Positions 1 to 63,970 of a stretch of DNA of 63,970 bases are shown here, one piece after another; the first letter of the stretch is position 1, and the number at the start of each line of letters is the position of its first letter. A model generated the notes under the pieces. It did not search any database and was not told the DNA's origin. It was given only the letters and a program-made list of their open reading frames with translations. The stretch is taken from NCBI GenBank assembly GCA_964347135.1, contig CAYFXA010000003.1:1-63970 (forward strand), written 5' to 3'. This stretch comes from an uncultured Gammaproteobacteria bacterium. GTDB lineage: Bacteria > Patescibacteriota > Microgenomatia > PFEM01 > JAHIFH01. The position numbers were made by a program, and so were the translations under genes.

Positions 1-140
1 TAAAAACTTGCCTCAGCCAAACCATCAGCATTGGTCACATCCCAAAACTCAACCACTAAATGCTTTTTAACTTTATTGCCTAGTTGCTTGGCAGCAGGGC
101 ATTGATAGCATCCTGGTTGAGTAAAAACCTTAAGAATCAT
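1..140 (-). CDS. glutaredoxin/NrdH-like thioredoxin-fold protein, N-terminal part only (continues past left edge)
   Basis: Not in the ORF track because it is open at the window edge. The reverse complement of 1-140 reads ATG(140-138) MILKVFTQPGCYQCPAAKQLGNKVKKHLVVEFWDVTNADGLAEASF. A CxxC (CYQC) directly after a short beta-strand-like N-terminus is the glutaredoxin/NrdH pattern. The start overlaps the nrdD stop by 11 nt. Confidence 0.6.
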   Translation of the reverse strand, partial: MILKVFTQPGCYQCPAAKQLGNKVKKHLVVEFWDVTNADGLAEASF

Positions 141-2235
141 CTAAGGCTCCCTTATTTTTATACCTCTCCCCTAATTCCTGAATTTTTCCTTTATTCCAGC
201 GGCTAGTTAAACTAAAAAACCCTGAAACCCGAGTCATGTGGTCAACATCCGAGCTTTTACAGGAAGGGCATTTTGCTTTCAGGCCGCGGGAAGTTTTTTT
301 GCAGGCTCCACACAAAGTGAATTCTGGAGAGAAGGCAATCAGCTGGCTTTGGGTATTTTCCCAGGTTTTTTTAACGAAATTGGCAATAGACTTTGTTGAA
401 GGATTTTGCTCCCCAATCCAAACATGGGTCATTGCTCCTGCATCAATTAAAGGATGAAAAAGCCCTTCGCGCGTCACTCTTTCAATTGGATCCATTGAAA
501 CACTCACATTCATCTGGCTCGAATTGGTGTAATAAACCGCTCCTGTTTTTTGATTACCTTGAACCACTCGCGGGGTCTGTTTTGGAAACCACTGCATGTC
601 CAACTTGGCTAATCGATAGGAAACACCCTCTGCTGGTGTTTGTTCAAGACAAACCCTAATCTTCAGCTTTTTACTTTGCTTTTTGGCATAAAGGTTCATA
701 AAAGAAATAACCCGCAAACCAAATTTCAAGGCTTCATCTGACTCGTGAAGCTCCTTGCCGGTATGGTGCTGAACCATTTCATTTAAAGCATAGATCGTGG
801 TTAATTCAACCGAGCGGTTAAATCGATAAAAAGGATAAGGATCACCTTTATGGCGAACGCATAAAGCCGCTAAAGGACCTCTGTTTCCCAAATCTAAAAT
901 CTTTTTTATGAATTTTCTCTTTTGTAAATGAGCCTGGCCAATCAAATCCATTCTTTTCTTAAGAAGAGAAAAGAGCTTGTTCTCATTACGATTTGCCTCA
1001 TAAGCAATTCTGGGAAGATTAACCGTTACCCAGCTGGTAGCGCTATGCCTCATTAACTCTGGTTTCTTAGTTTCTGCCAGGTCATGCTTATCTAATTTAA
1101 AAGAAAGCCGACAACATTGGGCAATTCTAACGCTACTTCCCCGGTCAAAAAAGAATTCGGTATTGCCTCTCTCGGCTGCCACTTTAGCCGCTAATTCCAA
1201 CAATTCCTCGTGGCCCGGAGTTTGCCAAAATTTTTCCGTCATATGAAAGTTTGGTTTTGGCCAAAAAAATGGCCTTCCAGAACCATCACCTTTAAGGTAT
1301 TCTTCAAATAAAGCAATCAAAAATCGCTGGCTTTCCTTTTCATAATCCCCATAGGTTTTACCAGTATATTTTCCACCAGGCCCCATTGCTGGTGTTTTTT
1401 GGTAATGAGGCGGCACTTCCCAGTAAAGATTAATATCTGAAAAAACTGGTTGGCTGCCTTTAGCCACGTTTTGGTTGTTAAACTCAAAAATCATCATCTG
1501 GGCGAGTTGTTTAATATCTTTGTCTGAGAGTCCTTTTAAAAATGGGGCAAGAAACATGTTGACTGCTTCATAGCCGATGGCACCAGAAAAATGAATTTGA
1601 AGCATTGCCGCAAATCTAATTAGCTGGAGAATAAAAACATCAGGGTGTTTGGCAGGCTTAGCAAGAGAAAATGAGGCCGGGGGAACTAAGCCATATTTTT
1701 TAACGTATTCAGGAGATTGCCCACTACAATAAGGGCGGTCAGGAAAATCAAGCTTGTGAAGATGAATATCTCCTTTAAGGTGGGCTTCAATAACTTTGGG
1801 TGAATGAACTTCACATAAAGCATAATCTTTTTTTATTTCCTGAGCCAAAGTAAGATTGGTTGTATCCGGTGTGTGGGGGTTGTTGGAACTCATTGCCTCA
1901 TCTTGAAGAAGCATGATATTGCCGACATCATAAAGAGGTACTCCCAAACGCTGGTATTTCTTGTGCTCCTGCTCCATCCCTCGACGAAGCAACTCTACAT
2001 TAACAAGCTCTCGAATTAAAGAAGCGGTTAGCGTCTCAAGTTTCATCCTTTTAATTTGGCGCTCAACCTTATTAGCCACATCTTGAGCTACCCTTTTTTT
2101 AATCCCCACTTCCCGAGTTAGAGATTTAACAATTGCCTTTTTGTTCCACTTGCCTAATTCATCCTCACTTGTTCTCACTCTTAAAGTCCGGTCGGCAATC
2201 TCGTCTTTTATTTTTTGAAGGTCAGATTTAATCAT
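130..2235 (-). CDS. nrdD: anaerobic ribonucleoside-triphosphate reductase (class III RNR)
   Basis: 701 aa. The C-terminal Cys4 ribbon (CGACKK...CPSCKS) is followed by the glycyl-radical motif TRVSGFF...WNKGK, as expected for NrdD. Confidence 0.9.
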   Translation of the reverse strand: MIKSDLQKIKDEIADRTLRVRTSEDELGKWNKKAIVKSLTREVGIKKRVAQDVANKVERQIKRMKLETLTASLIRELVNVELLRRGMEQEHKKYQRLGVPLYDVGNIMLLQDEAMSSNNPHTPDTTNLTLAQEIKKDYALCEVHSPKVIEAHLKGDIHLHKLDFPDRPYCSGQSPEYVKKYGLVPPASFSLAKPAKHPDVFILQLIRFAAMLQIHFSGAIGYEAVNMFLAPFLKGLSDKDIKQLAQMMIFEFNNQNVAKGSQPVFSDINLYWEVPPHYQKTPAMGPGGKYTGKTYGDYEKESQRFLIALFEEYLKGDGSGRPFFWPKPNFHMTEKFWQTPGHEELLELAAKVAAERGNTEFFFDRGSSVRIAQCCRLSFKLDKHDLAETKKPELMRHSATSWVTVNLPRIAYEANRNENKLFSLLKKRMDLIGQAHLQKRKFIKKILDLGNRGPLAALCVRHKGDPYPFYRFNRSVELTTIYALNEMVQHHTGKELHESDEALKFGLRVISFMNLYAKKQSKKLKIRVCLEQTPAEGVSYRLAKLDMQWFPKQTPRVVQGNQKTGAVYYTNSSQMNVSVSMDPIERVTREGLFHPLIDAGAMTHVWIGEQNPSTKSIANFVKKTWENTQSQLIAFSPEFTLCGACKKTSRGLKAKCPSCKSSDVDHMTRVSGFFSLTSRWNKGKIQELGERYKNKGALDDS

Positions 2236-2340
2236 CTTATTTTTCCTATTTTATCAATGTTAGCAACCCCTAACTTTAATTACCAAAATACACTTAAGTA
2301 ATCCTCAGAAAAGGGTGGCTTGATTCTGTAAGATAAAAAC

Positions 2341-2964
2341 TTACTGCCCTATTATTCCCATTACCCTTTGATGCCCCGTGCGAGCATATTGAAGGGCATT
2401 GTCATATACAGGTCTTAATTCGTTAGTAATTTTTTCCTCAAACCCCAACATCACCTCTTCGTGTTTAAGAGTGGCTTTGGATAACGTTTCTAAAAAGGCC
2501 GTTGTTTCTTTTCCTGCCTGATGAGCTACCCTTTCTTGATCAATCGCTTTTTCTAAATATTTTTCCGCTTTGGTTAAAGTAGACACCCCTAAATCAAGTT
2601 TATTTCCTTCGATTAAAGCTTTTGCCGCTCCCACGCGCTTGTCAGCGAACAAAAGATAAAGTTCGGCCTTTTTAAGCGGGTCGGTAGTAAAAAAAATTAA
2701 AATTCTGTCTCGAATCATTTTTAAAGGATAAAGCAAGTGATCAGGAAGAATTCCGGGATAAGGTAAAAAATAATCTACTTCTTTTTTTGCTGACTCAGTT
2801 GCCTGCCCTGAAACTGACTCGGTTGCCTCCTCTTCAGTAACCACCTCTAATTTATAACTTTCACTCTCCGACTGGGCAACGGTTTGCCAAACCGATGCTC
2901 CAAAAACACCTGCCACAAAAACCAATAAAGCCATTACCAAAGTTACATTTCTTAATACTCTCAT
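2341..2964 (-). CDS. hypothetical membrane-anchored/secreted helical protein
   Basis: 207 aa with an N-terminal hydrophobic helix (VTLVMALLVFVAGVFGA), an acidic linker and a helical C-terminal part. No catalytic motif recognised. Confidence 0.5.
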   Translation of the reverse strand: MRVLRNVTLVMALLVFVAGVFGASVWQTVAQSESESYKLEVVTEEEATESVSGQATESAKKEVDYFLPYPGILPDHLLYPLKMIRDRILIFFTTDPLKKAELYLLFADKRVGAAKALIEGNKLDLGVSTLTKAEKYLEKAIDQERVAHQAGKETTAFLETLSKATLKHEEVMLGFEEKITNELRPVYDNALQYARTGHQRVMGIIGQ

Positions 2965-3031
2965 CTTTCACCCCCTTTCTGGATACTCCTTAGTTAAACT
3001 ATTATACCAAATCAACTCTCAGCACAAATTC

Positions 3032-3061
3032 TTGACATTTAACACTTAACCCTCATATGAT
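3032..3061 (+). promoter_or_regulatory. sigma70-like promoter, near-leaderless
   Basis: TTGACA (3032-3037), 18-nt spacer, TATGAT (3056-3061). The ATG at 3070 lies only 8 nt downstream of the -10 box. Confidence 0.4.
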
Positions 3062-3069
3062 TAAACCAG

Positions 3070-5124
3070 ATGCGTCAATATTTTACAACCAAAAATATTC
3101 CAGCAATCGTTAGTCTTTTTGCTTTTCTTCTTGCTCTTCCTGCCACAATTTTTCTCGTTCAGCAAAAACAATTTTATATTGGAAAAGCAGCTGAAAATGC
3201 CAGTTTAACTTTAGCTGCCCCTAAAATTGTTGGCCCAGGACAAAAATTTACTGTAGAAATAAAGCTTGATACTGGCAACCGGTCAATTCCTACTACTGGT
3301 ACTGATGTCATCTTAGAATATGATTCGTCTCCTTCTCTTTCAGAATCAGCCTTAATTGAGCCTTTAAAAATCACCCCAGGCAACACTTATGATACCTATC
3401 CTATCCAAGAAATTGACACAGAAAGCCAAACAATTAGAATCTCGGGTTCTGCTTCAAGTTTAAACAAGTATTTTACTGGTGCTGGTACTTTTGCTTCCAT
3501 CGAATTTCAGGCCCTTCAAGTTGGCTCAGCCAACCTCCGCTTCGTTTGGAGGGAAGGAGCTACTAACGAAACCAATATAGTTGGTCTTGTTGAAGGCCAA
3601 CCTCAAGAAAGGCTAACTTCCCAACCTGCTATGATCTACATAGACATCACTGAGCAAACTCTAAGTTGGGTTAATATGCATACCAACTGCCAACTTGATA
3701 AGATTCTTGATGGTGATATTTGTGACTTCTCTGCTCTTGCCTACACTGCCAACAACCAACCCATTTGGTCAGGTGTCAGATATGAATGGGGTATTTCGTC
3801 CGACAACTCAATTGGCACTCTTTCTCAAGTTTACGGAAATATGACCCAATTTAAGGCGCAAAACCCAGGTGAAGGCGATGTTTATGTCATAGCCAAACAA
3901 GGTGACCTCATGGAAGCAGCTGGGAGACATTTAACTGTTATTCCTCGTCCCCCTATTACCCCTTCACCTTTGCCTTCACCCTCTCCACCACCAACTTGTC
4001 AACCCGAGACTCTAAATGTTCCTTTCAATAAGGGAACTAGCGGAACAACGACTGTCAATTATTATCAAGACTGCCTTACCATTGGGATCACCGGAGTTGG
4101 TCAAGCTTCAGGAAAAGAGTGGAGCGATGCTTTCTATGTTTATACCGACAGCCAAGGTAACCCTCTGCCAAACCCGATTCATTATACCCTCAAGTATAAT
4201 TGGACCCTTTGGATAAATGGACGGTCAGCGGAATACCTTATTCCCAATCAAGAAATTCCACCCTACAACTCCAACCATACTTATAATTTTACTGTTTGTC
4301 TGCCTGAACAAACTAAATTGATCTTTGGAGTGGGTGATATTTGGACTGTAGATAATACTGGCGCTTACACTATTCTTACTTGTGGTCCCATATCTCCCCC
4401 AACAAAGTTTGGATGTTGGAAAGAATGTAGTGCTGATGATGATTGTTTTGAAGACCTCAATTGTCTAAAAGTCGATGGAGTTAACCGTTGTGCTAACCCT
4501 GATTGTCCGGAAGAAAAAAATTGTATTTGTCCCCTTCCTCCCCAAACTCCAATTCCCACTCCGCTACCTTCACCTTACCCCAGTCCCTCACCAACTGCTT
4601 CACCAACAGCTTCCCCCACACCAACTCCTCCTGCTCTACTTAACTTTTCTCTTTTCCTTGAAGGACGAGGTCCAATTGGCTTTGCCACTAATGTAACTAT
4701 TTATGGCTCTTACACGATTGACGTGGTTCATGCCTTTCATCCTCTAGGTTCAACCCAAACAGACATTACGGGAAGTGGAACACTCGCTCTTGGCAATGAA
4801 CATATTGGTAGGACCTACAAGCTCTTTGCCCGAACCCCTAGTCATTTAAGAAAAGCGTCATTTTCCGCCATTACCATTCAGGAAGGCAGCAATTACGTTG
4901 AATTCGGCAATCTTATTCCTGGCGACCTTTTTATTCCCCTTGGTGGAAACGAACAGGATAACCTTATTAATAACTTCGACGTTGCTGAACTTTTCCAAAA
5001 ATGGGGACCAACCGGAACTCCCTTTCCACCAGCTCCGGCTGACCTTAATGGTGACGGAGCAGTTAATACCTGGGATTTAAAGCTTGTTTTCGATAATTTT
5101 GGTCGGAGTGGCGATAATCCTTAA
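3070..5124 (+). CDS. large surface protein with a cohesin-like domain, Ig-like domain, Pro-rich linkers, Cys-rich module and C-terminal dockerin-like repeat
   Basis: 684 aa with an N-terminal TM/signal helix. The cohesin-like segment is GQKFTVEIKLDTGN..GTDVILEYD. Linkers are PSPLPSPSPPPT and PTPLPSPYPSPSPTASPTASPTPTPP. The Cys-rich block is CWKECSADDDCFEDLNCLKVDGVNRCANPDCPEEKNCIC. The C-terminal DLNGDGAVNTWDLKLVFDNFG matches the dockerin EF-hand-like repeat. Confidence 0.6.
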   Translation: MRQYFTTKNIPAIVSLFAFLLALPATIFLVQQKQFYIGKAAENASLTLAAPKIVGPGQKFTVEIKLDTGNRSIPTTGTDVILEYDSSPSLSESALIEPLKITPGNTYDTYPIQEIDTESQTIRISGSASSLNKYFTGAGTFASIEFQALQVGSANLRFVWREGATNETNIVGLVEGQPQERLTSQPAMIYIDITEQTLSWVNMHTNCQLDKILDGDICDFSALAYTANNQPIWSGVRYEWGISSDNSIGTLSQVYGNMTQFKAQNPGEGDVYVIAKQGDLMEAAGRHLTVIPRPPITPSPLPSPSPPPTCQPETLNVPFNKGTSGTTTVNYYQDCLTIGITGVGQASGKEWSDAFYVYTDSQGNPLPNPIHYTLKYNWTLWINGRSAEYLIPNQEIPPYNSNHTYNFTVCLPEQTKLIFGVGDIWTVDNTGAYTILTCGPISPPTKFGCWKECSADDDCFEDLNCLKVDGVNRCANPDCPEEKNCICPLPPQTPIPTPLPSPYPSPSPTASPTASPTPTPPALLNFSLFLEGRGPIGFATNVTIYGSYTIDVVHAFHPLGSTQTDITGSGTLALGNEHIGRTYKLFARTPSHLRKASFSAITIQEGSNYVEFGNLIPGDLFIPLGGNEQDNLINNFDVAELFQKWGPTGTPFPPAPADLNGDGAVNTWDLKLVFDNFGRSGDNP

Positions 5125-5125
5125 T

Positions 5126-5680
5126 ATGAGAAAGTTTTTACTCGTTTTAGGGTTAGTTATTCTTTTTTTGTTTTCCAACCAAGAAATTTTGGCTGCTTCT
5201 CTTAATCTTTCCTCTTCTAATTCCACACCACAGGTTGGCGAAGAGTTTTGGGTTGAGGTCTACCTTGATACCCAAAACCAAGCAACTTTAGGAACAGACG
5301 TTATCTTAATTTTTGATCCTCAATTTTTTGAAGCAAAGGAAATCCAAGAAGGAGTCATTTATCCTTCCTATCCAGGCAAAAAAATTGATAATGAGCAAGG
5401 GAAAATTTTCCTTTCTGGGGTAGCTAACTACGGTGCGCCTGTCTCCATCTCAGGTGTTTTGGGAAAAATCAAATTTATGCCTAAAAAACAGGGAAAAGGA
5501 GAAATTTCTTTTGCTTGGGAACCCGGAAGAACTGATCTTACTAACATCGTTCCTTATCAGGGAAGTGATAATCTGCTTAGTCAAGCACCTCAAACTCTAG
5601 GTCTTCAAATTGAAAAACAAACCTTAATAGGAAAAATAATTGAATTGATAAGGAGATTAATCCGCTCTCTTCCCTTCTAA
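5126..5680 (+). CDS. secreted cohesin-domain protein
   Basis: Start moved to the ATG at 5126 (MRKFLLVLGLVILFLF signal-like helix), 1 nt after the upstream stop. VGEEFWVEVYLDTQNQATLGTDVILIFDPQFFEAKEIQEG...GVLGKIKFMPKKQGKGEISFAW resembles a cohesin fold and the N-domain of the upstream gene. Confidence 0.55.
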   Translation: MRKFLLVLGLVILFLFSNQEILAASLNLSSSNSTPQVGEEFWVEVYLDTQNQATLGTDVILIFDPQFFEAKEIQEGVIYPSYPGKKIDNEQGKIFLSGVANYGAPVSISGVLGKIKFMPKKQGKGEISFAWEPGRTDLTNIVPYQGSDNLLSQAPQTLGLQIEKQTLIGKIIELIRRLIRSLPF

Positions 5681-5681
5681 A

Positions 5682-5873
5682 TCAACCCTGACTTTTTTTA
5701 AACCTCGCAAAGCTCCGGTCATAAGTCTTTTCTATCTCAGGCGAGAAGCAACAAGCCGGCAATTCATCTCTGCTTAGATGATATTTTAAACAGTCACAGC
5801 ATTTCCCTTTTCTTGGACAACCAGGATAGGTGCAGGGACATTCCTTTATATTTTCGTCAAGTTTACACTCCAT
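5682..5873 (-). CDS. small conserved cysteine-rich protein (CxC..C..CC.C type; possibly DUF6485-like)
   Basis: 63 aa: MECKLDENIKECPCTYPGCPRKGKCCDCLKYHLSRDELPACCF. 10 Cys sit in the first 42 residues. The family name is from memory only. Confidence 0.55.
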   Translation of the reverse strand: MECKLDENIKECPCTYPGCPRKGKCCDCLKYHLSRDELPACCFSPEIEKTYDRSFARFKKSQG

Positions 5874-5874
5874 C

Positions 5875-6561
5875 TCACCTAAATAAAACTATGGGCCAGC
5901 TCCAAAAAACGTGCAATAAAATCGCGGAAACAATATTTTCGCTTCTAGCAAAAACAAAAGCTGCACCAAACCCATAAACAAAAACAAAGAAAAGATACCC
6001 AAGCATAACCAGTGGGGTATAGCCCAGAACAAAAATGCCAATGGGTAAGTGAATCAGGGCAAAAAGAAAAGCAGAAAGAAAGTTAGCCAACCACTCGTTT
6101 TTCCAAATTCGCCACAAACGAGTAAAAATATAGCCACGAAAAACCGTTTCTTCAGAAAAAGCGGTAGCAAAAGAAAGCAAAACTAAACCTACTAAAGTCA
6201 AAGAAGAATAACCAGTTTCAGGCAAGTGCAGTCCTTGATATTTTAAAATGTTTGTTACCAACCCCTCGGCAGCAAAAATAATTCCCAAACCAATTCCCCA
6301 ATAAAGAGCCGGAAAGAGATTTTTTTTAGTAAAACCCAGAGATGCAAATTTCCCTTTCTCAATTTTGCGAACCACCCAAAAAGTGGGTAAAAGCCAAATA
6401 AGTGGTTTAAGAATTAGCTCTTCCGCCCATTGAGGAAGAACTTCGGGAAAGTAACGATAAAGAGACCAAAAAGCAAAAATAAAACAAAAAAGAGAAAAAA
6501 CGTGCTTGATAGAGAGTTGTTCGCGATGAAAGATTTTATCAAAAACTCTTTGGAATATCAT
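5875..6561 (-). CDS. CPBP family intramembrane glutamic endopeptidase (CAAX protease-like)
   Basis: 228 aa, polytopic. Motifs are EETVFRG (EExxxR), FALIHL (FxxxH) and LLHVFWSW. Confidence 0.8.
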   Translation of the reverse strand: MIFQRVFDKIFHREQLSIKHVFSLFCFIFAFWSLYRYFPEVLPQWAEELILKPLIWLLPTFWVVRKIEKGKFASLGFTKKNLFPALYWGIGLGIIFAAEGLVTNILKYQGLHLPETGYSSLTLVGLVLLSFATAFSEETVFRGYIFTRLWRIWKNEWLANFLSAFLFALIHLPIGIFVLGYTPLVMLGYLFFVFVYGFGAAFVFARSENIVSAILLHVFWSWPIVLFR

Positions 6562-6635
6562 TTTCTTACTTAAATTACACTGCGTTCTTCGAACTTGTAT
6601 AATTGTCGCTTCGCTCCAATTATACTAACTCTGAT

Positions 6636-6643
6636 GATATAAT
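6636..6643 (+). promoter_or_regulatory. extended -10 promoter element (TGaTATAAT), near-leaderless
   Basis: TGATATAAT ends at 6643 and the ATG of the PBP gene is at 6652 (8-nt gap). No convincing -35. Confidence 0.35.
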
Positions 6644-6651
6644 GTAAAGCC

Positions 6652-8907
6652 ATGAAACAGGTTAAATCACGAATCTTGAGCTTCAAAAAAGCGATTGACC
6701 AAAGAATCAAAAGGCTGCCCATTAAAAGGAGCTACAAAAAATTCCTTTTGGCTAATTGGGCCTTGCTTCTTATCTTTCTCTTAATTGGTTTGTTTCTCTA
6801 TTTCTTTATTTTTAAAGATTTACCTTTGCCGACTCGACTGGGATCGGAAATTCCCGCCTCAACTCTAATTTTTGACCGTCAAAACAACCTTCTCTACGAA
6901 ATTTATACCGAAAAAAACCGGGTTCCTGTTAAGCTAGAAGAATTGCCTGAATATCTCAAGCATGCCACGATTGCCATTGAAGATAAAAACTTTTATAAGC
7001 ACCGAGGATTTGCTTTTGAAGGAATCATTCGAGCGGCCACGAAAATCGTTTTTAAAAGAAAACTTGAAGGCGGTTCAACCATTACCCAGCAGCTCGTTAA
7101 AACCGCCCTTCTCTCACCAGAGCGGACTATTCGGAGAAAAATTAGAGAAGCACTGCTTGCAATGTTCACCGAAATTATTTATTCCAAAGACCAAATTTTG
7201 GAAATGTATCTTAACCAAGTCCCTTATGGTGGAACAGCGTATGGAATAGAAACCGCTGCTCAAACTTATTTTAATAAAAACGCTAAAGATTTAAGCCTGG
7301 CGGAAGCAGCGCTTTTAGCTGGTTTACCCGCTGCTCCCACTCGTTACTCCCCTTTTGGCACCCATCCCGAGGCCGCCAAAAACAGACAAGAGCTGGTTCT
7401 TAAGAGAATGACTGAAGATGGCTATATTACTGAAGAAGAAAGAAAAGCCGCAGAGGAAGAGGAATTAAATTTTGCTCCTCCCACAGTTGGCATTAAAGCC
7501 CCTCATCTTGTTCTCTATATTAAAGAACTTTTGGTGGAAAAATATGGTGAACCTTTGGTTGAACAGGGAGGTCTAAAAGTCACTACCACCCTTGACTTGG
7601 ATATCCAAGAGCTCGCTCAAGAGGTAGTCGCCACCGAGGTAGCCGAATTAGAAGAAAGAAAGCTCAATATTCATAACGGAGCTGCCCTAGTCACTAATCC
7701 CAATACTGGAGAAATTTTAGCCATGGTGGGCTCCCATGACTATTTTGATGACGAACATGACGGCAAAGTCAACGTCACTCTTAGCCACCGCCAGCCAGGT
7801 TCAGCTATTAAACCAATTAACTACGCCCTTGGTTTAATGAAAGGAACAATCACTCCGGCCACGGTTATTAATGACGTTCCCACTTGTTTCTCTGTCCCTG
7901 GGCAAAAGCTATATTGTCCGGTTAACTATGACGGTCAATTCCATGGTCCGGCTCAAGCGCGCTTCGCTTTGGGCAGCTCTTACAATCTACCAGCAGTCAA
8001 AGTCTTGGCAATGAACGGTCTTGAAGATTTCATTGCCACTGCTTCGGCAATGGGTATTACCACTTTTAAAGACCCCTCTCAATACGGTCTCTCTCTTACT
8101 TTGGGTGGTGGTGAGGTAAGGATGATTGACATGGCCACGGCTTTTTCTGCTTTCTCTAATCTTGGTATTCGCCAAGATGTTTACGCAATTGAAAAAGTTG
8201 AAGACCGTTATGGGAAAGTTCTTTATCAAAAGGAGGAGCAAGAAGGAGAGCGAGTTCTGCCAATGGGAGTGGCTTATCTTATTTCCCATATTCTTTTGGA
8301 TAATAATGCTCGCTCGGCTGCTTTTGGCACCAGCTCTTATTTAGTTATTAGAAACCATCCTGAAGTTTCGGTTAAAACAGGGACGACTAATGACAAGCGG
8401 GACAACTGGACAATTGGTTTTACTCCTTCCCGCTTGGTAGCGGTTTGGGTGGGCAATAATGATAATGAACCCATGAGTTATGTTGCTTCGGGCATCACCG
8501 GTGCCTCGCCAATTTGGAACCAAATCATGAGTTATGTTCTAAAAGATATGGAACAAGAATGGCCAATGAAACCAGAGGAGGTCGTTGGTGCTCAAGTCTG
8601 TGCTTTATCAGGAAAAGCACCTAATCCCGAGTCACCTTGCGAAACCCGGTTTGAATATTTTCTTAAAGGAACGGTTCCATCTGAAACCGAAAGTCTCAAA
8701 GCTTTTCTTGAAATCGATAAAACCACTGGTCAAATCGCTACTGATAAAACACCGCCTGAAAACAAAGAAGTTCAAGAACATCCGGTTATCTTTGACCCCC
8801 TTGGTGTTCCCTATTGCCTTGATTGTCCCTTTCCTACTGAAAGGGTAATTATTAGTCCCTACGCTCCTTCGCCAATAATTCAAACTCCCCCTTCACCTCA
8901 GCCTTAA
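6652..8907 (+). CDS. bifunctional class A penicillin-binding protein (PBP1A, GT51 transglycosylase + transpeptidase)
   Basis: 751 aa. GT51 motifs are EDKNFYKHRGF and GGSTITQQL. Transpeptidase motifs are SAIKP (SxxK), SYN (SxN) and KTGTT. Confidence 0.9.
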   Translation: MKQVKSRILSFKKAIDQRIKRLPIKRSYKKFLLANWALLLIFLLIGLFLYFFIFKDLPLPTRLGSEIPASTLIFDRQNNLLYEIYTEKNRVPVKLEELPEYLKHATIAIEDKNFYKHRGFAFEGIIRAATKIVFKRKLEGGSTITQQLVKTALLSPERTIRRKIREALLAMFTEIIYSKDQILEMYLNQVPYGGTAYGIETAAQTYFNKNAKDLSLAEAALLAGLPAAPTRYSPFGTHPEAAKNRQELVLKRMTEDGYITEEERKAAEEEELNFAPPTVGIKAPHLVLYIKELLVEKYGEPLVEQGGLKVTTTLDLDIQELAQEVVATEVAELEERKLNIHNGAALVTNPNTGEILAMVGSHDYFDDEHDGKVNVTLSHRQPGSAIKPINYALGLMKGTITPATVINDVPTCFSVPGQKLYCPVNYDGQFHGPAQARFALGSSYNLPAVKVLAMNGLEDFIATASAMGITTFKDPSQYGLSLTLGGGEVRMIDMATAFSAFSNLGIRQDVYAIEKVEDRYGKVLYQKEEQEGERVLPMGVAYLISHILLDNNARSAAFGTSSYLVIRNHPEVSVKTGTTNDKRDNWTIGFTPSRLVAVWVGNNDNEPMSYVASGITGASPIWNQIMSYVLKDMEQEWPMKPEEVVGAQVCALSGKAPNPESPCETRFEYFLKGTVPSETESLKAFLEIDKTTGQIATDKTPPENKEVQEHPVIFDPLGVPYCLDCPFPTERVIISPYAPSPIIQTPPSPQP

Positions 8908-8929
8908 AAAAATGTAAAATAAGAAACTA

Positions 8930-11317
8930 ATGGCGGTACCGAGGACAGGCACCATTTATACCGCCAAGAAACTTCGGTTCAAGCGTTTATCTGCCTCGGG
9001 TTTTTTTGGCAAGATCAAAAAACCAAAAAACTTCTTTGGTTGGTTCGGTTTCATCCTTGAAATTGTTGGTCGTCCTTTCTTTTGGTTGCTTCTAACTTTT
9101 GCTTATCTTCTTTTTCTCCTTATTTCTTCAATTGGTCAACTTGTTTTTTCACTGATTAAGCAGATTGCCAAACTTCCTTATCAAGTCAAACCTTTTATCA
9201 AAACTCTCAACCAGTATCTTTCTAAATTAAAAGTCGCTCTTAAACCACCAAAAATCCGTTTACCAAAAATCAAACTACCCCGTCTCTATCTACCAAAGCC
9301 ATCGAAAAAATGGCTTGTTTTCTTCTTCGCTGCCACTTTCCTTTTCATCATGGCCGTTCTCTTTTTTGTTTATATTCTTAAAGACCTCCCCCATCCTGAA
9401 CGGCTCATCACTCGAGAACAAATCGTTTCCACTAAAATCTACGACCGTCACGGTAATCTTCTTTACAAAATCTATCGGAGTCAAAACCGAACCTTGGTTC
9501 CTTTAAGCGAAATTCCTCTTTCCCTAATTCAAGCAACGATTGCGATTGAGGACGCTGAATTTTATCGCCATTATGGCTTTTCTCCTAAGGGAATTGTTCG
9601 CTCTTTTCTTGCCAACCTTCGCTCAAAAAAGCTTTACGGAGGCTCAACCATTACCCAACAGTTGGTTAAAAATGCCCTTCTCACCCCAGAAAGAACCCTA
9701 AGACGAAAGGTAAAAGAAATCGTTCTTTCTCTTTGGGTAGAAGCTAAATTTTCTAAGGATGAAATTCTTCAAATGTATTTTAACGAAGTCGGCTACGGTG
9801 GAGCAGCCTATGGTGCCGAAGAAGCAGCTCAAATGTACTTTGGTAAATCGGTTAAAGAGCTTGATATTGCCGAATCAGCCCTGTTAGCAGGCTTACCTGC
9901 TTCACCAACGACTTTCTCCCCTTTTGGTGCTCACCCGGAAATGGCTAAATCTCGCCAACTAATTGTTCTTAAAAGAATGAAACAAGAGGGTTTTATTACT
10001 AAAGAAGAATATGAACAAGCTCGGGAACAAGAATTAAAATTCGCTCCCCAAAAAACCGATATCAAAGCCCCTCATTTTGTTATGTATGTTAAAGAGTTAT
10101 TGGTGGAAGAATACGGTTTGAGACAAGTTGAAGAAGGTGGTTTAGAAGTAACTACTTCACTTGATTTAGAGATTCAGAATAAAACCCAAGAATTAGTTAG
10201 CAATGAAGTAAAAAAGCTTTGGCGGCTCCACATTACCAATGGCGCGGCTTTGGTAACCAATCCCCAGAATGGAGAAATTTTAGCCATGGTTGGCTCCCGC
10301 GATTATTTCGATTTAGAAAATGATGGGAACGTCAATGTGACTCTTAGACCTCGACAACCAGGTTCATCCATCAAGCCAGTCAATTATTCTATTGCTTTGG
10401 AAAATGGCTTCACTCCAGCAACAATTATTCCCGACACTCCCATTACTTATCAAACACCAGGCCAACCTCCTTACTCACCCAAAAATTATGACAACCGCTT
10501 CCATGGTAATATTCCTCTCCGGGTTGCTCTTGCTTCTTCCTATAATGTTCCAGCGGTTAAAGTCCTTTCCGCCTTTGGCGTTGATAGAATGGTAAAACGA
10601 GGACAGGAAATGGGAATCACCACTTGGGAAAACCCCTCAAGATTTGGCCTTTCTTTAACTCTGGGTGGGGGCGAGGTAAAAATGGTTGATATGGCAGTTG
10701 TTTACGGCACTCTTGTTAATATGGGCATGCGAGTTGATCTTCAGCCTATTCTCAAAGTCAAGAACTATAAAGGAGAGGTTCTCAAGCAAGATTTAAGACG
10801 ACAAGATACTGAAACCAAAAGAGTTTTTTCTCCCCAAATTGCCTATCTTCTCACCAGTATTCTCTCGGACGAGGCTGCTCGAACACCCGCTTTTGGGGCT
10901 AATTCAATCCTCAATATTCCTGACCATTCCCATGTGGCTGTTAAAACCGGCACCACCCAAAATATGAGGGACAACTGGACAATTGGTTTCACCCAAGACT
11001 ATCTCGTCGCCGTCTGGGTAGGCAACAACGACAACACCCCGATGAGCTATGTTGCTTCAGGCATCACCGGTGCTTCACCTATTTGGAACCAAATCATGAC
11101 CCACCTCCTCAAAGACATCCCTGACAAAGAATTCCCCAAACCAGAAGAATTAAAACAAGTAGAAATCTGCTCCTTAACCGGCACCCTTCCCTGCGAAGGC
11201 TGCGGCGGCAAGCAAGAATTTTTCCTTCCCGGCACAGAACCCAAAGTCCACTGTCATCCAGAAAAAATAAAAGAAATTAGAGAGAGAAAAGAAAAGCCTA
11301 CCCTTGACTCCCAATGA
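8930..11317 (+). CDS. bifunctional class A penicillin-binding protein, tandem paralog with a long N-terminal extension
   Basis: 795 aa. Motifs are EDAEFYRHYGF, GGSTITQQL, SSIKP, SYN and KTGTT. It is collinear with the upstream PBP. About 140 aa of basic, hydrophobic extension precede the TM helix. Confidence 0.9.
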   Translation: MAVPRTGTIYTAKKLRFKRLSASGFFGKIKKPKNFFGWFGFILEIVGRPFFWLLLTFAYLLFLLISSIGQLVFSLIKQIAKLPYQVKPFIKTLNQYLSKLKVALKPPKIRLPKIKLPRLYLPKPSKKWLVFFFAATFLFIMAVLFFVYILKDLPHPERLITREQIVSTKIYDRHGNLLYKIYRSQNRTLVPLSEIPLSLIQATIAIEDAEFYRHYGFSPKGIVRSFLANLRSKKLYGGSTITQQLVKNALLTPERTLRRKVKEIVLSLWVEAKFSKDEILQMYFNEVGYGGAAYGAEEAAQMYFGKSVKELDIAESALLAGLPASPTTFSPFGAHPEMAKSRQLIVLKRMKQEGFITKEEYEQAREQELKFAPQKTDIKAPHFVMYVKELLVEEYGLRQVEEGGLEVTTSLDLEIQNKTQELVSNEVKKLWRLHITNGAALVTNPQNGEILAMVGSRDYFDLENDGNVNVTLRPRQPGSSIKPVNYSIALENGFTPATIIPDTPITYQTPGQPPYSPKNYDNRFHGNIPLRVALASSYNVPAVKVLSAFGVDRMVKRGQEMGITTWENPSRFGLSLTLGGGEVKMVDMAVVYGTLVNMGMRVDLQPILKVKNYKGEVLKQDLRRQDTETKRVFSPQIAYLLTSILSDEAARTPAFGANSILNIPDHSHVAVKTGTTQNMRDNWTIGFTQDYLVAVWVGNNDNTPMSYVASGITGASPIWNQIMTHLLKDIPDKEFPKPEELKQVEICSLTGTLPCEGCGGKQEFFLPGTEPKVHCHPEKIKEIRERKEKPTLDSQ

Positions 11318-11338
11318 TTCTTTTATGTTAAGATTGAT

Positions 11339-12196
11339 TTGGTGAAGAAACCGAAACTTAGTGCATCCAAAGTCGCCTTAATTGCTTTGGTTGTCTCCAC
11401 TTTTTTTGCTGTCTTTATCAAAAAAGGGGCGGGTCCGGATGATGCGACAAAAGCCCTTTTTGGAGCCACAACTTTCCTCTTCGGAATCTTTCTCGCCTTT
11501 TCAATCGCTGACAGTCGCTCGAGATTTAATAAAATAACCACCGCTCTTGAGTTGAATAGGGCTGTCTACCTCAACCTTTACCAATTCTCTGGCATTTTGG
11601 GATCAAAAACGCAAAAGGAAGTCCAAAAATTAATTGACAACCTTTTAATCGACACTCTGGACTATTTTTTGGTTGACTATAAACATTCCAGTAAATCTTT
11701 TCTCAAACTCTTCAAATACGTCATTAATCTTAAGCCTGAAGCCAAAAATGAACAAAGTGCCCACCTCTCGATGGTGAAGATTTTAATTGAAACTACAAAG
11801 AGTAGAAAACAGGTCGAGGCTTTGGTGAGAAGGTCAATGTTGAAATTTGAATGGGTCATCCTCTTCACCCTTTTAACTATAATTTTGTTCTGCCTTTTTT
11901 CTTTGAATAATGGCACTTTGATTTCCACAATTACCACCACCCTCCTTTCAACAGCAGCGATAACTTTAGTTTTTGTTCTCAGAGATCTTGATAATTTGCG
12001 CTGGAAAGAAGAATACGGAATCTGGGACCCGATTGGAGATTTATTCCGCGAGCTAGATCTCTTACCCTATTATCCTAAGACTGTTTTAGATATAGGCAGG
12101 ATCAGATTGAAAAAGGGCCAAAAGGTAAGAATTGCCGAATACCCCAATCCCTATCCCGACATGACAGGGAAAAAAGTCAAAACCGTCGAGGTTTGA
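11339..12196 (+). CDS. hypothetical membrane protein
   Basis: 285 aa, TTG/GTG start. Hydrophobic helices lie at the N-terminus and around residues 170-215. Function not recognised. Confidence 0.45.
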   Translation: MVKKPKLSASKVALIALVVSTFFAVFIKKGAGPDDATKALFGATTFLFGIFLAFSIADSRSRFNKITTALELNRAVYLNLYQFSGILGSKTQKEVQKLIDNLLIDTLDYFLVDYKHSSKSFLKLFKYVINLKPEAKNEQSAHLSMVKILIETTKSRKQVEALVRRSMLKFEWVILFTLLTIILFCLFSLNNGTLISTITTTLLSTAAITLVFVLRDLDNLRWKEEYGIWDPIGDLFRELDLLPYYPKTVLDIGRIRLKKGQKVRIAEYPNPYPDMTGKKVKTVEV

Positions 12197-12199
12197 ATT

Positions 12200-13114
12200 T
12201 TACTCATTCTCAATCTCAAAATCCCACACTGCCTGGGCAATCTGGGGAACCACTTCCAAAGCCTCCTTCTCCCGGGCATCCTTGGTCATAATTACCAAGA
12301 CAAAAGGTTCTTCAGCAAAAATAATGCCTGCATCAGAATAAACTCCATCTAAAGTGCCAATTTTGTGCGCCACTCGAATCCCTTCAGGCACACCCTGGGG
12401 GAGGCGGTCTTCAAAATTAGTTTTGGTCAAAAAACGAAGTAACTCATCACAATGTTCCTGATTAATCAGTTCTCCTTTATAAAGCTTTCTAAAGAGTTCA
12501 CCCACCTCCTCTGGGGTCATTTGCTCAACCAAAATTTCTCCAACTAATTGACGCATCACTTTAAAAGCAGTGTTATCTGAATAATGAGCCATGTACTCAA
12601 TTAACTGGCGATAACTATATTTGGTTCCTGCTGATTTAGAGTAAAGAATTCCCGCCCCTTGAACCTTGTCTGCTTCTTTAAGCGCGTATTCTGTTTCTAA
12701 ATCTAGTTTGTCTTGTTCAGCTTGCTGATAGGCAGCTATCATCACTGGCAATTTATTTAAAGAAGCAGCAGGAAAAACTTTCTTTTCATTTAAACCATAA
12801 TCCTTTCCATCTTCAAGCCGGTAAACATAAACTCCATAGGTGCCAGAAAGATCCTGAGTCAATGCCTTAATCTGCTCTACAACTGGATCGGGATCAAAAT
12901 ATTTCTCAGGCAAACGGGAAATAATTCTTGGAGCCGTAATTCTTTCCCAAATCTTTGGGACTTCTGCCTGAAGATAAAAAAGCGTGCTTGCTAAAACGGT
13001 AATCACAAACAAAGCAATAACTGCCTTTCGGCCATCTCCACGCCTATCCTTTTTTTCCCTTTTTTTTACTGGCTTGACGCCGGGAAAGTGTTGTTGTTCA
13101 GCCTTTAAAACCAT
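12200..13114 (-). CDS. class A beta-lactamase-like serine hydrolase, membrane anchored
   Basis: 304 aa. Motifs are ASLNKLP (SxxK), YSDNTA (SDN) and HKIGT (KxG), with an N-terminal TM helix. Confidence 0.75.
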   Translation of the reverse strand: MVLKAEQQHFPGVKPVKKREKKDRRGDGRKAVIALFVITVLASTLFYLQAEVPKIWERITAPRIISRLPEKYFDPDPVVEQIKALTQDLSGTYGVYVYRLEDGKDYGLNEKKVFPAASLNKLPVMIAAYQQAEQDKLDLETEYALKEADKVQGAGILYSKSAGTKYSYRQLIEYMAHYSDNTAFKVMRQLVGEILVEQMTPEEVGELFRKLYKGELINQEHCDELLRFLTKTNFEDRLPQGVPEGIRVAHKIGTLDGVYSDAGIIFAEEPFVLVIMTKDAREKEALEVVPQIAQAVWDFEIENE

Positions 13115-13115
13115 G

Positions 13116-13478
13116 TCAACAAGTAGTGTGAATTAGAACATTAACTCGTTTGCCTTGCTTAACCAAATCATTGTAACGCTTAACCACTTTAGGAGTAAGA
13201 ACGGTTTGCAATTCGATTTCTTTTTCTTTTAGATTATCCTTAAAATCATCATCAATTCTAACAAGCCCACTCCAACCCGTGGCAATAAGAATCACCTCGG
13301 GATTACCAGAAATCAACTTTTCCTTTTCCCAATCCCCGATTCGGTGAGTCGTGCCAAAAAGCTCGTGTAACTTATCACTTTTTCTTTCAATTACCTCATT
13401 ACCAACAATCAAAACCTGATGATAATCTCTGTCATCAACCTTGACTTTCCCCCAAGAAACTTTATCTATTTTAGGCAT
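13116..13478 (-). CDS. Mth938-domain protein (DUF498/NDUFAF3-like)
   Basis: 120 aa. WGKVKVDDRDYHQVLIV...PEVILIATGWSG...LIHTTC is collinear with the archaeal Mth938 family as I remember it. Confidence 0.7.
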   Translation of the reverse strand: MPKIDKVSWGKVKVDDRDYHQVLIVGNEVIERKSDKLHELFGTTHRIGDWEKEKLISGNPEVILIATGWSGLVRIDDDFKDNLKEKEIELQTVLTPKVVKRYNDLVKQGKRVNVLIHTTC

Positions 13479-13545
13479 AAAAATAGACCTATATCTTTAA
13501 CTTTAAACCTAATTTAAGTATAATATATTCACCAAAAGAAATAAA

Positions 13546-14322
13546 ATGATAGTAGAAAGACCGAAAAAAAAGGTTGAATATTTAAAAAGAAAATTCTTCA
13601 CAACAGAAGACTTGCTTGAACAAGAAGAGCCTGACGAAATCGCCCAAAGATTCTATATCGAAGAATTTCAAATTGAGCCTTTAATTTCCTTTTTCGAATT
13701 CCGATCGGATGAACGTCCCCGAGTAACTTTAGGCTATGGGGGTGGCTCAAATATTAATTTTTATCCTATCAGATACGAAAATTGGGAAGATCTCCACACC
13801 AAATTGAAAATGCACGGGGCTCAACACGTTTACTATGAAAAAAGATTTATTCGTTCGATCGAAGAAGATGAAGTTACTTCTGAAGACGATCTTCTGGCAT
13901 TATCATTAGCCCATGAAATTGTTTTTGATTTAGATCCAGAAAATTATGATTGTCAAAATTGTGGGCCAGCAGTTGACCGTGATTTAGAAACTTTTTGCCC
14001 AGATTGTTTTGTAAACTCATTAAATGACACAATAAAACTTTTTGAATTCTTGGAGAAATTGAAATTCAATAACATCATTCCCGTAAGCACGGGAAGAGGG
14101 TTTCATGTTCACGTTCAAGATGAAAGTACTCTTTCTTGGAGCAAAGAACAAAGAGCAGCCCTAGTATCCCAGGTTCAAGAAAAAGGAATAGCAATAGACC
14201 CTCATGTTACTGTTGAAATGTATCTCATGAGAATGCCCTACTCTTTACACGGAGGAGTAAACAAGCAAGTTGTGCCCCTTACTTTATCTGAGCTTAAATC
14301 TCTTTCTCAACAGGACAAGTAG
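13546..14322 (+). CDS. archaeo-eukaryotic primase (AEP) superfamily protein, PriS-like
   Basis: 258 aa. Motif I is VFDLDPENYD (DxD). A Cys4 knuckle follows (CQNCG...CPDC). Motif II is STGRGFHVHV (SGxGxH). Motif III region is IAIDPHVTVEMYLMRMPYSLHGG (compare D..VT.D..RL.R.P.SLH.K in PriS). Confidence 0.65.
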   Translation: MIVERPKKKVEYLKRKFFTTEDLLEQEEPDEIAQRFYIEEFQIEPLISFFEFRSDERPRVTLGYGGGSNINFYPIRYENWEDLHTKLKMHGAQHVYYEKRFIRSIEEDEVTSEDDLLALSLAHEIVFDLDPENYDCQNCGPAVDRDLETFCPDCFVNSLNDTIKLFEFLEKLKFNNIIPVSTGRGFHVHVQDESTLSWSKEQRAALVSQVQEKGIAIDPHVTVEMYLMRMPYSLHGGVNKQVVPLTLSELKSLSQQDK

Positions 14323-14917
14323 CTACACAAGTAATTCCACATCCTTTACCCAAAATTTTCCTTCTCTCTTTACACTTCCAACGATTAAACCTTCTGTTAA
14401 TCGCTTTGGTAGGGCAATTTGTTTTACAAATGCCACATTGATTACAAAGTTCTTTTTTAAAAGGAGTATCGTGCTTAAACAAGCAATTAGTCAAAACCAC
14501 GCCAATCACTGTTCCAGGTCCCAGTTTAGGATGAAGCAACATTTGATTCTGACCGATACTGCCTAAACCTGCCAAAACAGCTAATTGCCGAAAAGAAATC
14601 ACTCCCACCAAACTCTTTCTATTATATAAATTCTCGGAGATACCCATTCCCCCAAAACCTTTTTTTTCTAAAAAATTAATCAACTTTTTATTAGTCTTAC
14701 TGAGATGATTGTTAAGACTAACAATATACCAAGGGCCATATTGATCTCTTAATTTTTTGAGTTTAAAAAGATAAACAATGGCGGTTTTTGTTTCTGGGAA
14801 GATATTTTTCGGAGTCGAGCCACCAGGGATTTTTTTATATTTTACAACATCCGCAAAGCCAACATCATCCATTCCCAATTTCCTTAAAAAATTTACCATT
14901 TCCTGTCTTAGGCTCAT
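14294..14917 (-). CDS. 4Fe-4S cluster protein, epoxyqueuosine reductase (QueG)/reductive-dehalogenase-like
   Basis: 207 aa. It has the ferredoxin motif CNQCGICKTNCP plus a second Cys cluster (CGITCVATCP). Its 3' end overlaps the convergent AEP gene by 29 nt. Confidence 0.5.
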   Translation of the reverse strand: MSLRQEMVNFLRKLGMDDVGFADVVKYKKIPGGSTPKNIFPETKTAIVYLFKLKKLRDQYGPWYIVSLNNHLSKTNKKLINFLEKKGFGGMGISENLYNRKSLVGVISFRQLAVLAGLGSIGQNQMLLHPKLGPGTVIGVVLTNCLFKHDTPFKKELCNQCGICKTNCPTKAINRRFNRWKCKERRKILGKGCGITCVATCPVEKEI

Positions 14918-14925
14918 AAAAGCTC

Positions 14926-15771
14926 CTATTTAAACTTGGCTGAATGGCCAACGGCGAAATAGATTGTTACTGGTATTTTGTCTTTCTTAGATAATTTTCT
15001 TATCTTTTTTGCCGCCTGGGTGTAAAACTCATCAAATTTCTTTTTATCAAACATAGTCCGGTGCATTTTCAAAAATAATTTGGGGTAGTGCTTTCTCAGG
15101 ACATCCGCTACGCCTGTCCAATTCCCGCCAATGGTGTTAAAACTTTCGGTAAAAACGTGGTTGACGCCAACCTTTTTAAATTCTTTAAAAAGTGCCTCTG
15201 GATTGGTAAAAATTGGCCAATAAGGACCCATCATCGCCAAAACAGTTATCCCTTCATCTGTCAATTTTTTCATTGCCCGCAAGCGACTTTTTACTGTCGG
15301 AGAGGCTGGTTCAACTAGCTTTTTCCATTTTTCATCAAGGGTAGTAATAGTAAAATTGACATCCACTTTTTTAAGTTGCTTCAGTAAGTCAATGTCTCTG
15401 AGAACCATGTCAGATTTAGTCATGATGCTTATTGGGCTCTGATAGTTCACTAGAACTCTCAATATTGCTTCTGTGAGTCTATATTTCCTTTCAAGCGGCT
15501 GATAGGGATCAGTAACGGTGCTAATATAAATTCTTTGCCCTTTATACTTTGGCGAACGCAATTGTTTTTCAAGAACTTGAACGATGTTCATTTTGACATC
15601 AACAAAAGTGCCCCATTCTTCAGTATGACCTGTAAATCGTTTCATAAAACGGGCGTAACAATAACGACAGCCATGTCCACAGCCAATATAGGGATTGATA
15701 CAAAAACCACCACCAGGAAATCCACATTTACCAATGGCAGATTTACAAAGAATTTCCTGAACTTTTATCAT
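14926..15771 (-). CDS. radical SAM protein (SPL/DNA-photolyase-like family)
   Basis: CGHGCRYCYARF is a CxxxCxxC motif. The track start (15813) is a TTG. I prefer the ATG at 15771 (MIKVQEIL), which has TAATAT 7 nt upstream. Confidence 0.8.
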   Translation of the reverse strand: MIKVQEILCKSAIGKCGFPGGGFCINPYIGCGHGCRYCYARFMKRFTGHTEEWGTFVDVKMNIVQVLEKQLRSPKYKGQRIYISTVTDPYQPLERKYRLTEAILRVLVNYQSPISIMTKSDMVLRDIDLLKQLKKVDVNFTITTLDEKWKKLVEPASPTVKSRLRAMKKLTDEGITVLAMMGPYWPIFTNPEALFKEFKKVGVNHVFTESFNTIGGNWTGVADVLRKHYPKLFLKMHRTMFDKKKFDEFYTQAAKKIRKLSKKDKIPVTIYFAVGHSAKFK

Positions 15772-15864
15772 TAAAAATATATTAACATATTTTCGGGTTT
15801 TGTTCAGGAGCAACTTTAAGAGGTTTTTTAAGGAAATTTCGGGTAACAGAAGTGAACAAAACGC

Positions 15865-16848
15865 TTACTTTTTCCAATGATAATTGAGTTTTTTATTAAG
15901 CCAAAAATCAATCTCCTTTTCCTTGATTAACCCTGCTTTGGCACCAAATTGAGTCACAGCCGATGCGCCATTAGAAACGCCAAGCCTCAATGCTTTTTCC
16001 AATTTCCAACCCTTTGCCAAACCGGCAATCAAACCTGCGCCAAAACCGTCACCCGCCCCAGTTGCTTCAACCGTTTTCATTTTAAAACCATCAATAATTA
16101 ATTTTCCTTTTTGGGGAACACAAACATGAGCCCCTTTTGCTCCCTCAGTAACAACAACCATTACTTTGGGTAGGGCCTTACCAATTTTGTTAAAAACTTT
16201 ATCATCAACAATCGTCATTCCCAAAAGCTTGGCTGCTTCTTCACGATTAACAATAAAAACATCAAACTTTTGAGCAACTTCTAAAAGCTTTTTCCTTTGA
16301 CCCAACTCTTTCCTTCCTGGATTAACGGCAATCTTAATATTGTTTTTCTTGGCGTGTTCAACCAGTTCCTCAACCAAATCCAAATTCCCTTCTAAAGAAG
16401 AAAGATAAAACCAAAAAGCATTAAGTTCTTTGAAATTAATCACGGACTTGTCTAACCGAGTCCCACCTCGGTAAACCAGAATCGTTCTTCCCCCATCAGG
16501 AGCCACCAAAATCGTTGAATAATCGGTCTTTTCGTTTTCAACTTGAACCAAAAACCGGTCATCCACTCCCTCTTTTTTAATTTCCTGGCGAACAATCTTT
16601 CCCGCAAAATCCCAACCACAACGAGCCACCACCGCTGCTTTCAAACCCAAACGAGCAAAACCAACAGCCGTATTTGTTCCTCCCCCACCAGAACAAACCT
16701 CTAAACGCTCCACCTCCGCTTTGACTCCATAAGGAACGGCAATCGCTTTATTAGTAAAAAATTCACCTGATTTAATCACTTTAATATCCGGTGAAGTAAC
16801 AAAAGCATCAAGAACAGCGGAACCAAAAGAAATAGTGTCAAATTTCAT
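15865..16848 (-). CDS. PfkB-family carbohydrate/nucleoside kinase (ribokinase-like)
   Basis: 327 aa. It has GGGGTN near the N-terminus and the PfkB signature TGAGDGFGAG near the C-terminus. Confidence 0.8.
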   Translation of the reverse strand: MKFDTISFGSAVLDAFVTSPDIKVIKSGEFFTNKAIAVPYGVKAEVERLEVCSGGGGTNTAVGFARLGLKAAVVARCGWDFAGKIVRQEIKKEGVDDRFLVQVENEKTDYSTILVAPDGGRTILVYRGGTRLDKSVINFKELNAFWFYLSSLEGNLDLVEELVEHAKKNNIKIAVNPGRKELGQRKKLLEVAQKFDVFIVNREEAAKLLGMTIVDDKVFNKIGKALPKVMVVVTEGAKGAHVCVPQKGKLIIDGFKMKTVEATGAGDGFGAGLIAGLAKGWKLEKALRLGVSNGASAVTQFGAKAGLIKEKEIDFWLNKKLNYHWKK

Positions 16849-17738
16849 GATTGGCTAGTTGAATCTTCTGTTGACGGAGTGGTTGCCTTTTCAGCGCTTC
16901 CGAAAAGTTGAATTTTTTCCTCAACCACTTTTTGAACCGCAGCCACTACCGGCGGCATGATTTTGTAAATCGCCACTTCTTCAGAACCCTTAAGAACATT
17001 TTCTAAAGTCTCTCGGTAAGCAACTCGAAGTTCGGTATTAACATTAATCTTCACCACTTTGCCAACAGCAATCGCTTGTTTAATATCCTCTTCTTGTAAA
17101 CCCGAACCACCGTGCAAAGAAAGAAAACAAGGCAACTTGCTAGCAATTAGCTTTAAACGCTCCAAATCAAGCTTGGGTGGTTGGGAATAAGTTCCATGAA
17201 GATTGCCAATAAAAACCGCGAGAATATCTACTCCAGTCTGGCTAACAAAATCAGCTGCCTTTTCAGGATCAGTATAATTGCCACTGGCTTGAAGGGACTC
17301 GGCGTTTTCTTTATGGGGAGCAGACTCACCTAAAATCTTATCAATTTCCCCTTCGACCAAAATCCTTTTCTCATGGGCCTGGTCAACAATCATTTTGGCA
17401 ATCTTGACATTCTCTTCATAAGGCAAACTGGAACCATCAAAATGAATCAAATCAAAACCCGATTCAATCCCCTCTTGAGCTTCTTCCAAACCCAAAGAAT
17501 GATCAAGGTTAGTTAAAACAGGTAAATCCGTTTCTTTTTTGAAATTCTCGATGATAGAGTCAAAATTTTTGTGGCCGAAGAATTTAATCTCTCCTGGTGA
17601 AGCTTCAATAATCAAAGGCGATTTTAACTCCTTTCCCGCCTGAAGAATGCCTTTAACAATCTCTAAGTCGCCAGCATTAAAAGCCCCTAAGGCATAGCCC
17701 CCACTTTTGGCTAAATTTAAAATATCTTGGGCAGTCAT
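16845..17738 (-). CDS. fba: class II fructose-bisphosphate aldolase
   Basis: 297 aa. Motifs are GAFN, LDHS and SLHGGSG. A 4-nt overlap occurs at both ends. Confidence 0.85.
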   Translation of the reverse strand: MTAQDILNLAKSGGYALGAFNAGDLEIVKGILQAGKELKSPLIIEASPGEIKFFGHKNFDSIIENFKKETDLPVLTNLDHSLGLEEAQEGIESGFDLIHFDGSSLPYEENVKIAKMIVDQAHEKRILVEGEIDKILGESAPHKENAESLQASGNYTDPEKAADFVSQTGVDILAVFIGNLHGTYSQPPKLDLERLKLIASKLPCFLSLHGGSGLQEEDIKQAIAVGKVVKINVNTELRVAYRETLENVLKGSEEVAIYKIMPPVVAAVQKVVEEKIQLFGSAEKATTPSTEDSTSQS

Positions 17739-18400
17739 TTCTTCGCTCCTTTAATAATTTCTACTGCTTTGGAGGTGCCAATACGATTGGCCCCTTTTTC
17801 AATAAAAGCAAGAGCGCTTTTGTAAGTGTGAATTCCGCCCGCCACTTTTATCTTAATCTTTCCCCCTACCTCTTTTCTAATTATCTCCACATCTTTTAAA
17901 TTCGCTCCTCTTGGCCCCCAACCAGAGTTGGTTTTAACAAAGTCCGCCCCTGATTTAAGTACCAATCTACTCGCTTTTTTAATCTCTTCATCAGTCAACA
18001 AGCTGGTTTCAATAATAAACTTGATTAAAACACTGCCTTTAATGTTTTTGGCAGCGGTAATCACTGCTTCCATCTCCGCCAACACCTGATCTTTTTTGCC
18101 TCCTTTGAACAAACCCACATTCATGGAAACATCTAGCTCATCCGCCCCTCTTTTAGCGGCTTCAATCGCTGCCAAGGTTTTGATGTTTTGGGTTTCCTGA
18201 CCCAAAGGAAAACTAATCACCGTACCAACAATGCCATCAGCCATTAATTCCCTTGCCAAAGGCACATAAGCGGGATTAACAAAAGCAGCATGAAGACCAT
18301 GCTTTTTCACCTTTTGACAAAGTTCTTTGATATCTTCGGGAGTAGCATCCGGGTGGTGATTAGCAAGGTCAAGGTATTTGGCTAATTCCTTTTTCTTCAT
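17735..18400 (-). CDS. deoC: deoxyribose-phosphate aldolase
   Basis: 221 aa. LIKFIIET and the Schiff-base lysine context FVKTNSGW fit a DeoC-like TIM barrel. Confidence 0.8.
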   Translation of the reverse strand: MKKKELAKYLDLANHHPDATPEDIKELCQKVKKHGLHAAFVNPAYVPLARELMADGIVGTVISFPLGQETQNIKTLAAIEAAKRGADELDVSMNVGLFKGGKKDQVLAEMEAVITAAKNIKGSVLIKFIIETSLLTDEEIKKASRLVLKSGADFVKTNSGWGPRGANLKDVEIIRKEVGGKIKIKVAGGIHTYKSALAFIEKGANRIGTSKAVEIIKGAKK

Positions 18401-19422
18401 CTTTTGTCTCCTCCTACCAAAATTACTTCCTCAATCAACCGGCAACAATAACCCCACTCATTGTCATACCAAGCCACTACCCTGACCAAATCATGATCCA
18501 CCACTCGGGTTAAGCTAAGGTCAACAATAGCTGAGGCAGTCGAGCCTAAGATATCAGTGGAAACCAAAGGCTCTTCGGTAACTTCAACGATCTTCTTGTA
18601 TTTTCCTTTGGCTGCTTTCTTAAAAACCTTGTTAACCTCTTCCACCGTTGTTCTTTTGGTAACCAAAAAAGTGAAATCAGAAACCGAACCGCAAGCCACG
18701 GGCACTCGGTAAGCCAAACCATCAAAAAGACCCGCGATTTCAGGTATAACCCGAACCGTGGCTCTGGCAGCCCCAGTTGTGGTGGGAACAATATTAATCG
18801 CCGCTGCCCTAGCTCTTCTCAAGCTCTTACCTGAACCGTCAACTAGTTCCTGACTGGCGGTATAAGCATGAATCGTGGTCATCATTGCTTTTTCAATCCC
18901 AAAATTCTCCCAGATAATCTTTGTTACTGGGGCAACACAATTAGTGGTACATGAGGTATTGTTAACAACCGTTCCCCGATATTTACTTTCATTAACACCA
19001 ATAACAAAAGAGGGAGTATCTTCAGAAGGAGCAGAAATAACCACTTTTTGGGCTCCGGCAAGAACGTGCTTTTTAGCATCAACCCCTTTGGTAAAAACAC
19101 CCGTGGCTTCAATAACAACATCAACCTTGTACTTCTCCCAAGGAATTTTAGCAGGGTCGCGTTGGGCTAAAACCGGAATTTTCTCTTTTCCAAAAACCAA
19201 GGCCCCAATCTCGTCGCCTTTCTTCTTCTCCTCAACCTTAAAATTTTCCTTGTAACGTCCATAAACCGAGTCATACTTCAATATCTGCGCCCAACCATGA
19301 ACATCCATGCTTCCCGAAGTATTAACAGCCACAATTTTGACTTTCTTACCGTAATGAGTTCGGGCAACCCGAAAAGTCACCCGCCCAATTCTGCCAAAAC
19401 CATTAATGGCGACCCTTATCAT
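18397..19422 (-). CDS. gap: glyceraldehyde-3-phosphate dehydrogenase
   Basis: 341 aa. It has INGFGRIGR and the active site SCTTNC. Confidence 0.95.
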   Translation of the reverse strand: MIRVAINGFGRIGRVTFRVARTHYGKKVKIVAVNTSGSMDVHGWAQILKYDSVYGRYKENFKVEEKKKGDEIGALVFGKEKIPVLAQRDPAKIPWEKYKVDVVIEATGVFTKGVDAKKHVLAGAQKVVISAPSEDTPSFVIGVNESKYRGTVVNNTSCTTNCVAPVTKIIWENFGIEKAMMTTIHAYTASQELVDGSGKSLRRARAAAINIVPTTTGAARATVRVIPEIAGLFDGLAYRVPVACGSVSDFTFLVTKRTTVEEVNKVFKKAAKGKYKKIVEVTEEPLVSTDILGSTASAIVDLSLTRVVDHDLVRVVAWYDNEWGYCCRLIEEVILVGGDKR

Positions 19423-20464
19423 TTTTCCCTCCTTTTTGAATCGCTTCTATGCCTGGTAGGGTTTTTTCAGCCAAAAAGAAAAGCATAGCTCCACCACCTG
19501 AAGAAATATAATCAATTTTATCCACCAAACCAAACTTGGTTAAAGCCGCTTCTGTATCTCCCCCGCCAACAACGGTATAGGCACCGCTATCGACAATTGC
19601 CCGAGCAACTCTTTTCGTTCCCCGACTAAACTCCTCTTTCTCGTAAGCCCCCATTGGTCCACTCCAAACAATTGTTCCAGCTTTAGCAATTACTTTTTCG
19701 AAATCTCTTACTGATTCCATCGTAATATCTTCACCCTCTCGCTTCAAGCGGCCTTTAACCTTCTCATGATTAAACAACCGGGAAATACCATCATAAAGAA
19801 TCAACTTACCTCCGATTAAAATATAATCAGCCCAACCAACCATTTTTTTTACTGCTTCAGTTTTACTTTGCTTAACCCCACCAAGAATAACCACTACCGG
19901 ACGCCGAGGTTTTTGTAAAATATTCGACAAAGTATCCACCTCTTTAAGCAAATCTAATCCCGCAACCGAAGGCAAATAACGTGGTACGCCCACAACCGAG
20001 GCATGATGGCGATGAGAAACAGCAAAGGCATCATTAATGTAAACCTCTGCCAAAGAAGCTAATTTCTTAGCAAAACCCCTGTCATTTTTCTCTTCGCGAG
20101 GATCAAATCTTAGATTTTCTAAAAGTAAAACTTTCCCTGGCTTAAGTTCTTTAACCGCCCGTTCGGTTTTCTCACCCAAAACTTCAGCAGAAAGACTCAC
20201 TTCCCTGTCTAAAAGCAAACTTAATTTCTCGGCCACTGGCTTAAGGCTTAAACCTTTAACCACCCTCCCACCAGGACGATTAAGATGGGCAACAATAATG
20301 ATTTTGGCTTTTTGGGAAACCAGGTGCTTTATCGTCGGCAGAGAATCTTCAATCCGAGTGGCATCAGCTACCCGCCCATCCTGGTCAAGAGGAACATCAT
20401 AATCAGTTCTTAAAAGAACCGTTTTGCCAGTTAAACCAAAGTCTTTAATACTGGGCAGTTTCAT
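19403..20464 (-). CDS. pgk: phosphoglycerate kinase (short form)
   Basis: 353 aa. KTVLLRTDYDVPL, HLNRPGG and GGGDT are collinear with PGK. It is shorter than the usual ~395 aa. Confidence 0.88.
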   Translation of the reverse strand: MKLPSIKDFGLTGKTVLLRTDYDVPLDQDGRVADATRIEDSLPTIKHLVSQKAKIIIVAHLNRPGGRVVKGLSLKPVAEKLSLLLDREVSLSAEVLGEKTERAVKELKPGKVLLLENLRFDPREEKNDRGFAKKLASLAEVYINDAFAVSHRHHASVVGVPRYLPSVAGLDLLKEVDTLSNILQKPRRPVVVILGGVKQSKTEAVKKMVGWADYILIGGKLILYDGISRLFNHEKVKGRLKREGEDITMESVRDFEKVIAKAGTIVWSGPMGAYEKEEFSRGTKRVARAIVDSGAYTVVGGGDTEAALTKFGLVDKIDYISSGGGAMLFFLAEKTLPGIEAIQKGGKNDKGRH

Positions 20465-21024
20465 TATTTTTTCTTCTTTTTCTCTTCTTCAATTTTTTTG
20501 ATTACTTTATCCAACAACTGAATCGGATCGCGGTCAAAAATAACTTTCCTTTTTCCTTTTTTGGCAACATCCAGAATTCGCCTCACTTCATCAGCCGTCC
20601 CGCCTGAACCTTCTAATATCCCAACAATCTCGTTTTCTTCAAAAGCAGCGGTAAACTCATTTAGAGTGCCTATTCGCCCATCAATAACAATCGTGGCATC
20701 AGCACTCCTTACCATTAAAAGATTCCTCCCAGTGTAGCCAAACTCAGCATAGATGATGTGATCAAAAACCTTCCGACCCATAGGAAGATGGTACTTTTTC
20801 TCATGTTCTGCTTCACTACCAGCTGGAGAAAAACCAATATTGGAACCACCGGCTTTTTTAGCTGCTTGGGCTGCTTCATAAGGCACCCCTGAGGTAGCAC
20901 CGGTAATTAGAACATGACCTCTTTTAGCAATCTCCTTGCCAATCTGACGCGCCAAGGGATAAGCCTTTTCGGCATTTTTGCCTTCCTCACCACCACTAAC
21001 ACAAATTTTAAATTTCTTTTTCAT
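20464..21024 (-). CDS. TIGR00725/LOG-like Rossmann-fold protein
   Basis: 186 aa. ICVSGG...LITGATSGVPYEAAQAAKKAGG...GTLNEF matches the LOG/SLOG-type pattern. Confidence 0.65.
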   Translation of the reverse strand: MKKKFKICVSGGEEGKNAEKAYPLARQIGKEIAKRGHVLITGATSGVPYEAAQAAKKAGGSNIGFSPAGSEAEHEKKYHLPMGRKVFDHIIYAEFGYTGRNLLMVRSADATIVIDGRIGTLNEFTAAFEENEIVGILEGSGGTADEVRRILDVAKKGKRKVIFDRDPIQLLDKVIKKIEEEKKKKK

Positions 21025-21668
21025 TTAAAACCTCCAGCTAAATCTAGTAATTCTTTTTTAGGATTATCAGCTAAAACCACATCCGTGGCCACCAAAATAC
21101 CCTTAGCTCCTAATTTTAAAGCAACTTTAATGTCTTTTTGGGAATGAACCCCAGCACCAACCAGAACCGGAACTTTTTTAATCTCTTTAGTAAAATCCTT
21201 AATCACTTCTGGCTTAGCCGAAGAAACAGAATCAGTCCGACTGCCAATGAATTCTGGTGGTTCATAAGCAATGAAATCCGGCTTGTTCTCAACAATTTGC
21301 TTTGCTTCTTTAAGATTGTCCGCACAAACCAAGATTTTTAATTTCAAAGCCTGGCAGAGTTTAATTGTTTCTTTAATGACTTCAAGAGGGAGTCTGTATT
21401 CAGAGTGATTGAGAAGTGTTCCTTTGGCACCAGCAGTAGCAATTGCTTGGGGAAGAACCTGGCCAGTGTTGGGACCAAAATTAATATTATCAACATGCTG
21501 AGCCCAGACCTCAAATCTCTGACTGGCAAAACGGAAAATATCAGCTCCTTGAATAGCGGGAATAATCTTAACAGCAGTTTTTTTATTTACCTCTTGGCAA
21601 ATCTTAACTAATTTAAGGGCAGCTTGACCTGTTCCCTGTTCGTAGGTCTTAAAATTAACGAAAATCAT
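21021..21668 (-). CDS. tpiA: triose-phosphate isomerase, short archaeal-type
   Basis: 215 aa. MIFVNFKTYEQGTG, LLNHSE and IAYEPPEFIGS resemble archaeal ~220-aa TIMs rather than ~250-aa bacterial TIMs. Confidence 0.8.
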   Translation of the reverse strand: MIFVNFKTYEQGTGQAALKLVKICQEVNKKTAVKIIPAIQGADIFRFASQRFEVWAQHVDNINFGPNTGQVLPQAIATAGAKGTLLNHSEYRLPLEVIKETIKLCQALKLKILVCADNLKEAKQIVENKPDFIAYEPPEFIGSRTDSVSSAKPEVIKDFTKEIKKVPVLVGAGVHSQKDIKVALKLGAKGILVATDVVLADNPKKELLDLAGGFK

Positions 21669-21669
21669 T

Positions 21670-21861
21670 CTAACTCTCTATTCTAGCGTATAAGCCAAAG
21701 GCTGCCAAGACCGCTGCCACAAGAAGCCATTGAGTTGAAGCTAAGATAACATCTTGGTAAAGAAAACCCCAAGTCGCTGCTAAAACTGATAGAGCAGAAC
21801 CAATCATTAAAGCCTGGGAAATGGTTTTCCAGTCTTTCTTTTTAACCTTCAATTTTCTCAC
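21670..21861 (-). CDS. small two-helix membrane protein
   Basis: 63 aa with two hydrophobic segments. It lies 1 nt upstream of tpiA on the same strand. Confidence 0.4.
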   Translation of the reverse strand: MRKLKVKKKDWKTISQALMIGSALSVLAATWGFLYQDVILASTQWLLVAAVLAAFGLYARIES

Positions 21862-21933
21862 CCCCTCCCCATATCAGCTAGCTAAAAACCAAACTACTTT
21901 AAGAATATCTAAAAAAGGGGGGTTTGCCAAGAA

Positions 21934-22344
21934 TTATTTTTGTTTCTTCCGGTAATCCTCAATTGCCTTTCTAAGGGCATCAGCAGCTAAAACAGAACAA
22001 TGAAGTTTTGAAGGAGGCAAACCCCCAAGAGCATCGGCAACCGCTTTTTTAGTAATTTTTTCCACTTCAGAAAGCGCCTTGCCTTTAACCATTAGGGTAA
22101 TCATGCTTGAAGTGGCAATCGCGGCTCCACAACCCAGTGTCTGAAATTTTACATCTTTAATATAATCCTTGCCTTTTTTCTTCTCGATTTTAAGAAAAAG
22201 GCGCATGATATCTCCACAAACCGGATTGCCAACGGTTGCCACTCCATCAGGGTTTTTAATCTCCCCCATGTTCCGGGGGCGACGAATATGTTCCATTACT
22301 TTTTTGGAATAAAGGTCCGGGTAAAAATCACTAATGTCAGCCAT
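21934..22344 (-). CDS. nifU: Fe-S cluster scaffold protein NifU/IscU
   Basis: 136 aa. GNPVCGDIMRLFLKI, LGCGAAIA and LHCSVLA give the three conserved Cys. Confidence 0.9.
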   Translation of the reverse strand: MADISDFYPDLYSKKVMEHIRRPRNMGEIKNPDGVATVGNPVCGDIMRLFLKIEKKKGKDYIKDVKFQTLGCGAAIATSSMITLMVKGKALSEVEKITKKAVADALGGLPPSKLHCSVLAADALRKAIEDYRKKQK

Positions 22345-22345
22345 T

Positions 22346-23509
22346 TTAAACTCCCTTCGGTGCCATTTTTCTTAATCTTTTAATTACTTCTGGCAAAACT
22401 TTTATAACATAATCAATATCTTCTTTGGTTGTTTTTTTACCCAAGGAAAAGCGAAGAGAGCCATGAGCTAATTTTGAAGGAATTCCCATGGCGGTTAAAA
22501 CATGGCTGGGTTCAAGTATTCCTGAAGTACAGGCACTTCCCGAAGAAGCAGCAATCCCTTTATCAGAAAGCATTAAAAGCATTGCTTCGCCTTCAGCGCC
22601 TTCAACCACAAAAGAGGCTATATCAGGCAACCTTTTAACAGGATGGCCAGTTAGTTCAACACCGGAAACATTATCAAGAACTCCTTTAATCAGTCTGTCT
22701 CTTAGTTTAGAGACTTTCCTTACCGCTTCTTTTCTTTCTTGGGTAGCAATCTCCAATGCCTTTGCCATTCCCACAATCAAAGCCGGTGCTTCGGTTCCAG
22801 GATAAAATCCTTTCTCATGATGACCACCAAAAATCAAAGGTTCAATCTTTACCCCTTTCCTAATAAAAAGCATCCCCACTCCCTTAGGTCCACCGAATTT
22901 ATGAGCCCCAAGAGTCATTAAATCAACCCCTAACTTGTTGACATCAACATCCAAGTAATCAACTACCGCTGCCGCGTCAGTGTGAAACAAAACTCCTTTT
23001 TTCTTTGTGATTTGGCCAATCTCTTTAATCGGTTGAATCGTCCCCATTTCATTATTAGCGTACATAATCGTCACTAAAACCGTTTTATCATTAATCGCTT
23101 TTTCAACATCTTTTGGAGCCACCAGGCCATATTTATCTATTGGCAAAACCGTGAGTTTAAATCCTTCTTTTTCTAAAGCCTGGCACGTATCTAAAACCGC
23201 ATGGTGCTCAATTGAAGAAGTGATAATGTGGTTGCCTCGACCGGATCTTTTGGCTGCCCGAGCAACTCCTTGAATAGCCAAATTATCACTCACGGTCGTT
23301 GTCCCAGTAAAGTAAATCTCTGAAGTTTTGCAGCCCAAAGCCTTGGCTACCTTACTTCGAGACACCTCGACTGCCTCCCTTGTTTTCCTTCCCCAAGAAT
23401 GGATTGAAGAAGGATTGCCAAATTTCTCTTTAAAAAAGGGCATCATTGCTTCCAACACCCTTGGATCCAAGGGAGTGGTGGCAGCATAATCAAGATAAAC
23501 TTTTCTCAT
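22346..23509 (-). CDS. nifS: cysteine desulfurase NifS/IscS
   Basis: 387 aa. The PLP lysine is in GAHKFGGPKG and the active-site Cys is in SSGSACTS. Confidence 0.92.
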   Translation of the reverse strand: MRKVYLDYAATTPLDPRVLEAMMPFFKEKFGNPSSIHSWGRKTREAVEVSRSKVAKALGCKTSEIYFTGTTTVSDNLAIQGVARAAKRSGRGNHIITSSIEHHAVLDTCQALEKEGFKLTVLPIDKYGLVAPKDVEKAINDKTVLVTIMYANNEMGTIQPIKEIGQITKKKGVLFHTDAAAVVDYLDVDVNKLGVDLMTLGAHKFGGPKGVGMLFIRKGVKIEPLIFGGHHEKGFYPGTEAPALIVGMAKALEIATQERKEAVRKVSKLRDRLIKGVLDNVSGVELTGHPVKRLPDIASFVVEGAEGEAMLLMLSDKGIAASSGSACTSGILEPSHVLTAMGIPSKLAHGSLRFSLGKKTTKEDIDYVIKVLPEVIKRLRKMAPKGV

Positions 23510-23895
23510 TTGATTAAATCCGCTAAAGTTTTCTCTTCAATCGTTTCTCTAACTTTATCCCCCACTTCAGTCCAAACATCTTTTTGCCCGCAAACGGTTG
23601 CTTTGGGGCAACCAAAACAGGCGCCTAATTCCACCGGGCCTGCCAAAATCTCAACAATTTCGGCAACAGAAATTTTCCCAGGTTTCTTTTTCAGAAAATA
23701 GCCTCCACCCTTGCCTTCCTTAGCCTCAATCAAACCTGATTCGCGCAAGGGAATAACCACCTGTTCAAGATATTTGAAAGGCAACTTTCTTGCTTTGGCA
23801 ATCTGGCGCAAAGAAAGAGGACCTTGACGATAATTCTTTGCCAAAGCAATCATTAATTCCAAACCATAATCAGCTTTTTTTGTTAGCCCAAACAT
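23506..23895 (-). CDS. Rrf2-family transcriptional regulator (IscR-like)
   Basis: 129 aa. It has a winged HTH (LSLRQIAKARKLPFKYLEQVV..GLIEAKEGKGGGY) and a Cys cluster (CFGCPKATVC). A 4-nt overlap joins it to nifS. Confidence 0.85.
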   Translation of the reverse strand: MFGLTKKADYGLELMIALAKNYRQGPLSLRQIAKARKLPFKYLEQVVIPLRESGLIEAKEGKGGGYFLKKKPGKISVAEIVEILAGPVELGACFGCPKATVCGQKDVWTEVGDKVRETIEEKTLADLIK

Positions 23896-23943
23896 AGAAC
23901 TCCTACTATTTACATAGGAGTTTACCGGAAAAGAAGAAGGTTG

Positions 23944-25053
23944 TCAAGAAGAAAAAAATTCTTTCCCTTTTTCCCATATTTCTGGTCTGCCCTCAAGTTT
24001 TTCTTTATACCACCACTCCACTCCCCAAAAATAAATCCGCTCTACCCCACCTACTTTTTCAATGATTTCATAATACTCCTCAAGACGCTCTGGCGTGACC
24101 GTTTCTTTAATTTCTTCTTGGCTAAGTTCATTAATTGGCTTGGGTCCATAAGGCTCGGCTTCAAACTCAGCAATCCAAAACTTTTTGCCCAAACGAATCG
24201 CTTCCCCCCGCTCAATTGAAATATTTCTTAAGGAAAAAATGCCTTGATCATAAGCGCTGATATAGCCCTGGGTTAATTTGTGCCAAACCCGAGGATAAAA
24301 ACTAACACCAATAATATCTATTTCAGGCACCAACCTTCGCCAATAAGGACGGAGAAAAATCTCTCCGCCAAAGGTAAGGAGAATGGGTCTGTTTTGAGGG
24401 TCATTCTCTTTAACTACCTCAATCTCCTTAGCCACAAACGAAGGACTTAGTCTTCGACACCAAGGTCTTAGAACATCCAAAGGCTCGTTTTCCACTTGCC
24501 AAACCTCAATATTCTCATGTTGGGAAAAATGTTTTATTCCCTCCTCTAAAAAAGAAAGCACCGTTTCTTCAAGCTCTTTTTGATTTAAATCTTTTGCCCA
24601 CTCTGGCGGATAACACTCAGGGCGGTGAAAGGAGCGATAACCAATCTCCAAAACAACAGTAATTCCTTTTTTTTCTGCTTCTTCAATTAACCAATCGTTA
24701 ATGGCAAAATCAAATTTTCCCTTTTCCTTCTCCACTTCAAACCAAAAAACTGGAATCCGCACGCTTTTGGGCTTCAATTCATCAAGCAAAGCCAAATAGG
24801 TTTCTTGCCAATCTAAACCCAAATTTACTGCGTGGCGATGACTAAAAGAAAAACCAAATTCAGGTTCAATCTCCTTTTTAACAACCCACCTTCGGGGAAT
24901 AATGAAGAAGTAAATAAAAAGAAAAAACAAAATTAAAAAAATGAAGAGAAATTTCCGCTTATTATTAGTCAGGAGTCTGCTTGCCACTGTCATCTTGACA
25001 TCGATTATCTGTTCTCTCTTGGCTGCACTCACCTTCACAATTCTCATCAGCAT
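23944..25053 (-). CDS. membrane-anchored clan GH-A (TIM-barrel) glycoside hydrolase-like protein
   Basis: 369 aa with a TM helix (FLFIFLILFFLFIYFFII), the acid/base motif WQVENEP and a candidate nucleophile in FWIAEFEAEP. The true start is uncertain because the track start overlaps the upstream pilin-like gene by 89 nt. Confidence 0.55.
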   Translation of the reverse strand: MLMRIVKVSAAKREQIIDVKMTVASRLLTNNKRKFLFIFLILFFLFIYFFIIPRRWVVKKEIEPEFGFSFSHRHAVNLGLDWQETYLALLDELKPKSVRIPVFWFEVEKEKGKFDFAINDWLIEEAEKKGITVVLEIGYRSFHRPECYPPEWAKDLNQKELEETVLSFLEEGIKHFSQHENIEVWQVENEPLDVLRPWCRRLSPSFVAKEIEVVKENDPQNRPILLTFGGEIFLRPYWRRLVPEIDIIGVSFYPRVWHKLTQGYISAYDQGIFSLRNISIERGEAIRLGKKFWIAEFEAEPYGPKPINELSQEEIKETVTPERLEEYYEIIEKVGGVERIYFWGVEWWYKEKLEGRPEIWEKGKEFFSS

Positions 25054-25609
25054 AAATTACCGGACATTTACTCATCCATGGGTCTTCAAAACCCTGACAA
25101 TTCCCACCCGGATTGCAAACATAACCAAAGGAACAATTTCGATAAACATAAGTATTGGTACTCGATACACCGTAGTTATAAAAACAAGTATTTTTAGTCG
25201 GACCACATCCTTGGCGACAATGAATTTTGTCAATAATTGGGTCCGTTGTTACTTCTAAATTAGTAAAAAGCCGAAACCACTGACTGCAGCCTCCTTTGCT
25301 AGCATAAGCGTAAGACCCTCCGCTCGGATCACAAGGAAAATCCTTTAAATAGACCTCGCCATTGGCACCAAAATCTTCACGACAATCAGGGGGAAAATCT
25401 TTGCTTTTAGGAAAACAATCATGATCAAAGTAATAATCGTAGAGAGCGGTTTTAATTTTCTGAAAATCAGCCTTCCGTCGCGCGTCCCTGCCTCTTTTCA
25501 ATTGGGTTGGAACAGCAATAAAAGCAACAATTGTTAATAAGGCAAGGAGGCCAATTACCACTAAAAGCTCGATAATGGTCAAGCCTTTTTTTCTAGAAAA
25601 CTTCATCAA
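24965..25609 (-). CDS. type IV pilin/pseudopilin-like protein with a Cys-rich globular domain
   Basis: 214 aa. The prepilin-type N-terminus is KKGLTIIELLVVIGLLALL (G|LTIIE, Glu at +5). The C-terminal ~170 aa contain 20 Cys. Confidence 0.75.
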   Translation of the reverse strand: MMKFSRKKGLTIIELLVVIGLLALLTIVAFIAVPTQLKRGRDARRKADFQKIKTALYDYYFDHDCFPKSKDFPPDCREDFGANGEVYLKDFPCDPSGGSYAYASKGGCSQWFRLFTNLEVTTDPIIDKIHCRQGCGPTKNTCFYNYGVSSTNTYVYRNCSFGYVCNPGGNCQGFEDPWMSKCPVIYADENCEGECSQERTDNRCQDDSGKQTPD

Positions 25610-25646
25610 TTCAATAATAACAAACTGTCAAGAAAAAGTCTTTTTA

Positions 25647-27122
25647 TCACTTCACCAATTTATTGAGTAATAAAGCAATAATAATTCCACCAAGAATAAG
25701 GGCCAGAGACAATTTCACTCCCAAAATTCTTTCCCAGCCAACTGGCATGAGACTAATCTCATCAAACCAAGCCGTTCCCTTGCCTTCAACTAAACAACGA
25801 ATATCAGCGGCAACAGTTTTTGGGGGAGGAGTAAAAATGGTTTCGTAGCGTTTCCATAGAGTAGTTCCTTTATGGTCCGGGGTTTGAACCGCAATTCCTA
25901 TTTGTCCACCCAACTCATCCACAAAAATCACTTCAAAACGAGCAGCACCAACTAAATTTTGACTCTTAATCAAACCTATCAAGTCATATTTTTGTCCTGG
26001 TTTCACTGGATAATATTGGCGCCAAAAAATTATTCCCGTCCCATCATATCCAATCTGAGCACTGTGATGACCATCTTTAAAGATATTTTCATCCCAACCA
26101 AAAGTGCCACTTCCTTCGGCGAGAAGGTTACCTCGAACCCAGTTATCGGGCCAATCATCCTTGTTTTCGTCGCTTTCAAAGCCACCATTGAGTTTGTCCG
26201 AGTATTTTGGTTTTGGGGCATTTCTAAACTGCCAAACGATTTTCTTATCAGGACTAACCTCGATTACGCGGGCATGAGAAGAATCAGAAATCAGGGTATT
26301 TCCATTGGCTAAACGGTCTGCTTCATAAGGAAAACTTAAAAACTCTTCGTATTGCCAAATAACTTCATTTTCAGGTGTAACTTCAATCACTCGATGATGA
26401 TGATTGTCCGTAATTAAATAATTGCCATTCTCCAGTTTGTCCGCATCTCGAGGTGAATAAAGAAGGTTTTTGTCACCGCCACCATAGGACCAAACTACTT
26501 GCCCAGCTTGATTGAGCTCAAGTACCTGGTCATTTTCCGAATCGCTGATTAAAGTATTGCCACCAGCTAACCTATCCGCATCATGAGGCCTATTCAATTC
26601 CCTTTTTTGCCAATAAATTCTAGCAAAACGATCAATTTCGATAACCCGATCATTGTTCCGGTCGGTTACAAGAAAATGCCCATTTTCCAATTCTTCAACA
26701 TCAGTAGGTAAATTGAGAAGTGGGCGACCAACCGAACTCTTGGGCCAACTCTCTGAAGACCAAACAATTTCTTTATCTCGACTGATTTCAATCAAGCGAT
26801 TGTTGGTTGTATCAATAATCAAAAGATTGCCGTTAGATAATTCTTTAACGCCATGGGCAAAAATAAGCCTATCTTGAAAAGACCAAACAACCTTTCCTTC
26901 AGAATCAATTTCAATAATTTCACTTCCCTGATTGGTCCAATCTTGTCCTCCACCATCAGCAATCAAGGTGTGCCCATTGGCCAAACGCTCAATCCCCAAA
27001 GGGCGGTCAAGGATTGCCTCTTGTTCCTGAGCCTGAGAAAAATCCAGTTTAACGAAAAAAAACGCTAGGAGAAACAGTAGAACGAACCAAATTTTCTTCT
27101 TCATTTTTCCGTTCACCAGCAA
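25647..27122 (-). CDS. secreted 6-bladed beta-propeller protein with a C-terminal sugar-binding-like domain and TM anchor
   Basis: 491 aa. Six repeats follow the form L(A/E/S)NG(N/H)xLIxDxxNxR(V)IE(I/V). A beta-sandwich-like region and a C-terminal hydrophobic helix (LSLALILGGIIIALLL) follow. Confidence 0.55.
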   Translation of the reverse strand: MLVNGKMKKKIWFVLLFLLAFFFVKLDFSQAQEQEAILDRPLGIERLANGHTLIADGGGQDWTNQGSEIIEIDSEGKVVWSFQDRLIFAHGVKELSNGNLLIIDTTNNRLIEISRDKEIVWSSESWPKSSVGRPLLNLPTDVEELENGHFLVTDRNNDRVIEIDRFARIYWQKRELNRPHDADRLAGGNTLISDSENDQVLELNQAGQVVWSYGGGDKNLLYSPRDADKLENGNYLITDNHHHRVIEVTPENEVIWQYEEFLSFPYEADRLANGNTLISDSSHARVIEVSPDKKIVWQFRNAPKPKYSDKLNGGFESDENKDDWPDNWVRGNLLAEGSGTFGWDENIFKDGHHSAQIGYDGTGIIFWRQYYPVKPGQKYDLIGLIKSQNLVGAARFEVIFVDELGGQIGIAVQTPDHKGTTLWKRYETIFTPPPKTVAADIRCLVEGKGTAWFDEISLMPVGWERILGVKLSLALILGGIIIALLLNKLVK

Positions 27123-27124
27123 CT

Positions 27125-27541
27125 CTATTCTTTAACCACATACGTCCCAGCAATTTTGTCATGCCACCCCTGCTTTCTGTCATCCCAAATTATCCAGAAA
27201 TAACCAAGACAGAAAACGATTGAAGAAACAAAATAACCAATATATCTAATAATCGCTGTTTTATAATCTAAAGCTTTTTTATCGGCACTAATGACTTTAA
27301 TCTTCAGTGCTTTTTTGCCTACGGTTTGACCATCCCACTTAACCCAAAGCAAAATTGAGTAGAGAGCACCGGCTAAAAGATTAAAATTTCCCCAAAGATA
27401 TTGCCCATAAGGGCGCCCAAAGGGAGGAAAGAAAAGTAACTGACGCAACACGCCCAAAACAGTGGCTAAAATAATCATGTCAATAACACAGGCTAAAAAC
27501 CTAACTCCAAACCCAGCATATTTTTGTTTTTTTGCTACCAA
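27125..27541 (-). CDS. RDD-family membrane protein
   Basis: 138 aa, three hydrophobic helices, C-terminal WDDRKQGWHDKIAGTYVV. Confidence 0.75.
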   Translation of the reverse strand: MVAKKQKYAGFGVRFLACVIDMIILATVLGVLRQLLFFPPFGRPYGQYLWGNFNLLAGALYSILLWVKWDGQTVGKKALKIKVISADKKALDYKTAIIRYIGYFVSSIVFCLGYFWIIWDDRKQGWHDKIAGTYVVKE

Positions 27542-27546
27542 TTACC

Positions 27547-27969
27547 TCACCTCCTTTTTATAAACAAAACAATACTTCCGCCAATACCAATTAAAAACCC
27601 AATTGGGCAAACAAAAATGGCAATAAAAAAGAAAAAGCCATGAAGAATTTCAAATAAGGATGTTAAAAAAGAAATGTGGTTTACCAAAACCGCAGCAGCG
27701 TAGAGAAAGTTATGAAGAAAAACACTCACAAAAAACCCTGCTGCTGAGGCACCAGTGAGAATTAAAAATTTTTTTAACATCCCTTTTATTTTCTCCTTTA
27801 TAACAAAAAATATCAATAGTCCACCAAGAACAGAAAAGAGAATAAAAGGCAACAGAAATTGAGGACCCTTGAAAAATTCTCCTACCGCAGGAATAAAAAA
27901 TAGACTAGCAATTAGAACAAAAACTCCTACTAGAAACCAAAAAGTTGCTGAAACTTTTTTTTCCTTCAC
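27547..27969 (-). CDS. hypothetical polytopic membrane protein
   Basis: 140 aa with four hydrophobic segments. No motif recognised. Confidence 0.45.
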   Translation of the reverse strand: MKEKKVSATFWFLVGVFVLIASLFFIPAVGEFFKGPQFLLPFILFSVLGGLLIFFVIKEKIKGMLKKFLILTGASAAGFFVSVFLHNFLYAAAVLVNHISFLTSLFEILHGFFFFIAIFVCPIGFLIGIGGSIVLFIKRR

Positions 27970-28018
27970 TTTTTCATTCTAGCACAAATTAAAAAAGTCC
28001 AGCAAACCGGTAACAAGT

Positions 28019-28270
28019 TCAAACTTTTTGCGGTCGAGCCTCATTAACCACCATATTTCGTCCCTGAAAATCCTTACCATTAAACATTTCAATTGCTTTT
28101 TTTGCTTCTTCTTCACTACTCATTTCAACAAAGCCAAATCCCTTTGACCGACCTGAGTATTTATCACTAATAACCACGGCGCTCACTACTTTACCAGCCT
28201 GAGCAAAATGCTCTCCGAGCTGATCTCCAGTGACACTATAGTCAAGGTTGCCAACATAAAGTTTATTCAA
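28019..28270 (-). CDS. RRM-type RNA-binding protein
   Basis: 83 aa. RNP2 is KLYVGNL and RNP1 is KGFGFVEM. Confidence 0.9.
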   Translation of the reverse strand: MNKLYVGNLDYSVTGDQLGEHFAQAGKVVSAVVISDKYSGRSKGFGFVEMSSEEEAKKAIEMFNGKDFQGRNMVVNEARPQKV

Positions 28271-28411
28271 TTTTTCTCACCTCTTTTCTTGATTGCGGAA
28301 ATTTCTTTGGAGACCAACAGGAGACCAAAAAAACCACTTTTTAACATTAACAAAACAGATGTTAGCAAAAATCACCTAAAAAAGAAATAGGCAATCTTTT
28401 ATTAACCCCTT

Positions 28412-28954
28412 TTACTTCATTCCGTATCCTGCAGGACTGGCGTGGGCCTCCCAAAAGTGCTCGTTAGCATCTGTTCCGTGGGAAAATATAACTTCAAATT
28501 GACCCCAAATTGGGTAGCCACCTTCTCGCCAATAAGGACTCTCTTCTAGTTCTTCCCCAACCCAAATGATTTTGTAATGCCAGGTTTCGCCACTTCCCCC
28601 AGGCTTCTTTCCATTCCATTCATTATCTTCCCAAGCCTCTGGGCCCCATGTGCCACCATGAAATCTAGCTTCATCCCAACCCTTGGACCACTTCATCACC
28701 AAGTGGTCATTGGCATAAACAGGGTCTCCCCAAACTTTTCCGTCTAATTTTCTGTCGACACCGTCAGCCGAACCATTAAAAATTCTAGCACTGTAGTTAT
28801 AACCAAACTCATCAAAGCCTTTATTTGTGGCTTTTTCTCCTAAAACATTACCTTTGTTTAACAAAATCATCAAAGCAATACCAACAAACACACCAATCAG
28901 AAAAACAACCAAATAAGGAAGAGAGAGGAATTTTGTTTTCTTTCTCCGAGCCAT
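28412..28954 (-). CDS. hypothetical Trp-rich secreted/membrane-anchored protein
   Basis: 180 aa with an N-terminal TM helix (LPYLVVFLIGVFVGIALMILL) and a W/G-rich ectodomain. Function not recognised. Confidence 0.5.
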   Translation of the reverse strand: MARRKKTKFLSLPYLVVFLIGVFVGIALMILLNKGNVLGEKATNKGFDEFGYNYSARIFNGSADGVDRKLDGKVWGDPVYANDHLVMKWSKGWDEARFHGGTWGPEAWEDNEWNGKKPGGSGETWHYKIIWVGEELEESPYWREGGYPIWGQFEVIFSHGTDANEHFWEAHASPAGYGMK

Positions 28955-29073
28955 TTTTTCACCCCCTTTCTTTTTTAACTATAACACACCAAAAAGTTTA
29001 TTTAAATGAGTTTTCTCTTCCTTGCTCGCCCTCGTGGACGAAGTTCGGACTAGTTTTGTGGTATGCTGAAATC

Positions 29074-30117
29074 GTGAGAAGATTCCTGATTATATTAGCG
29101 GCCACTCTGATATTAGGCTTCGGATTTACAGGCTTTTTAATTTTTCAGAAACAAACAAAAAAACCACCCGAGCTTTTAGTAAATATTGAAAATAACTGTA
29201 TCGGTTTTCTCTCTGGTAATCCTCAAGAATTAAAAACTATTACTAAAATCGGCGGGGCATGGGTCAGGCCACATCCTGGACCATTTGCCTGGGGATGGAT
29301 AGAACCTGAAAAAGGAAGATTCTTTTTTAAAGAAACAGATATGTGGGTCAAAGAAAGTCAAAAAAATAATCTCGCTATCTTGGCTACCATATGGCCTTAT
29401 GCTGATTGGGATCAAGAAGTATGCCATAGTTCAGAATGTAAAGTGGCTCCTGAAGAGGAATTTTATCCTAAAGGATTCGGTCCGGGACGGGTAGGAATAC
29501 CGATTTCTCGGTGCGTTCCTTGCAGTCTTCAAGATTATAAAAATTTTGTTGCCAAAATGGTTGAAAGATATGATGGCGATGGTATTGAAGATATGCCTGG
29601 CTTAAAAATTCCAATAAAATACTGGGAAGTTCTTAATGAGCCCGAAATGGCTGAGCCAAGACTGACTTTTTTTATAGGCACTCAAGAGGAATATGTCGAG
29701 ATTTTAAAAGCAAGTAATCAGGCAATTAAGTCTGCTTGTTTGGATTGTAAGGTGGTTCAAGGGGGAGCACAACACTCAATGCCGGACAATCTAGCCTGGT
29801 GGGAAAAAGTATTTGACTGGGGAGGAGCCAACTATTTTGATGTCGCCAATATTCACTATATTAGGGAAGGAGATCTGAGCACGTTGAATGTTAAAGCCTT
29901 CAAAGCCCTAATGCAGAAAAAAGGAATAAAAAAGCCAATCTGGGTAACAGAAGCACAATATAGATCGGAAAACGAGATTGAACTATCTGTAGACGGAGCC
30001 TTAAATGCAGGTGCTTCAAAAATATTCTTTACCCAATTTGAGGTTGGCCGATTTGGCGTCCCTCTATCAGGAGAGTATTCAAGGGTGTATGAAAGAATAC
30101 CCTCAAAATGCAGGTAA
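29074..30117 (+). CDS. membrane-anchored clan GH-A glycoside hydrolase-like protein
   Basis: Start moved to the in-frame GTG at 29074 (VRRFLIILAATLILGFGF TM helix). The upstream 83 codons overlap the divergent gene. Motifs are WEVLNEPE (acid/base) and IWVTEAQY (nucleophile). Confidence 0.55.
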   Translation: MRRFLIILAATLILGFGFTGFLIFQKQTKKPPELLVNIENNCIGFLSGNPQELKTITKIGGAWVRPHPGPFAWGWIEPEKGRFFFKETDMWVKESQKNNLAILATIWPYADWDQEVCHSSECKVAPEEEFYPKGFGPGRVGIPISRCVPCSLQDYKNFVAKMVERYDGDGIEDMPGLKIPIKYWEVLNEPEMAEPRLTFFIGTQEEYVEILKASNQAIKSACLDCKVVQGGAQHSMPDNLAWWEKVFDWGGANYFDVANIHYIREGDLSTLNVKAFKALMQKKGIKKPIWVTEAQYRSENEIELSVDGALNAGASKIFFTQFEVGRFGVPLSGEYSRVYERIPSKCR

Positions 30118-30264
30118 ATTAAAGGTGCTCCCCAGTCCTGAGATTATTAGAACTTGTATTTCTAAAATAATAAAGGCTTTTGAGGATGTGGTGCAAACTG
30201 AACTAATTAGAGTTCGGTGGGAGGAGATTAAGAGACTTCAAGTCCAACCTGTCCTTGTCTCTAA

Positions 30265-31251
30265 CTAAACAACGGCAGACTCAAGTATTTCAAATTCCAA
30301 ATCATCAGCGTCCACCTTAGATTTAAGACCAATTGGCATTGGCAAATCCACAGTTTCGTGGCCAAAATCCATATTACCTATTATTAGAAAGTCATAATCT
30401 TTCAATACTTCCATGACAATTTCCTTAGGAGTTGGTTCATCAAGCCCCTCCCAAGCTGTTTTTTTGATACCTGGCAACTTACCAACCAACATTCCTGAGA
30501 TAACATCTAAAATTCCAGCATATTTGAGTTGATATAGGCCCTTTTCAATTCTGTAAGAAGGAGTGTTATCTATTTCCCAGAAAAAAATACAACCTCTTAA
30601 ATCTTCAGCTTTGGGGAAGTATTTTGTCCCCACAAGAGAAGCTAACATACTGAGGTTTCCTCCAAAGAGCATTCCTTCCACCCTTCCTTCCCTCCAACAT
30701 TCCCATTGGGTTAAGGGATTTACTTTTCCAATAGGCTCAGTGGAGGTAAGAACCTTAAAAAGCTGTTGTTTGCCATCTAATATCTTATTAGGTAGATGCT
30801 TCTCCCACATTTTACCTAATCCATAAGTCAACAAGGGCCCATGAAAACCCACCAAACCTACTCTAGTAAACAATGCGCTATGAACATTCGTAATATCACT
30901 GAACCCAATAAAAGGTTTTGGATTGGATTTAATCAGCTTGTAATCTAAGTGTTCCAAAACTGCGATTGCTGATTGTCCTCCATCGTGAACGATGATTGCT
31001 TTAATCTCTGGATCTGCAAACATCGAATTTATATCATCCGCTCTTTCTTCTGGAGTTCCTGCAAACCACCACTTAACCTTTCTTAAATTCTTACCCTCTT
31101 TGGCCTTAAATCCCAAACTTTTTAACTCTGCCACACCCTTTTTATATTGATTGTAATAATCACTTTTTTCATCTGTAGGAAAGGGGAAAGAGGTGACCAC
31201 TATTCCAATTGTATCGCCTTTATTTAATTTTGGTGGTTTTAACAATTTCAT
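30265..31251 (-). CDS. LD-carboxypeptidase (peptidase S66, LdcA/MccF-like)
   Basis: 328 aa. The nucleophile context is GFSDITNV and the C-terminal motif is DFGHE. Confidence 0.8.
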   Translation of the reverse strand: MKLLKPPKLNKGDTIGIVVTSFPFPTDEKSDYYNQYKKGVAELKSLGFKAKEGKNLRKVKWWFAGTPEERADDINSMFADPEIKAIIVHDGGQSAIAVLEHLDYKLIKSNPKPFIGFSDITNVHSALFTRVGLVGFHGPLLTYGLGKMWEKHLPNKILDGKQQLFKVLTSTEPIGKVNPLTQWECWREGRVEGMLFGGNLSMLASLVGTKYFPKAEDLRGCIFFWEIDNTPSYRIEKGLYQLKYAGILDVISGMLVGKLPGIKKTAWEGLDEPTPKEIVMEVLKDYDFLIIGNMDFGHETVDLPMPIGLKSKVDADDLEFEILESAVV

Positions 31252-31613
31252 TTCTCAAAATAATGTTTCTCATCTTGAAATCTATTAGGCCAAAAGTCTA
31301 GTTGTTCTTCTGGAATTTTTAATTTCTTACCATATTCAATTATTGGCTTCCAGGTTGAAATATGCGGTTTTACCTTAAAAACCTTATCCTTGAAAATCAC
31401 TATCAGCTCCTCATCATTGTAAAGATGGGCATACCAGGCCTCATCACTCCTCATGTTGTCTTGAATTTTCTTAATCGTTTGTTCAACTTTCGAGTCGTTA
31501 ATCTCTATCCCATATATTCCCCAGCTTCCGCTTTGCTTTTTAGCAAAAATCTTAAACCTTTTAGGAAAAGTTTTATCTTCAAATTCTTGGTCAATTATTA
31601 TTCCGTGATACAT
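31248..31613 (-). CDS. hypothetical protein
   Basis: 121 aa with a 4-nt overlap to the downstream gene. No motif recognised. Confidence 0.45.
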   Translation of the reverse strand: MYHGIIIDQEFEDKTFPKRFKIFAKKQSGSWGIYGIEINDSKVEQTIKKIQDNMRSDEAWYAHLYNDEELIVIFKDKVFKVKPHISTWKPIIEYGKKLKIPEEQLDFWPNRFQDEKHYFEK

Positions 31614-31678
31614 TCTAACCAGATTTTATCAAAATCATAGTTTTATAGCTAACGATATAATATAGGTGGGGAGGAAGC

Positions 31679-32644
31679 ATGATTGTTGCAGTAGATGAAA
31701 CTGGGTCGTTCAGAGACTCAACAGGAAAAAGTTTTGGAATTGTCACGCTTGTAACCGTGACAGATAAAGAATGGAGTAAATTTTCAGACTTTATGAGTTC
31801 CCTCTTTCCTGATGGATTTATTGGGGTAAAAGGAAAGACCTTGACAACATCGCAAAGGAAAAATGTCCTCAAATATATTGGCAGTAAACCAGAAATTAAA
31901 TACACCGCCTTTTTATACGATCTAAGCGGAGGAAGCGATGAGTGGGTTGATTATCATAAAAAAGGAACGATTGAAAAAGCTGAAGCTAGGATAAGTGAGA
32001 TGGGAAACAAGCTTCATCCAAAATACCTTAAAGATATCAGGCTGTACCTTAACCAACTCAGAAGTTACAGCATCGGGGATTATGCAAAATTTGTCATGTT
32101 TACAGAATTATTTACCGAGTGGCAAAGATATTTTCAGTTTGATTATTTCTACACCCATATCGCTAACGACAGCTGGCGCATGCACCACATCATCGATACA
32201 CAAAACAAGCCAAACAAATTTATAAGACTAGTGCAAGCAACACTGAAGCTAACTACAAGTGAACTAAATCCGAATTATGGAATTTATACCCCAAAAGAGT
32301 GGGGATTAGACCATCCTTTCATTGAATATCATTCAAAAGATGGTGACCCGCAAAGACATGACGCTAGTAAATTTTATGAAGATTTTAGGATTGGTGATGA
32401 AAAAGTTGATGCTTCTCTTGTCCTTCCAGATATAATCGGCCACTCAATTATGTTTTCAATATTAAACAGAAAGGAAAAAGCTTGGCTCAAATGTTTAAAA
32501 AGACTTCGGCAAAATCGTTCTTTTACAATTACCACGAAACATAAACAAGGCTATTACCATATAACAGGGTTTGACAAATCAAAAGATCCGAGAGATGTCA
32601 ATCCTACGATTAAGGAACATTGGATTCTGATGAAAAAAATTTAG
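31679..32644 (+). CDS. hypothetical protein, DUF3800-like N-terminus
   Basis: 321 aa. MIVAVDETGSF resembles the DUF3800 start (xxxDESG). It is the only plus-strand gene at the edge of the accessory island. Confidence 0.45.
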   Translation: MIVAVDETGSFRDSTGKSFGIVTLVTVTDKEWSKFSDFMSSLFPDGFIGVKGKTLTTSQRKNVLKYIGSKPEIKYTAFLYDLSGGSDEWVDYHKKGTIEKAEARISEMGNKLHPKYLKDIRLYLNQLRSYSIGDYAKFVMFTELFTEWQRYFQFDYFYTHIANDSWRMHHIIDTQNKPNKFIRLVQATLKLTTSELNPNYGIYTPKEWGLDHPFIEYHSKDGDPQRHDASKFYEDFRIGDEKVDASLVLPDIIGHSIMFSILNRKEKAWLKCLKRLRQNRSFTITTKHKQGYYHITGFDKSKDPRDVNPTIKEHWILMKKI

Positions 32645-32723
32645 AAATGCAATGAAAATGTAATTGGATGAGACTAAGAAAAAACGGCCTTACAACTTTT
32701 TCCAAACAACTTATCTTTCCTAA

Positions 32724-32752
32724 TAGCCAGGATTTTCGACCTATGGCCGAAT
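32724..32752. repeat. island repeat, copy G (short, degenerate)
   Basis: CCAGGATTTTCGACCTATGGCC shares the GATTTTCGAMC..TGG core with copies A-F. Confidence 0.4.
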
Positions 32753-32760
32753 ATTATTAA

Positions 32761-32783
32761 CCCGCTATTGGACTCGAACCACC
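32761..32783. other. degenerate tRNA 3'-end-like fragment (possible island boundary/att scar)
   Basis: CCCGCTATTGGACTCGAACCACC compares with the plus-strand image of the tRNA-Asn 3' end, TCCGCGGGTAGGATTCGAACCTAC (37856-37879). The GGAyTCGAACC core matches 10/11. No cloverleaf can be drawn. Confidence 0.35.
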
Positions 32784-32901
32784 TAAATTTAGCCTGAAAA
32801 TGGTCGTAAAATACGGCTTAAATCTTCAAATGACGAGGATTTCTAAAGGAAAATCCAACTCAATTAGCCTTGAAGGTAGCTAAGTTCTAAATTGTGTCAA
32901 T

Positions 32902-32950
32902 CAGCTCGCCCGATGGGATGATTTTCGAACCGCTAATTGGCTAGAGCTAG
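32902..32950. repeat. island repeat, copy A
   Basis: CAGCTCGCCCGATGGGATGATTTTCGAACCGCTAATTGGCTAGAGCTAG. The ends form an imperfect inverted repeat (AGCTCGCC / GGCTAGAGCT). Confidence 0.6.
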
Positions 32951-33039
32951 TAAGATTCCCAGAAAAAACTGACTAGACTATGTCTGAACTTCTCCTACCA
33001 TTTTATTAAAAAGAGAATGTCTAAGTTTCCTGCTTTTTC

Positions 33040-33522
33040 CTAAAGGAATTTTAAAAAAAATTGAGCCGGACCTCGATAATAGTAATCTTCAATAATTCCC
33101 ACGGGTTTATAGCCATATTTTAAATAAAAACCAACGGCTCTTCTATCATCGGGGTTAGTGTGAACTATTACTTTTGGGATTTGTTTTTGCCGTGCAACTT
33201 TTTCAACTGCCCCCAGCAACTTACCACCAACACCTCGTCGCTGATACTGGGGTAAAACACCAATATTAGTTATCTGTAATTTATTTCTACCTTCACGCCC
33301 AAAAATAAAACTTTCCGGCTGGGCATGAACCACACCAATAACCAAATCTTTGTTTAAGGTAGCTTTAAAAGCAGTTGCCTTTTTACTATCAAGCGACCGC
33401 TGTGCCTCCTCAAAAGAATACCATTCGGCCAAATCGGCATCATCAGTTACAGAAAATGCTCGCTGGATAATTTCAGTAAACCTGTCAAATTTTTGAATAG
33501 AAGTAATCGTTGCCTTCTGCAT
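33040..33522 (-). CDS. GNAT-family N-acetyltransferase
   Basis: 160 aa. The acetyl-CoA motif A is QRRGVGGKLLGAVE. Confidence 0.85.
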   Translation of the reverse strand: MQKATITSIQKFDRFTEIIQRAFSVTDDADLAEWYSFEEAQRSLDSKKATAFKATLNKDLVIGVVHAQPESFIFGREGRNKLQITNIGVLPQYQRRGVGGKLLGAVEKVARQKQIPKVIVHTNPDDRRAVGFYLKYGYKPVGIIEDYYYRGPAQFFLKFL

Positions 33523-33579
33523 AATCTGAATAATAATTTAATTATACTAAAATCGAGGGTTGTATTCTATCTGGAATAG

Positions 33580-33726
33580 AAACGAGACGATTTTCGAATT
33601 GAGCTCGAAGGGCGTAAGTTTAATATAACCAAGAGTTTTTCCCATATTATCAAGACTTTTGAAGATTTTAGGTTTGTGCAGGAGTTGAGGGAGGAAATAA
33701 ATAAGTTAAAACCTTGTTTAGCTTTA
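33580..33726. repeat. island repeat, copy B (core plus tail ending in GTTTAGCTTTA)
   Basis: The core GAGACGATTTTCGAATTGAGCTCG is at 33583-33606. The tail ...GAAATAAATAAG...GTTTAGCTTTA (33716-33726) is shared with copy D. Confidence 0.5.
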
Positions 33727-33743
33727 GCCAGTTAATCGGAAAG

Positions 33744-34205
33744 CTATCTAATACTTTTCTCCCATTTTCTGTATATTTCTAAAGCCTCATCAAAGTAGGT
33801 TTTATCTTGAATGAATTCAATCTTTCTATTTAGTTTCTTAACAATTCTTTCAAAATCGTGATTGCCCTCATAAGAATATTTCAAATTGACATCATTTCGA
33901 GCTAAAACATAGTAAACTCTTTTAATCCCAGACCAATAAATCTTGCCTAAACACATCAGGCATGGAGCTAAAGAAGTATATAACTCGTATTCTCCTAATT
34001 GGTCATCGGTCTCCGCCGTTACTTTATCAATCAACTTTGTTTCTGCATGAAGGTGCTGATGAGGATAAGCACTGCTTGTTTCGGTACCAATAATTTTATT
34101 TCCTTCAACAATAACTGCCCCAGCAGGAAATTTTCCTTGTTCAAGCGAGTCTTTTGACAACTCTATTGCCTTTTTTATAAAGTTTTTATTCATTTTTATC
34201 CCCAC
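33744..34205 (-). CDS. CMP/dCMP-type zinc deaminase (nucleoside/tRNA-adenosine/guanine deaminase-like)
   Basis: 153 aa. Motifs are HAETKLI (HAE) and PCLMCLGKI (PCxxC). The start may be the ATG at 34193. Confidence 0.8.
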   Translation of the reverse strand: MGIKMNKNFIKKAIELSKDSLEQGKFPAGAVIVEGNKIIGTETSSAYPHQHLHAETKLIDKVTAETDDQLGEYELYTSLAPCLMCLGKIYWSGIKRVYYVLARNDVNLKYSYEGNHDFERIVKKLNRKIEFIQDKTYFDEALEIYRKWEKSIR

Positions 34206-34699
34206 ATTCTTTTAAGAGCAGGAAAACGCTCCATGTTTAAATGGTCCATAACAGCAATATTCCAGCCTGTATGTAATACTTCATGCTGGTCTAATGCCCA
34301 AAGCATATCGACAACATCAATCAGCTTTTTGCTCCATGGAACCTGAACCTTTTTCTTGCATTTTTCCTCACTGGCTAAAATAGCGATTAATTCCTGGTCT
34401 GCTTTTTTAAGCTCAGATAGCAGTTCCTTTTTGCTTTTTGCCTTCAGTTCTTGATTGTAGAAATCTCCAAATTTCAGCCTTCCTTTTTCAACCGCCAGCA
34501 TATAAGTTCGCTGGACATTAATTTGATGGGCCAAACTTTCTCTGGGGGAATCTGATTTCCTGTCAGGAGTATCTACCATCCGAAAGTCAAACTTGTTTTC
34601 AGGAACTCGTTCATAAAATTCCCTGTTTATCTCTCGATTGGCAAAAAATGTTTTTAAAAAGTCTTTTGCTTTTGGGTTGGTTACTTTTGAAATGTCCAT
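34196..34699 (-). CDS. DinB-family (DinB_2-like) four-helix-bundle protein
   Basis: 167 aa with conserved His positions (LAHQINV, HEVLHTGW). It overlaps the deaminase gene by 10 nt. Confidence 0.65.
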   Translation of the reverse strand: MDISKVTNPKAKDFLKTFFANREINREFYERVPENKFDFRMVDTPDRKSDSPRESLAHQINVQRTYMLAVEKGRLKFGDFYNQELKAKSKKELLSELKKADQELIAILASEEKCKKKVQVPWSKKLIDVVDMLWALDQHEVLHTGWNIAVMDHLNMERFPALKRMWG

Positions 34700-34706
34700 T
34701 TTCTAT

Positions 34707-34712
34707 ATTTTA
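34707..34712 (-). promoter_or_regulatory. -10 box TAAAAT, 7 nt upstream of the DinB ATG (leaderless design)
   Basis: The minus strand reads TTGAGGTAAAATATAGAAATG. Confidence 0.35.
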
Positions 34713-34830
34713 CCTCAAGCAAAGGAAATTTATAAGTTTAGCTTCAATTTTCCCTTCGCACTAAGGGATTCTATTAGAGGCGATTTAAGGCTAGTTTCTG
34801 CCTGAAGTTCTTGGGTATAATAAGTTCCAA

Positions 34831-34925
34831 CTGGCTCGCTCTAGTTGATGATTTCCGAACCGTTAATTGGGTTCATCCTGAGATGGTTTATCGGAAATCT
34901 GTTTTATTTCTTGAGCATTATTCTC
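34831..34925. repeat. island repeat, copy C (long form)
   Basis: CTGGCTCGCTCTAGTTGATGATTTCCGAACCGTTAATTGGGTTCATCCTGAGATGGTTTATCGGAAATC... aligns over ~95 nt with copy E. Confidence 0.65.
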
Positions 34926-35094
34926 TCCACTAAAGAATCTTATTAATTTGAACTTTGTCTAGGAACCTTAAATGAAGTGCACTGAAGCTATCGCAAAAAG
35001 AAAGGGTCAGTACCTCCTGGTTTTTGTAATCCTTGAGATGCTGACCCACTTTGTGAGATTGTAAACTGGCACCCGTAAACAACGTAGGAATCGG

Positions 35095-35334
35095 TTATCC
35101 TTTGGTAGATTCACCTTTCTTCCCTAATCGAACGGATGTACCAGTCCAATAGGCAGGACTCCCTTGCCTATTGGTAACAGGAGAGCCTCCTATGTGAAGA
35201 CGTCCACATTCTCCACAAGGAAAGGCGTTAGTGGCAGAGGAACAACCAGTCTGAAGTAAAACGGGAGTGTTTATGTCAATTACGCCCCTGCAACCCTCCT
35301 CTTCACAACTCATCTCCTCTTGTGTATCGTTCAT
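35095..35334 (-). CDS. small Cys-rich (zinc-ribbon-like) hypothetical protein
   Basis: Start moved to the ATG at 35334, preceded by GAGGAGGTTGTG (SD). MNDTQEEMSCEEEGCRG...CGECGRLH contains 2 CxxC-like pairs. Confidence 0.5.
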   Translation of the reverse strand: MNDTQEEMSCEEEGCRGVIDINTPVLLQTGCSSATNAFPCGECGRLHIGGSPVTNRQGSPAYWTGTSVRLGKKGESTKG

Positions 35335-35463
35335 CACAACCTCCTCTTTCCCTCTCTTTCCTAAACTTAACCACGAACCCTCCTTAAACAAGTATCGATG
35401 AGCCTATATTCAATTGTGCTGGTAATTATACCAAATTAGAAGCAAATTTCAATCTTATAGAAT

Positions 35464-35595
35464 GCTAGCTCGCTAGATGGGACGATTTTCGAATTGTGGA
35501 GTGGGTGAGTTTGATTAAAAATCCCAAGGAAATGATGGTTAAAATAAATCAGGTATTAGCTCTTTGTGGACAAAATTAGAACCAGTTTAGCTTTA
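35464..35595. repeat. island repeat, copy D (core plus tail ending in GTTTAGCTTTA)
   Basis: GCTAGCTCGCTAGATGGGACGATTTTCGAATTGTGGAGTGGGTGAG, with tail AAAATAAATCAG...GTTTAGCTTTA (35585-35595). Confidence 0.6.
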
Positions 35596-35599
35596 AAAT

Positions 35600-36469
35600 C
35601 TAACTTTTTCTGTGCTGAATTAAGGCTCCTGTAATTATCAGCAGTAAACCAATAAGCTGGGCAATAACTATTCTCTCATTAAGAAGGACAAATATATATA
35701 CCAATGAGGCAAACGGAGTTAAATACGCAAGACTCGCAACTCCTACGGTTTTTCCTAGATTAAGAGCCTTAAACCAGAGAAAATAAGCAATCGCTAGATT
35801 AAAGATGCCTAAAGATAAAATACCCCACAAACTGGTTTGTGTTGGCACAACTGGCTTACTTAAAAGTAACAAGGCGGGTATGGACAACAAAAACATCGTT
35901 GCAAAATAAACAAAATAACTAATGTTGATATCTTCTTTATTTTTCCTTCCTAAGTTAGAAAACAAACCCCAACATACTCCTGCAAAAAGGGCAAAACTTG
36001 CTCCTAACGGATTACTTATCCTGAATTCAGAAAAATCTCCTTTGGTGATAATTACTACTACGCCAATGAAACCAAGAAGAACGGCGAGCATTTTTTTGAC
36101 TGTCAATTTTTCATTAAATATTGGAATGGCAAAAACCACCACCATAATTGGCCAAATATAATTAAGCATCATTGCTTCGGATGCAGGAATCAATTTCAAA
36201 CTTAGCCAGTATGAAAAATAATAGAAAAATGCTGGGATTGCATACAAAGACAATTTGGCAAGCGATTTAGGTTTCAGTTTTCTAATAAGAGACAGTTTTT
36301 TAAGAAAAATAAGAAACACAAAATTAACAAGCGCAGCAATGAAGAAGATATAAAACTGAAGCTGGAAACTGTCCAAATCTTTTAAAGAAAGTTTACTAAC
36401 GGCAGCAAAAGACCCCCAAATTAAGACAACACCCAGAGTAAGTAAATAAGCCTTAATTCTGTCAGTCAT
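35600..36469 (-). CDS. EamA/DMT-superfamily transporter
   Basis: 289 aa with ~10 hydrophobic helices arranged as two EamA-like halves. Confidence 0.85.
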   Translation of the reverse strand: MTDRIKAYLLTLGVVLIWGSFAAVSKLSLKDLDSFQLQFYIFFIAALVNFVFLIFLKKLSLIRKLKPKSLAKLSLYAIPAFFYYFSYWLSLKLIPASEAMMLNYIWPIMVVVFAIPIFNEKLTVKKMLAVLLGFIGVVVIITKGDFSEFRISNPLGASFALFAGVCWGLFSNLGRKNKEDINISYFVYFATMFLLSIPALLLLSKPVVPTQTSLWGILSLGIFNLAIAYFLWFKALNLGKTVGVASLAYLTPFASLVYIFVLLNERIVIAQLIGLLLIITGALIQHRKS

Positions 36470-36475
36470 ATCCCA

Positions 36476-36503
36476 ATTCTACCATAACACCCCCCTCTAG
36501 CAA
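36476..36503 (-). promoter_or_regulatory. promoter TTGCTA-16-TGGTAGAAT, 6 nt upstream of the EamA ATG (leaderless design)
   Basis: The minus strand reads TTGCTAGAGGGGGGTGTTATGGTAGAATTGGGATATG. The TGGTAGAATTGGG(A/T)TATG block recurs upstream of the 2H-phosphoesterase gene. Confidence 0.45.
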
Positions 36504-36511
36504 ATATTACA

Positions 36512-36542
36512 AACCAAAAAAAAGCCCAGTAAATCGGGCTTT
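36512..36542 (-). terminator. rho-independent terminator (minus strand)
   Basis: The minus strand reads AAAGCCCGATTTACTGGGCTTTTTTTTGG. The stem is AGCCC/GGGCT (extendable with A-U pairs), followed by a run of 8 T. Confidence 0.55.
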
Positions 36543-36548
36543 CTATTC

Positions 36549-36672
36549 CTAGCTCGCCCTAGTTGATGATTTCCGAACTATGGAGTGGGCTCATCCTGGG
36601 GTGATTTATCAGAAGTCGGTGGAATTTTTACAGGTTTATGTTCATCGTGGGCGGAGTTAGAGCTAGTCTAAC
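36549..36672. repeat. island repeat, copy E (long form, flanked by an imperfect inverted repeat)
   Basis: CTAGCTCGCCCTAGTTGATGATTTCCGAACTATGGAGTGGGCTCATCCTGGGGTGATTTATCAGAAGTC... The left end CTAGCTCGCCC pairs with the right end GGGCGGAGTTAGAGCTAG. Confidence 0.65.
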
Positions 36673-36677
36673 TGCCT

Positions 36678-37226
36678 TCAACCAAACCTAATCTTTGCGA
36701 ACTCTTTCCAAGTTCTAGAACTACCCCTCTGTTCGTAAAGATATATTGAATCAATCTCAAACTCTATTTTACCTCTAAATCTAGCAAGTTCTTTTTTAAT
36801 TTTAGGCAAAACCTCTTTGGGAACTTTCTCCGCTATGGTCATATGGGGCGTATATTCTGACGGCGTATATTTGTGTCCTTTAAAAACATTCTTGATTTTC
36901 CCTTTAAGGGCTTTAGTGGTTTTAACCAAAAACTTTTTCATTAAATCCGCCGAGCCTTCGTCTAGTCTAAAATAGACTACATTATTCCTCTTGTTTTCAA
37001 AGAAATCTACCGAATCACATTTCACTTTCGCTACTGGGGTTTTTGAAAAACTTTTTTTAAGAGTGTTTATTACTTCTTTTTGTGAACTAGTAATTAAAAA
37101 AGGAGGATATATTGTGATATGCGGGGGAATCGCGTATCCCGTATATTTTGCATATTTCTCCCTATATTTATCAACAAAATCGCAGACTTTTCTTGGAGGA
37201 ACAACAATTACCAAATACCAGTTCAT
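36678..37226 (-). CDS. 2H phosphoesterase superfamily protein (LigT / 2'-5' RNA ligase-like)
   Basis: 182 aa with two HxT motifs: PPHITIYPPF and TPHMTIAEK. Confidence 0.8.
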   Translation of the reverse strand: MNWYLVIVVPPRKVCDFVDKYREKYAKYTGYAIPPHITIYPPFLITSSQKEVINTLKKSFSKTPVAKVKCDSVDFFENKRNNVVYFRLDEGSADLMKKFLVKTTKALKGKIKNVFKGHKYTPSEYTPHMTIAEKVPKEVLPKIKKELARFRGKIEFEIDSIYLYEQRGSSRTWKEFAKIRFG

Positions 37227-37232
37227 AACCCA

Positions 37233-37241
37233 ATTCTACCA
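37233..37241 (-). promoter_or_regulatory. extended -10 TGGTAGAAT, 6 nt upstream of the ATG (leaderless design)
   Basis: The minus strand reads TTTTGGTAGAATTGGGTTATG, a near-copy of the EamA promoter block. Confidence 0.4.
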
Positions 37242-37266
37242 AAACATCCTTCCTGGGGAAATTAAA

Positions 37267-37295
37267 AGCCAAAAAGCCCTCTGTTTCGGGCTTTT
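37267..37295 (-). terminator. possible rho-independent terminator (minus strand)
   Basis: The minus strand reads AAAAGCCCGAAACAGAGGGCTTTTTGGCTTTT. The GC stem is short (GCCC/GGGC plus A-U pairs). Confidence 0.4.
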
Positions 37296-37300
37296 ATATT

Positions 37301-37420
37301 CTTAGCTCCCCCTAAAGAACTTATTCTGCAACCAAGAGATAGAGTTTGACTTTACCTTTTCTGAGGTTAAAACAAACTTTGGTTTGTTGGGATAATTTTC
37401 GGACCTGCTTATTTATTGGG
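37301..37420. repeat. island repeat, copy F (split form)
   Basis: The left part is CTTAGCTCCCCCTAAAG (37301-37317). The core TTGGGATAATTTTCGGACCTGC (37387-37408) lies ~70 nt further on. Confidence 0.45.
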
Positions 37421-37526
37421 ATGAGTATGGAAGATGTTCTGGTAACAAACAAAAAGTCTCGCTTTATTGGTAGGCTAATGCCAAAAGCACAACAAAACGA
37501 GACTTGTATTGGGGGATCCAGGCAAG

Positions 37527-37760
37527 CTATCTGAGGAGATAGAGTTTATTGGCACCGGCCAGAATAGTCTCGCCCTCGGCGACATCTACTTCTGAGCCTT
37601 TCTGGTGGATTGACTCAACCTTGACCATTACACCAGTTGTTCCAGGATCTCTATCTAGTTGTACTGCGGCTTCAATATGGTGGTCGCCTTGACCAGCCTT
37701 ATACTGAACCCTTTGTCCTTTCCTCAACTTGCTTAATCCCTCATAACCTATGCGTTCCAT
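37527..37760 (-). CDS. hypothetical small protein
   Basis: 77 aa with a strong SD (AAGGAAGGAG) 6 nt upstream of the ATG. No motif recognised. Confidence 0.5.
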   Translation of the reverse strand: MERIGYEGLSKLRKGQRVQYKAGQGDHHIEAAVQLDRDPGTTGVMVKVESIHQKGSEVDVAEGETILAGANKLYLLR

Positions 37761-37809
37761 GATTAGCTCCTTCCTTTAAGGACTAATAGAAACACAGGTT
37801 GATGAGGGT

Positions 37810-37838
37810 ATTATAAATTATATGTGATGAATAGTCAA
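37810..37838 (-). promoter_or_regulatory. canonical sigma70 promoter TTGACT-17-TATAAT
   Basis: The minus strand reads TTGACTATTCATCACATATAATTTATAAT. It lies between the tRNA-Asn 3' end and the first island gene. Confidence 0.55.
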
Positions 37839-37854
37839 ACTATAGGATACATTG

Positions 37855-37926
37855 CTCCGCGGGTAGGATTCGAACCTACAACCAACTGCTTAACAGGCAG
37901 CCGCTCTACCATTGAGCTACCGCGGA
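37855..37926 (-). tRNA. tRNA-Asn (anticodon GTT)
   Basis: Hand-folded as TCCGCGG-TA-GCTC..GAGC-G-GCTGC CTGTTAA GCAGT-TGGTT-GTAGG TTCGAAT CCTAC-CCGCGGA-G. CCA is not encoded. Confidence 0.93.
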
Positions 37927-37958
37927 ATGGTGGCTTTATTTTACCAAATTTGAGCTAT

Positions 37959-39047
37959 TTATTCTAGATAATCCTGGAGTTTTTTTCTTCTTGAAGGATG
38001 CTTAAGTTTTCTCAATGCTTTAGCCTCAATCTGCCTAATTCTTTCCCGAGTAACGCCAAATTCCTTGCCTACTTCTTCCAAAGTCATCGGTTGGTAACCA
38101 TCCAAACCAAATCTCATTTTAAGAACTCTGGCTTCTCGGTCCGACAAACTCTCCAAAACTTCCTCAATGTTTTCCTTTAAGAGCTGCTTTGATGCTTGGT
38201 CAACTGGCGAGGGCTGAGTCTCATCTGGAATAAAGTCTCCTAAAAGAGAGTCTTCTTCATCACCAACAGGTTTTTCCAAAGAAGTCGTGTCTTGAGCAAT
38301 TTTGAAAATTTCTCTAACTCGATCGGGGTCAAGTTCCATCTCCTTACCAATTTCCTCAGCCGTTGGTTCTCTGCCTAGTTGCTGGGCTAGTTTCCTTGAA
38401 GTCCGAATGAGCTTGTTAATCGTTTCCACCATGTGAACCGGAATCCTGATAGTTCTTGCCTGGTCAGCAATGGCTCGAGTAATTGCCTGCCTTATCCACC
38501 AGGTGGCGTAGGTAGAGAATTTATAACCTCTGCGCCAATCATATTTTTCCACTGCCCGCATTAATCCCTGATTACCCTCTTGAATCAAATCCAAAAAACT
38601 CATTCCCCGACCCGCATATTTTTTGGCAATGGAAACAACTAGTCTCAAATTAGACTGAATCAGTCTCTTTTTCGCGGCTCGACTGCCTTTTTCCACTCCT
38701 TGGGCAAGGTCAATCTCTTGTTCAGCGGTTAGCAAAGGAATCCTGCCAATTTCTTTCAGATACATTCGGACCGGGTCAGTTAGGGTTTTGTCTTCTAAAG
38801 TTGCTAAAACCTCAAGCTCTTTAGCCAATTCCGTTGTTGCCTTCTCATCCTCAGCCATTTCCTCTTCGGTCACGGATTCAAAAACATCCACGCCTTCGGC
38901 TAAAAACTTAGTATAAAGGTCATCTAATTCCTCAACCCTTTCCTCCGCATCGGGAAAAAGCTTAAGAATCTCCTCTTGGGTAATAAAACCCTGTTTTTTT
39001 CCTTTATCAATAATTTTGTTGATATTAATTTTCTTCTTTTTTGCCAT
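37959..39047 (-). CDS. rpoD: RNA polymerase primary sigma factor (sigma-70)
   Basis: 362 aa. Region 2 is [27 protein letters not shown]. Region 4 is [26 protein letters not shown]. Confidence 0.95.
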
Positions 39048-39071
39048 CTTTATTTCTCTACCAATATTATA

Positions 39072-40871
39072 CTACGTCTCAAGTTCAGAGAGCTCAACAG
39101 ATAAATCTCGAAACTGTTCGTGCAATTTCTTTAACTTCTCTTTTTCCCTTTTGGTTGGCTTTTCCACTTTTTCCAACTCACCTATTTGATTACCAATTTC
39201 TTTAAGCGCTTCTCTTAAGTTTAACCTCCTTAAGTCTCGTTTTGTTCTAAGGAGTTCTTTTCTGAACTTTTCTTCACTTTCAATTAAATCAGCTATCTCT
39301 AATAAATAAAGCTTGTCAAAAGCTTCTTTTAATTCAGCTGGCAGCATTTTGGCAAGGCGCTGGCTATCAAGGGTTTTGTAACGCTTAAAATATTTGCCTA
39401 AAGCCTCAACAATATTTTGAAAGCGTGGTGTTTTAATCAGTTTTTGAACTTCTTTTTTCCTTAACATTTGCCAATTTTCTGATTGAAAAGCCAGAGCTAA
39501 GAGGTGCTCTTCCAAAACCTCTCTTCGACTCATTTTTTCAACTTTCTCGTAATCCTTTCTTTCTAAGGGTGTCTTGGCACTTTCTTCACTAATAAACTTA
39601 GCTACTTCAGCTGCGACTGCTTCCTCTTCAACCCGAAGTTTGTCAGCCAATTGACGCACGTAATGAGCCTGAACAACCTTATTACTAATCTTGGCAAGAA
39701 TTGGGGTTAATTCTAAACTAATCTTCCGCTTGCCATCAATGGTTCGGGCATCAAACCGAGAAAAAGCCGAATCAAGAAAATAATCATAAATGGGCACGGC
39801 TTGTTTAACCTGCTGGCGCCAAAGCTTGGGTGTTTTCTGAGCAACTTCATCAGGATCTTTGCCTCCTTTTACCTCAATCACATTAATCGCCATGCCCGCA
39901 GCATCAGCCAGTTCAATCCCTCTTCGCGCTGCCTGGTCACCAGCAACATCCTGGTCCAAAGCTAAAATAATATTTTGGGTAAAGCGACTTAACAAATCGA
40001 CTTGACCTTGAGTTAAGGCTGTGCCCTTAAGAGCAACCACATTACCCACCCCTGCCTGAATCGAAGAAATAGCATCCAATTCTCCCTCAACAACAATGGC
40101 TCGGTCAGCTTTTTTAATTGCTTTTTTAGTTTCCACCAAGCCATAAAGCAAATCAGACTTATGATAAACCAAGGTTTCTGGGGTATTAATGTATTTAGCT
40201 TCTTCCTGCTTAGGATCAAGAGTCCTTCCAGCAAAACCAACAACATTATTCCGACGGTCGCGCAAAGTAAACATCAGGCGACCCCGAAAACGATCATAAT
40301 AACCCCGCCTTTTCTCACTCTTAATCACCAACCCCGCCCTTTCCAAATCTTCTTTTCTGTATCTTTTTTTCTTAACCAAATAATCTTGCAAAGCTTCCCA
40401 TAAATTAGGCGAGTAACCAAGTTTAAAGTTTGCTAAAGATTCCCGACTGATCCCCCGCCCAAGAATATAATTAAGGGCTTTTCTGCCAACCGGATGTTTG
40501 GTTAAAAGATAATGGTAATACTCACTAGCTAAATGATTAATCTCATAAAGGCGTTGTTTTTGCCTCTCGCTTTCAGAAGGCCGATAGCGCCGAAGTTTAA
40601 TACCAGCCCGTTTAGCTAAGGTTTGTAAAGCCTCGCCAAACTCCATGTTTTCCGTGAGCATGGTGAACTTAAAAATATCGCCACCCTCCCCACAGCCAAA
40701 GCACTTAAAAATCTGGCGTTCGGGAGAAACAATAAAAGAAGGAATTTTCTCGGAATGAAAGGGACAAAGAGCCTTGAAATTACGCCCGGTTTTCTTTAGA
40801 GGAACGGATTCATTAATCAATTCAACGATATCAATCTTTCGTCTGATTTCTTCTAATCGGTCTTCGGCCAT
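39072..40871 (-). CDS. dnaG: DNA primase DnaG
   Basis: 599 aa. The CHC2 zinc finger is CPFHSEKIPSF..CFGCGEGGD and the Toprim motif is VVEGELD. It sits directly upstream of rpoD, the classical order. Confidence 0.95.
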   Translation of the reverse strand: MAEDRLEEIRRKIDIVELINESVPLKKTGRNFKALCPFHSEKIPSFIVSPERQIFKCFGCGEGGDIFKFTMLTENMEFGEALQTLAKRAGIKLRRYRPSESERQKQRLYEINHLASEYYHYLLTKHPVGRKALNYILGRGISRESLANFKLGYSPNLWEALQDYLVKKKRYRKEDLERAGLVIKSEKRRGYYDRFRGRLMFTLRDRRNNVVGFAGRTLDPKQEEAKYINTPETLVYHKSDLLYGLVETKKAIKKADRAIVVEGELDAISSIQAGVGNVVALKGTALTQGQVDLLSRFTQNIILALDQDVAGDQAARRGIELADAAGMAINVIEVKGGKDPDEVAQKTPKLWRQQVKQAVPIYDYFLDSAFSRFDARTIDGKRKISLELTPILAKISNKVVQAHYVRQLADKLRVEEEAVAAEVAKFISEESAKTPLERKDYEKVEKMSRREVLEEHLLALAFQSENWQMLRKKEVQKLIKTPRFQNIVEALGKYFKRYKTLDSQRLAKMLPAELKEAFDKLYLLEIADLIESEEKFRKELLRTKRDLRRLNLREALKEIGNQIGELEKVEKPTKREKEKLKKLHEQFRDLSVELSELET

Positions 40872-40909
40872 AATAATTCCCGCAAAATTAACGCAAAATT
40901 AACGCATTA

Positions 40910-41638
40910 TTAAAATTTGGGGACAACCTTTGAAACAAATTCTTTTTTCCTATATTTCCTTAGCAAATCCAAATCAATCTCCGCCTGAATTATGCCTCCA
41001 TTTTTGCTCATGGCAAGAACTTTACCTTCAAAGTTGATTACATCCAAAAGAGATGATTGTCCTATCGCACCTGTTGCCCCAATTAAATAAGCTTTGTTGA
41101 GCATGGCTATGGCCCTATCTAATAAAAGCCAATGTTCACAAAACTTCCCAAATTTTGGATCATCTAAGCCATAACCTCGAGAATTAATAATAATCTCAGC
41201 ATCAAAAGGCTGTTTAAAAGACCATTGGTCTCGGCAGACGACGAGCCCCATTGTTCCGAACTCCGTTTTGATCCCTTTTTTAGAGAATTTTCCAGGAGAA
41301 ATACCTGCTTTCTCTTCAAAACTTGCGAGTTTCACTTTTCTTTGCTTCCCCACTATTTTTCCCTTTTTATCAATAAGGATGCTGGTGACGTACTTTCGCC
41401 CCCGGATTTTCTCAACCATGCCAAAAACTAAATTAAGAGCCTTCTTTTTTACATAATCTTGAAGAAAAAGAAAAGAATCATCAGTAAATTCTACTCCTGA
41501 ATAAAGATTCTCTCCATCCAAAAAATATTCAGGAAAACAAATTAAGGAATTGGTTTTGAGACCTTTAAAAGAACCAAAAAGTTTTTCCAATTGCTTTCTT
41601 GATTTTTGGGTTTTACAGGAAATAGCGTAGACTTTCAT
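40910..41638 (-). CDS. carbon-nitrogen hydrolase (nitrilase superfamily) protein
   Basis: 242 aa. The E-K-C triad contexts are FPEYFL, RKVKL and VVCRDQW. Confidence 0.75.
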   Translation of the reverse strand: MKVYAISCKTQKSRKQLEKLFGSFKGLKTNSLICFPEYFLDGENLYSGVEFTDDSFLFLQDYVKKKALNLVFGMVEKIRGRKYVTSILIDKKGKIVGKQRKVKLASFEEKAGISPGKFSKKGIKTEFGTMGLVVCRDQWSFKQPFDAEIIINSRGYGLDDPKFGKFCEHWLLLDRAIAMLNKAYLIGATGAIGQSSLLDVINFEGKVLAMSKNGGIIQAEIDLDLLRKYRKKEFVSKVVPKF

Positions 41639-41645
41639 TTCTTAG

Positions 41646-41732
41646 CGGAGAGGGTGGGATTCGAACCCACGATAGCCTTTCGACTATACACGCTTTCCAA
41701 GCGTGGGCATTAAACCACTCTGCCACCTCTCC
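41646..41732 (-). tRNA. tRNA-Ser (anticodon GGA)
   Basis: GGAGAGG...CACGC TTGGAAA GCGTG, a long variable arm, then GTGGG TTCGAAT CCCAC CCTCTCC G. Confidence 0.9.
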
Positions 41733-42211
41733 TAAAATAACTTTTGTTGTTTTTCTGTTTCCTCTAAAATCCCTTTTGCCTTTTTTAAGGCTTTCTTTTC
41801 TGAATCAAAAGTTAACCGTTCGTAAGCCTCTTTAAAAGAAAGCCATTTAATTGCCGCGATTTTTTCCGCGTCTTCCTTTTTCTTTCCCTTCCCCTGATAT
41901 TCCATTAAAAATAAGGCAATTGTTTTAAAAATTCTGTTTTTGTTTTCGTCGTAGAAAAAGACTCTTAGGCTATCAACCTTTTCAACGACGTTTGCCTTGA
42001 TTCCTGTTTCTTCTTCTACTTCCCTTTTTGCTGTTTCTGTTGATTGCTCTCCTTCCTCAACCCAACCCTTGGGAAATTGCCAACGACCTTTACTCCAATG
42101 TCCGCCTCCTTCTGGTTGAATAATTAACCATAGAATTTCACCATTCTCCTTTTTAAAAACCACCCCACCAGCAGAATATTCCTTTTTAACTGGCTTTTTC
42201 TTTTTAGCCAT
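41732..42211 (-). CDS. NUDIX hydrolase
   Basis: Start moved to the ATG at 42211 (MAKKKKPVKKEY), because the 20 upstream codons of the track ORF are the reverse image of tRNA-Arg. The Nudix box is GWVEEGEQSTETAKREVEEETG. Confidence 0.85.
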   Translation of the reverse strand: MAKKKKPVKKEYSAGGVVFKKENGEILWLIIQPEGGGHWSKGRWQFPKGWVEEGEQSTETAKREVEEETGIKANVVEKVDSLRVFFYDENKNRIFKTIALFLMEYQGKGKKKEDAEKIAAIKWLSFKEAYERLTFDSEKKALKKAKGILEETEKQQKLF

Positions 42212-42212
42212 G

Positions 42213-42285
42213 CGTCCCTGAGAGGATTCGAACCTCCGACCCTCAGTTTCGGAAACTGATACTCTATCCACTGAGCTACAGGGAC
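42213..42285 (-). tRNA. tRNA-Arg (anticodon CCG)
   Basis: GTCCCTG-TA-GCTC..GAGT-A-TCAGT TTCCGAA ACTGA-GGGTC-GGAGG TTCGAAT CCTCT-CAGGGAC-G. Confidence 0.9.
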
Positions 42286-42291
42286 TCAGGG

Positions 42292-42378
42292 CGGTGGGAG
42301 AGGGATTCGAACCCCCGTAAGACTTTCATCTCGCTTGGTTTTCGAAACCAGCCCGTTAAACCACTCCGGCATCCCACC
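42292..42378 (-). tRNA. tRNA-Ser (anticodon CGA)
   Basis: GGTGGGA...anticodon loop TTCGAAA, a long variable arm (AGAT GAAA GTCT), then GGGGG TTCGAAT CCCTC TCCCACC G. The anticodon stem has one mismatch or bulge. Confidence 0.82.
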
Positions 42379-42383
42379 AATAG

Positions 42384-42457
42384 TGCGCCCAGTGAGACTC
42401 GAACTCACAACCTTCTCGTTCGCAACGAGATGCTCTTTCCAATTGAGCTACGGGCGC
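42384..42457 (-). tRNA. tRNA-Arg (anticodon GCG)
   Basis: GCGCCCG-TA-GCTC..GAGC-A-TCTCG TTGCGAA CGAGA-AGGTT-GTGAG TTCGAGT CTCAC-TGGGCGC-A. Confidence 0.9.
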
Positions 42458-42462
42458 ATTTA

Positions 42463-43041
42463 TCAAGAAGGTGTTTCTAAAGGAACCCGTTGCGAGACCC
42501 ACTCGCTTGACCGATCAATCCAGGTTTTTTCTGGTTCCTCAAAAAGAAGATAATCAGAAAGAATCTTTTCAACTTGTTCCCGTTTTGCCTCACCCAATAA
42601 GATCAACAACCGCCGCGATAAACCAAACAAAGTCTCAACATTTAAAATCTTATCCCCGAATTTTTCCGTGAACCAAAATCTCCCGAGTCCCTCCCAATCA
42701 TATTTTCTCTTCCCAGTAACAATCCCCCGATTGGTAATTTTATGCTCGACTTTTCGGGGCTCAACCGTGGCCATGATATAAACCACAAAAGCCAAAGCAA
42801 TTAGAACCAAAATCAAAACCCACTCCCTTAAAAAAAGCAAAATCACAATTGACAAAAAAACAAAGGCTCCGGCAGTGGTAAAAAACTCCCGGCTGCGCCT
42901 TTTGAAGGGTCTGTCAGGAGCCGACCAAGTAAGCAAGGTTTTTAATGGCTCTGGTCTGACCACTTGGACTTTCTCATTCTCAGGCTTTTCCTTTTTCAAA
43001 GTACTTGGTGGAGTTTTTGGTTGTTTTTCTTGAGCAGGCAT
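42463..43041 (-). CDS. hypothetical membrane protein
   Basis: 192 aa with a basic N-terminus and two adjacent hydrophobic helices (FFTTAGAFVFLSIVILLFL, VLILVLIALAFVVYIM). It is bracketed by tRNA genes. Confidence 0.5.
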   Translation of the reverse strand: MPAQEKQPKTPPSTLKKEKPENEKVQVVRPEPLKTLLTWSAPDRPFKRRSREFFTTAGAFVFLSIVILLFLREWVLILVLIALAFVVYIMATVEPRKVEHKITNRGIVTGKRKYDWEGLGRFWFTEKFGDKILNVETLFGLSRRLLILLGEAKREQVEKILSDYLLFEEPEKTWIDRSSEWVSQRVPLETPS

Positions 43042-43083
43042 GTTTTTTCTTTAATTAATCTTTAACAACTCTATTGTAACATG

Positions 43084-43170
43084 CGGTGGGGGTGGGATTC
43101 GAACCCACGATGGTCTTACGACCATACTGCTTTTCAAGAGCAGCGCAATCGTCCACTCTGCCACCCCACC
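43084..43170 (-). tRNA. tRNA-Ser (anticodon TGA)
   Basis: GGTGGGG...CTGCT CTTGAAA AGCAG, a long variable arm, then GTGGG TTCGAAT CCCAC CCCCACC G. Confidence 0.9.
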
Positions 43171-43173
43171 TGG

Positions 43174-43259
43174 CGGAAGGAGTGGGATTCGAACCCACGT
43201 GGCCTTTTCAGACCAACGGTTTAGCAAACCGCCCCGTTTAACCACTCCGGCATCCTTCC
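43174..43259 (-). tRNA. tRNA-Ser (anticodon GCT)
   Basis: GGAAGGA...GCGGT TTGCTAA ACCGT, a long variable arm, then GTGGG TTCGAAT CCCAC TCCTTCC G. The next 3 nt (43171-43173) read CCA and abut the next tRNA. Confidence 0.9.
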
Positions 43260-43296
43260 TAAATTGTCTCTATTTTAACAAAAAATGGCTTAAATT

Positions 43297-43944
43297 TCAC
43301 CTTGCCAAAGTCAATCCCCAAACCTCTTTTACGCCTGCTTTTTTAAGTACTAGACCGCATTCGCGCAAAGTGGAGCCCGTTGTCCAAACATCATCAAAAA
43401 GAATAACCTTTTTTAATTTAGCCTTAGGAGTAATTTTAAAAGCGTTACGAATGTTCTTTTTCCGCTCTTTTCCCTTTAAATCAACTTGAGGTTTGGTGTA
43501 TTTGTAACGAATTAAGACATCATTTCGAATGCCTGAACCAAGCTTCCGAGCTAATATCTTGCCCAAGAGCTCGGCCTGATTAAAGCCTCGCCAGCGTTGG
43601 CGGCGAGGATGAAGGGGAATGGGAACAAGGGTGAAAGATTTGAAATAAGGTAGTTTGGGAGTTAATCCAATCAGCTCTTCAGCCAAATCAGTGATAAATT
43701 TGTATTTCAATTGACCAATTGCTTCTTTTACAATGCCTTCGTAAGCAAAAATTGAAGTTAAATTATCAAGCGAGTATTTAGTTTGGCAACGAGGATGGGT
43801 TTTGCCCCCAATGGCTGGTTTTTGACAAACCGGGCAAATTGGCTTCTCAACTGACTTAATTTTCTTTAGACATTCCTGACAAAAATACTTTCCCCACTGA
43901 CCACAACCCAAACAGCAACGGGGAAATAAAAAGTCAAGCAGCAT
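43297..43944 (-). CDS. comF: ComF-family phosphoribosyltransferase-like protein
   Basis: 215 aa. N-terminal Cys pairs are CLGCG..CQEC and CPVC..HPRC. The PRT motif is ILFDDVWTTGSTL. Confidence 0.85.
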   Translation of the reverse strand: MLLDFLFPRCCLGCGQWGKYFCQECLKKIKSVEKPICPVCQKPAIGGKTHPRCQTKYSLDNLTSIFAYEGIVKEAIGQLKYKFITDLAEELIGLTPKLPYFKSFTLVPIPLHPRRQRWRGFNQAELLGKILARKLGSGIRNDVLIRYKYTKPQVDLKGKERKKNIRNAFKITPKAKLKKVILFDDVWTTGSTLRECGLVLKKAGVKEVWGLTLAR

Positions 43945-43987
43945 TAAATCAATTCTAGCAAAAAGACACCCGAAGGTGTCTCTCTTG

Positions 43988-44350
43988 TGGAGATGGCCGG
44001 GTTGAACCGACGTCCGAAAAAAATTTCTAAAAACTTCTACAAGTTTAGCTAACTCTTGTTTGTCGTTTTAGCCTGATCCTGTTAGCCGGAAAGCTAAAAC
44101 CAAGACCAATTAATCCTTGGTTCAATTGGTTTAGTCGAACCAATTGAATTGTATCCTGACTAGGTTCACACCCATAGTTTCTCGTCAGGAGAAAAAACCA
44201 TAGATGCCATTTATGCTGAGGCGCCTTTAGGCGACAGCATAAAGAGGGGCAACATTTTTGTTGCCAATTATGTTTTGAAACCTTTTAGCGGCTTATTTCA
44301 GGCCGACTTGCCGTTTTTAAAGAACCCTTTCCGTCGAAACCTACATCCCC
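43988..44350 (-). ncRNA. ssrA: tmRNA (ssrA)
   Basis: The 5' end is GGGGATGTAGGTTTCGACGG. The 3' tRNA-like end is GGTTCAACCCGGCCATCTCCA. The candidate tag ORF at 44227-44265 is GGC AAC AAA AAT GTT GCC CCT CTT TAT GCT GTC GCC TAA (GNKNVAPLYAVA). Its stop sits in a hairpin loop (TGCTGTCGCC TAAA GGCGCCTCAGCA). Confidence 0.88.
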
Positions 44351-44787
44351 TTGTCTTTTAAAGCTTGTTCAATTTCTCTTTCTAAAGCCTTTCTTTTTTT
44401 CGCTTCTCTTTTATCGTATTTCTTTTTACCTCTTGCTAAAGCGATTTCTAGCTTGATTTTCCGAGCCTTAGTATAGCACGAAACAGGTATAACAGTCAAC
44501 TTTTTTTCCTTGGTTTGTTGGGTTAGTTTAAGAAGCTCATTTTTATGTAAAAGGAGTTTCCGACTGCGCTTTGGATCATAATCTCGATTGTCAGCAAAAG
44601 GGTAGGGGTTAATAAAGGCATTAAGTAGCCAGGCTTCGTTATCAATAATTTTAACAAAGCTCTCACTTAAACTCATTTTTCCTGCTTTAACCGACTTGAC
44701 CTCTGCCCCTGTTAAAACAATTCCTGCCTCAAACTTCTCCAGAAGATGATAGTCGTATCTTGCCCGCCGATTAATAATCTTTTTCAT
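44341..44787 (-). CDS. smpB: SsrA-binding protein
   Basis: 148 aa. NRRARYDY, GIVLTGAEVKS and the basic C-terminal tail fit SmpB. The stop overlaps the tmRNA 5' end by 10 nt. Confidence 0.95.
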   Translation of the reverse strand: MKKIINRRARYDYHLLEKFEAGIVLTGAEVKSVKAGKMSLSESFVKIIDNEAWLLNAFINPYPFADNRDYDPKRSRKLLLHKNELLKLTQQTKEKKLTVIPVSCYTKARKIKLEIALARGKKKYDKREAKKRKALEREIEQALKDKGM

Positions 44788-46721
44788 TTAATCTCAATAA
44801 CGAAAATTTGATTACCCGACAAAAGTAAAATCTTTTTCTCTTCCTCGGAAGCAACCAAACCAACAACATCACCCATTCCTTGCCAAAGATATTGGGAATG
44901 ATATTCGCCTGACTTATCAACCACCACTACTCGCGAATTGCCTTTATCAACAATATAAAGCCTTTCTTGGTCGTCATCAGTAAAAAGGGCAATGGGATTG
45001 CTTAAAGGCTGGTCTAAACCCGAAATAGCAAAAGGGTCTCTGCCTCCTTGGGTAAATTTAAAAATCGTTCCGTTAGATTTTAAAACCCAAACCGAACCAT
45101 CAATACTCATTGCCACCGCATCACTAAAATCAGGTTCCTCCCCTTTTAACCAGCGTCGGTAGGCTCCAAAACCACCCTCAATCCCGGGATACTTCCAAAC
45201 TTCTCCGTTTTTATCAAGTAAATAAAGATTGCCCCCAAAAGCGCGGAAATCAATGATTTCTCCCCATTCTTCATCAGCCTCTATAACTAATTTTTCCCGC
45301 TTGGTTTCTTTATCAAACTCCAAGATTCCTCTATCAGTGAGTAAATAAATTTTGGGCAAAAAGACGGCAACGTGTTGACCATCAGTCAAACTCTCTCCTC
45401 CTGCTAAAATGGCTGATTTCTTAGTGGCAATCTCCAAACTGTAAATCGTTTTTTTCTCCTTATCAAAAATCACTATTTCGCCTCCGGAAATAGCCAAATC
45501 ATCACCTTTAGCTCCATCTTTAATAAAAACCAAATCAAAGAAACTAGTGGGTTCAACCTCATGTTCGCGCATCACTAAAGAAAGTGATTGCTCCAACTCT
45601 TCTTGAAAATCAAAAACTGCCTGGGTAGCTTCTTCGTCACTAATTTCATTAATCAAATCTCTGGCTTCAAGTAACAATTGGCGAGCTCTAATCGGATTAA
45701 GATCAATTAAAGCATCCCCCTCCTCTTTTTTGATTTGGGCTTGTTTTAAGATAGCGGCCTGATCGCCACCCTCTTGGTGGCGGCTTCGTTGCCTGGCCCC
45801 CAAAACAACACTCACTACCAGTAAAATAAGGAGAATGGCAGCAACACTCATTAAAGTCTTTTTAGGTCTTTCTTTTTCTTTGTCTTCTTTGGCCAAGTAA
45901 ATTGCCCGCCGCTTCAGCCTTTTTCCTACTTTGAAAAAAAGTAATTGACCTAACCCCACTCCTCGATTTAGTAAACCAGTCAATTGCTGTCTAATGCCAA
46001 ACTTGAACCGCTGCCTTTCAAAAGTTGGTTTTTCCTCTGAGGGCTTTTCTTCTTGAGGAAGAATGGCTTTAGGCTCCTCTTCCGCCAAACTCTCTAGCTT
46101 TAAAACCACTGCTGCCGCTTGACCATCTTCTTTTCGGCCATGAATCATGGGAACTAAAGACTCTGCTGCTTCATTGGCTGAATCAACTGACAAAGCGGCT
46201 TTAATTGCTCCCTCAGCCAAAAAAGAAAAAAATTTCTGACTGCCTAAAAGAAAAACATCACCACTGGTCACCCGACCACTAGCAACTTCCACTTCAGCTT
46301 CTTTACCTGACAAAATAGTGGCAATTTTTCCTTTTCGCTGAACCAAAACTTTTCCTTTACCTGCAATGGCAAAATAAATTGTTTCTCCGATTAGAGCGGC
46401 GGCTTCTACTTCTAAGGCTGCCTCTTCCTTTGTTTCTTCCAATACTTGTTTTAAAGCCTTTTCCAATTGGTTAATCGCTTTTTCTTCCAAACCTCCGTAA
46501 TACTCCTCGTGAAGACGAGAAATTATTTCTCTCCCAGCAGCAACTACCTCTCCTTCGGTTAACTCAGAAAGACTAATCACCGCCAAAAATTGGCCTCTTT
46601 TGGCTAATTTTTCTTTTTCAGTAGGGGAAAAAGTGTGGACTTGAGACCAGGCTTCTTCAGTGGCGGTTCCCACAATCTTGGCAGTTTCAAGAAGGAATTT
46701 TTTCATCAGCTTAAAAAGCAA
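44784..46721 (-). CDS. hypothetical single-pass membrane protein with a C-terminal beta-propeller-like ectodomain
   Basis: 645 aa with a cytoplasmic N-domain, a TM helix (LMSVAAILLILLVVSVVLGA) and a repetitive beta-rich C-terminal half. Function not recognised. Confidence 0.45.
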   Translation of the reverse strand: MLFKLMKKFLLETAKIVGTATEEAWSQVHTFSPTEKEKLAKRGQFLAVISLSELTEGEVVAAGREIISRLHEEYYGGLEEKAINQLEKALKQVLEETKEEAALEVEAAALIGETIYFAIAGKGKVLVQRKGKIATILSGKEAEVEVASGRVTSGDVFLLGSQKFFSFLAEGAIKAALSVDSANEAAESLVPMIHGRKEDGQAAAVVLKLESLAEEEPKAILPQEEKPSEEKPTFERQRFKFGIRQQLTGLLNRGVGLGQLLFFKVGKRLKRRAIYLAKEDKEKERPKKTLMSVAAILLILLVVSVVLGARQRSRHQEGGDQAAILKQAQIKKEEGDALIDLNPIRARQLLLEARDLINEISDEEATQAVFDFQEELEQSLSLVMREHEVEPTSFFDLVFIKDGAKGDDLAISGGEIVIFDKEKKTIYSLEIATKKSAILAGGESLTDGQHVAVFLPKIYLLTDRGILEFDKETKREKLVIEADEEWGEIIDFRAFGGNLYLLDKNGEVWKYPGIEGGFGAYRRWLKGEEPDFSDAVAMSIDGSVWVLKSNGTIFKFTQGGRDPFAISGLDQPLSNPIALFTDDDQERLYIVDKGNSRVVVVDKSGEYHSQYLWQGMGDVVGLVASEEEKKILLLSGNQIFVIEIK

Positions 46722-46956
46722 GAAGAATAATCAAAAACAAACCAATAATCAACCCCAAATGAATCCAGGCAATAACTTTAATGGGTAGGTCAAAAGCGCC
46801 ATTTAAGGTTCGCGCCATCAAATTAACCTGGCGAATAACAATCACCCCAAAAGCTAAATAAAAGAACATCCCAAGAAGCAAAAGCGCTTTAAAAACCCAA
46901 TTGAAATTAAAACTAAGGGTTGTCAAGTATTCAATTAATTTTTCAAACGGTGTCAT
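46711..46956 (-). CDS. small two-helix membrane protein
   Basis: 81 aa. It overlaps both neighbours (4 nt and 11 nt). Confidence 0.45.
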   Translation of the reverse strand: MTPFEKLIEYLTTLSFNFNWVFKALLLLGMFFYLAFGVIVIRQVNLMARTLNGAFDLPIKVIAWIHLGLIIGLFLIILLAF

Positions 46957-47624
46957 CTTACCCTTCCATCTATTTTTTCTTGTTCTTCTTCAAGAATTAA
47001 TTGATTAAGAATTTTAATCACTTCTTCTGGTTTGGGAATAGCCTCAAAAATAAATTCCCTCTCTTCTCCAGCTGTCTGAATGTGGACATCACCAAAATTA
47101 AAAAGCGAACGAATAAAACCACCCATCTTAACGCTGATATCCTGAACCATATCAATTTTCGTGCTGGAAATATCTCGGTAGAGAATGCTAGGAAAATCAA
47201 TATCAATTACCCGCTCGTCAGTAACAATATTGACATTAAAAAACCACCTTAAAAATTGCTCAAAAGCATAAGAAAAAGTCAAAAGATACCAGACCAAACT
47301 GACTATCGTGCGAAAACGAAAGGAAGTAAAAAGATCTGAAGAAAATCTGAAAATTACACTCGGTAACAAAATCAAGATAATGGTAATGAATACCCATCTT
47401 ACATTAGTCACCAGATGACGCCTGGTTAAAAGAATGATTTTTTCCTCTTTATCCTGGGTATCAAAAGTAACTTTTCGGGGACGAATGAGCAAAGACGCCA
47501 AGGGGTTGGTAGTTCTCTTGGCTTTTAGTTCCTCAGCTACTGTTTTAACCTGAGCCGCTTTGGGCTTAATTTTTGGTTTCTTTGGCTTCTTTTCTTTTTC
47601 TTTGGCAACAAAAATATCTGGCAT
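46953..47624 (-). CDS. hypothetical membrane protein (two TM helices plus a PH-like C-domain)
   Basis: 223 aa with a basic N-terminus, two hydrophobic helices and a soluble C-terminal domain. The bPH2/YdbT-like guess is from topology only. Confidence 0.4.
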   Translation of the reverse strand: MPDIFVAKEKEKKPKKPKIKPKAAQVKTVAEELKAKRTTNPLASLLIRPRKVTFDTQDKEEKIILLTRRHLVTNVRWVFITIILILLPSVIFRFSSDLFTSFRFRTIVSLVWYLLTFSYAFEQFLRWFFNVNIVTDERVIDIDFPSILYRDISSTKIDMVQDISVKMGGFIRSLFNFGDVHIQTAGEEREFIFEAIPKPEEVIKILNQLILEEEQEKIDGRVR

Positions 47625-47639
47625 ATTAAGCTAATTTTA

Positions 47640-49334
47640 TCACTTTTCCTCAATATTAAACAACGGGCCAACGATTTGAATGTTAGCCGGAGCACGAAGA
47701 TTGAAAAAGTTTTTGAACTCAGGCCCCTCAAAGGTTTTTGTTCCTCCGTCACCAGAAATGGTTACTGCCGTTGTTCTTCCCAATCCTTTGTCCCAACCAA
47801 CGGAACCACTAGAAATACTGTTAAAAGAAGTAATGTCGCGATTTTCAAGTTCCTGCTTAACCCTACCCGCATCCCAAGTATCCACTCCATCAGGATTAGG
47901 CTTATCTACTTGGGGAAGATGTTTTTGGGTTGAAGAATCAGCCTTAGCTAAAAGCAAAACATTAACAATGTCAGCTACTTCCTCTGACTTAAGCCAAGCA
48001 GAACTGGCGTATTCTTTTCGCCAACCTTGAGCAGCATAAAAACAAGGTGAATCTCTATCATAAGCTTTTGATTGAAGGTCAGCAAAACTATCAACGCCAT
48101 CACTAGTATCTCGCATTCTTTTTGTCCAAGGTCTATGACTCCAGCCAACATCAGAAGAATAAAAAGTGTAGCCACCCGCGGTTGAAGCATACCAAGCGGT
48201 AATTGGCTGACCGCTGTGAACCGCGACCTCACCTTCGGTTGCTTTTACGGCTGCTTCCCAATTGCCTCCTTTGTTACCACCTTTGTAAACCTGACATTGC
48301 TGGGTGGTACAAATTTCCTTGGCACCGTTATCCGTATAGGCCAAGGCATAGGACCGAGCCGCCACTGCCTGAGCCTTTTGGGCTTCAGCAGGCCAGCTTT
48401 CAGGCATCTCATAAATGCCTAGCAAATATTGCTCCAAAGACATTTCGCCGTAGCCCTGAACCTTGATATTGATATTGGCGCGCTTTTCAATAGAAATTCC
48501 TTCATAATAAGCATTAAGAATGTCGCGATAAGACTGGCCGGCTTTGGCTCGACCATAAGCCCCATACTGATTCATTCCTACCCGATGAGGAATACCATAA
48601 GTGTAAAAGGCAAAAGCAGGACCAAAGCCTGGGTCTCTTTCTCGGTCATCAACACAAAACAAGGGACCAGCTCCTAAAGTAGTGGGAAGATTCAAACTAG
48701 CCAGTTTTTGAGCTAATAATTGTTGCTGTTTAGCGGTTAAAGAAGCAATAGCAGATTCCACTTTCTCTACCTCTCCTTCTAAGAAGGTGGCGCGCTCATC
48801 AACTTGTTTTTGGAGTTGAGAAAGACTGGTTTGAGTTCTTTCAAGAACATCCTTATCTTCTCCAAGTTTTTTCAAATCAGAAGAAATTTGAACAATCATC
48901 AGTCGGTCTTGATTAACCACTTTAAGACGAAAGGCAAGTTCTCGGGCAAGTTCTTGAGCACTAGCAGAAGAAAGAAATAAAAGAAGGGGTGAAGATTTCT
49001 GACTTTCGATATAGTAACTTCTTACCTTGGCAGCCAAAAGCTCCTCTTGAAAAGCGAGGTCAACTTCTCTTTCAAGAATACTAACTTCCAGTTGCTTTAA
49101 ACTCATCCCAATCGCATCAAGCCTTTTTTGAATATCAGCCAATTGAGTTTTGAGGTTAGCGAGTTCAGCTTTGTTGCGTTCATGAGCAGGTTTTAAGGCA
49201 TCAATAATTTTCTGGATTTCGCCAATTTGACAATCATAGTCGCTTTCTGGACAGGCGGCTCGGACAATTAAAACAGAAGAAAAAATGAATAAAAGAAAAA
49301 TTCCTAATCCTGCCAACCCCTTAGCCTTTTTCAT
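47640..49334 (-). CDS. SpoIID/LytB-domain peptidoglycan-remodelling protein with an N-terminal coiled coil
   Basis: 564 aa with a signal/TM helix and a long heptad-like region. SpoIID motifs are AQAVAARSYA, CTTQQCQVYKG and YASTAGGYT. Confidence 0.78.
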   Translation of the reverse strand: MKKAKGLAGLGIFLLFIFSSVLIVRAACPESDYDCQIGEIQKIIDALKPAHERNKAELANLKTQLADIQKRLDAIGMSLKQLEVSILEREVDLAFQEELLAAKVRSYYIESQKSSPLLLFLSSASAQELARELAFRLKVVNQDRLMIVQISSDLKKLGEDKDVLERTQTSLSQLQKQVDERATFLEGEVEKVESAIASLTAKQQQLLAQKLASLNLPTTLGAGPLFCVDDRERDPGFGPAFAFYTYGIPHRVGMNQYGAYGRAKAGQSYRDILNAYYEGISIEKRANINIKVQGYGEMSLEQYLLGIYEMPESWPAEAQKAQAVAARSYALAYTDNGAKEICTTQQCQVYKGGNKGGNWEAAVKATEGEVAVHSGQPITAWYASTAGGYTFYSSDVGWSHRPWTKRMRDTSDGVDSFADLQSKAYDRDSPCFYAAQGWRKEYASSAWLKSEEVADIVNVLLLAKADSSTQKHLPQVDKPNPDGVDTWDAGRVKQELENRDITSFNSISSGSVGWDKGLGRTTAVTISGDGGTKTFEGPEFKNFFNLRAPANIQIVGPLFNIEEK

Positions 49335-49372
49335 TTCCTCTCAAGTATATCACAGCCATTATTCAGCCCATA

Positions 49373-49402
49373 TTGCGCGTCACAAAATATTTGTGCTAGA
49401 CT
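49373..49402 (+). promoter_or_regulatory. promoter TTGCGC-18-TGCTAGACT, 7 nt upstream of the pilin-1 ATG
   Basis: TAGACTGGATTTGATG (49397-49412) is nearly identical to TAGACTGAATTTGATG upstream of pilin-3. Confidence 0.45.
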
Positions 49403-49409
49403 GGATTTG

Positions 49410-49757
49410 ATGAAAAAAGTCCTTTTATCATTTTTGTTAATTTTCCTCTTTACTTCCCCATTAACCTCAAACGCCCTCGCTGCTGAATGCGTTCCTACTG
49501 CCATTGGTTGCATTGATATCAGTGGCCCCAGTGAGTTTGTTGATACCATCCTAAGATTAGCCATTGGTTTGGCTGGAGGAATTGCTATGCTTCTAATTAT
49601 TTTTGGTGGGATTCAAATCTTAACCTCAGCCGGCAATCCTGAAAGGGTTAAGGCAGGAAAAGAAATGATTACTTCTGCCATCGCCGGTTTACTTTTAATT
49701 ATTTTTTCTGTCTTTATTTTGCGTATAATTGGAGTGCAAATACTAGATATTTTTTAA
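49410..49757 (+). CDS. T4SS pilin-like protein 1 (VirB2/TrbC-type)
   Basis: It has the ATG at 49410 and a signal peptide (MKKVLLSFLLIFLFTSPLTSNALA). The layout is helix-loop-helix, LAGGIAMLLIIFGGIQILTSAGNPERVKAGKEMITSAIAGLLLIIFS. Confidence 0.65.
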   Translation: MKKVLLSFLLIFLFTSPLTSNALAAECVPTAIGCIDISGPSEFVDTILRLAIGLAGGIAMLLIIFGGIQILTSAGNPERVKAGKEMITSAIAGLLLIIFSVFILRIIGVQILDIF

Positions 49758-49758
49758 A

Positions 49759-50070
49759 ATGAAAAAACTAGCTTTAGATCTTCCCGGTGGATACAGCATT
49801 TCGGAACCAGAGGGGTTCAAGTTTGTTGGAGGAAATATTGGTGAAATTATCAACGCTTTGGTTCCCTATATTTTTGCTTTAGCTGGCTTAGTTTTGCTTC
49901 TTATCCTCATCTGGGGCGGCTTTGAAATGATGACTTCTGCTGGTGACCCGAAGAAAATGGAATCGGCCAAAGGAAAGCTAACCAATGCCGTGGCTGGCTT
50001 CATTATTATCTTTGTTGCTTTTTGGCTGGTCCAAATTTTGGAAGTTATTTTCGGGTTGACGATTTTTTAG
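49759..50070 (+). CDS. T4SS pilin-like protein 2
   Basis: 103 aa. LAGLVLLLILIWGGFEMMTSAGDPKKMESAKGKLTNAVAGFIIIFVAFW. The 3' end overlaps convergent uppS by 26 nt. Confidence 0.65.
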   Translation: MKKLALDLPGGYSISEPEGFKFVGGNIGEIINALVPYIFALAGLVLLLILIWGGFEMMTSAGDPKKMESAKGKLTNAVAGFIIIFVAFWLVQILEVIFGLTIF

Positions 50071-50818
50071 AAGGTTTTTTATATACTTCGAATTCGCCTC
50101 CGCCAAAACGCCGAGTCCTTTTTTGATACTCAATAATGGCTTTATCCAGTTTATGAGGAGTGAAAGATGGCCAAAGAGTTTCGGTAAAATAAAGTTCGCT
50201 GTAGGACATCTGCCACAAAAGAAAATTGGAAAGCCTTTTTTCTCCTCCGGTGCGAATAATTAAATCAGGATCAGGCTCACCATTGGTGTAAAGAAAGGTG
50301 CCAAACATTCTTTCATTAATTTTTTCTGGAGGAATTTCTTGATCAATGATTTGCTTGATTGCCATTAAAATCTCGTCCCGACCCCCATAGTTCAAAGCCA
50401 CATTCACTTTTAATCTTTCGTGTTTTATAACAATGGCAAGCATCTCTTTGATGGCCTTAACCACTTTTCGAGGAAAAGCTTGAAAATCACCCAAAACCGC
50501 TAGTTTGACACCTTTTTCTTTGTACTCTTCTTTCCTTTCCTCAACCGCCCTAGTTAAAAGTTTAAATAATCCTTCCACTTCTTTTTTTGCCCTTTTCTTC
50601 CAGTTCTCGGTTGATAAAGCGTAAATCGTTAAAGTTTCCACCCCTAAATCCAAACAGTGCTCAACAATCTTAACCAAAGCCTTAACACCTGCCTCATGAC
50701 CCTGCATCGGCGTCAATCCTTTTTTAGCTGCCCAACGACGATTACCATCCATGATAATGCCAATATGCTTGGGAATTTTTTTCTTATCGAGTTTTGGTCT
50801 AGAAGTTTTCCTCGCCAT
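50045..50818 (-). CDS. uppS: isoprenyl transferase (undecaprenyl-diphosphate synthase family)
   Basis: 257 aa. Motifs are GIIMDGNRRWA, ALSTENW and RTGGEKRLSNFLLWQ. Confidence 0.9.
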   Translation of the reverse strand: MARKTSRPKLDKKKIPKHIGIIMDGNRRWAAKKGLTPMQGHEAGVKALVKIVEHCLDLGVETLTIYALSTENWKKRAKKEVEGLFKLLTRAVEERKEEYKEKGVKLAVLGDFQAFPRKVVKAIKEMLAIVIKHERLKVNVALNYGGRDEILMAIKQIIDQEIPPEKINERMFGTFLYTNGEPDPDLIIRTGGEKRLSNFLLWQMSYSELYFTETLWPSFTPHKLDKAIIEYQKRTRRFGGGEFEVYKKPSKKSSTRK

Positions 50819-50839
50819 GTCGAACGTATTGTACCACGC

Positions 50840-51901
50840 CTAACTCTCTCGCTCAATCATAAAGTCAGCCATATTCGAAAGAGTGTCCACCAATTTAGGA
50901 TTTTGAGTGATTTGAGGAATAAATTTCTTTCCTTTTTCAACCAACCTTCTTGCCATTTTTTGGGAATAATCTAAAGCGCCAGTTTCCTGAGTAATCTTCC
51001 TTACCCTATTAAGTTCTCTTTTGGTCAAGTCTTTGTTCCCATAGGCATTCCTAATGAATTTCTTATCCTCGCCTTTTGCTAATTCCAAAGCTTTAAGATG
51101 AAGAAGGGTAATTTTGTTCTCTTTAACATCACTGCCTATTGGTTTTCCCAAAGTTTTCTCATCGGAAAAAAGTCCCAATTCATCATCTCGAATCTGAAAG
51201 GCAATCCCTACTGGTAAACCATATTTTTCGATTTTTTTAACCTCTTTCTCGTCTGCTCCAGCAAATAAGGCTCCATACTGTAAGGGGCCAGTAATAGTGT
51301 AGTTAGCAGCTTTATAATGATGAACCCTTAAAACATCCTCTTCTGATAGTTTATCCTCGAGTTCATAAGTAAGATCAAGAGCCTGCCCATAAGCAGTGCT
51401 TAATATTTGGTTACTAAAAGCTCTTAATACTCTTGTCTTCACCTTATCACTAAAATCAGAATCGCTCAAAAGAAGATAAGAAAGGGCAAAACCAATATCT
51501 CCCATATCCATTGCCATACTAAGACCGTAGTGATCTCCTTCTCCTTTTTTATATCGTTTCTTATGAAAGTTCTCGTACTGAACATGAATAGTTGGCATTT
51601 TTCTTCTAAGAATATCTCTATCCATAATGTCGTCATGAATCAAAATCCAGGTATGCGTAATCTCAACCATTAAGGAAGCTTTTAAAATCGCTTTTCCGTT
51701 CTTGCTATTAAAGCATTCATAACCTAGTTTAGTTAAACTCCCCCGAATGTTCTTTCCTCCCATATACTTGCGGTAAATTCGCATCATTTCTGCGGTTATT
51801 GGCGAAATCTTGGCCGCCTCTTTTTTTTGGGTTTTGAAAAAAGAATCCAAAATTGGTTCTGTTTTCTTAATATAGTCTTCAAGATAAGCCTTGGCTTGCA
51901 T
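50840..51901 (-). CDS. trans-polyprenyl diphosphate synthase (FPP/GGPP synthase family)
   Basis: Start moved to the ATG at 51901 (MQAKAYLEDY). The first Asp-rich motif is LIHDDIMD and the second is QIRDDELG. Confidence 0.85.
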   Translation of the reverse strand: MQAKAYLEDYIKKTEPILDSFFKTQKKEAAKISPITAEMMRIYRKYMGGKNIRGSLTKLGYECFNSKNGKAILKASLMVEITHTWILIHDDIMDRDILRRKMPTIHVQYENFHKKRYKKGEGDHYGLSMAMDMGDIGFALSYLLLSDSDFSDKVKTRVLRAFSNQILSTAYGQALDLTYELEDKLSEEDVLRVHHYKAANYTITGPLQYGALFAGADEKEVKKIEKYGLPVGIAFQIRDDELGLFSDEKTLGKPIGSDVKENKITLLHLKALELAKGEDKKFIRNAYGNKDLTKRELNRVRKITQETGALDYSQKMARRLVEKGKKFIPQITQNPKLVDTLSNMADFMIERES

Positions 51902-51941
51902 CGAAAAGAGTATAGCGGAAACTCTTCTAAGTTGCAAAAAG

Positions 51942-51971
51942 TTGACAGAGGGAATTTGATATTGATAGACT
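51942..51971 (+). promoter_or_regulatory. sigma70 promoter TTGACA-18-TAGACT, 7 nt upstream of the pilin-3 ATG
   Basis: TTGACAGAGGGAATTTGATATTGATAGACTGAATTTGATG. There is no room for an SD. Confidence 0.55.
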
Positions 51972-51978
51972 GAATTTG

Positions 51979-52305
51979 ATGCAAAAATTGGCCTTCAATA
52001 TTGGCGAAGCGCTTTTTGGAGAACACTCCGGTTTAACACCTTCAATGACTTTGGGCAGCATTATTTCCAATGTCCTGCCAAACATCTATATCTTGGCGGG
52101 GGTGATTCTCTTTTTTTTCCTGATTGGCGGAGGGCTAATGTTCATTTTTAGTGCTGGTCAAGAAAACCCGGAAGGAGCAGCCCAAGGGAAAAAAGCGATT
52201 ACGGGTGCTTTAATTGGTTTCTTGATTATTTTTGCTAGTTATTGGATAATCCAAATAATAGAGTTCGTTACCGGAGTTAATATTTTCGAACCCGGAGGAT
52301 TTTAA
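51979..52305 (+). CDS. T4SS pilin-like protein 3
   Basis: It has the ATG at 51979. LAGVILFFFLIGGGLMFIFSAGQENPEGAAQGKKAITGALIGFLIIFASYW. Confidence 0.65.
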   Translation: MQKLAFNIGEALFGEHSGLTPSMTLGSIISNVLPNIYILAGVILFFFLIGGGLMFIFSAGQENPEGAAQGKKAITGALIGFLIIFASYWIIQIIEFVTGVNIFEPGGF

Positions 52306-52309
52306 TAAA

Positions 52310-52666
52310 ATGCTTGATATTTTTGGCACCATTAGAAATCCTTTAGAAATCATTAATCCTGAGAGACATTATGGTGGCATCACTCAAGCTGAAGGGCGAG
52401 GGTTAATAGATTTTTTAAACAACGTTGTCCGTCTTTTAATTGTGGTTGGCGGTTTGTTCGCTTTCTTTAATCTCATCATCGCTGGATACGGGTTTTTAAG
52501 TGCTGGTGATGATCCCAAAAAAATGGCAGCGGCATGGGCAAGAATCTGGCAATCATTGATGGGGCTTTTGTTTATTGTTGGTGCTTTTGTTTTAGCAGGA
52601 ATTTTTGGTTATCTTTTGTTTGGAGACGCCAGAGCGATCCTTTATCCTAAAATCTACGGACCATGA
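52310..52666 (+). CDS. T4SS pilin-like protein 4
   Basis: 118 aa. VGGLFAFFNLIIAGYGFLSAGDDPKKMAAAWARIWQSLMGLLFIVGAF. Confidence 0.6.
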   Translation: MLDIFGTIRNPLEIINPERHYGGITQAEGRGLIDFLNNVVRLLIVVGGLFAFFNLIIAGYGFLSAGDDPKKMAAAWARIWQSLMGLLFIVGAFVLAGIFGYLLFGDARAILYPKIYGP

Positions 52667-53052
52667 TAGAAAAAGTCTTTGCTGCTGAACTTCCCCTTGG
52701 CCCTATTGGCGGGGGAAAAGAAGAAGGTTTTGGGCCTTTTGGCTATCTTTGGGCGTTTTCTGACGTTGGCGAAGCTGCCAGACAATTTACCTCAATCCTT
52801 TCTAAAATCATTGGGGTGATGACCGTGATTGCCGGCATCTGGTTCTTCTTTATTCTGATGATTGGGGCTTTTGGCTATCTTTCGGCCGGAGGCGACTCAG
52901 AAAAAATAAAGAGCGCTACCCAAAGAATTGGTAATGGCTTAACTGGTTTGGTGGTAATTGTTTTAGCCTACGCTTTTATTTCCCTTATTGGCAGATTGCT
53001 GGGAATTGATATTCTTAATCCCCAGGATGTTATTGATTTATTAGGTCCGTAA
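52663..53052 (+). CDS. T4SS pilin-like protein 5
   Basis: 129 aa with an ATGA overlap to pilin-4. IAGIWFFFILMIGAFGYLSAGGDSEKIKSATQRIGNGLTGLVVIVLAY. Confidence 0.6.
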   Translation: MIEKVFAAELPLGPIGGGKEEGFGPFGYLWAFSDVGEAARQFTSILSKIIGVMTVIAGIWFFFILMIGAFGYLSAGGDSEKIKSATQRIGNGLTGLVVIVLAYAFISLIGRLLGIDILNPQDVIDLLGP

Positions 53053-53059
53053 AGATATC

Positions 53060-53428
53060 ATGATAAAAATCCTTTTAGCTCAAGGAGAGCCACCAGGAAT
53101 CTACAACCCTGCCTTAGATCCTTTTATTGGCAGAGGCGAAGGGGTAACCATTCTTAACACCTTTTTAAGTAATTTCATTAGCATTCTTTTAATCGTTGGC
53201 GTTATTGTTGCTTTTATCTTTCTCGTTATTGGTGCGATTCAATGGATGACCGCTGGTAATGATAAAGCAGCAATGGAATCTGCCAGAGGCAAAGTTATTA
53301 GTGCTATCATTGGCTTGGTTGTTCTCTTCACCGTCTTTGCTATAATAAAAATAATTGGTGCCATCTTTGGCATCGAACAATTAAAGCAATTGTTTTTTGA
53401 TATATCGCCATACTTAATTTCTGATTAG
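53060..53428 (+). CDS. T4SS pilin-like protein 6
   Basis: 122 aa. VGVIVAFIFLVIGAIQWMTAGNDKAAMESARGKVISAIIGLVVLFTVF. Confidence 0.6.
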   Translation: MIKILLAQGEPPGIYNPALDPFIGRGEGVTILNTFLSNFISILLIVGVIVAFIFLVIGAIQWMTAGNDKAAMESARGKVISAIIGLVVLFTVFAIIKIIGAIFGIEQLKQLFFDISPYLISD

Positions 53429-53452
53429 AAAAAGAAGAAAGGGGGTGAAAAG

Positions 53453-53830
53453 GTGAAGAAATTAAAAGAATTAACAAGCTACCTGATGCTTGCTCCGGTT
53501 CTGGCTGCAGAAGATAAAATTATAATCAAACCAGGACCAGAATTTGCAGGTTTGGAGAATATTACTGTTCCAGCCATTATTTCAGCGGCGATTAAATTTA
53601 TTTTGGTTGTTGCTGCTTTAGTCTCCTTCGTTTTCTTAGTAATTGGTGGAATCAGATGGATCACTTCCGCTGGTGACAAAGAAGGAACAGCTAAGGCTCA
53701 AGGGACGATTACAGCGGCTCTGATTGGATTGGTGATTGTTTTTGCTGCTTGGGCAATAATCCGTTTATTGCAAACATTCTTTGGATTGGGACCAATTTTC
53801 GAATTCGAAATTCCAGTAATTGGACAGTAG
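53453..53830 (+). CDS. T4SS pilin-like protein 7
   Basis: 125 aa with a GTG start and an SD (GGGGGTG) 5 nt upstream. It has a signal-like N-terminus. AALVSFVFLVIGGIRWITSAGDKEGTAKAQGTITAALIGLVIVFAAW. Confidence 0.65.
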   Translation: MKKLKELTSYLMLAPVLAAEDKIIIKPGPEFAGLENITVPAIISAAIKFILVVAALVSFVFLVIGGIRWITSAGDKEGTAKAQGTITAALIGLVIVFAAWAIIRLLQTFFGLGPIFEFEIPVIGQ

Positions 53831-53867
53831 AGTAGATTTGATCACTTTAATTAATTAAACCGAACAG

Positions 53868-53899
53868 ACACCTACTCTTGACGGTAGGTGTTTGCTGTT
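53868..53899 (+). terminator. rho-independent terminator-like hairpin after pilin-7
   Basis: ACACCTAC-tcttgacg-GTAGGTGT (8-bp stem) is followed by TTGCTGTTG. Confidence 0.5.
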
Positions 53900-53914
53900 G
53901 TAAAGTGAAAATTA

Positions 53915-54199
53915 ATGGTTGATGACGTTCACGAAATCAAAGATATTGTTGTTATCATTGAAAATATCTTTAGCATTATCATTCGCATTGCCGGAGTCGC
54001 TGCTTTCATCATGTTTATTGTTGGCGGTTTTAGATATTTAACTGCGGGCGGTGACCCTAAAGCGGCTGAATCAGCCAGAGGAACACTAACATACGCCATT
54101 CTTGGTTTGGTTTTGATTATTGCTGCTTGGTTTATTCTTAGATTCATTTCAGAATTTACTGGGGTAACCCAAATTCTTGAGTTTGAATTTAGTCCATAA
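53915..54199 (+). CDS. T4SS pilin-like protein 8
   Basis: 94 aa. IAGVAAFIMFIVGGFRYLTAGGDPKAAESARGTLTYAILGLVLIIAAW. The stop overlaps the next ATG by 1 nt. Confidence 0.65.
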   Translation: MVDDVHEIKDIVVIIENIFSIIIRIAGVAAFIMFIVGGFRYLTAGGDPKAAESARGTLTYAILGLVLIIAAWFILRFISEFTGVTQILEFEFSP

Positions 54200-57100
54200 T
54201 GAAAAAACTGCCCTTTTTACTTTCTTTTTTAACCATTTTCTTTTTAGCAATTATTTATCCATCCCAAACAAACGCCCAGGGATGTGGCGATATCTTTGGC
54301 TCAAATGTAGCAACAAATTGGTATCGCGAGAATCTTGAATTCATTAGAAATCAAGCCAATTGTTCCGGACCCATTCCCATTGAAGTCATTATCACCCCTG
54401 CTGAGAGAGACAACCACCAGCTTCTTTTAGACCTTGAAAAAAATTTAAGAGAACTAAATTTTGTTCCCACCTGGCGACCTTGGGGCAACGGCATGCCTCG
54501 CGGAAGTGAACTTCAAGCTTGGATTGATGCTGCCAGCGTTTTGTCCATTGGCCAATTCCAGCTTTTTAATGAACCTAACAACTGCTATTTTGGCTGCTTT
54601 TCAGGCTCAACACCAGACCCTGTTGCTGATGCCCAGGCAGCCCTTGTTTTTCTTGAGGCTAGTGAACAAGGAAAAATTAAAATTCCTCTTGCCCTAATGC
54701 CATTGTCACCCCGAACACCCAACTATGGCTCTTTTTTATCCGAGCAAAATTATTGGACCCAATTTAACAACGCCTGTGGAGGTTGTGTTAAAGATTTTGA
54801 TTATATTGGCTTAAATGTCTATCCCCTAACTTCACCAGGGGCAAATCCTAATGCGAATGTTGACAAATTCATTAGTGATTTTAGTGCCCAACTTAACTTT
54901 TTTGCCAGTCTGGGTGTTAACACGGCTACCACCAGATTTGTTATCACTGAGGCTGGTCTGGATCCGGGCATGTATGAAGGCAATTTTGAGCAAAGAGTGA
55001 GAGACACCATCGCCTTTGCTCAAGCCCTTGAAGCCAGAGTTAAAGCCGACCCTTCTCTTTTCCTTAATGTTGACCAAATTACTTTCTTCATAATGGACGA
55101 AAACACCAACAAACAATATTTAATTTATCGTCAGTGTGATGATGCCGGAAATTGTGAATGGGTGGTTGACGAATATAAAGTCTATAACATCAATGTCCCT
55201 GGTGTTCCTTTTATTCCTGGAGAATTCAGTCAGCTTGATTGCAATCCTGATTTGACTGGCGAACGAGACTCTCGCCCTTATTACAACATTCCTCAAGAGC
55301 GCGCTTGTGACCTTTGTAACCTTACGGGTCTATTCTGTTCTTCCTGCGCCACTAGTTTTGCGGTTCATGACACCGTAACCTACAAACGTGGTGCCGGAGC
55401 CGAAGAGCCACCCCATTGTGTTGAGAAATCTTGGGAAGGAACCGTTACCATTGACCCAACCAACACCAAAATTCCTTTTGTGGGAAAAAAGGGAGAGGAA
55501 AGTGAAGAAAAATATTTGGCGGATTATTTTGAGGGAACAAATGAGTACTACGAAAACTATTCCCATTATTGGAAAGATTGGATCAATTATGCAGGAGTTT
55601 GGCGAAAGCTATCGCCAATGAGCTATCAAAATATTTTGAAAAAACAGATGGTTGAAAGAGCGGAAAAATCCCTTGCTTTGGGTAATCAACCTCAAGTAGA
55701 AGGTATTCACGATTATCAACTTAATTACATTGGCCGACTCTGTTGGGATGCTCCTTTTTGGATTGAAGTGATTAATACTGTTCTTGGGAAAATTGCTGGG
55801 GCTTTCGGGCTTACCATACCTGATGTAACCAATTTCTGCCTTTTCGAAGATTCAGAAAATCACCCAGAGCAGTTTGCTTTAATTCAAGTATATAAGTATA
55901 CGATTCGCGACCTTCCTTTTATCAACGACCGGTACAATCAGGGAGTTACGGCAACTCTTTCCGAGCTTGAAGAACATCTCCCTCCTGACCCCTTCGAAGA
56001 AAACTACCCTGAAAAATGGGACGAGTGGAAAAAATCAGACGGAGGTAAATGGTATAAACTCTGGCAAGTTGTGCCCATGTTTTCTCATGAAGATACTCCG
56101 GGACAAATTCTTCCCTACCTAGGCTATAAATCAAAAGATGAGCCAAAATTCATCCCACCAGAAGTGGAAAAGGTTCCTCACGTTGCTCGGCTCTATGAAG
56201 CTACTCAAGAAGTACAAACGATGCTAACACCATTTTATCAAGAAGATTTGCTGTTCACCCAAAACAAAGCAAAATCAACCCTTGCTTCGTCAAAAACTTT
56301 TCAGCCAACTACCATTAATCCCACTGAAAAAAATATTTTAGGGGAAAAAGCGCTTTTAGCCCAAGGAGAAGCGTGCCAAGAATGCCCTGAGCTTTCCATC
56401 GCCAATCCTGGTATTTCTAACGGCATGGTTCATTACACTTATTTACTCTGCCATAGTTGTCCTGGTCATGGGGTTATTGGTGATGTTTTTGTTGGTCCTT
56501 GCGGTGGAGTCAGCCAAATGAAAAATATTCCCCCTCCTTGTTTTTCAACCAATCATCCGGCGATTGCTCCACCAGTACCCATCAGTTGTCGAGGAACAGC
56601 CAATATTTGCATTGCTTTTAAGTGTGACTCCTCCGAAGCTTGCCCAGGTTGTTGGGGTCAGTGGCAATCAGAGAGCTGCCAAGTCACAGTTGACGAAGGT
56701 TGTAATATTACTGACACTACTTGTGGAGCTGTTGCGGTTGAACCACCTGTTTGTGGTATCTCTGGACCAGCACCTGTTATGGACTGTGAACAGGCAGCAA
56801 TTACTGACCCAAATGAAAAAGACGATCTCTGTTGTGATCCAATTACCATTACTCTTAATGCGGTTGATGCTTTTGAAAATCCTGAATACGAAAAATGTCG
56901 AGCCGAAGGAATCACCTGTCAACCGCCAGGTTGTATTCCTGGAGTCAGCTGTATTAGTTGTGATAATCCTTGTGAAGAAAAAGTTGAAAAAGCTGTTAGT
57001 CGGCGCTTTGGCATTAACCTTCTTCACCCATATCTCACTGATATTTGGGAACAAACTGGGTTAGCGGAAACCGCTGGCTTGTTTAATTTTTTCCGACCTG

Positions 57101-57294
57101 AAAGTGAGAAAATTCCCAAATTTAGAGAGATTGACGCCAGTAGTGAAATTATTTACACCCAAACAGGTTTTGAGTCAATCGAACCCTCAGTTGGTAAGTT
57201 CTATTTTAATTATCTTGGGGGTGTCCAATTAGCTAAAGAGTGGGTAACTAGAGCCTTAATGCCTTTGAAAAGTAGTATTGAAATCATCCATTAG
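54199..57294 (+). CDS. large secreted protein: N-terminal clan GH-A glycosidase-like domain, central domain of unknown function, Cys-rich C-terminal region
   Basis: 1031 aa with a signal/TM helix (LPFLLSFLTIFFLAIIY). LFNEPN (E125, 54571-54573) and VITEAGLD (E251) have the spacing expected for the acid/base and nucleophile of a GH5-like barrel. Residues ~725-935 contain 33 Cys. Confidence 0.55.
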   Translation: MKKLPFLLSFLTIFFLAIIYPSQTNAQGCGDIFGSNVATNWYRENLEFIRNQANCSGPIPIEVIITPAERDNHQLLLDLEKNLRELNFVPTWRPWGNGMPRGSELQAWIDAASVLSIGQFQLFNEPNNCYFGCFSGSTPDPVADAQAALVFLEASEQGKIKIPLALMPLSPRTPNYGSFLSEQNYWTQFNNACGGCVKDFDYIGLNVYPLTSPGANPNANVDKFISDFSAQLNFFASLGVNTATTRFVITEAGLDPGMYEGNFEQRVRDTIAFAQALEARVKADPSLFLNVDQITFFIMDENTNKQYLIYRQCDDAGNCEWVVDEYKVYNINVPGVPFIPGEFSQLDCNPDLTGERDSRPYYNIPQERACDLCNLTGLFCSSCATSFAVHDTVTYKRGAGAEEPPHCVEKSWEGTVTIDPTNTKIPFVGKKGEESEEKYLADYFEGTNEYYENYSHYWKDWINYAGVWRKLSPMSYQNILKKQMVERAEKSLALGNQPQVEGIHDYQLNYIGRLCWDAPFWIEVINTVLGKIAGAFGLTIPDVTNFCLFEDSENHPEQFALIQVYKYTIRDLPFINDRYNQGVTATLSELEEHLPPDPFEENYPEKWDEWKKSDGGKWYKLWQVVPMFSHEDTPGQILPYLGYKSKDEPKFIPPEVEKVPHVARLYEATQEVQTMLTPFYQEDLLFTQNKAKSTLASSKTFQPTTINPTEKNILGEKALLAQGEACQECPELSIANPGISNGMVHYTYLLCHSCPGHGVIGDVFVGPCGGVSQMKNIPPPCFSTNHPAIAPPVPISCRGTANICIAFKCDSSEACPGCWGQWQSESCQVTVDEGCNITDTTCGAVAVEPPVCGISGPAPVMDCEQAAITDPNEKDDLCCDPITITLNAVDAFENPEYEKCRAEGITCQPPGCIPGVSCISCDNPCEEKVEKAVSRRFGINLLHPYLTDIWEQTGLAETAGLFNFFRPESEKIPKFREIDASSEIIYTQTGFESIEPSVGKFYFNYLGGVQLAKEWVTRALMPLKSSIEIIH

Positions 57295-57323
57295 GGGTGT
57301 TATTGTTAAACTAATCTTTAACT

Positions 57324-58874
57324 ATGCTGTCCAAATTCTTAGCTAAAAGAAAAATTGCTCTAATTATTCTTTTCTTTTTTTTAACTTCCATTTTGTTGTC
57401 TAAACCAAGCCAGGCTTTCTACACCCCGAATTCAACCTACCAGTTTCAGTTTGAACAAGCGGTTTATAAAAGTCCTGAAGACATGAATCTCCAAAGTTTT
57501 GTTTATGAAACTTTAAAGGCAGTAATGGGGTCAATAATGTCCACAATTTTTGGTTGTGTCACTTGTGCGCCAGGAGAAGGTGAAAGAGGAGCAATCGGAA
57601 CAATCAGCAGTTTCATTGCCTTTCTTTACTCTAGCCCTCCGGCTTCGGGAGTTGAGTACTTGGCGAGTATAGGAAGAAGATTAAATGTTGCTCAACCAAC
57701 TTATGCTCAAGAGGAAAGTCCAGGCTTTGGAAAAATGAGACCTTACCTTGATATTTGGAAAAAGTTCCGAGATTTAAGTTATGTTTTCTTTGTTCTCATT
57801 CTAATCTTCATGGGTTTCGCTATTATGTTTAGGGTTAAAATTGACCCCCAAACGGTTATTACTCTCCAATCAGCCTTGCCAAAAGTGGTTCTTGCTTTAA
57901 TCTTAATCACCTTCTCTTATGCCATTGTAGGATTACTAATTGATTTTATGTACGTGGCTGCCAATCTTATCCTGTTTACTTTTGGCGATCTAATAGGAAT
58001 TTTTGATTGGGCTGAAAAGATTGGCTATGACATGGCGATTACCAGTGATTTCAAAGCTTTCGGGGTTATCATCTTAGCTGGGCTTTTCCCCTCATTGGTG
58101 ATTATTATTTTCTTTTTACTTCTAATGATTGTCCCTTCTGTTGTTGGTGGATTTATTGGCGCAATCGTAGCAGGAGTACCAGGAATATTGGCAATGGGCG
58201 CTATTGATTTTTTCATTCTTGTTCTCTTGGCAATCGTCTTTTTAATTGCTCTTATCCGCGTTTTTTGGTCTCTTTTGAAAGCTTACGTAATGGTAATTAT
58301 AAACTTAATTTTTGCTCCTTTCATAATTCTAATTGGGGTTTTGCCAGGAAGTAACACCATCGGCACATGGTTTAGAAATTTAATCGCTAACTTGGCGGTT
58401 TTTCCAGCAACTTTAATGATGATTCTTCTTTCCTTTTACCTTGTTTATTATGCTTTGAAGGGCGTCATTTTTGATCGAATACTTAGTTTACTAACAGGGG
58501 AAATTAGCAGTTTTGAAGAATTTATGTATCTAATTGGAGATTCCATTGGCAACGCTCCAGAAATGACAATTCTCTGCTTTGTTAGTTTAGGAATTCTTCT
58601 CATGGCACCCAAAGTATCAGATATGATAAAATCCTTTGTTGCCGGTAGACCTTTTGAAAACGGCACGGCCCTTGGTCAAGCACTAGGACCAATACCAATG
58701 GTTGCCCCTTACGGAGTTGGCTACGGGACGAGACGGGCGCAAACATGGGCGGGTAAGCTTGTGGCGAGAACACCTGAAGATACACGGCTAAGAACAATTG
58801 CTGAGAAAATAGAATCGATGACAAGTTATGTCCGTCAATTAGCAGAAATTCAAAAATTTACGCCGCCGCCATAA
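57324..58874 (+). CDS. polytopic membrane protein, VirB6/TrbL-like by position and topology
   Basis: 516 aa with many long hydrophobic segments between residues ~150 and 430. It lies directly downstream of the pilins and upstream of the VirB3/VirB4-like genes. No sequence motif is available to me. Confidence 0.45.
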   Translation: MLSKFLAKRKIALIILFFFLTSILLSKPSQAFYTPNSTYQFQFEQAVYKSPEDMNLQSFVYETLKAVMGSIMSTIFGCVTCAPGEGERGAIGTISSFIAFLYSSPPASGVEYLASIGRRLNVAQPTYAQEESPGFGKMRPYLDIWKKFRDLSYVFFVLILIFMGFAIMFRVKIDPQTVITLQSALPKVVLALILITFSYAIVGLLIDFMYVAANLILFTFGDLIGIFDWAEKIGYDMAITSDFKAFGVIILAGLFPSLVIIIFFLLLMIVPSVVGGFIGAIVAGVPGILAMGAIDFFILVLLAIVFLIALIRVFWSLLKAYVMVIINLIFAPFIILIGVLPGSNTIGTWFRNLIANLAVFPATLMMILLSFYLVYYALKGVIFDRILSLLTGEISSFEEFMYLIGDSIGNAPEMTILCFVSLGILLMAPKVSDMIKSFVAGRPFENGTALGQALGPIPMVAPYGVGYGTRRAQTWAGKLVARTPEDTRLRTIAEKIESMTSYVRQLAEIQKFTPPP

Positions 58875-58879
58875 CAAAA

Positions 58880-59065
58880 GTGGAAAAAAAAGAAGACTTT
58901 AGTCCAGAAGAAGCCATAAAAGAATCCCTAAAACCAGCAAAAGGAGCAGCTAAATTTGGAATAGGTTATTTCGCTAACAAAGTTGGAGGAAAACCTGCCT
59001 CAAGTGAGGCCGGCAGAGTCTTTAAAAAAATTGTTGACGTTTTAGGATGGTCTTCTGAAAAATAG
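58880..59065 (+). CDS. small hypothetical protein
   Basis: 61 aa, GTG start 5 nt after the upstream stop, Lys/Gly-rich. Coding status is uncertain. Confidence 0.3.
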   Translation: MEKKEDFSPEEAIKESLKPAKGAAKFGIGYFANKVGGKPASSEAGRVFKKIVDVLGWSSEK

Positions 59066-59070
59066 AATTT

Positions 59071-60735
59071 TCACTCCACTTCTCCAAAAGGGGCCCCACT
59101 CGCTACTTGAGCGGCCTTTGCTTCGTTTGCCTCTTCCCCACCCCATCTCTTTTTAAGTTTCTCTTTTGAAAAATCTTGTTTAGAAGCCGCTGCTGCTCCT
59201 TTAACAAGAAGTTCCGATATTCTTAATTTTTCGGCATCAGCCATCTTATTTAAATCCCCCCATGTTCTATCAGGAAAACGGCTGTATTCGCCTTCGGTAA
59301 TCAAATAAGGAGCAACAACAATATTAAAAGCTTTGTTCATTTCTCTCCAAGTAACAGGGTTGGCCATAAGGCTAGCATCCCACTTTTCTCTAGTCAAAGC
59401 CTCAAAAAGACCACTAATTCCACCTTCACTTTTTCTGCCAGCAAAGAAAATTCGGAGACAATAATCATACCAGGCGTACTTCGGCATTTTTCCCCAGGGC
59501 AATTCTCCTAGTTTTTTTTCCTCATTCCACCACAATTCCCAAAAGGAACGAATGTTTTGACAGCTAACATCATCCTCTGGTTCATAAGGAGTTCGGAGAT
59601 AGTGTAAGAAATCAACAGCTAATCGGGAGCTTGTGTCTTTAACGGTCTTATCAGGACCATGTAAGTGACCAGCACCTGCTTCCAATTCTCTTCTTAATTT
59701 GGGCCAGAAAATCTTTCTCCTGTCATCGGCAACAGGAAAACCGCCTAATTTCTCTTTTCCATCAACCTCTCCTCTGGCGAAGGTAGTGGCAATACCCCAT
59801 AAACGAAAGATTCGCCAAGCCAATTGTTCCGCTGCTTCATCTCCACCCAATTTTTCAAGAACAAAATCTCGCATTTCTTCTAATTTATCTTCAGGTGGGT
59901 CAGCTACAAAAAGATTTTTCAAACCTAGTTGCCATTGTCGTATCCATTCTCTATCTTCTTGGCTTATCATGTTTCTCAACCAAGGTCTGTTATTCAGTTC
60001 TTGTTCAAACCGTTCTTCATCAAAACTCATTGCCAAAGCGGTAAACCAGCGCATTCCCTTATCAATTTTGTCTCCAAAAGCAGGTTCTCCCTCTTTTGTT
60101 AACGGAGCCTTAAACAAAGTTCCCCAAACATATTTTGAATCCAGCAAAGTATAATCTTTATATTTCAAAAATAAGGCGGCTATAGAAGGTAAATCATCAT
60201 CTACACCCTCAAAAACATCCAGGGCTGTATTAAGATCATTTCGGGCATCGAACTCTTCTCTCAACCTTTTTACTTCTTCGAAAAAAGCTTCTTGCTCAAC
60301 ACTTTTTGGAGAAATATCCTCAAGTTCCCATTTTTTTTCGTCCAAAACACCCCTCGTTTGGTCAACAATAATGTAACTGAACCGACCTCCTAAACCCTCC
60401 AATCCCCCTAACAACCTTCTGAAATGAAATCTCATATCTTCGAGTGTTTTTGCTCTTTCCATATTTTCAACTTGTTTCATTCCATAGCCTCGAACAAAAA
60501 AAGGCCTTTCTCCCTCTGGCCAGAGCGGAGCAGGCTCTTCTTCGTCAGGGCCCTGTCCTCCCATAATTGGTCTTTCTTCAACCATTTTTCTTATTCTTGC
60601 TTCTTGTTCTTCTTTTGCCATTTCCGCTGCCCTTTCTACTTCTAGTTCATCGCGTTCTTCTGCGCTTAGCGGTTTTGGTCTTTCTTCAACCATGTTTTCT
60701 TCGGGCATGTTTGGTGTAATTTTCCTTTCAATCAA
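59071..60735 (-). CDS. hypothetical soluble Glu/Arg/Trp-rich protein, no recognisable family
   Basis: 554 aa with no hydrophobic helix and an acidic N-terminus (EERDELEVERAAEMAKEEQEARIRKMVEE). It is Trp-rich (WELWWNEEKKLGELPWGKMPKYAWYDY). It is the only minus-strand gene between the VirB6-like and PrgI-like genes. Confidence 0.6.
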   Translation of the reverse strand: MIERKITPNMPEENMVEERPKPLSAEERDELEVERAAEMAKEEQEARIRKMVEERPIMGGQGPDEEEPAPLWPEGERPFFVRGYGMKQVENMERAKTLEDMRFHFRRLLGGLEGLGGRFSYIIVDQTRGVLDEKKWELEDISPKSVEQEAFFEEVKRLREEFDARNDLNTALDVFEGVDDDLPSIAALFLKYKDYTLLDSKYVWGTLFKAPLTKEGEPAFGDKIDKGMRWFTALAMSFDEERFEQELNNRPWLRNMISQEDREWIRQWQLGLKNLFVADPPEDKLEEMRDFVLEKLGGDEAAEQLAWRIFRLWGIATTFARGEVDGKEKLGGFPVADDRRKIFWPKLRRELEAGAGHLHGPDKTVKDTSSRLAVDFLHYLRTPYEPEDDVSCQNIRSFWELWWNEEKKLGELPWGKMPKYAWYDYCLRIFFAGRKSEGGISGLFEALTREKWDASLMANPVTWREMNKAFNIVVAPYLITEGEYSRFPDRTWGDLNKMADAEKLRISELLVKGAAAASKQDFSKEKLKKRWGGEEANEAKAAQVASGAPFGEVE

Positions 60736-60848
60736 ATTATACTATACCACTTTAAATAATCAAAGAATTGCTCTATTTTGCTTGTAATTTGACCTATTAT
60801 GAGCTGGTTGAATTGAAAAACACCAGTGTCTACAATAAAAAAGTAACC

Positions 60849-61841
60849 ATGGAACAACATCCTGTCCCACAACACATTTCTTCTTATCAATTCCGTTTGA
60901 TCGGTGACATGACCATTAAGCAGTTCGGCATGTTGGCGAGTGGCTGCATTATTGGTTTAATCCTTTATGCCTCACCCCTTGCTTCTCTTGTTAAATGGCC
61001 CCTGATTGTTCTCTCAATTGCCCTGGGTGTTGCCCTTGCTTTTGTTCCGGTTCAAGAAAGACCATTGGATCAATGGATTATGGCTTTTGTCAAAGCCATT
61101 TTCTCACCCACTCAATTTGCTTGGAAAAAACAACCTAAGAAATTAGAAATGTTCAAAACTACTCCTAAGAAAAAATTGTTTCGAAAAGCACCAACACCGC
61201 CGCCAGACAGAAAACAACTGACCGAATATCTTGCCACTCTGCCCACAGAACCCAAAAGCACCCTTGATCAGCAAGAAGAAAATTTTGTTAAAAAAGCGGT
61301 CAATATGTTTCAGTTAGCCAAAATGCCTTCGCCAAAACCAGTACCCAGTATCCCTCCAATGCCAACTCAACCAGTTCAGCCCGTTCCTCGAAAACCAAAA
61401 CCAACCTACAAACCAAAGGTTTCTCCTCCAGTAAAACCAATTACTCCTCCAAAGAAAAAACGAGTGGTTTTACCTGAAGAACCAGGTCGTCCCAAAAAGC
61501 CAAAGGTTAAAGCCAAGTTCAGTCCGGAACTGCCTTTTCCTGAACGACCTTCTCAACCTAACACTCTGGTGGGCATGGTTCTTGACCCGCAAGGCAAAAT
61601 CATTGAAGGAGCGATAATTGAAATCAGGGACAGTCAAGGTATTCCCGTAAGAGCCTTAAAAACCAATAAATTAGGCCAATTTCGAAGCGTTACCCCTTTG
61701 GAAGATGGTCAGTACGAAATCGAAATCGAAAAAGAAACTTATTTATTTGATATTCTCAAAATTAAATTAACCGGCGCGGTAGTTGAACCTTTAGAAATCC
61801 GCGCCAAAGGAAAAGCCAGTGGACCTGCCCAAAACGCTTGA
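60849..61841 (+). CDS. PrgI/VirB3-like membrane protein fused to a Pro/Lys-rich linker and a carboxypeptidase-regulatory-like beta-sandwich
   Basis: It has the ATG at 60849. MEQHPVPQHISSYQFRLIGDMTIKQFGMLASGCIIGLILY matches the PrgI-family start (VP..I....k.iG.lT.kQF plus 2 TM). The linker is PKPVPSIPPMPTQPVQPVPRKPKP... The C-terminal part is GMVLDPQGKIIEGAIIEIRDSQG..KTNKLGQF..LEDGQYEIEI. Confidence 0.65.
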   Translation: MEQHPVPQHISSYQFRLIGDMTIKQFGMLASGCIIGLILYASPLASLVKWPLIVLSIALGVALAFVPVQERPLDQWIMAFVKAIFSPTQFAWKKQPKKLEMFKTTPKKKLFRKAPTPPPDRKQLTEYLATLPTEPKSTLDQQEENFVKKAVNMFQLAKMPSPKPVPSIPPMPTQPVQPVPRKPKPTYKPKVSPPVKPITPPKKKRVVLPEEPGRPKKPKVKAKFSPELPFPERPSQPNTLVGMVLDPQGKIIEGAIIEIRDSQGIPVRALKTNKLGQFRSVTPLEDGQYEIEIEKETYLFDILKIKLTGAVVEPLEIRAKGKASGPAQNA

Positions 61842-62697
61842 CCCAACCAAAATACCTATTCGCGCTTCTACCCAAGAGCATTTGGATATCGAAGATATCC
61901 AAGATGGTATTGTCATTCTTAAAGATGGCAGTTGCTGTTTGGTTATTGCCACAACAGCGATTAATTTTGGCTTGCTTTCAGAAAAAGAACAAGAAGCAAC
62001 CATCTATGCCTACGCTGGCCTTCTAAACTCCCTTACTTTTTCCATTCAAATCGTTCTTCGTTCTCAAAGAAAAGACATTTCTGGCTACGTCAAACTGGTT
62101 AGGCAAGCCGAGGAAAAAGAAACCAAAAAAGAAATCAAGGCTCAAATTCAAAAATATCGTCAATTTATTGAGGAAACCGTGGCTAAAAATGAAGTCCTTG
62201 ATAAAAAATTCTACCTTGTTATTCCCATGAGCGCCTTGGAGCTCGGAGTTAAACAAGCGCTTACCTCTGCTTTTGCCAGGAAAAAACTACCCTTTGACAA
62301 AGACTACATTTTACAAAAAGCAAAAACCAATCTTTATCCCAAGCGAGACCACGTTCTGCGCCAAGTAGCTCGTTTGGGGCTCAAAGGAAAACAACTTAAC
62401 ACTCAAGAACTAATCCAGCTTTTCTTTAATGTTTACAACCCTGAGGTTAAAGGCCAGCAAATAACCACCGCAGGCCAATATCAAAGACCAATGGTTGAAC
62501 CAGCCATGGCCAAAGCAGAAGAGGTTCCAACTATCCCAACCCAACCAAGTCCGATTGGTAAAGAAAAAAATCAAGAAACAGAGGTAAGAAAACCTTCCCA
62601 ATTTCCAAAAGAAATTGAAGTAGAAACCAAACCAGCTAAAGAAGAATCAATTCAAAATCAAATTGATGGCTTAATCAAAAAAGCGGTTAATAAATGA
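61819..62697 (+). CDS. hypothetical protein resembling the N-terminal (non-ATPase) domain of Gram-positive VirB4/ORF16-type proteins
   Basis: 292 aa with a GTG start overlapping the upstream gene by 23 nt. IEDIQDGIVILKDGSCCLVIATTAINFGLLSEKEQEATIYAYAGLLNSLTFSIQIVLRSQ follows the pattern I recall for VirB4 N-domains. No Walker motifs. Confidence 0.4.
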   Translation: MDLPKTLDPTKIPIRASTQEHLDIEDIQDGIVILKDGSCCLVIATTAINFGLLSEKEQEATIYAYAGLLNSLTFSIQIVLRSQRKDISGYVKLVRQAEEKETKKEIKAQIQKYRQFIEETVAKNEVLDKKFYLVIPMSALELGVKQALTSAFARKKLPFDKDYILQKAKTNLYPKRDHVLRQVARLGLKGKQLNTQELIQLFFNVYNPEVKGQQITTAGQYQRPMVEPAMAKAEEVPTIPTQPSPIGKEKNQETEVRKPSQFPKEIEVETKPAKEESIQNQIDGLIKKAVNK

Positions 62698-63970
62698 AAC
62701 TACCAATTATTGGCAAAAAGGTTTCAAAAGAAAAAAAAGAAGAAAAGGCAAAAGCTCCTTCCCCTCAAGTAGCGGCTACTGAAGGCGTTACTAGGCCAGT
62801 GGTTGACCCTCTTTCCCAACTTAGTCAGGGAATGGTTTCGGTCCAAGATGTGATTGCTCCTGGCGCTCTTGAAGTTGATTTTGACCACCTTAAAATTGGC
62901 AATAAATACTTTCGAACCTTGTTTGTTGCTGGTTATCCCCGCTTTGTTGCTGCTAACTGGCTGGCTTCCTTAATTAACTTCGACCATTCACTTGATGTAG
63001 CGATGTATATCTACCCTGTTGAAGGAAAATCTGTTCTTGATGAATTACGCCGAAAAATTGCGGAGATGGAAGCGGAAATCCAAACCGATATCCAGCGAGG
63101 GAAAATCGTTGACCCTGCCACTCAAGCCAAACTCGAAGACGCCCGTAATCTCCAGGAACAGTTAGTTAAAGGAGCGGAGCGCTTTTTCCAATTTGGTCTT
63201 TACATCACCATCCCCGCTGATTCTCTTGAAGAACTTAACCAAGTTTCTAAAGAAGTTGAATCTGCCCTTGGTGCTTTGCTAATTGTTTCCAAACACGCCA
63301 CTCTTCAAATGGAAGATGGCTTTAAAGCTACCATTCCCACCATGGTTGACCGCTTAATGATTACTCGCAATATGGACACCACCTCTTTGGCCACCACCTT
63401 TCCTTTTACTTCATCAGAATTAACCGCCAATGAAGGCATTATGTACGGCATCAATGACCACAATGACTCTTTAGTTGTTTTTGACCGTTTTACTTTGGAA
63501 AACGCCAATTCAGTTATTTTTGGTAAGTCGGGTGGAGGTAAATCTTACATGGTCAAACTCGAAGCTCTTCGTTCTCTTTTGTTTGGCACGGAAGTAATTA
63601 TTATTGACCCAGAAAAAGAATATGAAGCCTTAGCCAAAGTCGTGGGGGGTGAATACATTACCTTTGGTTTTGACTCCCCTTCCAAAATTAATCCTTTTGA
63701 TTTATCCGCGGTTTACGAGGAAGGTGAGAATGAACTGGGACTAAAAATCCTTTCCCTTCACTCTTTGTTTAAAGTAATTATGGGTAAACTCACGGCTACT
63801 GAAGAAGCAGTTCTTGACCGGGCTTTAATCTTAACCTACAGAATGAAAGGAATTACCCCTGACCCCGCTACTCAAAAAAAAGAGCCACCCTTAATGGAAG
63901 ATTTGTACAAAGCCTTGCGAGGAATGGAAGAACCAGAAGCAACCACTCTTGCTGACCGAATTGAAAAATT
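62694..63970 (+). CDS. VirB4/TrbE-like T4SS ATPase, N-terminal ~425 aa (continues past right edge)
   Basis: Not in the ORF track because it is open at the edge. An ATGA overlap joins it to the upstream stop. MKLPIIGKK...DVIAPGALEVDFDHLKIGNKYFRTLFVAGYPRFV...Walker A VIFGKSGGGKSY...IIIDPEKEY. Confidence 0.8.
   Translation, partial: MKLPIIGKKVSKEKKEEKAKAPSPQVAATEGVTRPVVDPLSQLSQGMVSVQDVIAPGALEVDFDHLKIGNKYFRTLFVAGYPRFVAANWLASLINFDHSLDVAMYIYPVEGKSVLDELRRKIAEMEAEIQTDIQRGKIVDPATQAKLEDARNLQEQLVKGAERFFQFGLYITIPADSLEELNQVSKEVESALGALLIVSKHATLQMEDGFKATIPTMVDRLMITRNMDTTSLATTFPFTSSELTANEGIMYGINDHNDSLVVFDRFTLENANSVIFGKSGGGKSYMVKLEALRSLLFGTEVIIIDPEKEYEALAKVVGGEYITFGFDSPSKINPFDLSAVYEEGENELGLKILSLHSLFKVIMGKLTATEEAVLDRALILTYRMKGITPDPATQKKEPPLMEDLYKALRGMEEPEATTLADRIEK

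What the first reader, a model, noticed from the sequence alone, without database searches (positions are those of the whole stretch)
13546..14322. Archaeo-eukaryotic (PriS-like) primase gene in a bacterium that also encodes DnaG
The 258-aa ORF shows the three AEP catalytic motifs in the right order, with a Cys4 knuckle between motifs I and II:
- motif I: VFDLDPENYD
- Cys4 knuckle: CQNCG...CPDC
- motif II: STGRGFHVHV
- motif III region: IAIDPHVTVEMYLMRMPYSLHGG

This is the layout of archaeal and eukaryotic PriS. A canonical dnaG-rpoD pair sits at 37959-40871. The AEP gene is not flanked by phage, plasmid or NHEJ (Ku/LigD) genes. It lies between an Mth938-domain gene and Fe-S/radical-SAM genes, and its own -10 (TATAAT at 13519-13524) suggests independent expression. 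One residue of the usual D..VT.D motif is Glu here. No PriL-like partner is visible.
Basis: partly seen in the sequence, partly recalled or inferred. Interest (0 to 1): 0.65.

Follow-up and report, generated by a model that had tools for sequence, protein, structure and literature searches.

The report
Compact archaeal-type primase in a CPR bacterium
A Patescibacteria (CPR) bacterium with the normal bacterial primase DnaG also carries an intact, unusually small archaeal-type primase gene; it came from archaea next to a QueG-like iron-sulfur reductase and is probably an accessory repair or nucleic-acid-processing enzyme, not a second replication primase.

Summary
ORF 13546-14322 encodes a 258-aa protein that passes the Pfam DNA_primase_S cut-off. 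It aligns to Pyrococcus PriS, including the zinc knuckle. Its AlphaFold model (pLDDT 86) matches archaeal PriS and human Pri1 better than LigD-Pol or viral AEPs.

The catalytic triad is complete: D128, D130 and D218.

The protein belongs to a compact (~255-280 aa) PriS-paralogue family that I did not find described in the literature searched. The family is common in Bathyarchaeia, Archaeoglobi, Thermoplasmatota and DPANN. One Bathyarchaeon contig carries it together with a canonical 409-aa PriS.

The window copy sits in a small subclade marked by a Cys4 knuckle and a 'TGRG' motif II. In 5 of 5 subclade lineages with readable context, the gene lies within two genes of a truncated QueG-like corrinoid/Fe-S reductase. 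In the non-CPR members a B12-radical-SAM gene is also present. The partner was seen at none of about 160 other family loci. The "Fe-S" neighbour at 14294-14917 is therefore a conserved partner.

A syntenic CPR relative lacks the primase gene, so it is dispensable. I infer an accessory primase-polymerase used in DNA damage tolerance or nucleic-acid processing. This role is untested.

The parts
13546..14322 (+). Compact PriS-type AEP gene ('mini-PriS'), 258 aa
   Evidence: ORF. Pfam PF01896 at 43 bits. PDB PriS hits. AF2 pLDDT 86 with Foldseek top hits PriS/Pri1. Family of at least 326 distinct members.
13546..13620 (+). Basic N-terminal extension (res 1-25, 'KKVEYLKRKFF'), low model confidence
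   Evidence: Similar to the separate 45-aa ORF 'KRVEYLKRKHL' upstream of the sister-cluster gene in L087/L088. In the CPR copies it appears fused to the primase. pLDDT is below 60.
13921..13950 (+). AEP motif I (VFDLDPENYD); metal ligands D128 (13927-13929) and D130 (13933-13935)
   Evidence: Aligns to P. furiosus D95/D97. D128 and D130 are each present in 323 of 326 members.
13951..14007 (+). Cys4 zinc knuckle (C136, C139, C151, C154)
   Evidence: Sits at the same place as the Pyrococcus PriS knuckle. Most of the family has C-H-C-E here; Cys4 marks the subclade.
14086..14115 (+). Motif II (STGRGFHVHV); R184 and H187 are the inferred nucleotide-triphosphate contacts
   Evidence: G183 is present in 325, R184 in 322 and H187 in 319 of 326 members. 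T182 is a subclade marker.
14188..14256 (+). Motif III region. Catalytic D218 (14197-14199); variable E224; R229 and H235, which with H187 give the archaeal 'HRH' signature
   Evidence: D218 aligns to Pfu D280. D218 is present in 320/326 and R229 in 321/326. Position 224 is E in 158, G in 81 and D in 30 members. The HRH signature is described in PMC5862659.
13497..13524 (+). Promoter-like site TTAACT-16-TATAAT, 21 nt upstream of the ATG
   Evidence: Best-scoring site in the region (10/12). The regional count is not above shuffles.
14294..14917 (-). Truncated QueG/reductive-dehalogenase-type corrinoid Fe-S reductase ('mini-QueG'), 207 aa. Convergent with mini-PriS; the 3' ends overlap by 29 nt
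   Evidence: NCBIfam QueG and RDH partial hits. The family profile hits PceA and QueG in the PDB. The AF2 model (pLDDT 88) best matches QueG 5t8y/5d0a at TMq 0.75-0.77. It lies next to mini-PriS in the window, L082, L087-89, L096 and L180.
14926..15813 (-). Radical SAM protein related to NCBIfam's 'mobile pair protein B', PA0069 and Rv2578c families. An independent gene call starts at 15771
   Evidence: Pfam Radical_SAM. TIGR04470 224 bits and NF033668 177 bits, both below cut-off. It forms a co-directional pair with mini-QueG in CPR relatives L082 and L090.
13116..13478 (-). DUF498/Mth938-domain gene; conserved CPR neighbour of the mini-QueG region
   Evidence: Pfam PF04430. The same gene follows mini-QueG in L090 and L093 with different inserts in between.
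39072..40871 (-). Canonical bacterial primase DnaG (context: the replicative primase is present)
   Evidence: Pfam Zn_ribbon_DnaG, DNAG_N, Toprim and DnaB_bind.

Best explanation
The ORF encodes a catalytically intact, single-domain, PriS-type archaeo-eukaryotic primase.

**Shown**
- It keeps the PriS catalytic core and the zinc knuckle. At 258 aa against about 345 aa for Pyrococcus PriS, it lacks roughly 90 residues, most of them between motif II and motif III. From published PriS structures I take the missing parts to be the helical subdomain and the C-terminal domain (inference).
- It belongs to a compact PriS-paralogue family that is widespread in archaea and separate from replicative PriS.
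- The CPR copy belongs to a subclade whose members are linked to a truncated QueG-like corrinoid/Fe-S reductase. In the non-CPR members a B12-radical-SAM enzyme, and sometimes a MutT-like NUDIX, are linked too.
- It is accessory: one syntenic CPR relative lacks it, and DnaG is present.

**Inferred**
- The gene pair moved from archaea into bacteria and was already present in the common ancestor of a small Patescibacteria group.
- The enzyme binds two metal ions through D128, D130 and D218. It holds the incoming (d)NTP through R184, H187, R229 and H235, and synthesises short RNA or DNA on a single-stranded template without PriL.
- It acts as a stand-alone primase-polymerase for damage tolerance or gap filling, or for another specialised nucleic-acid transaction coupled to the radical-SAM and QueG-like enzymes. 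It is not the chromosomal replication primase.

**Confidence:** identity, intact active site and horizontal origin about 0.9; non-replicative accessory role about 0.75; repair or damage-tolerance role specifically about 0.4.
For: - **Identity:** Pfam PF01896 above cut-off. PriS is the best NCBIfam and PDB match. The AF2 model has pLDDT 86 and pTM 0.86. Foldseek gives PriS/Pri1 at E 1e-10 and TMq 0.69, against LigD-Pol/Prim-PolC at E 4e-6 to 2e-5 and viral AEPs at E 3e-7 or weaker.
- **Active site:** D128/D130/D218 align to Pfu D95/D97/D280 and are present in 320-323 of 326 members.
- **Separate family:** an exhaustive HMMER search gave 59 clusters (at 50% identity) at E<1e-30, mostly 230-290 aa apart from fragments. 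Canonical 330-420 aa PriS proteins appear only from about E 1e-17. Bootstrap support for the split is 100%. The Bathyarchaeon contig L074 carries both a 260-aa member and a 409-aa canonical PriS.
- **Archaeal distribution:** 286 relatives in GTDB genomes, and the top 80 are almost all archaea. Named members include Archaeoglobus veneficus and Geoglobus ahangari.
- **Bacterial host, not an assembly artefact:** establish the host. The same protein occurs on 4 contigs from NCBI and Logan assemblies. GC and GC3 lie within the window's range.
- **Partner:** mini-QueG is adjacent in the window, L082, L087-89, L096 and L180. It was found at none of about 160 other loci. The upstream B12-rSAM is orthologous between L088, L096 and L180 at 39-58% identity.
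- **Dispensable:** L090/L091 share the glycolysis-rSAM-miniQueG-DUF498-bla synteny but have an AAA_18 kinase gene where the window has mini-PriS. L090 is closer to PriS-bearing L082 (mini-QueG 84% identical) than either is to the window.
- **Repair flavour:** a MutT-like NUDIX sits in the Theionarchaea operon. EndoIII, SOD, rubrerythrin, peroxiredoxin and glutaredoxin surround the gene in about 35 of 80 loci, mostly Bathyarchaeia.
Against: - There is no biochemical or expression evidence. Only DNA metagenome runs hold the sequence.
- The oxidative-stress context is confined to one Bathyarchaeia lineage. Other archaeal contexts are housekeeping or variable.
- In the window the partner genes are on the opposite strand, so co-transcription is excluded there.
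- mini-QueG also occurs without mini-PriS, beside other nucleotide enzymes: NDK, NTP_transf_2, NTP_transf_6, HAD and AAA_18. This fits a nucleotide-modification pathway as well as repair.
- The primase evolves faster than its neighbours (53% identity between the window and L082, against 72% and 89%), which suggests weak constraint.
- Canonical PriS depends on PriL for efficient initiation. No PriL-like or helix-bundle domain was found. About 30 of the roughly 55 window genes were scanned, and the rest of the genome was not available.
Confidence: 0.6

Rival explanations
1. The mini-PriS is a nucleotidyltransferase in a nucleotide or nucleic-acid modification pathway, working with the QueG-like reductase and a radical-SAM enzyme. 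It might make, install or polymerise a modified nucleotide rather than repair DNA.
For: - The mini-PriS/mini-QueG pair is conserved in 5 of 5 subclade lineages. A B12-rSAM sits upstream in the three non-CPR lineages.
- QueG is a nucleobase-modifying enzyme, and the partner's model matches it best.
- Where mini-QueG lacks mini-PriS, it sits beside other nucleotidyltransferases or nucleotide enzymes: NTP_transf_2 with NDK, NTP_transf_6 with HAD, and AAA_18.
Against: - No known pathway of this composition turned up in the literature searches.
- The bulk of the family (about 160 loci) has no QueG-like neighbour.
- The active site is that of a templated polymerase.
- The genes are convergent, not co-transcribed, in the CPR genomes.
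Confidence: 0.25
2. It is a second replicative primase that primes the CPR chromosome alongside or instead of DnaG.
For: It is PriS-like with an intact active site. One archaeal locus (L048) has it next to an intein-containing MCM.
Against: - A full-length DnaG with a DnaB-binding domain is present.
- The gene is missing from a close syntenic relative.
- No PriL was seen.
- In archaea the family is a paralogue that coexists with canonical PriS.
- It scores far below the PriS equivalog cut-offs.
Confidence: 0.04
3. It is a remnant or cargo of a phage, plasmid or integrative element: an MGE replication primase.
For: - Bacterial AEPs are typically MGE-borne (PMC5862659).
- The slot between mini-QueG and DUF498 is variable, holding AAA_18 in L090 and a PhdYeFM/PIN toxin-antitoxin pair in L093.
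- The adjacent radical SAM protein's best NCBIfam hit is 'mobile pair protein B', although below cut-off.
Against: - No integrase, helicase, capsid or relaxase gene lies nearby, and the flanks are glycolysis and cell-wall genes.
- There are no significant PHROG or PADLOC hits.
- Viral fold matches are weaker than cellular PriS.
- Composition is ameliorated.
- It is a single-gene difference within conserved synteny.
Confidence: 0.06
4. It is an NHEJ-type repair polymerase equivalent to the LigD polymerase domain.
For: There is a weak LigD_Prim-Pol match (16.7 bits) and structural similarity to M. tuberculosis LigD-Pol.
Against: - LigD scores are far below cut-offs: 16.7 against 27.4, and 17 against 214.7.
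- PriS fold matches are about 4-5 orders of magnitude better in E-value.
- No Ku or ligase was found in the scanned part of the window or in related loci.
Confidence: 0.05

Closest known systems
Archaeal PriS (Pyrococcus furiosus/horikoshii/abyssi; PDB 1g71, 1v33, 9f26)
   Same: It has the AEP catalytic fold. Motifs I, II and III align residue for residue (D128/D130/D218 to Pfu D95/D97/D280). A zinc knuckle follows motif I. It carries the archaeal-type 'HRH' nucleotide-binding signature. PriS is the best sequence and fold match.
   Different: It is about 90-100 residues shorter: by inference it lacks the helical subdomain between motifs II and III and the C-terminal domain. It scores far below the PriS equivalog cut-offs. 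It forms a separate clade (100% bootstrap). It coexists with canonical PriS on one archaeal contig. No PriL partner is evident. Here it is in a bacterium.
Eukaryotic PrimPol and other stand-alone primase-polymerases
   Same: The proposed mode of action is the same: a single-subunit AEP with a zinc element that works outside the replisome for damage tolerance. This comparison rests on established knowledge, not on a test made here.
   Different: It belongs to a different AEP clade. Its zinc knuckle is internal, not a C-terminal UL52-type finger. No activity data exist.
Bacterial LigD polymerase domain / Prim-PolC
   Same: These are also AEP-clade members in bacteria, stand-alone and used in repair. 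Fold similarity is detectable (E 4e-6 to 2e-5).
   Different: The similarity is much weaker than to PriS. There is no Ku or ligase context, and LigD lacks the zinc knuckle.
Baculovirus LEF-1 and the Nanoarchaeum equitans monomeric primase (compact PriS-like enzymes)
   Same: They show that small or single-chain PriS-like primases exist. LEF-1 (229-280 aa) is among the viral fold matches. NEQ primase is described in PMC10250227 (abstract).
   Different: From established knowledge, not tested here: LEF-1 works with LEF-2. NEQ primase includes a PriL-like domain in the same chain, and no such domain is present here.
QueG epoxyqueuosine reductase (for the partner gene)
   Same: By fold, the partner has the corrinoid-binding core and the Fe-S domain, with its cysteines conserved across the family.
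   Different: It has 207 aa against about 375-440 aa and lacks the C-terminal tRNA-binding domain. It scores 46.6 bits against a cut-off of 200 for QueG. Its substrate is unknown.

Membership tests
AEP superfamily (Pfam PF01896 DNA_primase_S) | Profile match above the curated cut-off | tested here: met
   43.1 bits against a cut-off of 26.8, E 7.4e-11.
AEP superfamily | Three catalytic motifs in order: DxD, sGxGxH, and the motif III Asp | tested here: met
   D128/D130, G183-R184-G185-x-H187 and D218 are present. They align to Pfu D95/D97/D280 and are conserved in 319-325 of 326 members.
AEP superfamily | AEP catalytic fold | tested here: met
   The AF2 model has pLDDT 86. The top 42 Foldseek PDB hits are all PriS/Pri1 chains.
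Replicative PriS (orthologue of the archaeal/eukaryotic primase small subunit) | Score above the NCBIfam/TIGRFAM PriS equivalog cut-offs | tested here: not met
   NF001639 scores 41.8 against 577, TIGR00335 35.3 against 143.5, and NF001641 34.3 against 326.
Replicative PriS | Full PriS architecture (catalytic domain plus the inserted subdomain and C-terminal domain) | tested here: not met
   The protein has 258 aa. Motif II to motif III spans about 30 residues, against about 100 or more in Pyrococcus (query 208-217 corresponds to chain about 172-279). TMt is only 0.5 because the target is longer.
Replicative PriS | Zinc knuckle after motif I | tested here: met
   C136/C139/C151/C154 align with the Pyrococcus C-H-C-C knuckle region.
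Replicative PriS | Heterodimer with PriL (Fe-S large subunit) | not testable with these tools
   No PriL-like gene was found among the roughly 30 window genes scanned or next to family members in about 165 loci. The rest of the genome was not available.
Replicative PriS | Groups with canonical PriS in phylogeny | tested here: not met
   The compact family is separated from canonical PriS in 100 of 100 neighbour-joining bootstraps. Both types occur on contig L074.
LigD polymerase domain (NHEJ) | Profile match above cut-off and Ku/ligase context | tested here: not met
   PF21686 scores 16.7 against 27.4 and TIGR02778 17 against 214.7. No Ku or ligase was seen.
MGE/phage AEP primases (PrimPol-helicase fusions, PolpTN2-like) | Fused or adjacent helicase or PriL-like domain, in a mobile-element context | tested here: not met
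   It is a single-domain protein. No PHROG hit scored better than E 0.1. The flanks are chromosomal.
Known anti-phage defence systems (PADLOC) | Match to a defence-system protein model | tested here: not met
   There are no hits for mini-PriS and only marginal hits for its neighbours.

The most novel reading that the evidence does not exclude
mini-PriS, the truncated QueG-like corrinoid reductase and a radical-SAM enzyme (B12-dependent in the non-CPR members), with an optional MutT-like NUDIX and a small basic peptide, form a previously unrecognised nucleic-acid repair or base-modification system. It arose in archaea from a duplicated replicative primase and crossed into bacteria. In this system an AEP polymerase works directly with radical/corrinoid chemistry on damaged or modified bases.
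Probability: 0.2. Interest if true: 0.85.

Novelty: new variant of a known kind. Interest (0 to 1): 0.6.

Why it matters
Bacterial AEPs described so far are mainly LigD-type, PrimPol-type or carried on mobile elements. This is a member of the PriS branch itself sitting in a bacterial chromosome beside DnaG, which documents a cross-domain transfer of a core archaeal replication-derived enzyme into the CPR.

The finding also exposes a large compact PriS-paralogue family in archaea. Databases annotate it simply as 'DNA primase (small subunit)', and I found no paper describing it. Genome surveys may therefore be over-counting or mis-assigning replicative primases.

The conserved pairing with a mini-QueG and radical-SAM enzymes gives a concrete, testable lead to a new role for an AEP. 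Cultured carriers (Archaeoglobus veneficus, Geoglobus ahangari) make the wider family experimentally reachable. Whether they belong to the QueG-linked subclade was not checked.

Tried and rejected
- **Assembly chimera or archaeal contamination:** rejected. The same protein occurs on four contigs from independent assemblies. Bacterial genes flank it on both sides. GC is 0.368 and GC3 0.30, within the window's spread. A 53%-identical orthologue has the same neighbours in a related CPR contig.
- **Glu224 as a degenerate catalytic residue:** rejected. The catalytic Asp is D218, and position 224 is variable across the family.
- **Oxidative-stress neighbourhood as a family-wide signal:** only partly usable. 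It holds for one Bathyarchaeia lineage (about 35 of 80 loci) and not elsewhere.
- **Closer CPR relatives:** It added no closer relative.
- **Expression:** no RNA runs contain the locus.
- **Taxonomic names for the sister cluster (L087/L088):** none were available. A bacterial host was inferred only from a bacterial-type AspRS fragment on the contig.
- **Literature:** seven full-text searches found no description of a compact PriS paralogue, of PriS in CPR, or of an AEP/QueG-like association. Subscription-only papers were not searched.
- **Defence-system and phage-family searches:** negative.
- **dN/dS:** not attempted, because the only orthologue is too divergent (53% amino-acid identity).
Full report
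**1. Observation**

TATAAT lies at 13519-13524 inside the best sigma-70-like site of the region, TTAACT-16-TATAAT. Such sites are not enriched over shuffled sequence, so this is weak evidence.

The window is bacterial:
- two class A penicillin-binding proteins and a class A beta-lactamase-like gene;
- tmRNA and seven tRNA genes;
- a full DnaG (CHC2 finger, Toprim, DnaB-binding domain) at 39072-40871;
- RpoD at 37959-39047.

Members of the RpoD 90%-identity cluster are named Patescibacteria. The same protein is recorded on four contigs from NCBI and Logan assemblies. Its base composition matches the rest of the window. A misassembly is therefore unlikely.

**2. What the protein is**

| Test | Result |
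|---|---|
| Pfam DNA_primase_S | 43.1 bits (cut-off 26.8) |
| NCBIfam best hits | PriS models, 34-42 bits against cut-offs of 143-577 |
| PDB sequence search | Pyrococcus PriS, E 2e-6 to 4e-5, across motif I, zinc knuckle and motif II |
| AlphaFold model (114-sequence alignment) | pLDDT 86, pTM 0.86 |
| Foldseek, PDB | P. abyssi/horikoshii/furiosus PriS and human Pri1, E about 1e-10, TMq 0.69 |
| Foldseek, LigD-Pol / Prim-PolC | E 4e-6 to 2e-5 |
| Foldseek, viral AEPs | E 3e-7 or weaker |

In the HMMER alignment D128/D130 match Pfu D95/D97, and 'IDPHVTVE' matches Pfu 'FDGRVTVD', so D218 matches D280. By established knowledge these are the catalytic carboxylates of Pfu primase. The triad is therefore intact.

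By contrast D128, D130, D218, R184, H187 and R229 are each present in 319-323 of 326. H187/R229/H235 form the 'HRH' combination that Kazlauskas et al. report for archaeal PriS (PMC5862659).

Compared with Pyrococcus PriS the protein lacks roughly 90 residues, most of them between motifs II and III. From published PriS structures I take these to be the helical subdomain and the C-terminal domain.

**3. The family**

- A word-indexed search with the single protein found only six relatives.
- An exhaustive profile search found 59 clusters (at 50% identity) at E<1e-30, mostly 230-290 aa apart from fragments. Canonical 330-420 aa PriS proteins appear only from about E 1e-17.
- A scan of GTDB species genomes found 286 relatives. 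The best 80 are nearly all archaeal: mostly Bathyarchaeia, with Woesearchaeota, Nanohaloarchaeota, Archaeoglobi, Methanobacteriota and an Asgard MAG. Each gene encodes 250-280 aa.
- A profile search of the 5.8-billion-protein set listed named members from Archaeoglobus veneficus, Geoglobus ahangari, Thermoplasmatota and Bathyarchaeia. All are annotated 'DNA primase (small subunit)'.
- Contig L074 (Bathyarchaeia) carries both a 260-aa member and a 409-aa canonical PriS, so the compact protein is a paralogue there.
- In a neighbour-joining tree the compact family is separated from canonical PriS in 100 of 100 bootstraps.
- Seven literature searches found no description of this family.

**4. Where the CPR copy comes from**

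The window protein pairs with P0002 (53% identity, 100% bootstrap). P0002 comes from short contigs with the same Fer4 and radical-SAM neighbours.

Their sister group (96% bootstrap) is the P0025 cluster, represented by loci L085 and L087-L089 at 54% GC. Its contig carries a bacterial-type AspRS (aspS_bact 299-340 bits, against 58-68 bits for the archaeal type), so that host is probably also a bacterium.

A Cys4 knuckle plus 'TGRG' in motif II marks a small subclade. It also contains a Theionarchaea MAG (L096) and P0023 (L180). The rest of the family is archaeal and the family derives from PriS. Transfer from archaea to bacteria is therefore the parsimonious direction.

**5. The conserved partner**

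The 207-aa 'Fe-S' gene at 14294-14917 (-) is a truncated member of the QueG/reductive-dehalogenase family:
- partial NCBIfam hits to QueG and RDH;
- family-profile hits to PceA and QueG in the PDB;
- an AlphaFold model (pLDDT 88) that best matches B. subtilis QueG at TMq 0.75-0.77, without QueG's C-terminal tRNA-binding domain.

Homologues 48-72% identical lie next to mini-PriS in every subclade lineage for which context could be read:

| Locus | Gene order |
|---|---|
| Window, L082 (CPR) | mini-PriS convergent with mini-QueG |
| L087-89 (P0025 cluster) | B12-rSAM, 45-aa ORF, mini-PriS, mini-QueG, 271-aa unknown, B12-rSAM |
| L096 (Theionarchaea) | 53-aa ORF, B12-rSAM, mini-PriS, MutT-like NUDIX, mini-QueG; tightly packed |
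| L180 (P0023) | 53-aa ORF, B12-rSAM, mini-PriS, NUDIX remnants, RDH-like fragment, mini-QueG |

The upstream B12-rSAM is orthologous among L088, L096 and L180 (39-58% identity). None of about 160 loci of the main archaeal family has a QueG-like gene.

The 45-aa ORF of L087/88 ('KRVEYLKRKHL') resembles the first 25 residues of the window protein ('KKVEYLKRKFF'). That peptide therefore appears to be fused to the primase in the CPR copies.

**6. The gene is accessory**

CPR contigs L090/L091 share the window's gene order: TIM, PGK, GAPDH, DeoC, FBA, PfkB, radical SAM, mini-QueG, DUF498, beta-lactamase. They carry an AAA_18 kinase gene where the window has mini-PriS. L093 has a toxin-antitoxin pair at that spot.

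| Pair compared | mini-QueG | mini-PriS | Radical SAM |
|---|---|---|---|
| L082 / L090 | 84% | absent from L090 | 89% |
| Window / L082 | 72% | 53% | 89% |
| Window / L090 | 70% | absent from L090 | 87% |

(All values.) The simplest history is presence in the common ancestor and loss in L090. The primase is the fastest-evolving gene of the block.

**7. Function**

Shown:
- an intact PriS-type active site;
- a stand-alone single-domain architecture;
- coexistence with DnaG;
- dispensability among close relatives;
- a conserved link to a corrinoid/Fe-S reductase, and to radical-SAM enzymes of one type or another.

Inferred: templated (d)NTP polymerisation without PriL, used outside chromosomal priming.

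I favour a damage-tolerance or repair primase-polymerase, for three reasons:
- a MutT-like NUDIX sits in the Theionarchaea operon;
- EndoIII and ROS-defence genes flank the gene in one Bathyarchaeia lineage;
- the CPR radical-SAM neighbour is related to NCBIfam's PA0069 and Rv2578c families; from my own knowledge, not tested here, these belong to the group annotated as spore-photoproduct-lyase-like DNA-repair enzymes.

A nucleotide or nucleic-acid modification pathway is a serious rival. mini-QueG alone also sits beside unrelated nucleotidyltransferases and nucleotide kinases or phosphatases.

These readings are poorly supported:
- **Replicative primase:** DnaG is present and the gene is dispensable.
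- **MGE remnant:** no mobile-element genes, and no PHROG or PADLOC hits.
- **NHEJ polymerase:** no Ku or ligase seen, and LigD scores lie far below cut-off.

**8. Verdict**

The protein is best filed as a member of an apparently undescribed compact PriS-paralogue family, not as PriS proper. What is new is the family itself, its mini-QueG/radical-SAM association and its presence in bacteria. All functional statements remain inference.

Noticed in passing
window 14294-14322: The 3' ends of mini-PriS (+) and mini-QueG (-) overlap by 29 nt, convergently. In the CPR relative L082 the overlap is 4 nt. Convergent transcription could couple their expression.
   Followed up: partly
L087 1045-1182; L088 2977-3114; L096 5120-5281; L180 2116-2277: Small, highly charged ORFs (45-53 aa) accompany the B12-rSAM/mini-PriS operon. 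The L096 and L180 peptides are 61% identical over 28 aa. The L087 peptide resembles the N-terminal tail of the CPR primase. Their role is unknown; a nucleic-acid-binding tail or a radical-SAM substrate peptide are possibilities.
   Followed up: partly
Archaeal family members, C-terminus (alignments A2, A3): Most archaeal members end with a conserved 'R.IP.FL' motif (near-invariant P and F) that the CPR copies lack. It may be a docking peptide for an archaeal partner.
   Followed up: no
L074 13968-14222: An 84-aa fragment similar to mini-PriS (E 3e-30) lies about 3 kb downstream of the full-length copy in a Bathyarchaeon. It is probably a duplicated remnant.
   Followed up: no
L048 4267-9813: An 1848-aa MCM helicase, apparently with inserted intein/homing-endonuclease segments, lies immediately upstream of, and divergent from, a mini-PriS gene in an uncultured archaeon.
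   Followed up: no
L008 and L051: A Nanohaloarchaeota contig and one labelled Asgard (Asbonarchaeaceae) share the same neighbours around mini-PriS: SerRS, DHBP synthase, TyrRS and an ABC1 kinase. One of the taxonomic labels may be wrong.
   Followed up: no
L054, L060, L075: Three contigs carrying typical Bathyarchaeia-type mini-PriS are labelled Acidobacteriota (Acidoferrum, Sulfotelmatobacter) or Krumholzibacteriaceae in soil MAG sets. They are probably mis-binned archaeal contigs.
   Followed up: no
window 41645-44350: A dense RNA gene cluster: four tRNA-Ser, two tRNA-Arg and a tmRNA (tag GNKNVAPLYAVA). A tRNA-Asn lies just downstream of rpoD at 37854-37926.
   Followed up: partly
window 54199-58874 and 59071-60735: Three large ORFs (1031, 516 and 554 aa) have no Pfam match. 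The next gene (60768-61841) has a PrgI-family domain, which hints at a type IV secretion or conjugation-like locus.
   Followed up: no
window 130-2235; 6652-11317; 12200-13114: The window also holds an anaerobic ribonucleotide reductase (NrdD), two tandem class A PBPs and a class A beta-lactamase-like protein. The last scores below NCBIfam cut-offs and is not a called resistance gene.
   Followed up: partly
L088 1134-1427: A 97-aa ORF is made of tandem 'PQYRFSPVQNHFSM'-like repeats, upstream of the B12-rSAM gene.
   Followed up: no

Follow-up and report, generated by a model that had tools for sequence, protein, structure and literature searches.

A gene array beside tRNA-Asn in a CPR genome, with repeats resembling the ends of large serine recombinase genes

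The window (the whole stretch of DNA analysed, 63,970 nucleotides) contains a series of small accessory genes next to tRNA-Asn with a degenerate repeat between them, which raises the question of what process assembled them there. The original prediction compared the array with integrons or CALINs, and offered serial att scars of tRNA-targeting elements or an undescribed cassette accretion as alternatives; taken as a whole, this interpretation is partly supported.

Repeat copies and recombinase gene ends

The repeat beside tRNA-Asn is real. Its exact core, GAYGATTTYCGAAY, occurs five times in the window (32917, 33586, 34847, 35481 and 36565; chance expectation 0.01), always on the plus strand and between minus-strand genes. 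Sequence comparison shows every repeat copy to be homologous to the 3'-terminal 30-45 codons (here called the "tail") of large serine recombinase (LSR) genes in CPR bacteria. For example, a 527-aa protein encoded at locus L034 combines the domains Resolvase, Recombinase and Zn_ribbon_recom and has LALTDDFRTIDW.. as its last 31 residues, and all five arm families of the island (LARW, LAL, LEGR/LEDR, LPL and LPSP) are C-terminal extensions of LSR sequences. The copies run on for 60-110 nt as recombinase coding sequence, and solo tails have open frames of constant length (31-35 codons).

The observation behind the original prediction, at least seven copies between 32700 and 37855, is partly confirmed. 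Besides the five exact cores, the copy at 37301 is genuine, but it belongs to another family (LPL tail) and shares only the hairpin and the GCTC core at the DNA level; the one at 32724 (a 16-nt match at 88%) is unsupported on its own, and the one at 37387, with two mismatches, is at chance level by itself and may be a nested remnant. What was listed as one copy at 33580 combines two pieces: a fragmentary tail start and, from the GCTC at 33603 onward, a tail belonging to another family. The alignment of about 95 nt assigned to copies C and E instead joins those at 34831 and 36549, over about 91 nt, and the tail end said to be common to B and D, GTTTAGCTTTA, is found exactly only at 33716 and 35585. 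A seventh strong copy lies at 30127-30268, outside the region first described, and the actual span of the island is wider, 30127-37853.

Layout of the island

The island comprises seven modules, with seven tails that fall into five families; every junction keeps the GCTC core, and no recombinase is present. Each module has one to three genes, with a tail on the plus strand at its start and cargo mostly antisense. Tail H (LPSP family; 30127..30268, plus strand), the leftmost detected copy, marks the left limit of the island; from the GCTC core at 30127 it reads LPSPEIIRTCISKIIKAFEDVVQTELIRVRWEEIKRLQVQPVLVSN to a stop codon and matches the C-terminal tail of recombinase fragment P0151 (phmmer E = 4e-18). 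The cargo region of its module M0 (30265..32644) holds an LD-carboxypeptidase (30265-31251, minus), a 121-aa ORF (31248-31613, minus) and a 321-aa ORF with no Pfam family (31679-32644, plus). Tail B (LARW family; 32904..32976, plus) reads LARWDDFRTANWLELVRFPEKTD to a stop codon (nhmmer E = 1.8e-10; phmmer E = 3.7e-7 against P0168), and is followed by the GNAT acetyltransferase of M1 (33040..33522, minus; PF00583, E = 1.9e-14).

Directly left of the next core, a LARW-type tail-start fragment (33583..33602, plus; CGAGACGATTTTCGAATTGA) is likely a nested scar. Tail C (LEGR family; 33603..33735, plus; LEGRKFNITKSFSHIIKTFEDFRFVQELREEINKLKPCLALAS to a stop codon; phmmer E = 5e-17) has 86-91% nucleotide identity to L058 and L073 and matches the recombinase C-ends of P0154 and P0176; M2 carries a cytidine/dCMP deaminase (33744-34205, minus) and a DinB_2 protein (34196-34699, minus), both recognised by Pfam. 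The left arm LEFT-3 (34811..34833, plus; TTGGGTATAATAAGTTCCAACTG) looks like the final codons of a recombinase gene (..SSNW; tblastn E = 2.7e-5), and its 23 nt are the size of a P-type half-site. It is invariant in five genomes, in which sequences part right after GGCTC, and is joined elsewhere to tails, an LPL arm or tRNA-Asn. Tail D (LAL family; 34834..34933, plus; LALVDDFRTVNWVHPEMVYRKSVLFLEHYSLH to a stop codon; nhmmer E = 4.7e-7, and tblastn against recombinase C-ends) shares 76% identity over 91 nt with Tail F, and M3 contains a Cys-rich 79-aa ORF with no Pfam family (35095..35334, minus).

The left arm LEFT-4 (35418..35467, no strand assigned) has an outward promoter-like TTGAAA-16-TATAAT on the minus strand (35452-35425). 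Next to it are Tail E (LARW family; 35468..35579, plus; LARWDDFRIVEWVSLIKNPKEMMVKINQVLALCGQN to a stop codon; nhmmer E = 1.3e-16; phmmer E = 1e-7) and the EamA-family transporter of M4 (35600..36469, minus; PF00892, E = 2.7e-35). LEFT-2 (36512..36551, no strand assigned), a terminator hairpin AAAGCCC..GGGCTTT followed by ctattccta, would be a tRNA-Asn-type B arm; in L056 one copy of it precedes a tail and another directly precedes tRNA-Asn. Tail F (LAL family; 36552..36660, plus; LALVDDFRTMEWAHPGVIYQKSVEFLQVYVHRGRS to a stop codon; nhmmer E = 1.3e-7, and tblastn) overlaps an LPIV-type second-tail remnant without its own core (36644..36690, plus; IVGGVRASLTA..); when aligned with the homologous 2H module of L109, where the LPIV tail is intact, Tail F sits exactly at the core position of this remnant. 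The cargo of M5 is a 2H/LigT-like phosphoesterase (36678..37226, minus; PF13563, E = 2.6e-21).

After a second LEFT-2-type hairpin arm (37267..37304, no strand assigned) comes Tail G' (LPL family; 37305..37395, plus; LPLKNLFCNQEIEFDFTFSEVKTNFGLLG to a stop codon; phmmer E = 5.7e-7 against P0135), with 87-88% nucleotide identity to L035 and L107 and matches to recombinase C-ends P0134, P0135 and P0156. A degenerate DDFRT-like stretch (37388..37405, plus; TGGGATAATTTTCGGACC), a two-mismatch match not significant alone, is possibly a nested tail remnant. M6 has a 77-aa ORF with no Pfam family (37527..37760, minus). Finally, a LEFT-4-type arm (37804..37853, no strand assigned) with a TTGACT-17-TATAAT promoter on the minus strand (37838-37810) joins directly to tRNA-Asn(GTT) (37854..37926, minus), so that the junction looks like an intact attB (B joined to B'); the 3' end of this tRNA gene, with the GCTC core on the plus strand, would be the B' arm and integration target. 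In L029, L030 and L093, LEFT-4-type arms adjoin tails.

Most gene and signal assignments of the original prediction hold. Pfam agrees with the GNAT, cytidine deaminase, DinB, EamA and 2H/LigT genes, the scan places the two terminators at 36519-36544 and 37272-37295 and finds the promoter at 37810-37838, and the neighbouring tRNA is tRNA-Asn as named; the "DUF3800-like" label has no Pfam support. The window was correctly said to lack an integrase: no recombinase gene of any type, tyrosine integrases included, was found in it, and apart from about 5 codons at Tail D there is no clear trace of a recombinase body.

Crossover point and variation between relatives

The LSR bodies of L034 and L094 are 100% identical, with identical DNA through ..AACTGGCTC, and the two part just after TGGCTC, continuing as a tail in one contig and as antisense tRNA-Asn in the other. 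Likewise, the LSR ORF runs into tRNA-Gln in L095 and into tRNA-Asn in L102. Among the family members showing the junction, 85 of 106 end in tRNA-antisense peptides, 52 of which are WLRG, WLPR or WLRR before the stop, as reading into tRNA-Asn gives. Between tail and tRNA, the inner 11 nt align unshifted (56% identity), and the outer segment aligns best with a shift of +5 nt (55%, against at most 38% at any other offset); TTCGAAC lies 5 bp further from the core in the tail than in the tRNA T-loop. The zinc-ribbon-domain motif of known LSRs occupies positions 16-24 in attP and 11-19 in attB (PMC3783163), the same offset, which suggests that the tail is P' and tRNA-Asn is B'. Comparison of sequences defines the breakpoint, the 5-bp half-site offset and the tRNA-Asn association with its geometry, and CT is the putative crossover dinucleotide. 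Left and right arms showed no general symmetry, and for some intact elements, e.g. L095 and L099, no far end (attL) was found.

The original prediction had proposed scanning the full genome and related CPR genomes and comparing this locus between strains or populations. Searching genomes for the repeat core identified 92 loci, most of them in CPR bacteria, and at least 27 of these carry same-strand arrays (spacing 0.5-2.4 kb, cargo mostly antisense). In the 73 tail-bearing loci, tRNA-Asn accounts for 17 of the 24 tRNAs near tails, and 16 of these 17 have the geometry of the window, on the strand opposite to the tails and downstream of them. Orthologous rpoD/tRNA-Asn loci hold different modules in L056 and L108 (RpoD 97% identical in both) and in L107 (95.6%), and LSRs in L102 and L103. 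An identical LSR plus tail (P0100) has different downstream cargo between samples, and the same left arms are joined at GCTC to tails, tRNA-Asn or other arm types. The 2H module of the window has an 84% nucleotide homologue in equivalent modules of L109 and L110, with other neighbours and another tail family. These comparisons establish, at the sequence level, that relatives vary at this locus and that arms are joined in different combinations.

Origin of the array

The best reading, in our judgement quite probably correct, is that LSR elements integrated serially and accreted, leaving an array that has no integrase; since the recombinase is absent from the window, we infer its action at this locus from other genomes. 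The repeats would be LSR gene end-pieces doubling as a docking site, and the stretch would thus have grown by one insertion of a small mobile module after another. The tail would be both the 3'-terminal LSR coding segment and the P' half-site of the same recombinase's attP. CPR LSR elements would enter tRNA genes, chiefly those for tRNA-Asn(GTT), at their very 3' end, with crossover within the 4-nt GCTC core; on the antisense strand, this core would take in the final two bases of the acceptor stem, the discriminator base and the initial C of CCA. After integration, the element tail would lie at the end of the insert away from the tRNA, beside the former 3' neighbour of the tRNA gene (often its terminator hairpin), and the recombinase body would be fused to the antisense tRNA. 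Repeated integration, excision taking or leaving neighbouring units (accretion) and decay would yield the island 30127-37853, with all recombinases lost and an apparently regenerated attB at tRNA-Asn. We infer the order of events and the excision and accretion cycle; the HTH_17 protein would be the directionality factor. No free circular form was found. In L056 and L109 the left arm is near-perfectly duplicated (39 nt) at each junction, which a simple attP x attB exchange does not predict, so accretion or gene conversion would be needed; L107 and L056 have common cargo on different tails, which suggests that some exchanges took place outside the core.

Alternatively, an LSR encoded elsewhere could excise and re-insert integrase-less modules (left arm, GCTC, tail) in trans, as in an integron, and the array would be a working gene-shuffling platform rather than scars. 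The constant-polarity arrays of 0.5-2.4 kb modules, the five near-identical left arms of L109 on five different tail families, the one-gene module of L056 between perfect 39-nt repeats, the 2H module kept as a unit among different neighbours, the invariant 23-nt "mini P arm" without a recombinase gene and the constant frames of solo tails are all consistent with it. However, the B-P' junctions are attL-type sites, which known LSRs recombine only with a directionality factor and a matching attR (PMC3783163), and neither a free circular module nor an empty/filled pair for a single module was found. Moreover, the substitutions between tails D and F fall 9/8/10 on the three codon positions, with no sign of coding constraint; truncation or nesting in several tails looks like decay; and passive accretion with mobilisation alongside an LSR element explains the same patterns. 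This reading is possible but rather unlikely.

The tails might also function in their own right, as small genes or as RNA elements in the 3'-UTRs of the antisense cargo genes, their similarity to recombinase ends being secondary. Frames open for 24-47 codons in the window, a possible TTG start just before CTC in many copies elsewhere, and the position between cargo stop codon and terminator on the antisense strand fit this, but that position is accounted for by continuity with full-length recombinase ORFs and tRNA junctions. Most window copies directly follow a stop codon and lack a start codon, the D/F substitutions have no third-position bias, no Pfam or Rfam family matches the tail copies, and their single-stranded DNA (bottom strand) folds no better than shuffled sequence (z from -1.9 to +1.0), which makes the idea very improbable.

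An ordinary tyrosine-integrase island, with repeats as decayed copies of the tRNA-Asn 3' end, would suit the location at that end and the weak likeness of Tail B to it (shuffle p = 0.018); tyrosine integrases are the usual agents at tDNAs (PMC4383910). We regard it as highly improbable, as the tRNA model matches at no copy, G' against tRNA-Asn is not significant, the likeness needs the 5-nt shift typical of LSR attP versus attB, the copies extend as recombinase coding sequence, and no tyrosine integrase is among the called genes in five related element contexts examined. A classical integron or CALIN, whose attC repeats would be folded single strands recombined by a tyrosine integron integrase, was rejected as extremely improbable: the genes are small, similarly oriented and each followed by a repeat, and copy F has one imperfect inverted repeat by eye, but this is a second, nested tail remnant, R''/R' cores are missing (as the original prediction had itself said), the folds do not surpass shuffles, the window has no tyrosine recombinase and the copies are homologous to LSR C-termini.

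The serial att scars of tRNA-targeting elements originally suggested are supported, the scars being probable P' arms of LSR attP inside the recombinase 3' coding end. The alternative name, undescribed cassette accretion, applies in part: accretion at tDNA by a serine recombinase is known from Dehalococcoides ssrA islands and SCC, which would have this process in common with the array, whereas the searchable literature yielded neither this array design nor its occurrence across CPR. The array would represent a known kind of process in an unusual design, common in ultra-small CPR bacteria.

Repeat copies and their relation to serine recombinases

The window was identified as contig JABAOC010003843.1 of a metagenome-assembled genome (GCA_012975005.1). 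The core repeat between the accessory genes is genuine. Five exact copies of GAYGATTTYCGAAY are present at 32917, 33586, 34847, 35481 and 36565, all on the plus strand between minus-strand genes, while 0.01 copies are expected from shuffles. The gene content is as claimed in the original prediction, with Pfam supporting the GNAT acetyltransferase, the cytidine deaminase and DinB_2, the EamA transporter and the 2H/LigT phosphoesterase, and both terminators and the TTGACT-17-TATAAT promoter were recovered. The gene described as DUF3800-like has no Pfam match, and neither of the proposed copies at 32724 and 37387 reaches significance by itself. A pair of copies that aligns over about 91 nt does exist, but it consists of those at 34831 and 36549, not of copies C and E as had been proposed; the sequence GTTTAGCTTTA, ascribed to copies B and D as the end of a shared tail, has exact matches at 33716 and 35585 only. 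The array is real, but its range had been drawn too narrowly, and a strong further copy lies outside it at 30127–30268. Just to the right of the doubtful copy A, 55 nt (32749–32803) are 80% identical to positions 6188–6241 of L058, a locus that has four further arm types in common with the window.

All copies contain a common plus-strand open frame (L-A-[RL]-[WV]-D-D-F-R-[TI]-x-x-W), which suggested small conserved ORFs. However, copies D and F differ about equally often at the three codon positions (9/8/10) and the repeat matches no Pfam family, so this reading was rejected. No Rfam family was matched either. As a copy of the 3' end of a tRNA gene, the repeat finds no match to tRNA models and resembles tRNA only weakly. 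In particular, the segment 37301–37345, considered as a decayed tRNA-Asn copy, gives a shuffle p of about 0.25–0.5 and is actually an LPL-family tail (see below for the families). Finally, tRNA pseudogenes are dismissed, as the repeats have no Rfam or tRNA match even at E <= 10.

Scanning one genome per species with the pattern GCTCGC-N7-GAYGATTTYCGAAY yielded 92 loci against about 10 expected by our own estimate, mostly from CPR (Saccharibacteria, Paceibacteria, Microgenomates, WWE3 and others), and the frame is open for 31–35 codons past the core in most CPR matches. At the locus L034, the open frame of the repeat also extends 499 codons in the upstream direction, and the 527-aa product contains Resolvase, Recombinase and zinc-ribbon domains. 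These domains identify the protein as a large serine recombinase (LSR), whose last 31 residues are encoded by the repeat. The majority of other loci contain the tail only, that is, the last 30–45 codons of the LSR gene. In a catalogue of 179 related LSR sequences, each arm type of the island is found as a genuine C-terminal extension of an LSR. The repeats and the LSR tails are homologous.

Recombinases with Resolvase catalytic, Recombinase and zinc-ribbon domains are present in L034, L094, L095, L097, L099, L102 and L103. Against PDB, the sole match of the LSR is the TP901-1 catalytic domain (E = 3e-5). In the AlphaFold model (mean pLDDT 68), the tail is predicted to be helical, but at a pLDDT of only 54–58.

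Island architecture and exchange at the GCTC core

The island spans 30127–37853 and comprises seven modules (M0–M6), with seven GCTC-core junctions from 30127 to the 3' end, at 37854, of the tRNA-Asn(GTT) gene (37854–37926, minus strand). Its composition is not separable from that of the flanks. Tails are grouped into families, and at least three types of left arm, the sequence just left of the core, are recurrent. LEFT-2 consists of a terminator hairpin (AAAGCCC..GGGCTTT) and about 9 further nt. LEFT-3 is a block of 23 nt, TTGGGTATAATAAGTTCCAACTG, that is invariant in five genomes and resembles the final LSR codons, and LEFT-4 is an arm with an outward promoter.

From left to right, M0 contains tail H (LPSP, 30127), an LD-carboxypeptidase gene and ORFs of 121 and 321 aa, and its right end has no recurrent arm type. 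M1 contains tail B (LARW) and the GNAT gene and ends in a LARW-type tail fragment at 33583–33602, while M2, with tail C (LEGR/LEDR) and the deaminase and DinB genes, ends in LEFT-3. Tail D (LAL) and the Cys-rich ORF form M3, which ends in LEFT-4; M4 (tail E, LARW; EamA) and M5 (tail F, LAL, with an LPIV remnant; 2H) both end in LEFT-2. In M6, tail G' (LPL, 37305) and the 77-aa ORF are followed by LEFT-4, joined to tRNA-Asn. The LPIV remnant of M5 is core-less (36644–36690) and tail F is inserted exactly at its core; further nested fragments are that at 33583–33602 and possibly one at 37388–37405.

A search of the window ORFs yielded no recombinase of any class, and the window therefore holds sites only. 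A decayed recombinase body (the LSR gene without its tail) upstream of every tail was considered, and rejected because a profile of the C-terminal part of the body gave nothing significant against the six-frame translation of the island; D alone keeps about 5 codons. A weak tblastn match upstream of E (E = 0.024) was given no weight.

Several lines of evidence place the exchange within GCTC. The best database match of the L034 enzyme is 100% identical at 94% coverage, and its contig is L094. The DNA of both loci is equal through ...CCCCTAACTGGCTC, after which L094 continues into tRNA-Asn sequence and L034 into the tail, the homology breaking after TGGCTC. The LSR ORF reads into antisense tRNA-Gln in L095 and into antisense tRNA-Asn in L102. 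Among 106 family members with a recognisable junction, 52 have the C-ends WLRG*, WLPR* or WLRR*, the product of reading CTC-CGC-GGG-TAG of tRNA-Asn, and 33 more end in other tRNA-antisense peptides. In L056, a single left arm (terminator hairpin and ctattccta) precedes a tail once and tRNA-Asn once, both times directly at GCTC, and this core is found in 21 of 21 tRNA-Asn genes examined and in all window tails. In the tRNA, these four bases are the final two of the acceptor, the discriminator and the first C of CCA.

When the tail is aligned with the tRNA-Asn consensus, the first 11 nt align unshifted with 56% identity, and the outer part with TTCGAAC aligns best with the tail 5 nt outward (55%; other offsets from -3 to +10 <=38%), although the tail set was chosen by a fixed-spacing pattern, which is a caveat on the +5 shift. 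For serine integrases, Rutherford et al. 2013 placed the zinc-ribbon-domain motif at 16–24 in attP and 11–19 in attB half-sites (PMC3783163). With CT of GCTC, probably the exact crossover dinucleotide, as crossover, the tail motif falls at about 16.5–24.5 and the tRNA motif at about 11.5–19.5. The tail therefore behaves as a P' arm (the right arm of attP) and the tRNA 3' end as a B' arm (the right arm of attB). Left arms have no offset of the attP/attB type and no general symmetry with right arms.

A general palindromic att site of about 54 bp, suggested by eye in L069, L072, L025, L077 and L080, was rejected, with a symmetry of 0.251 vs 0.247 in the control. In these five loci an inverted tail start (GTTCGAAAATCG.. 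or AAAATCGTGCC) is located in the left flank of the tail; its spacing exceeds that of a P-type half-site by about 6 bp, and the feature is confined to a subset of sites.

Variation at the rpoD/tRNA-Asn locus and shuffling of arms

Using a DNA profile of the tail, we found 2–4 same-strand tails at a spacing of 0.5–2.4 kb in 27 loci, and the ORFs between tails are mostly antisense to them, as in the window. Near the tails of 73 tail-bearing loci there are 24 tRNAs, 17 of which are tRNA-Asn(GTT), and 16 of these 17 genes are located downstream of the tails on the opposite strand. The association of tails with tRNA-Asn has a fixed geometry, that of the window.

The orthologous rpoD/tRNA-Asn locus accounts for at least 10 loci retrieved via the tail pattern alone (RpoD identity 52–97%). 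An exact-protein look-up with the window RpoD returned near-identical contigs only. L056/L108, L107, L102 and L103 have tRNA-Asn, rpoD and dnaG in common with the window (RpoD identity 66–97%), and none of the window cargo proteins was found in them. Island content differs between relatives at the same locus. The single module of L056/L108 (RpoD 97% identical) measures 1.3 kb and consists of a LARW tail with a 376-aa gene; the hairpin arm flanks it as a perfect 39-nt repeat. L107 (RpoD 95.6%) contains a homologue of this 376-aa gene behind an LPL-type arm, and homology with L056 starts only at the cargo promoter. In L102 the LSR is fused to tRNA-Asn, and L103 has two tandem LSR genes, one with a tail 7.8 kb from the tRNA and the other adjoining it. 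For the catalogued recombinase P0100 (an identical 535-aa LSR with tail), the antisense cargo after the tail differs between samples.

Some other features of this neighbourhood were recorded. The orthologous tRNA-Asn of L056 (5735–5953; also L108) contains a group I intron in its anticodon loop (RF00028, 87 bits, E = 5e-23), and its exons are 100% identical to the intron-less tRNA-Asn of the window. After rpoD-dnaG, the window has six tRNA genes (Ser x4, Arg x2) and a tmRNA gene (41645–44350); in L102 these six tRNA genes recur in unchanged order, which makes the entire hotspot neighbourhood syntenic. In L103 (19491–20288), dnaG by rpoD has a faint intein-splicing match and a much longer product (965 aa). 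Elsewhere on the contig, a type IV secretion or conjugation-like locus occupies positions 49000–63970 (L112), with at least 10 small T4SS_pilin-family genes, PrgI-like and TraC-like genes and large unannotated proteins. Next to two PBP1-type genes there are a gene of the class A beta-lactamase family (12200–13114) and one that encodes an archaeo-eukaryotic primase small-subunit domain (13546–14322).

Across genomes, each of LEFT-2, LEFT-3 and LEFT-4 forms junctions with several tail families and with tRNA-Asn. For example, L109 contains five near-identical LEFT-2 arms with a different tail family on each. The window 2H gene recurs in L109 and L110 at 84% nucleotide identity, in a unit built as in the window (hairpin and tail, antisense 2H, next hairpin), with different neighbour genes and an LPIV-type tail. 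The arms are shuffled at the core. Both the near-perfect duplication of a left arm within one genome (L056, L109) and the different tails before the same cargo (L107 vs L056) are beyond a simple attP x attB exchange.

A breakpoint of another kind was observed in L100/L101 (about 11056–11210), where two samples share 9.4 kb upstream, an identical tailed recombinase and 150 nt beyond it. They diverge right after the hairpin ATTTGCTTAAC..GTTAAGCAAAT ATGACTC, which is not a GCTC core, and the antisense cargo past this point comprises TIR, PD-(D/E)XK, reverse transcriptase and methylase genes in one vs small nucleotidyltransferase-type genes in the other.

Proposed mechanism and comparison with known systems

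Intact elements contain one recombinase gene each, and no paired small serine recombinase was found beside the LSR in L094, L095 and L099. L094, L095, L099 and L103 each have a small HTH_17 gene upstream of the recombinase gene, with direct adjacency in L099 only, and the HTH_17 product is a candidate directionality factor. The cargo of these four intact elements includes restriction-modification or defence genes (type II and type III R-M, Dam, ThaI, TIR and reverse transcriptase). Protein and DNA-pattern searches found no free forms on viral contigs and no phage context, and the far end of the L095 element was not located by profile or repeat search.

We propose that an LSR element would insert at the joint of the B arm and the tRNA, and that insertion would leave the tail distally as an attL-type site and a tail-less LSR fused to the tRNA as attR. 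Excision may rely on the attL of the element itself or on one located more distally, so neighbour modules would travel with the element or stay behind, a process of accretion and mobilisation like that put forward for the Dehalococcoides ssrA islands (PMC3146451). On this view the window would be a remnant that lacks an LSR, in which the tRNA junction is presumably attB-like again.

It is possible, if rather unlikely, that this system is a CPR serine-recombinase counterpart of the integron, in which modules composed of a terminator or promoter arm, GCTC and a recombinase tail are actively shuffled, with an integrase tail-swap switch. If so, a conserved tRNA-Asn hotspot by rpoD would be the place where single-gene modules are taken up, left behind and mobilised again, each event would swap the C-terminal 30–45 residues of the recombinase, and this swap could switch the activity or direction of the integrase between the free and integrated states. 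Since attP lies inside the integrase frame, the C-terminus of the enzyme differs between these two states, which makes it a testable candidate for directionality control.

CPR bacteria (Patescibacteria) have tiny genomes and few described mobile elements. Our results indicate a conserved hotspot, tRNA-Asn beside rpoD-dnaG, and one recombinase family as a major route of accessory-gene gain and loss in several CPR lineages, with transporters, acetyltransferases, restriction-modification and defence genes in flux. The recombinase tail can be used as a marker to find and delimit islands in fragmentary metagenome assemblies. As the att sites are defined within a few bases, the enzymes are candidate tools for CPR genetics.

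Integron or CALIN arrays, with which the original prediction compared the island, resemble it in their small same-polarity cassettes with one site repeat each, and integrase-less arrays are known. However, the window has no tyrosine recombinase and the copies are homologous to the ends of serine recombinases, which excludes this assignment: the integron enzyme is the tyrosine recombinase IntI, whereas here it is a serine LSR. Integron sites are folded attC sites, imperfect hairpins with R''-L''/L'-R' cores, and here they are double-stranded half-site mosaics; attC-like folding was rejected, with single-stranded DNA fold z-scores from -1.9 to +1.0. In addition, the cassettes here have their own promoters and terminators, and a tRNA gene serves as the anchor of the array.

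In archaeal fuselloviruses, the SSV1-type integrases are tyrosine recombinases with attP within the int gene and a tRNA target, so int is split and its fragments are found beside tRNA genes. The window system likewise has an attachment site inside the integrase coding sequence and a tRNA-gene target, but int of the SSV1 type is split into large N and C parts, whereas here a short C-terminal tail is detached from a serine enzyme. The phage integrases A118/LI, Bxb1, phiC31 and TP901-1 (PMC3783163) share with this system the domain set, a short common core, an outer motif 5 bp further out in the attP-type arm and attL/attR hybrid products. In contrast to them, sequence similarity is weak, the arms have no detectable symmetry, and attP is part of the integrase ORF, whose last 30–45 codons are therefore exchanged on integration.

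The closest precedents are the SCC elements and the Dehalococcoides ssrA islands; in both, a serine recombinase inserts one unit after another at a conserved gene's 3' end, and tandem arrays and units without an integrase are found. In SCC/SCCmec of staphylococci, the enzymes are CcrAB or CcrC, and the tandem composite arrays have integration-site repeats between units and accessory and defence cargo. However, the SCC target is the protein gene rlmH instead of tRNA-Asn, the recombinases are unsplit and unaltered by integration, and the elements are tens of kb long; neither ccrA/ccrB or ccrC nor insertion at the rlmH 3' end is found here. In the Dehalococcoides islands, an LSR (DsiB, CcrB-like) integrates at the 3' end of a tDNA, tandem islands follow the gene with a short repeat at each border, many islands lack an integration module, and content varies from strain to strain; the authors invoke accretion and cis-mobilisation (PMC3146451). 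Their target is the tmRNA T-loop, whereas the window system uses the last tRNA-Asn bases, and other tRNAs in relatives; their DsiA/DsiB pair contrasts with a single recombinase gene, and here the modules are often single-gene and the host clade is CPR. Their 20-bp repeat duplicates the 3' end of ssrA, whereas the window repeat is the C-terminal coding segment of the recombinase itself, because attP is inside the ORF. No description of such a system in CPR was found in the literature searched, an absence that is not proof. From its precedents the system differs in the tRNA-Asn target, the integrase-tail repeat, the many single-gene modules and the spread across CPR.
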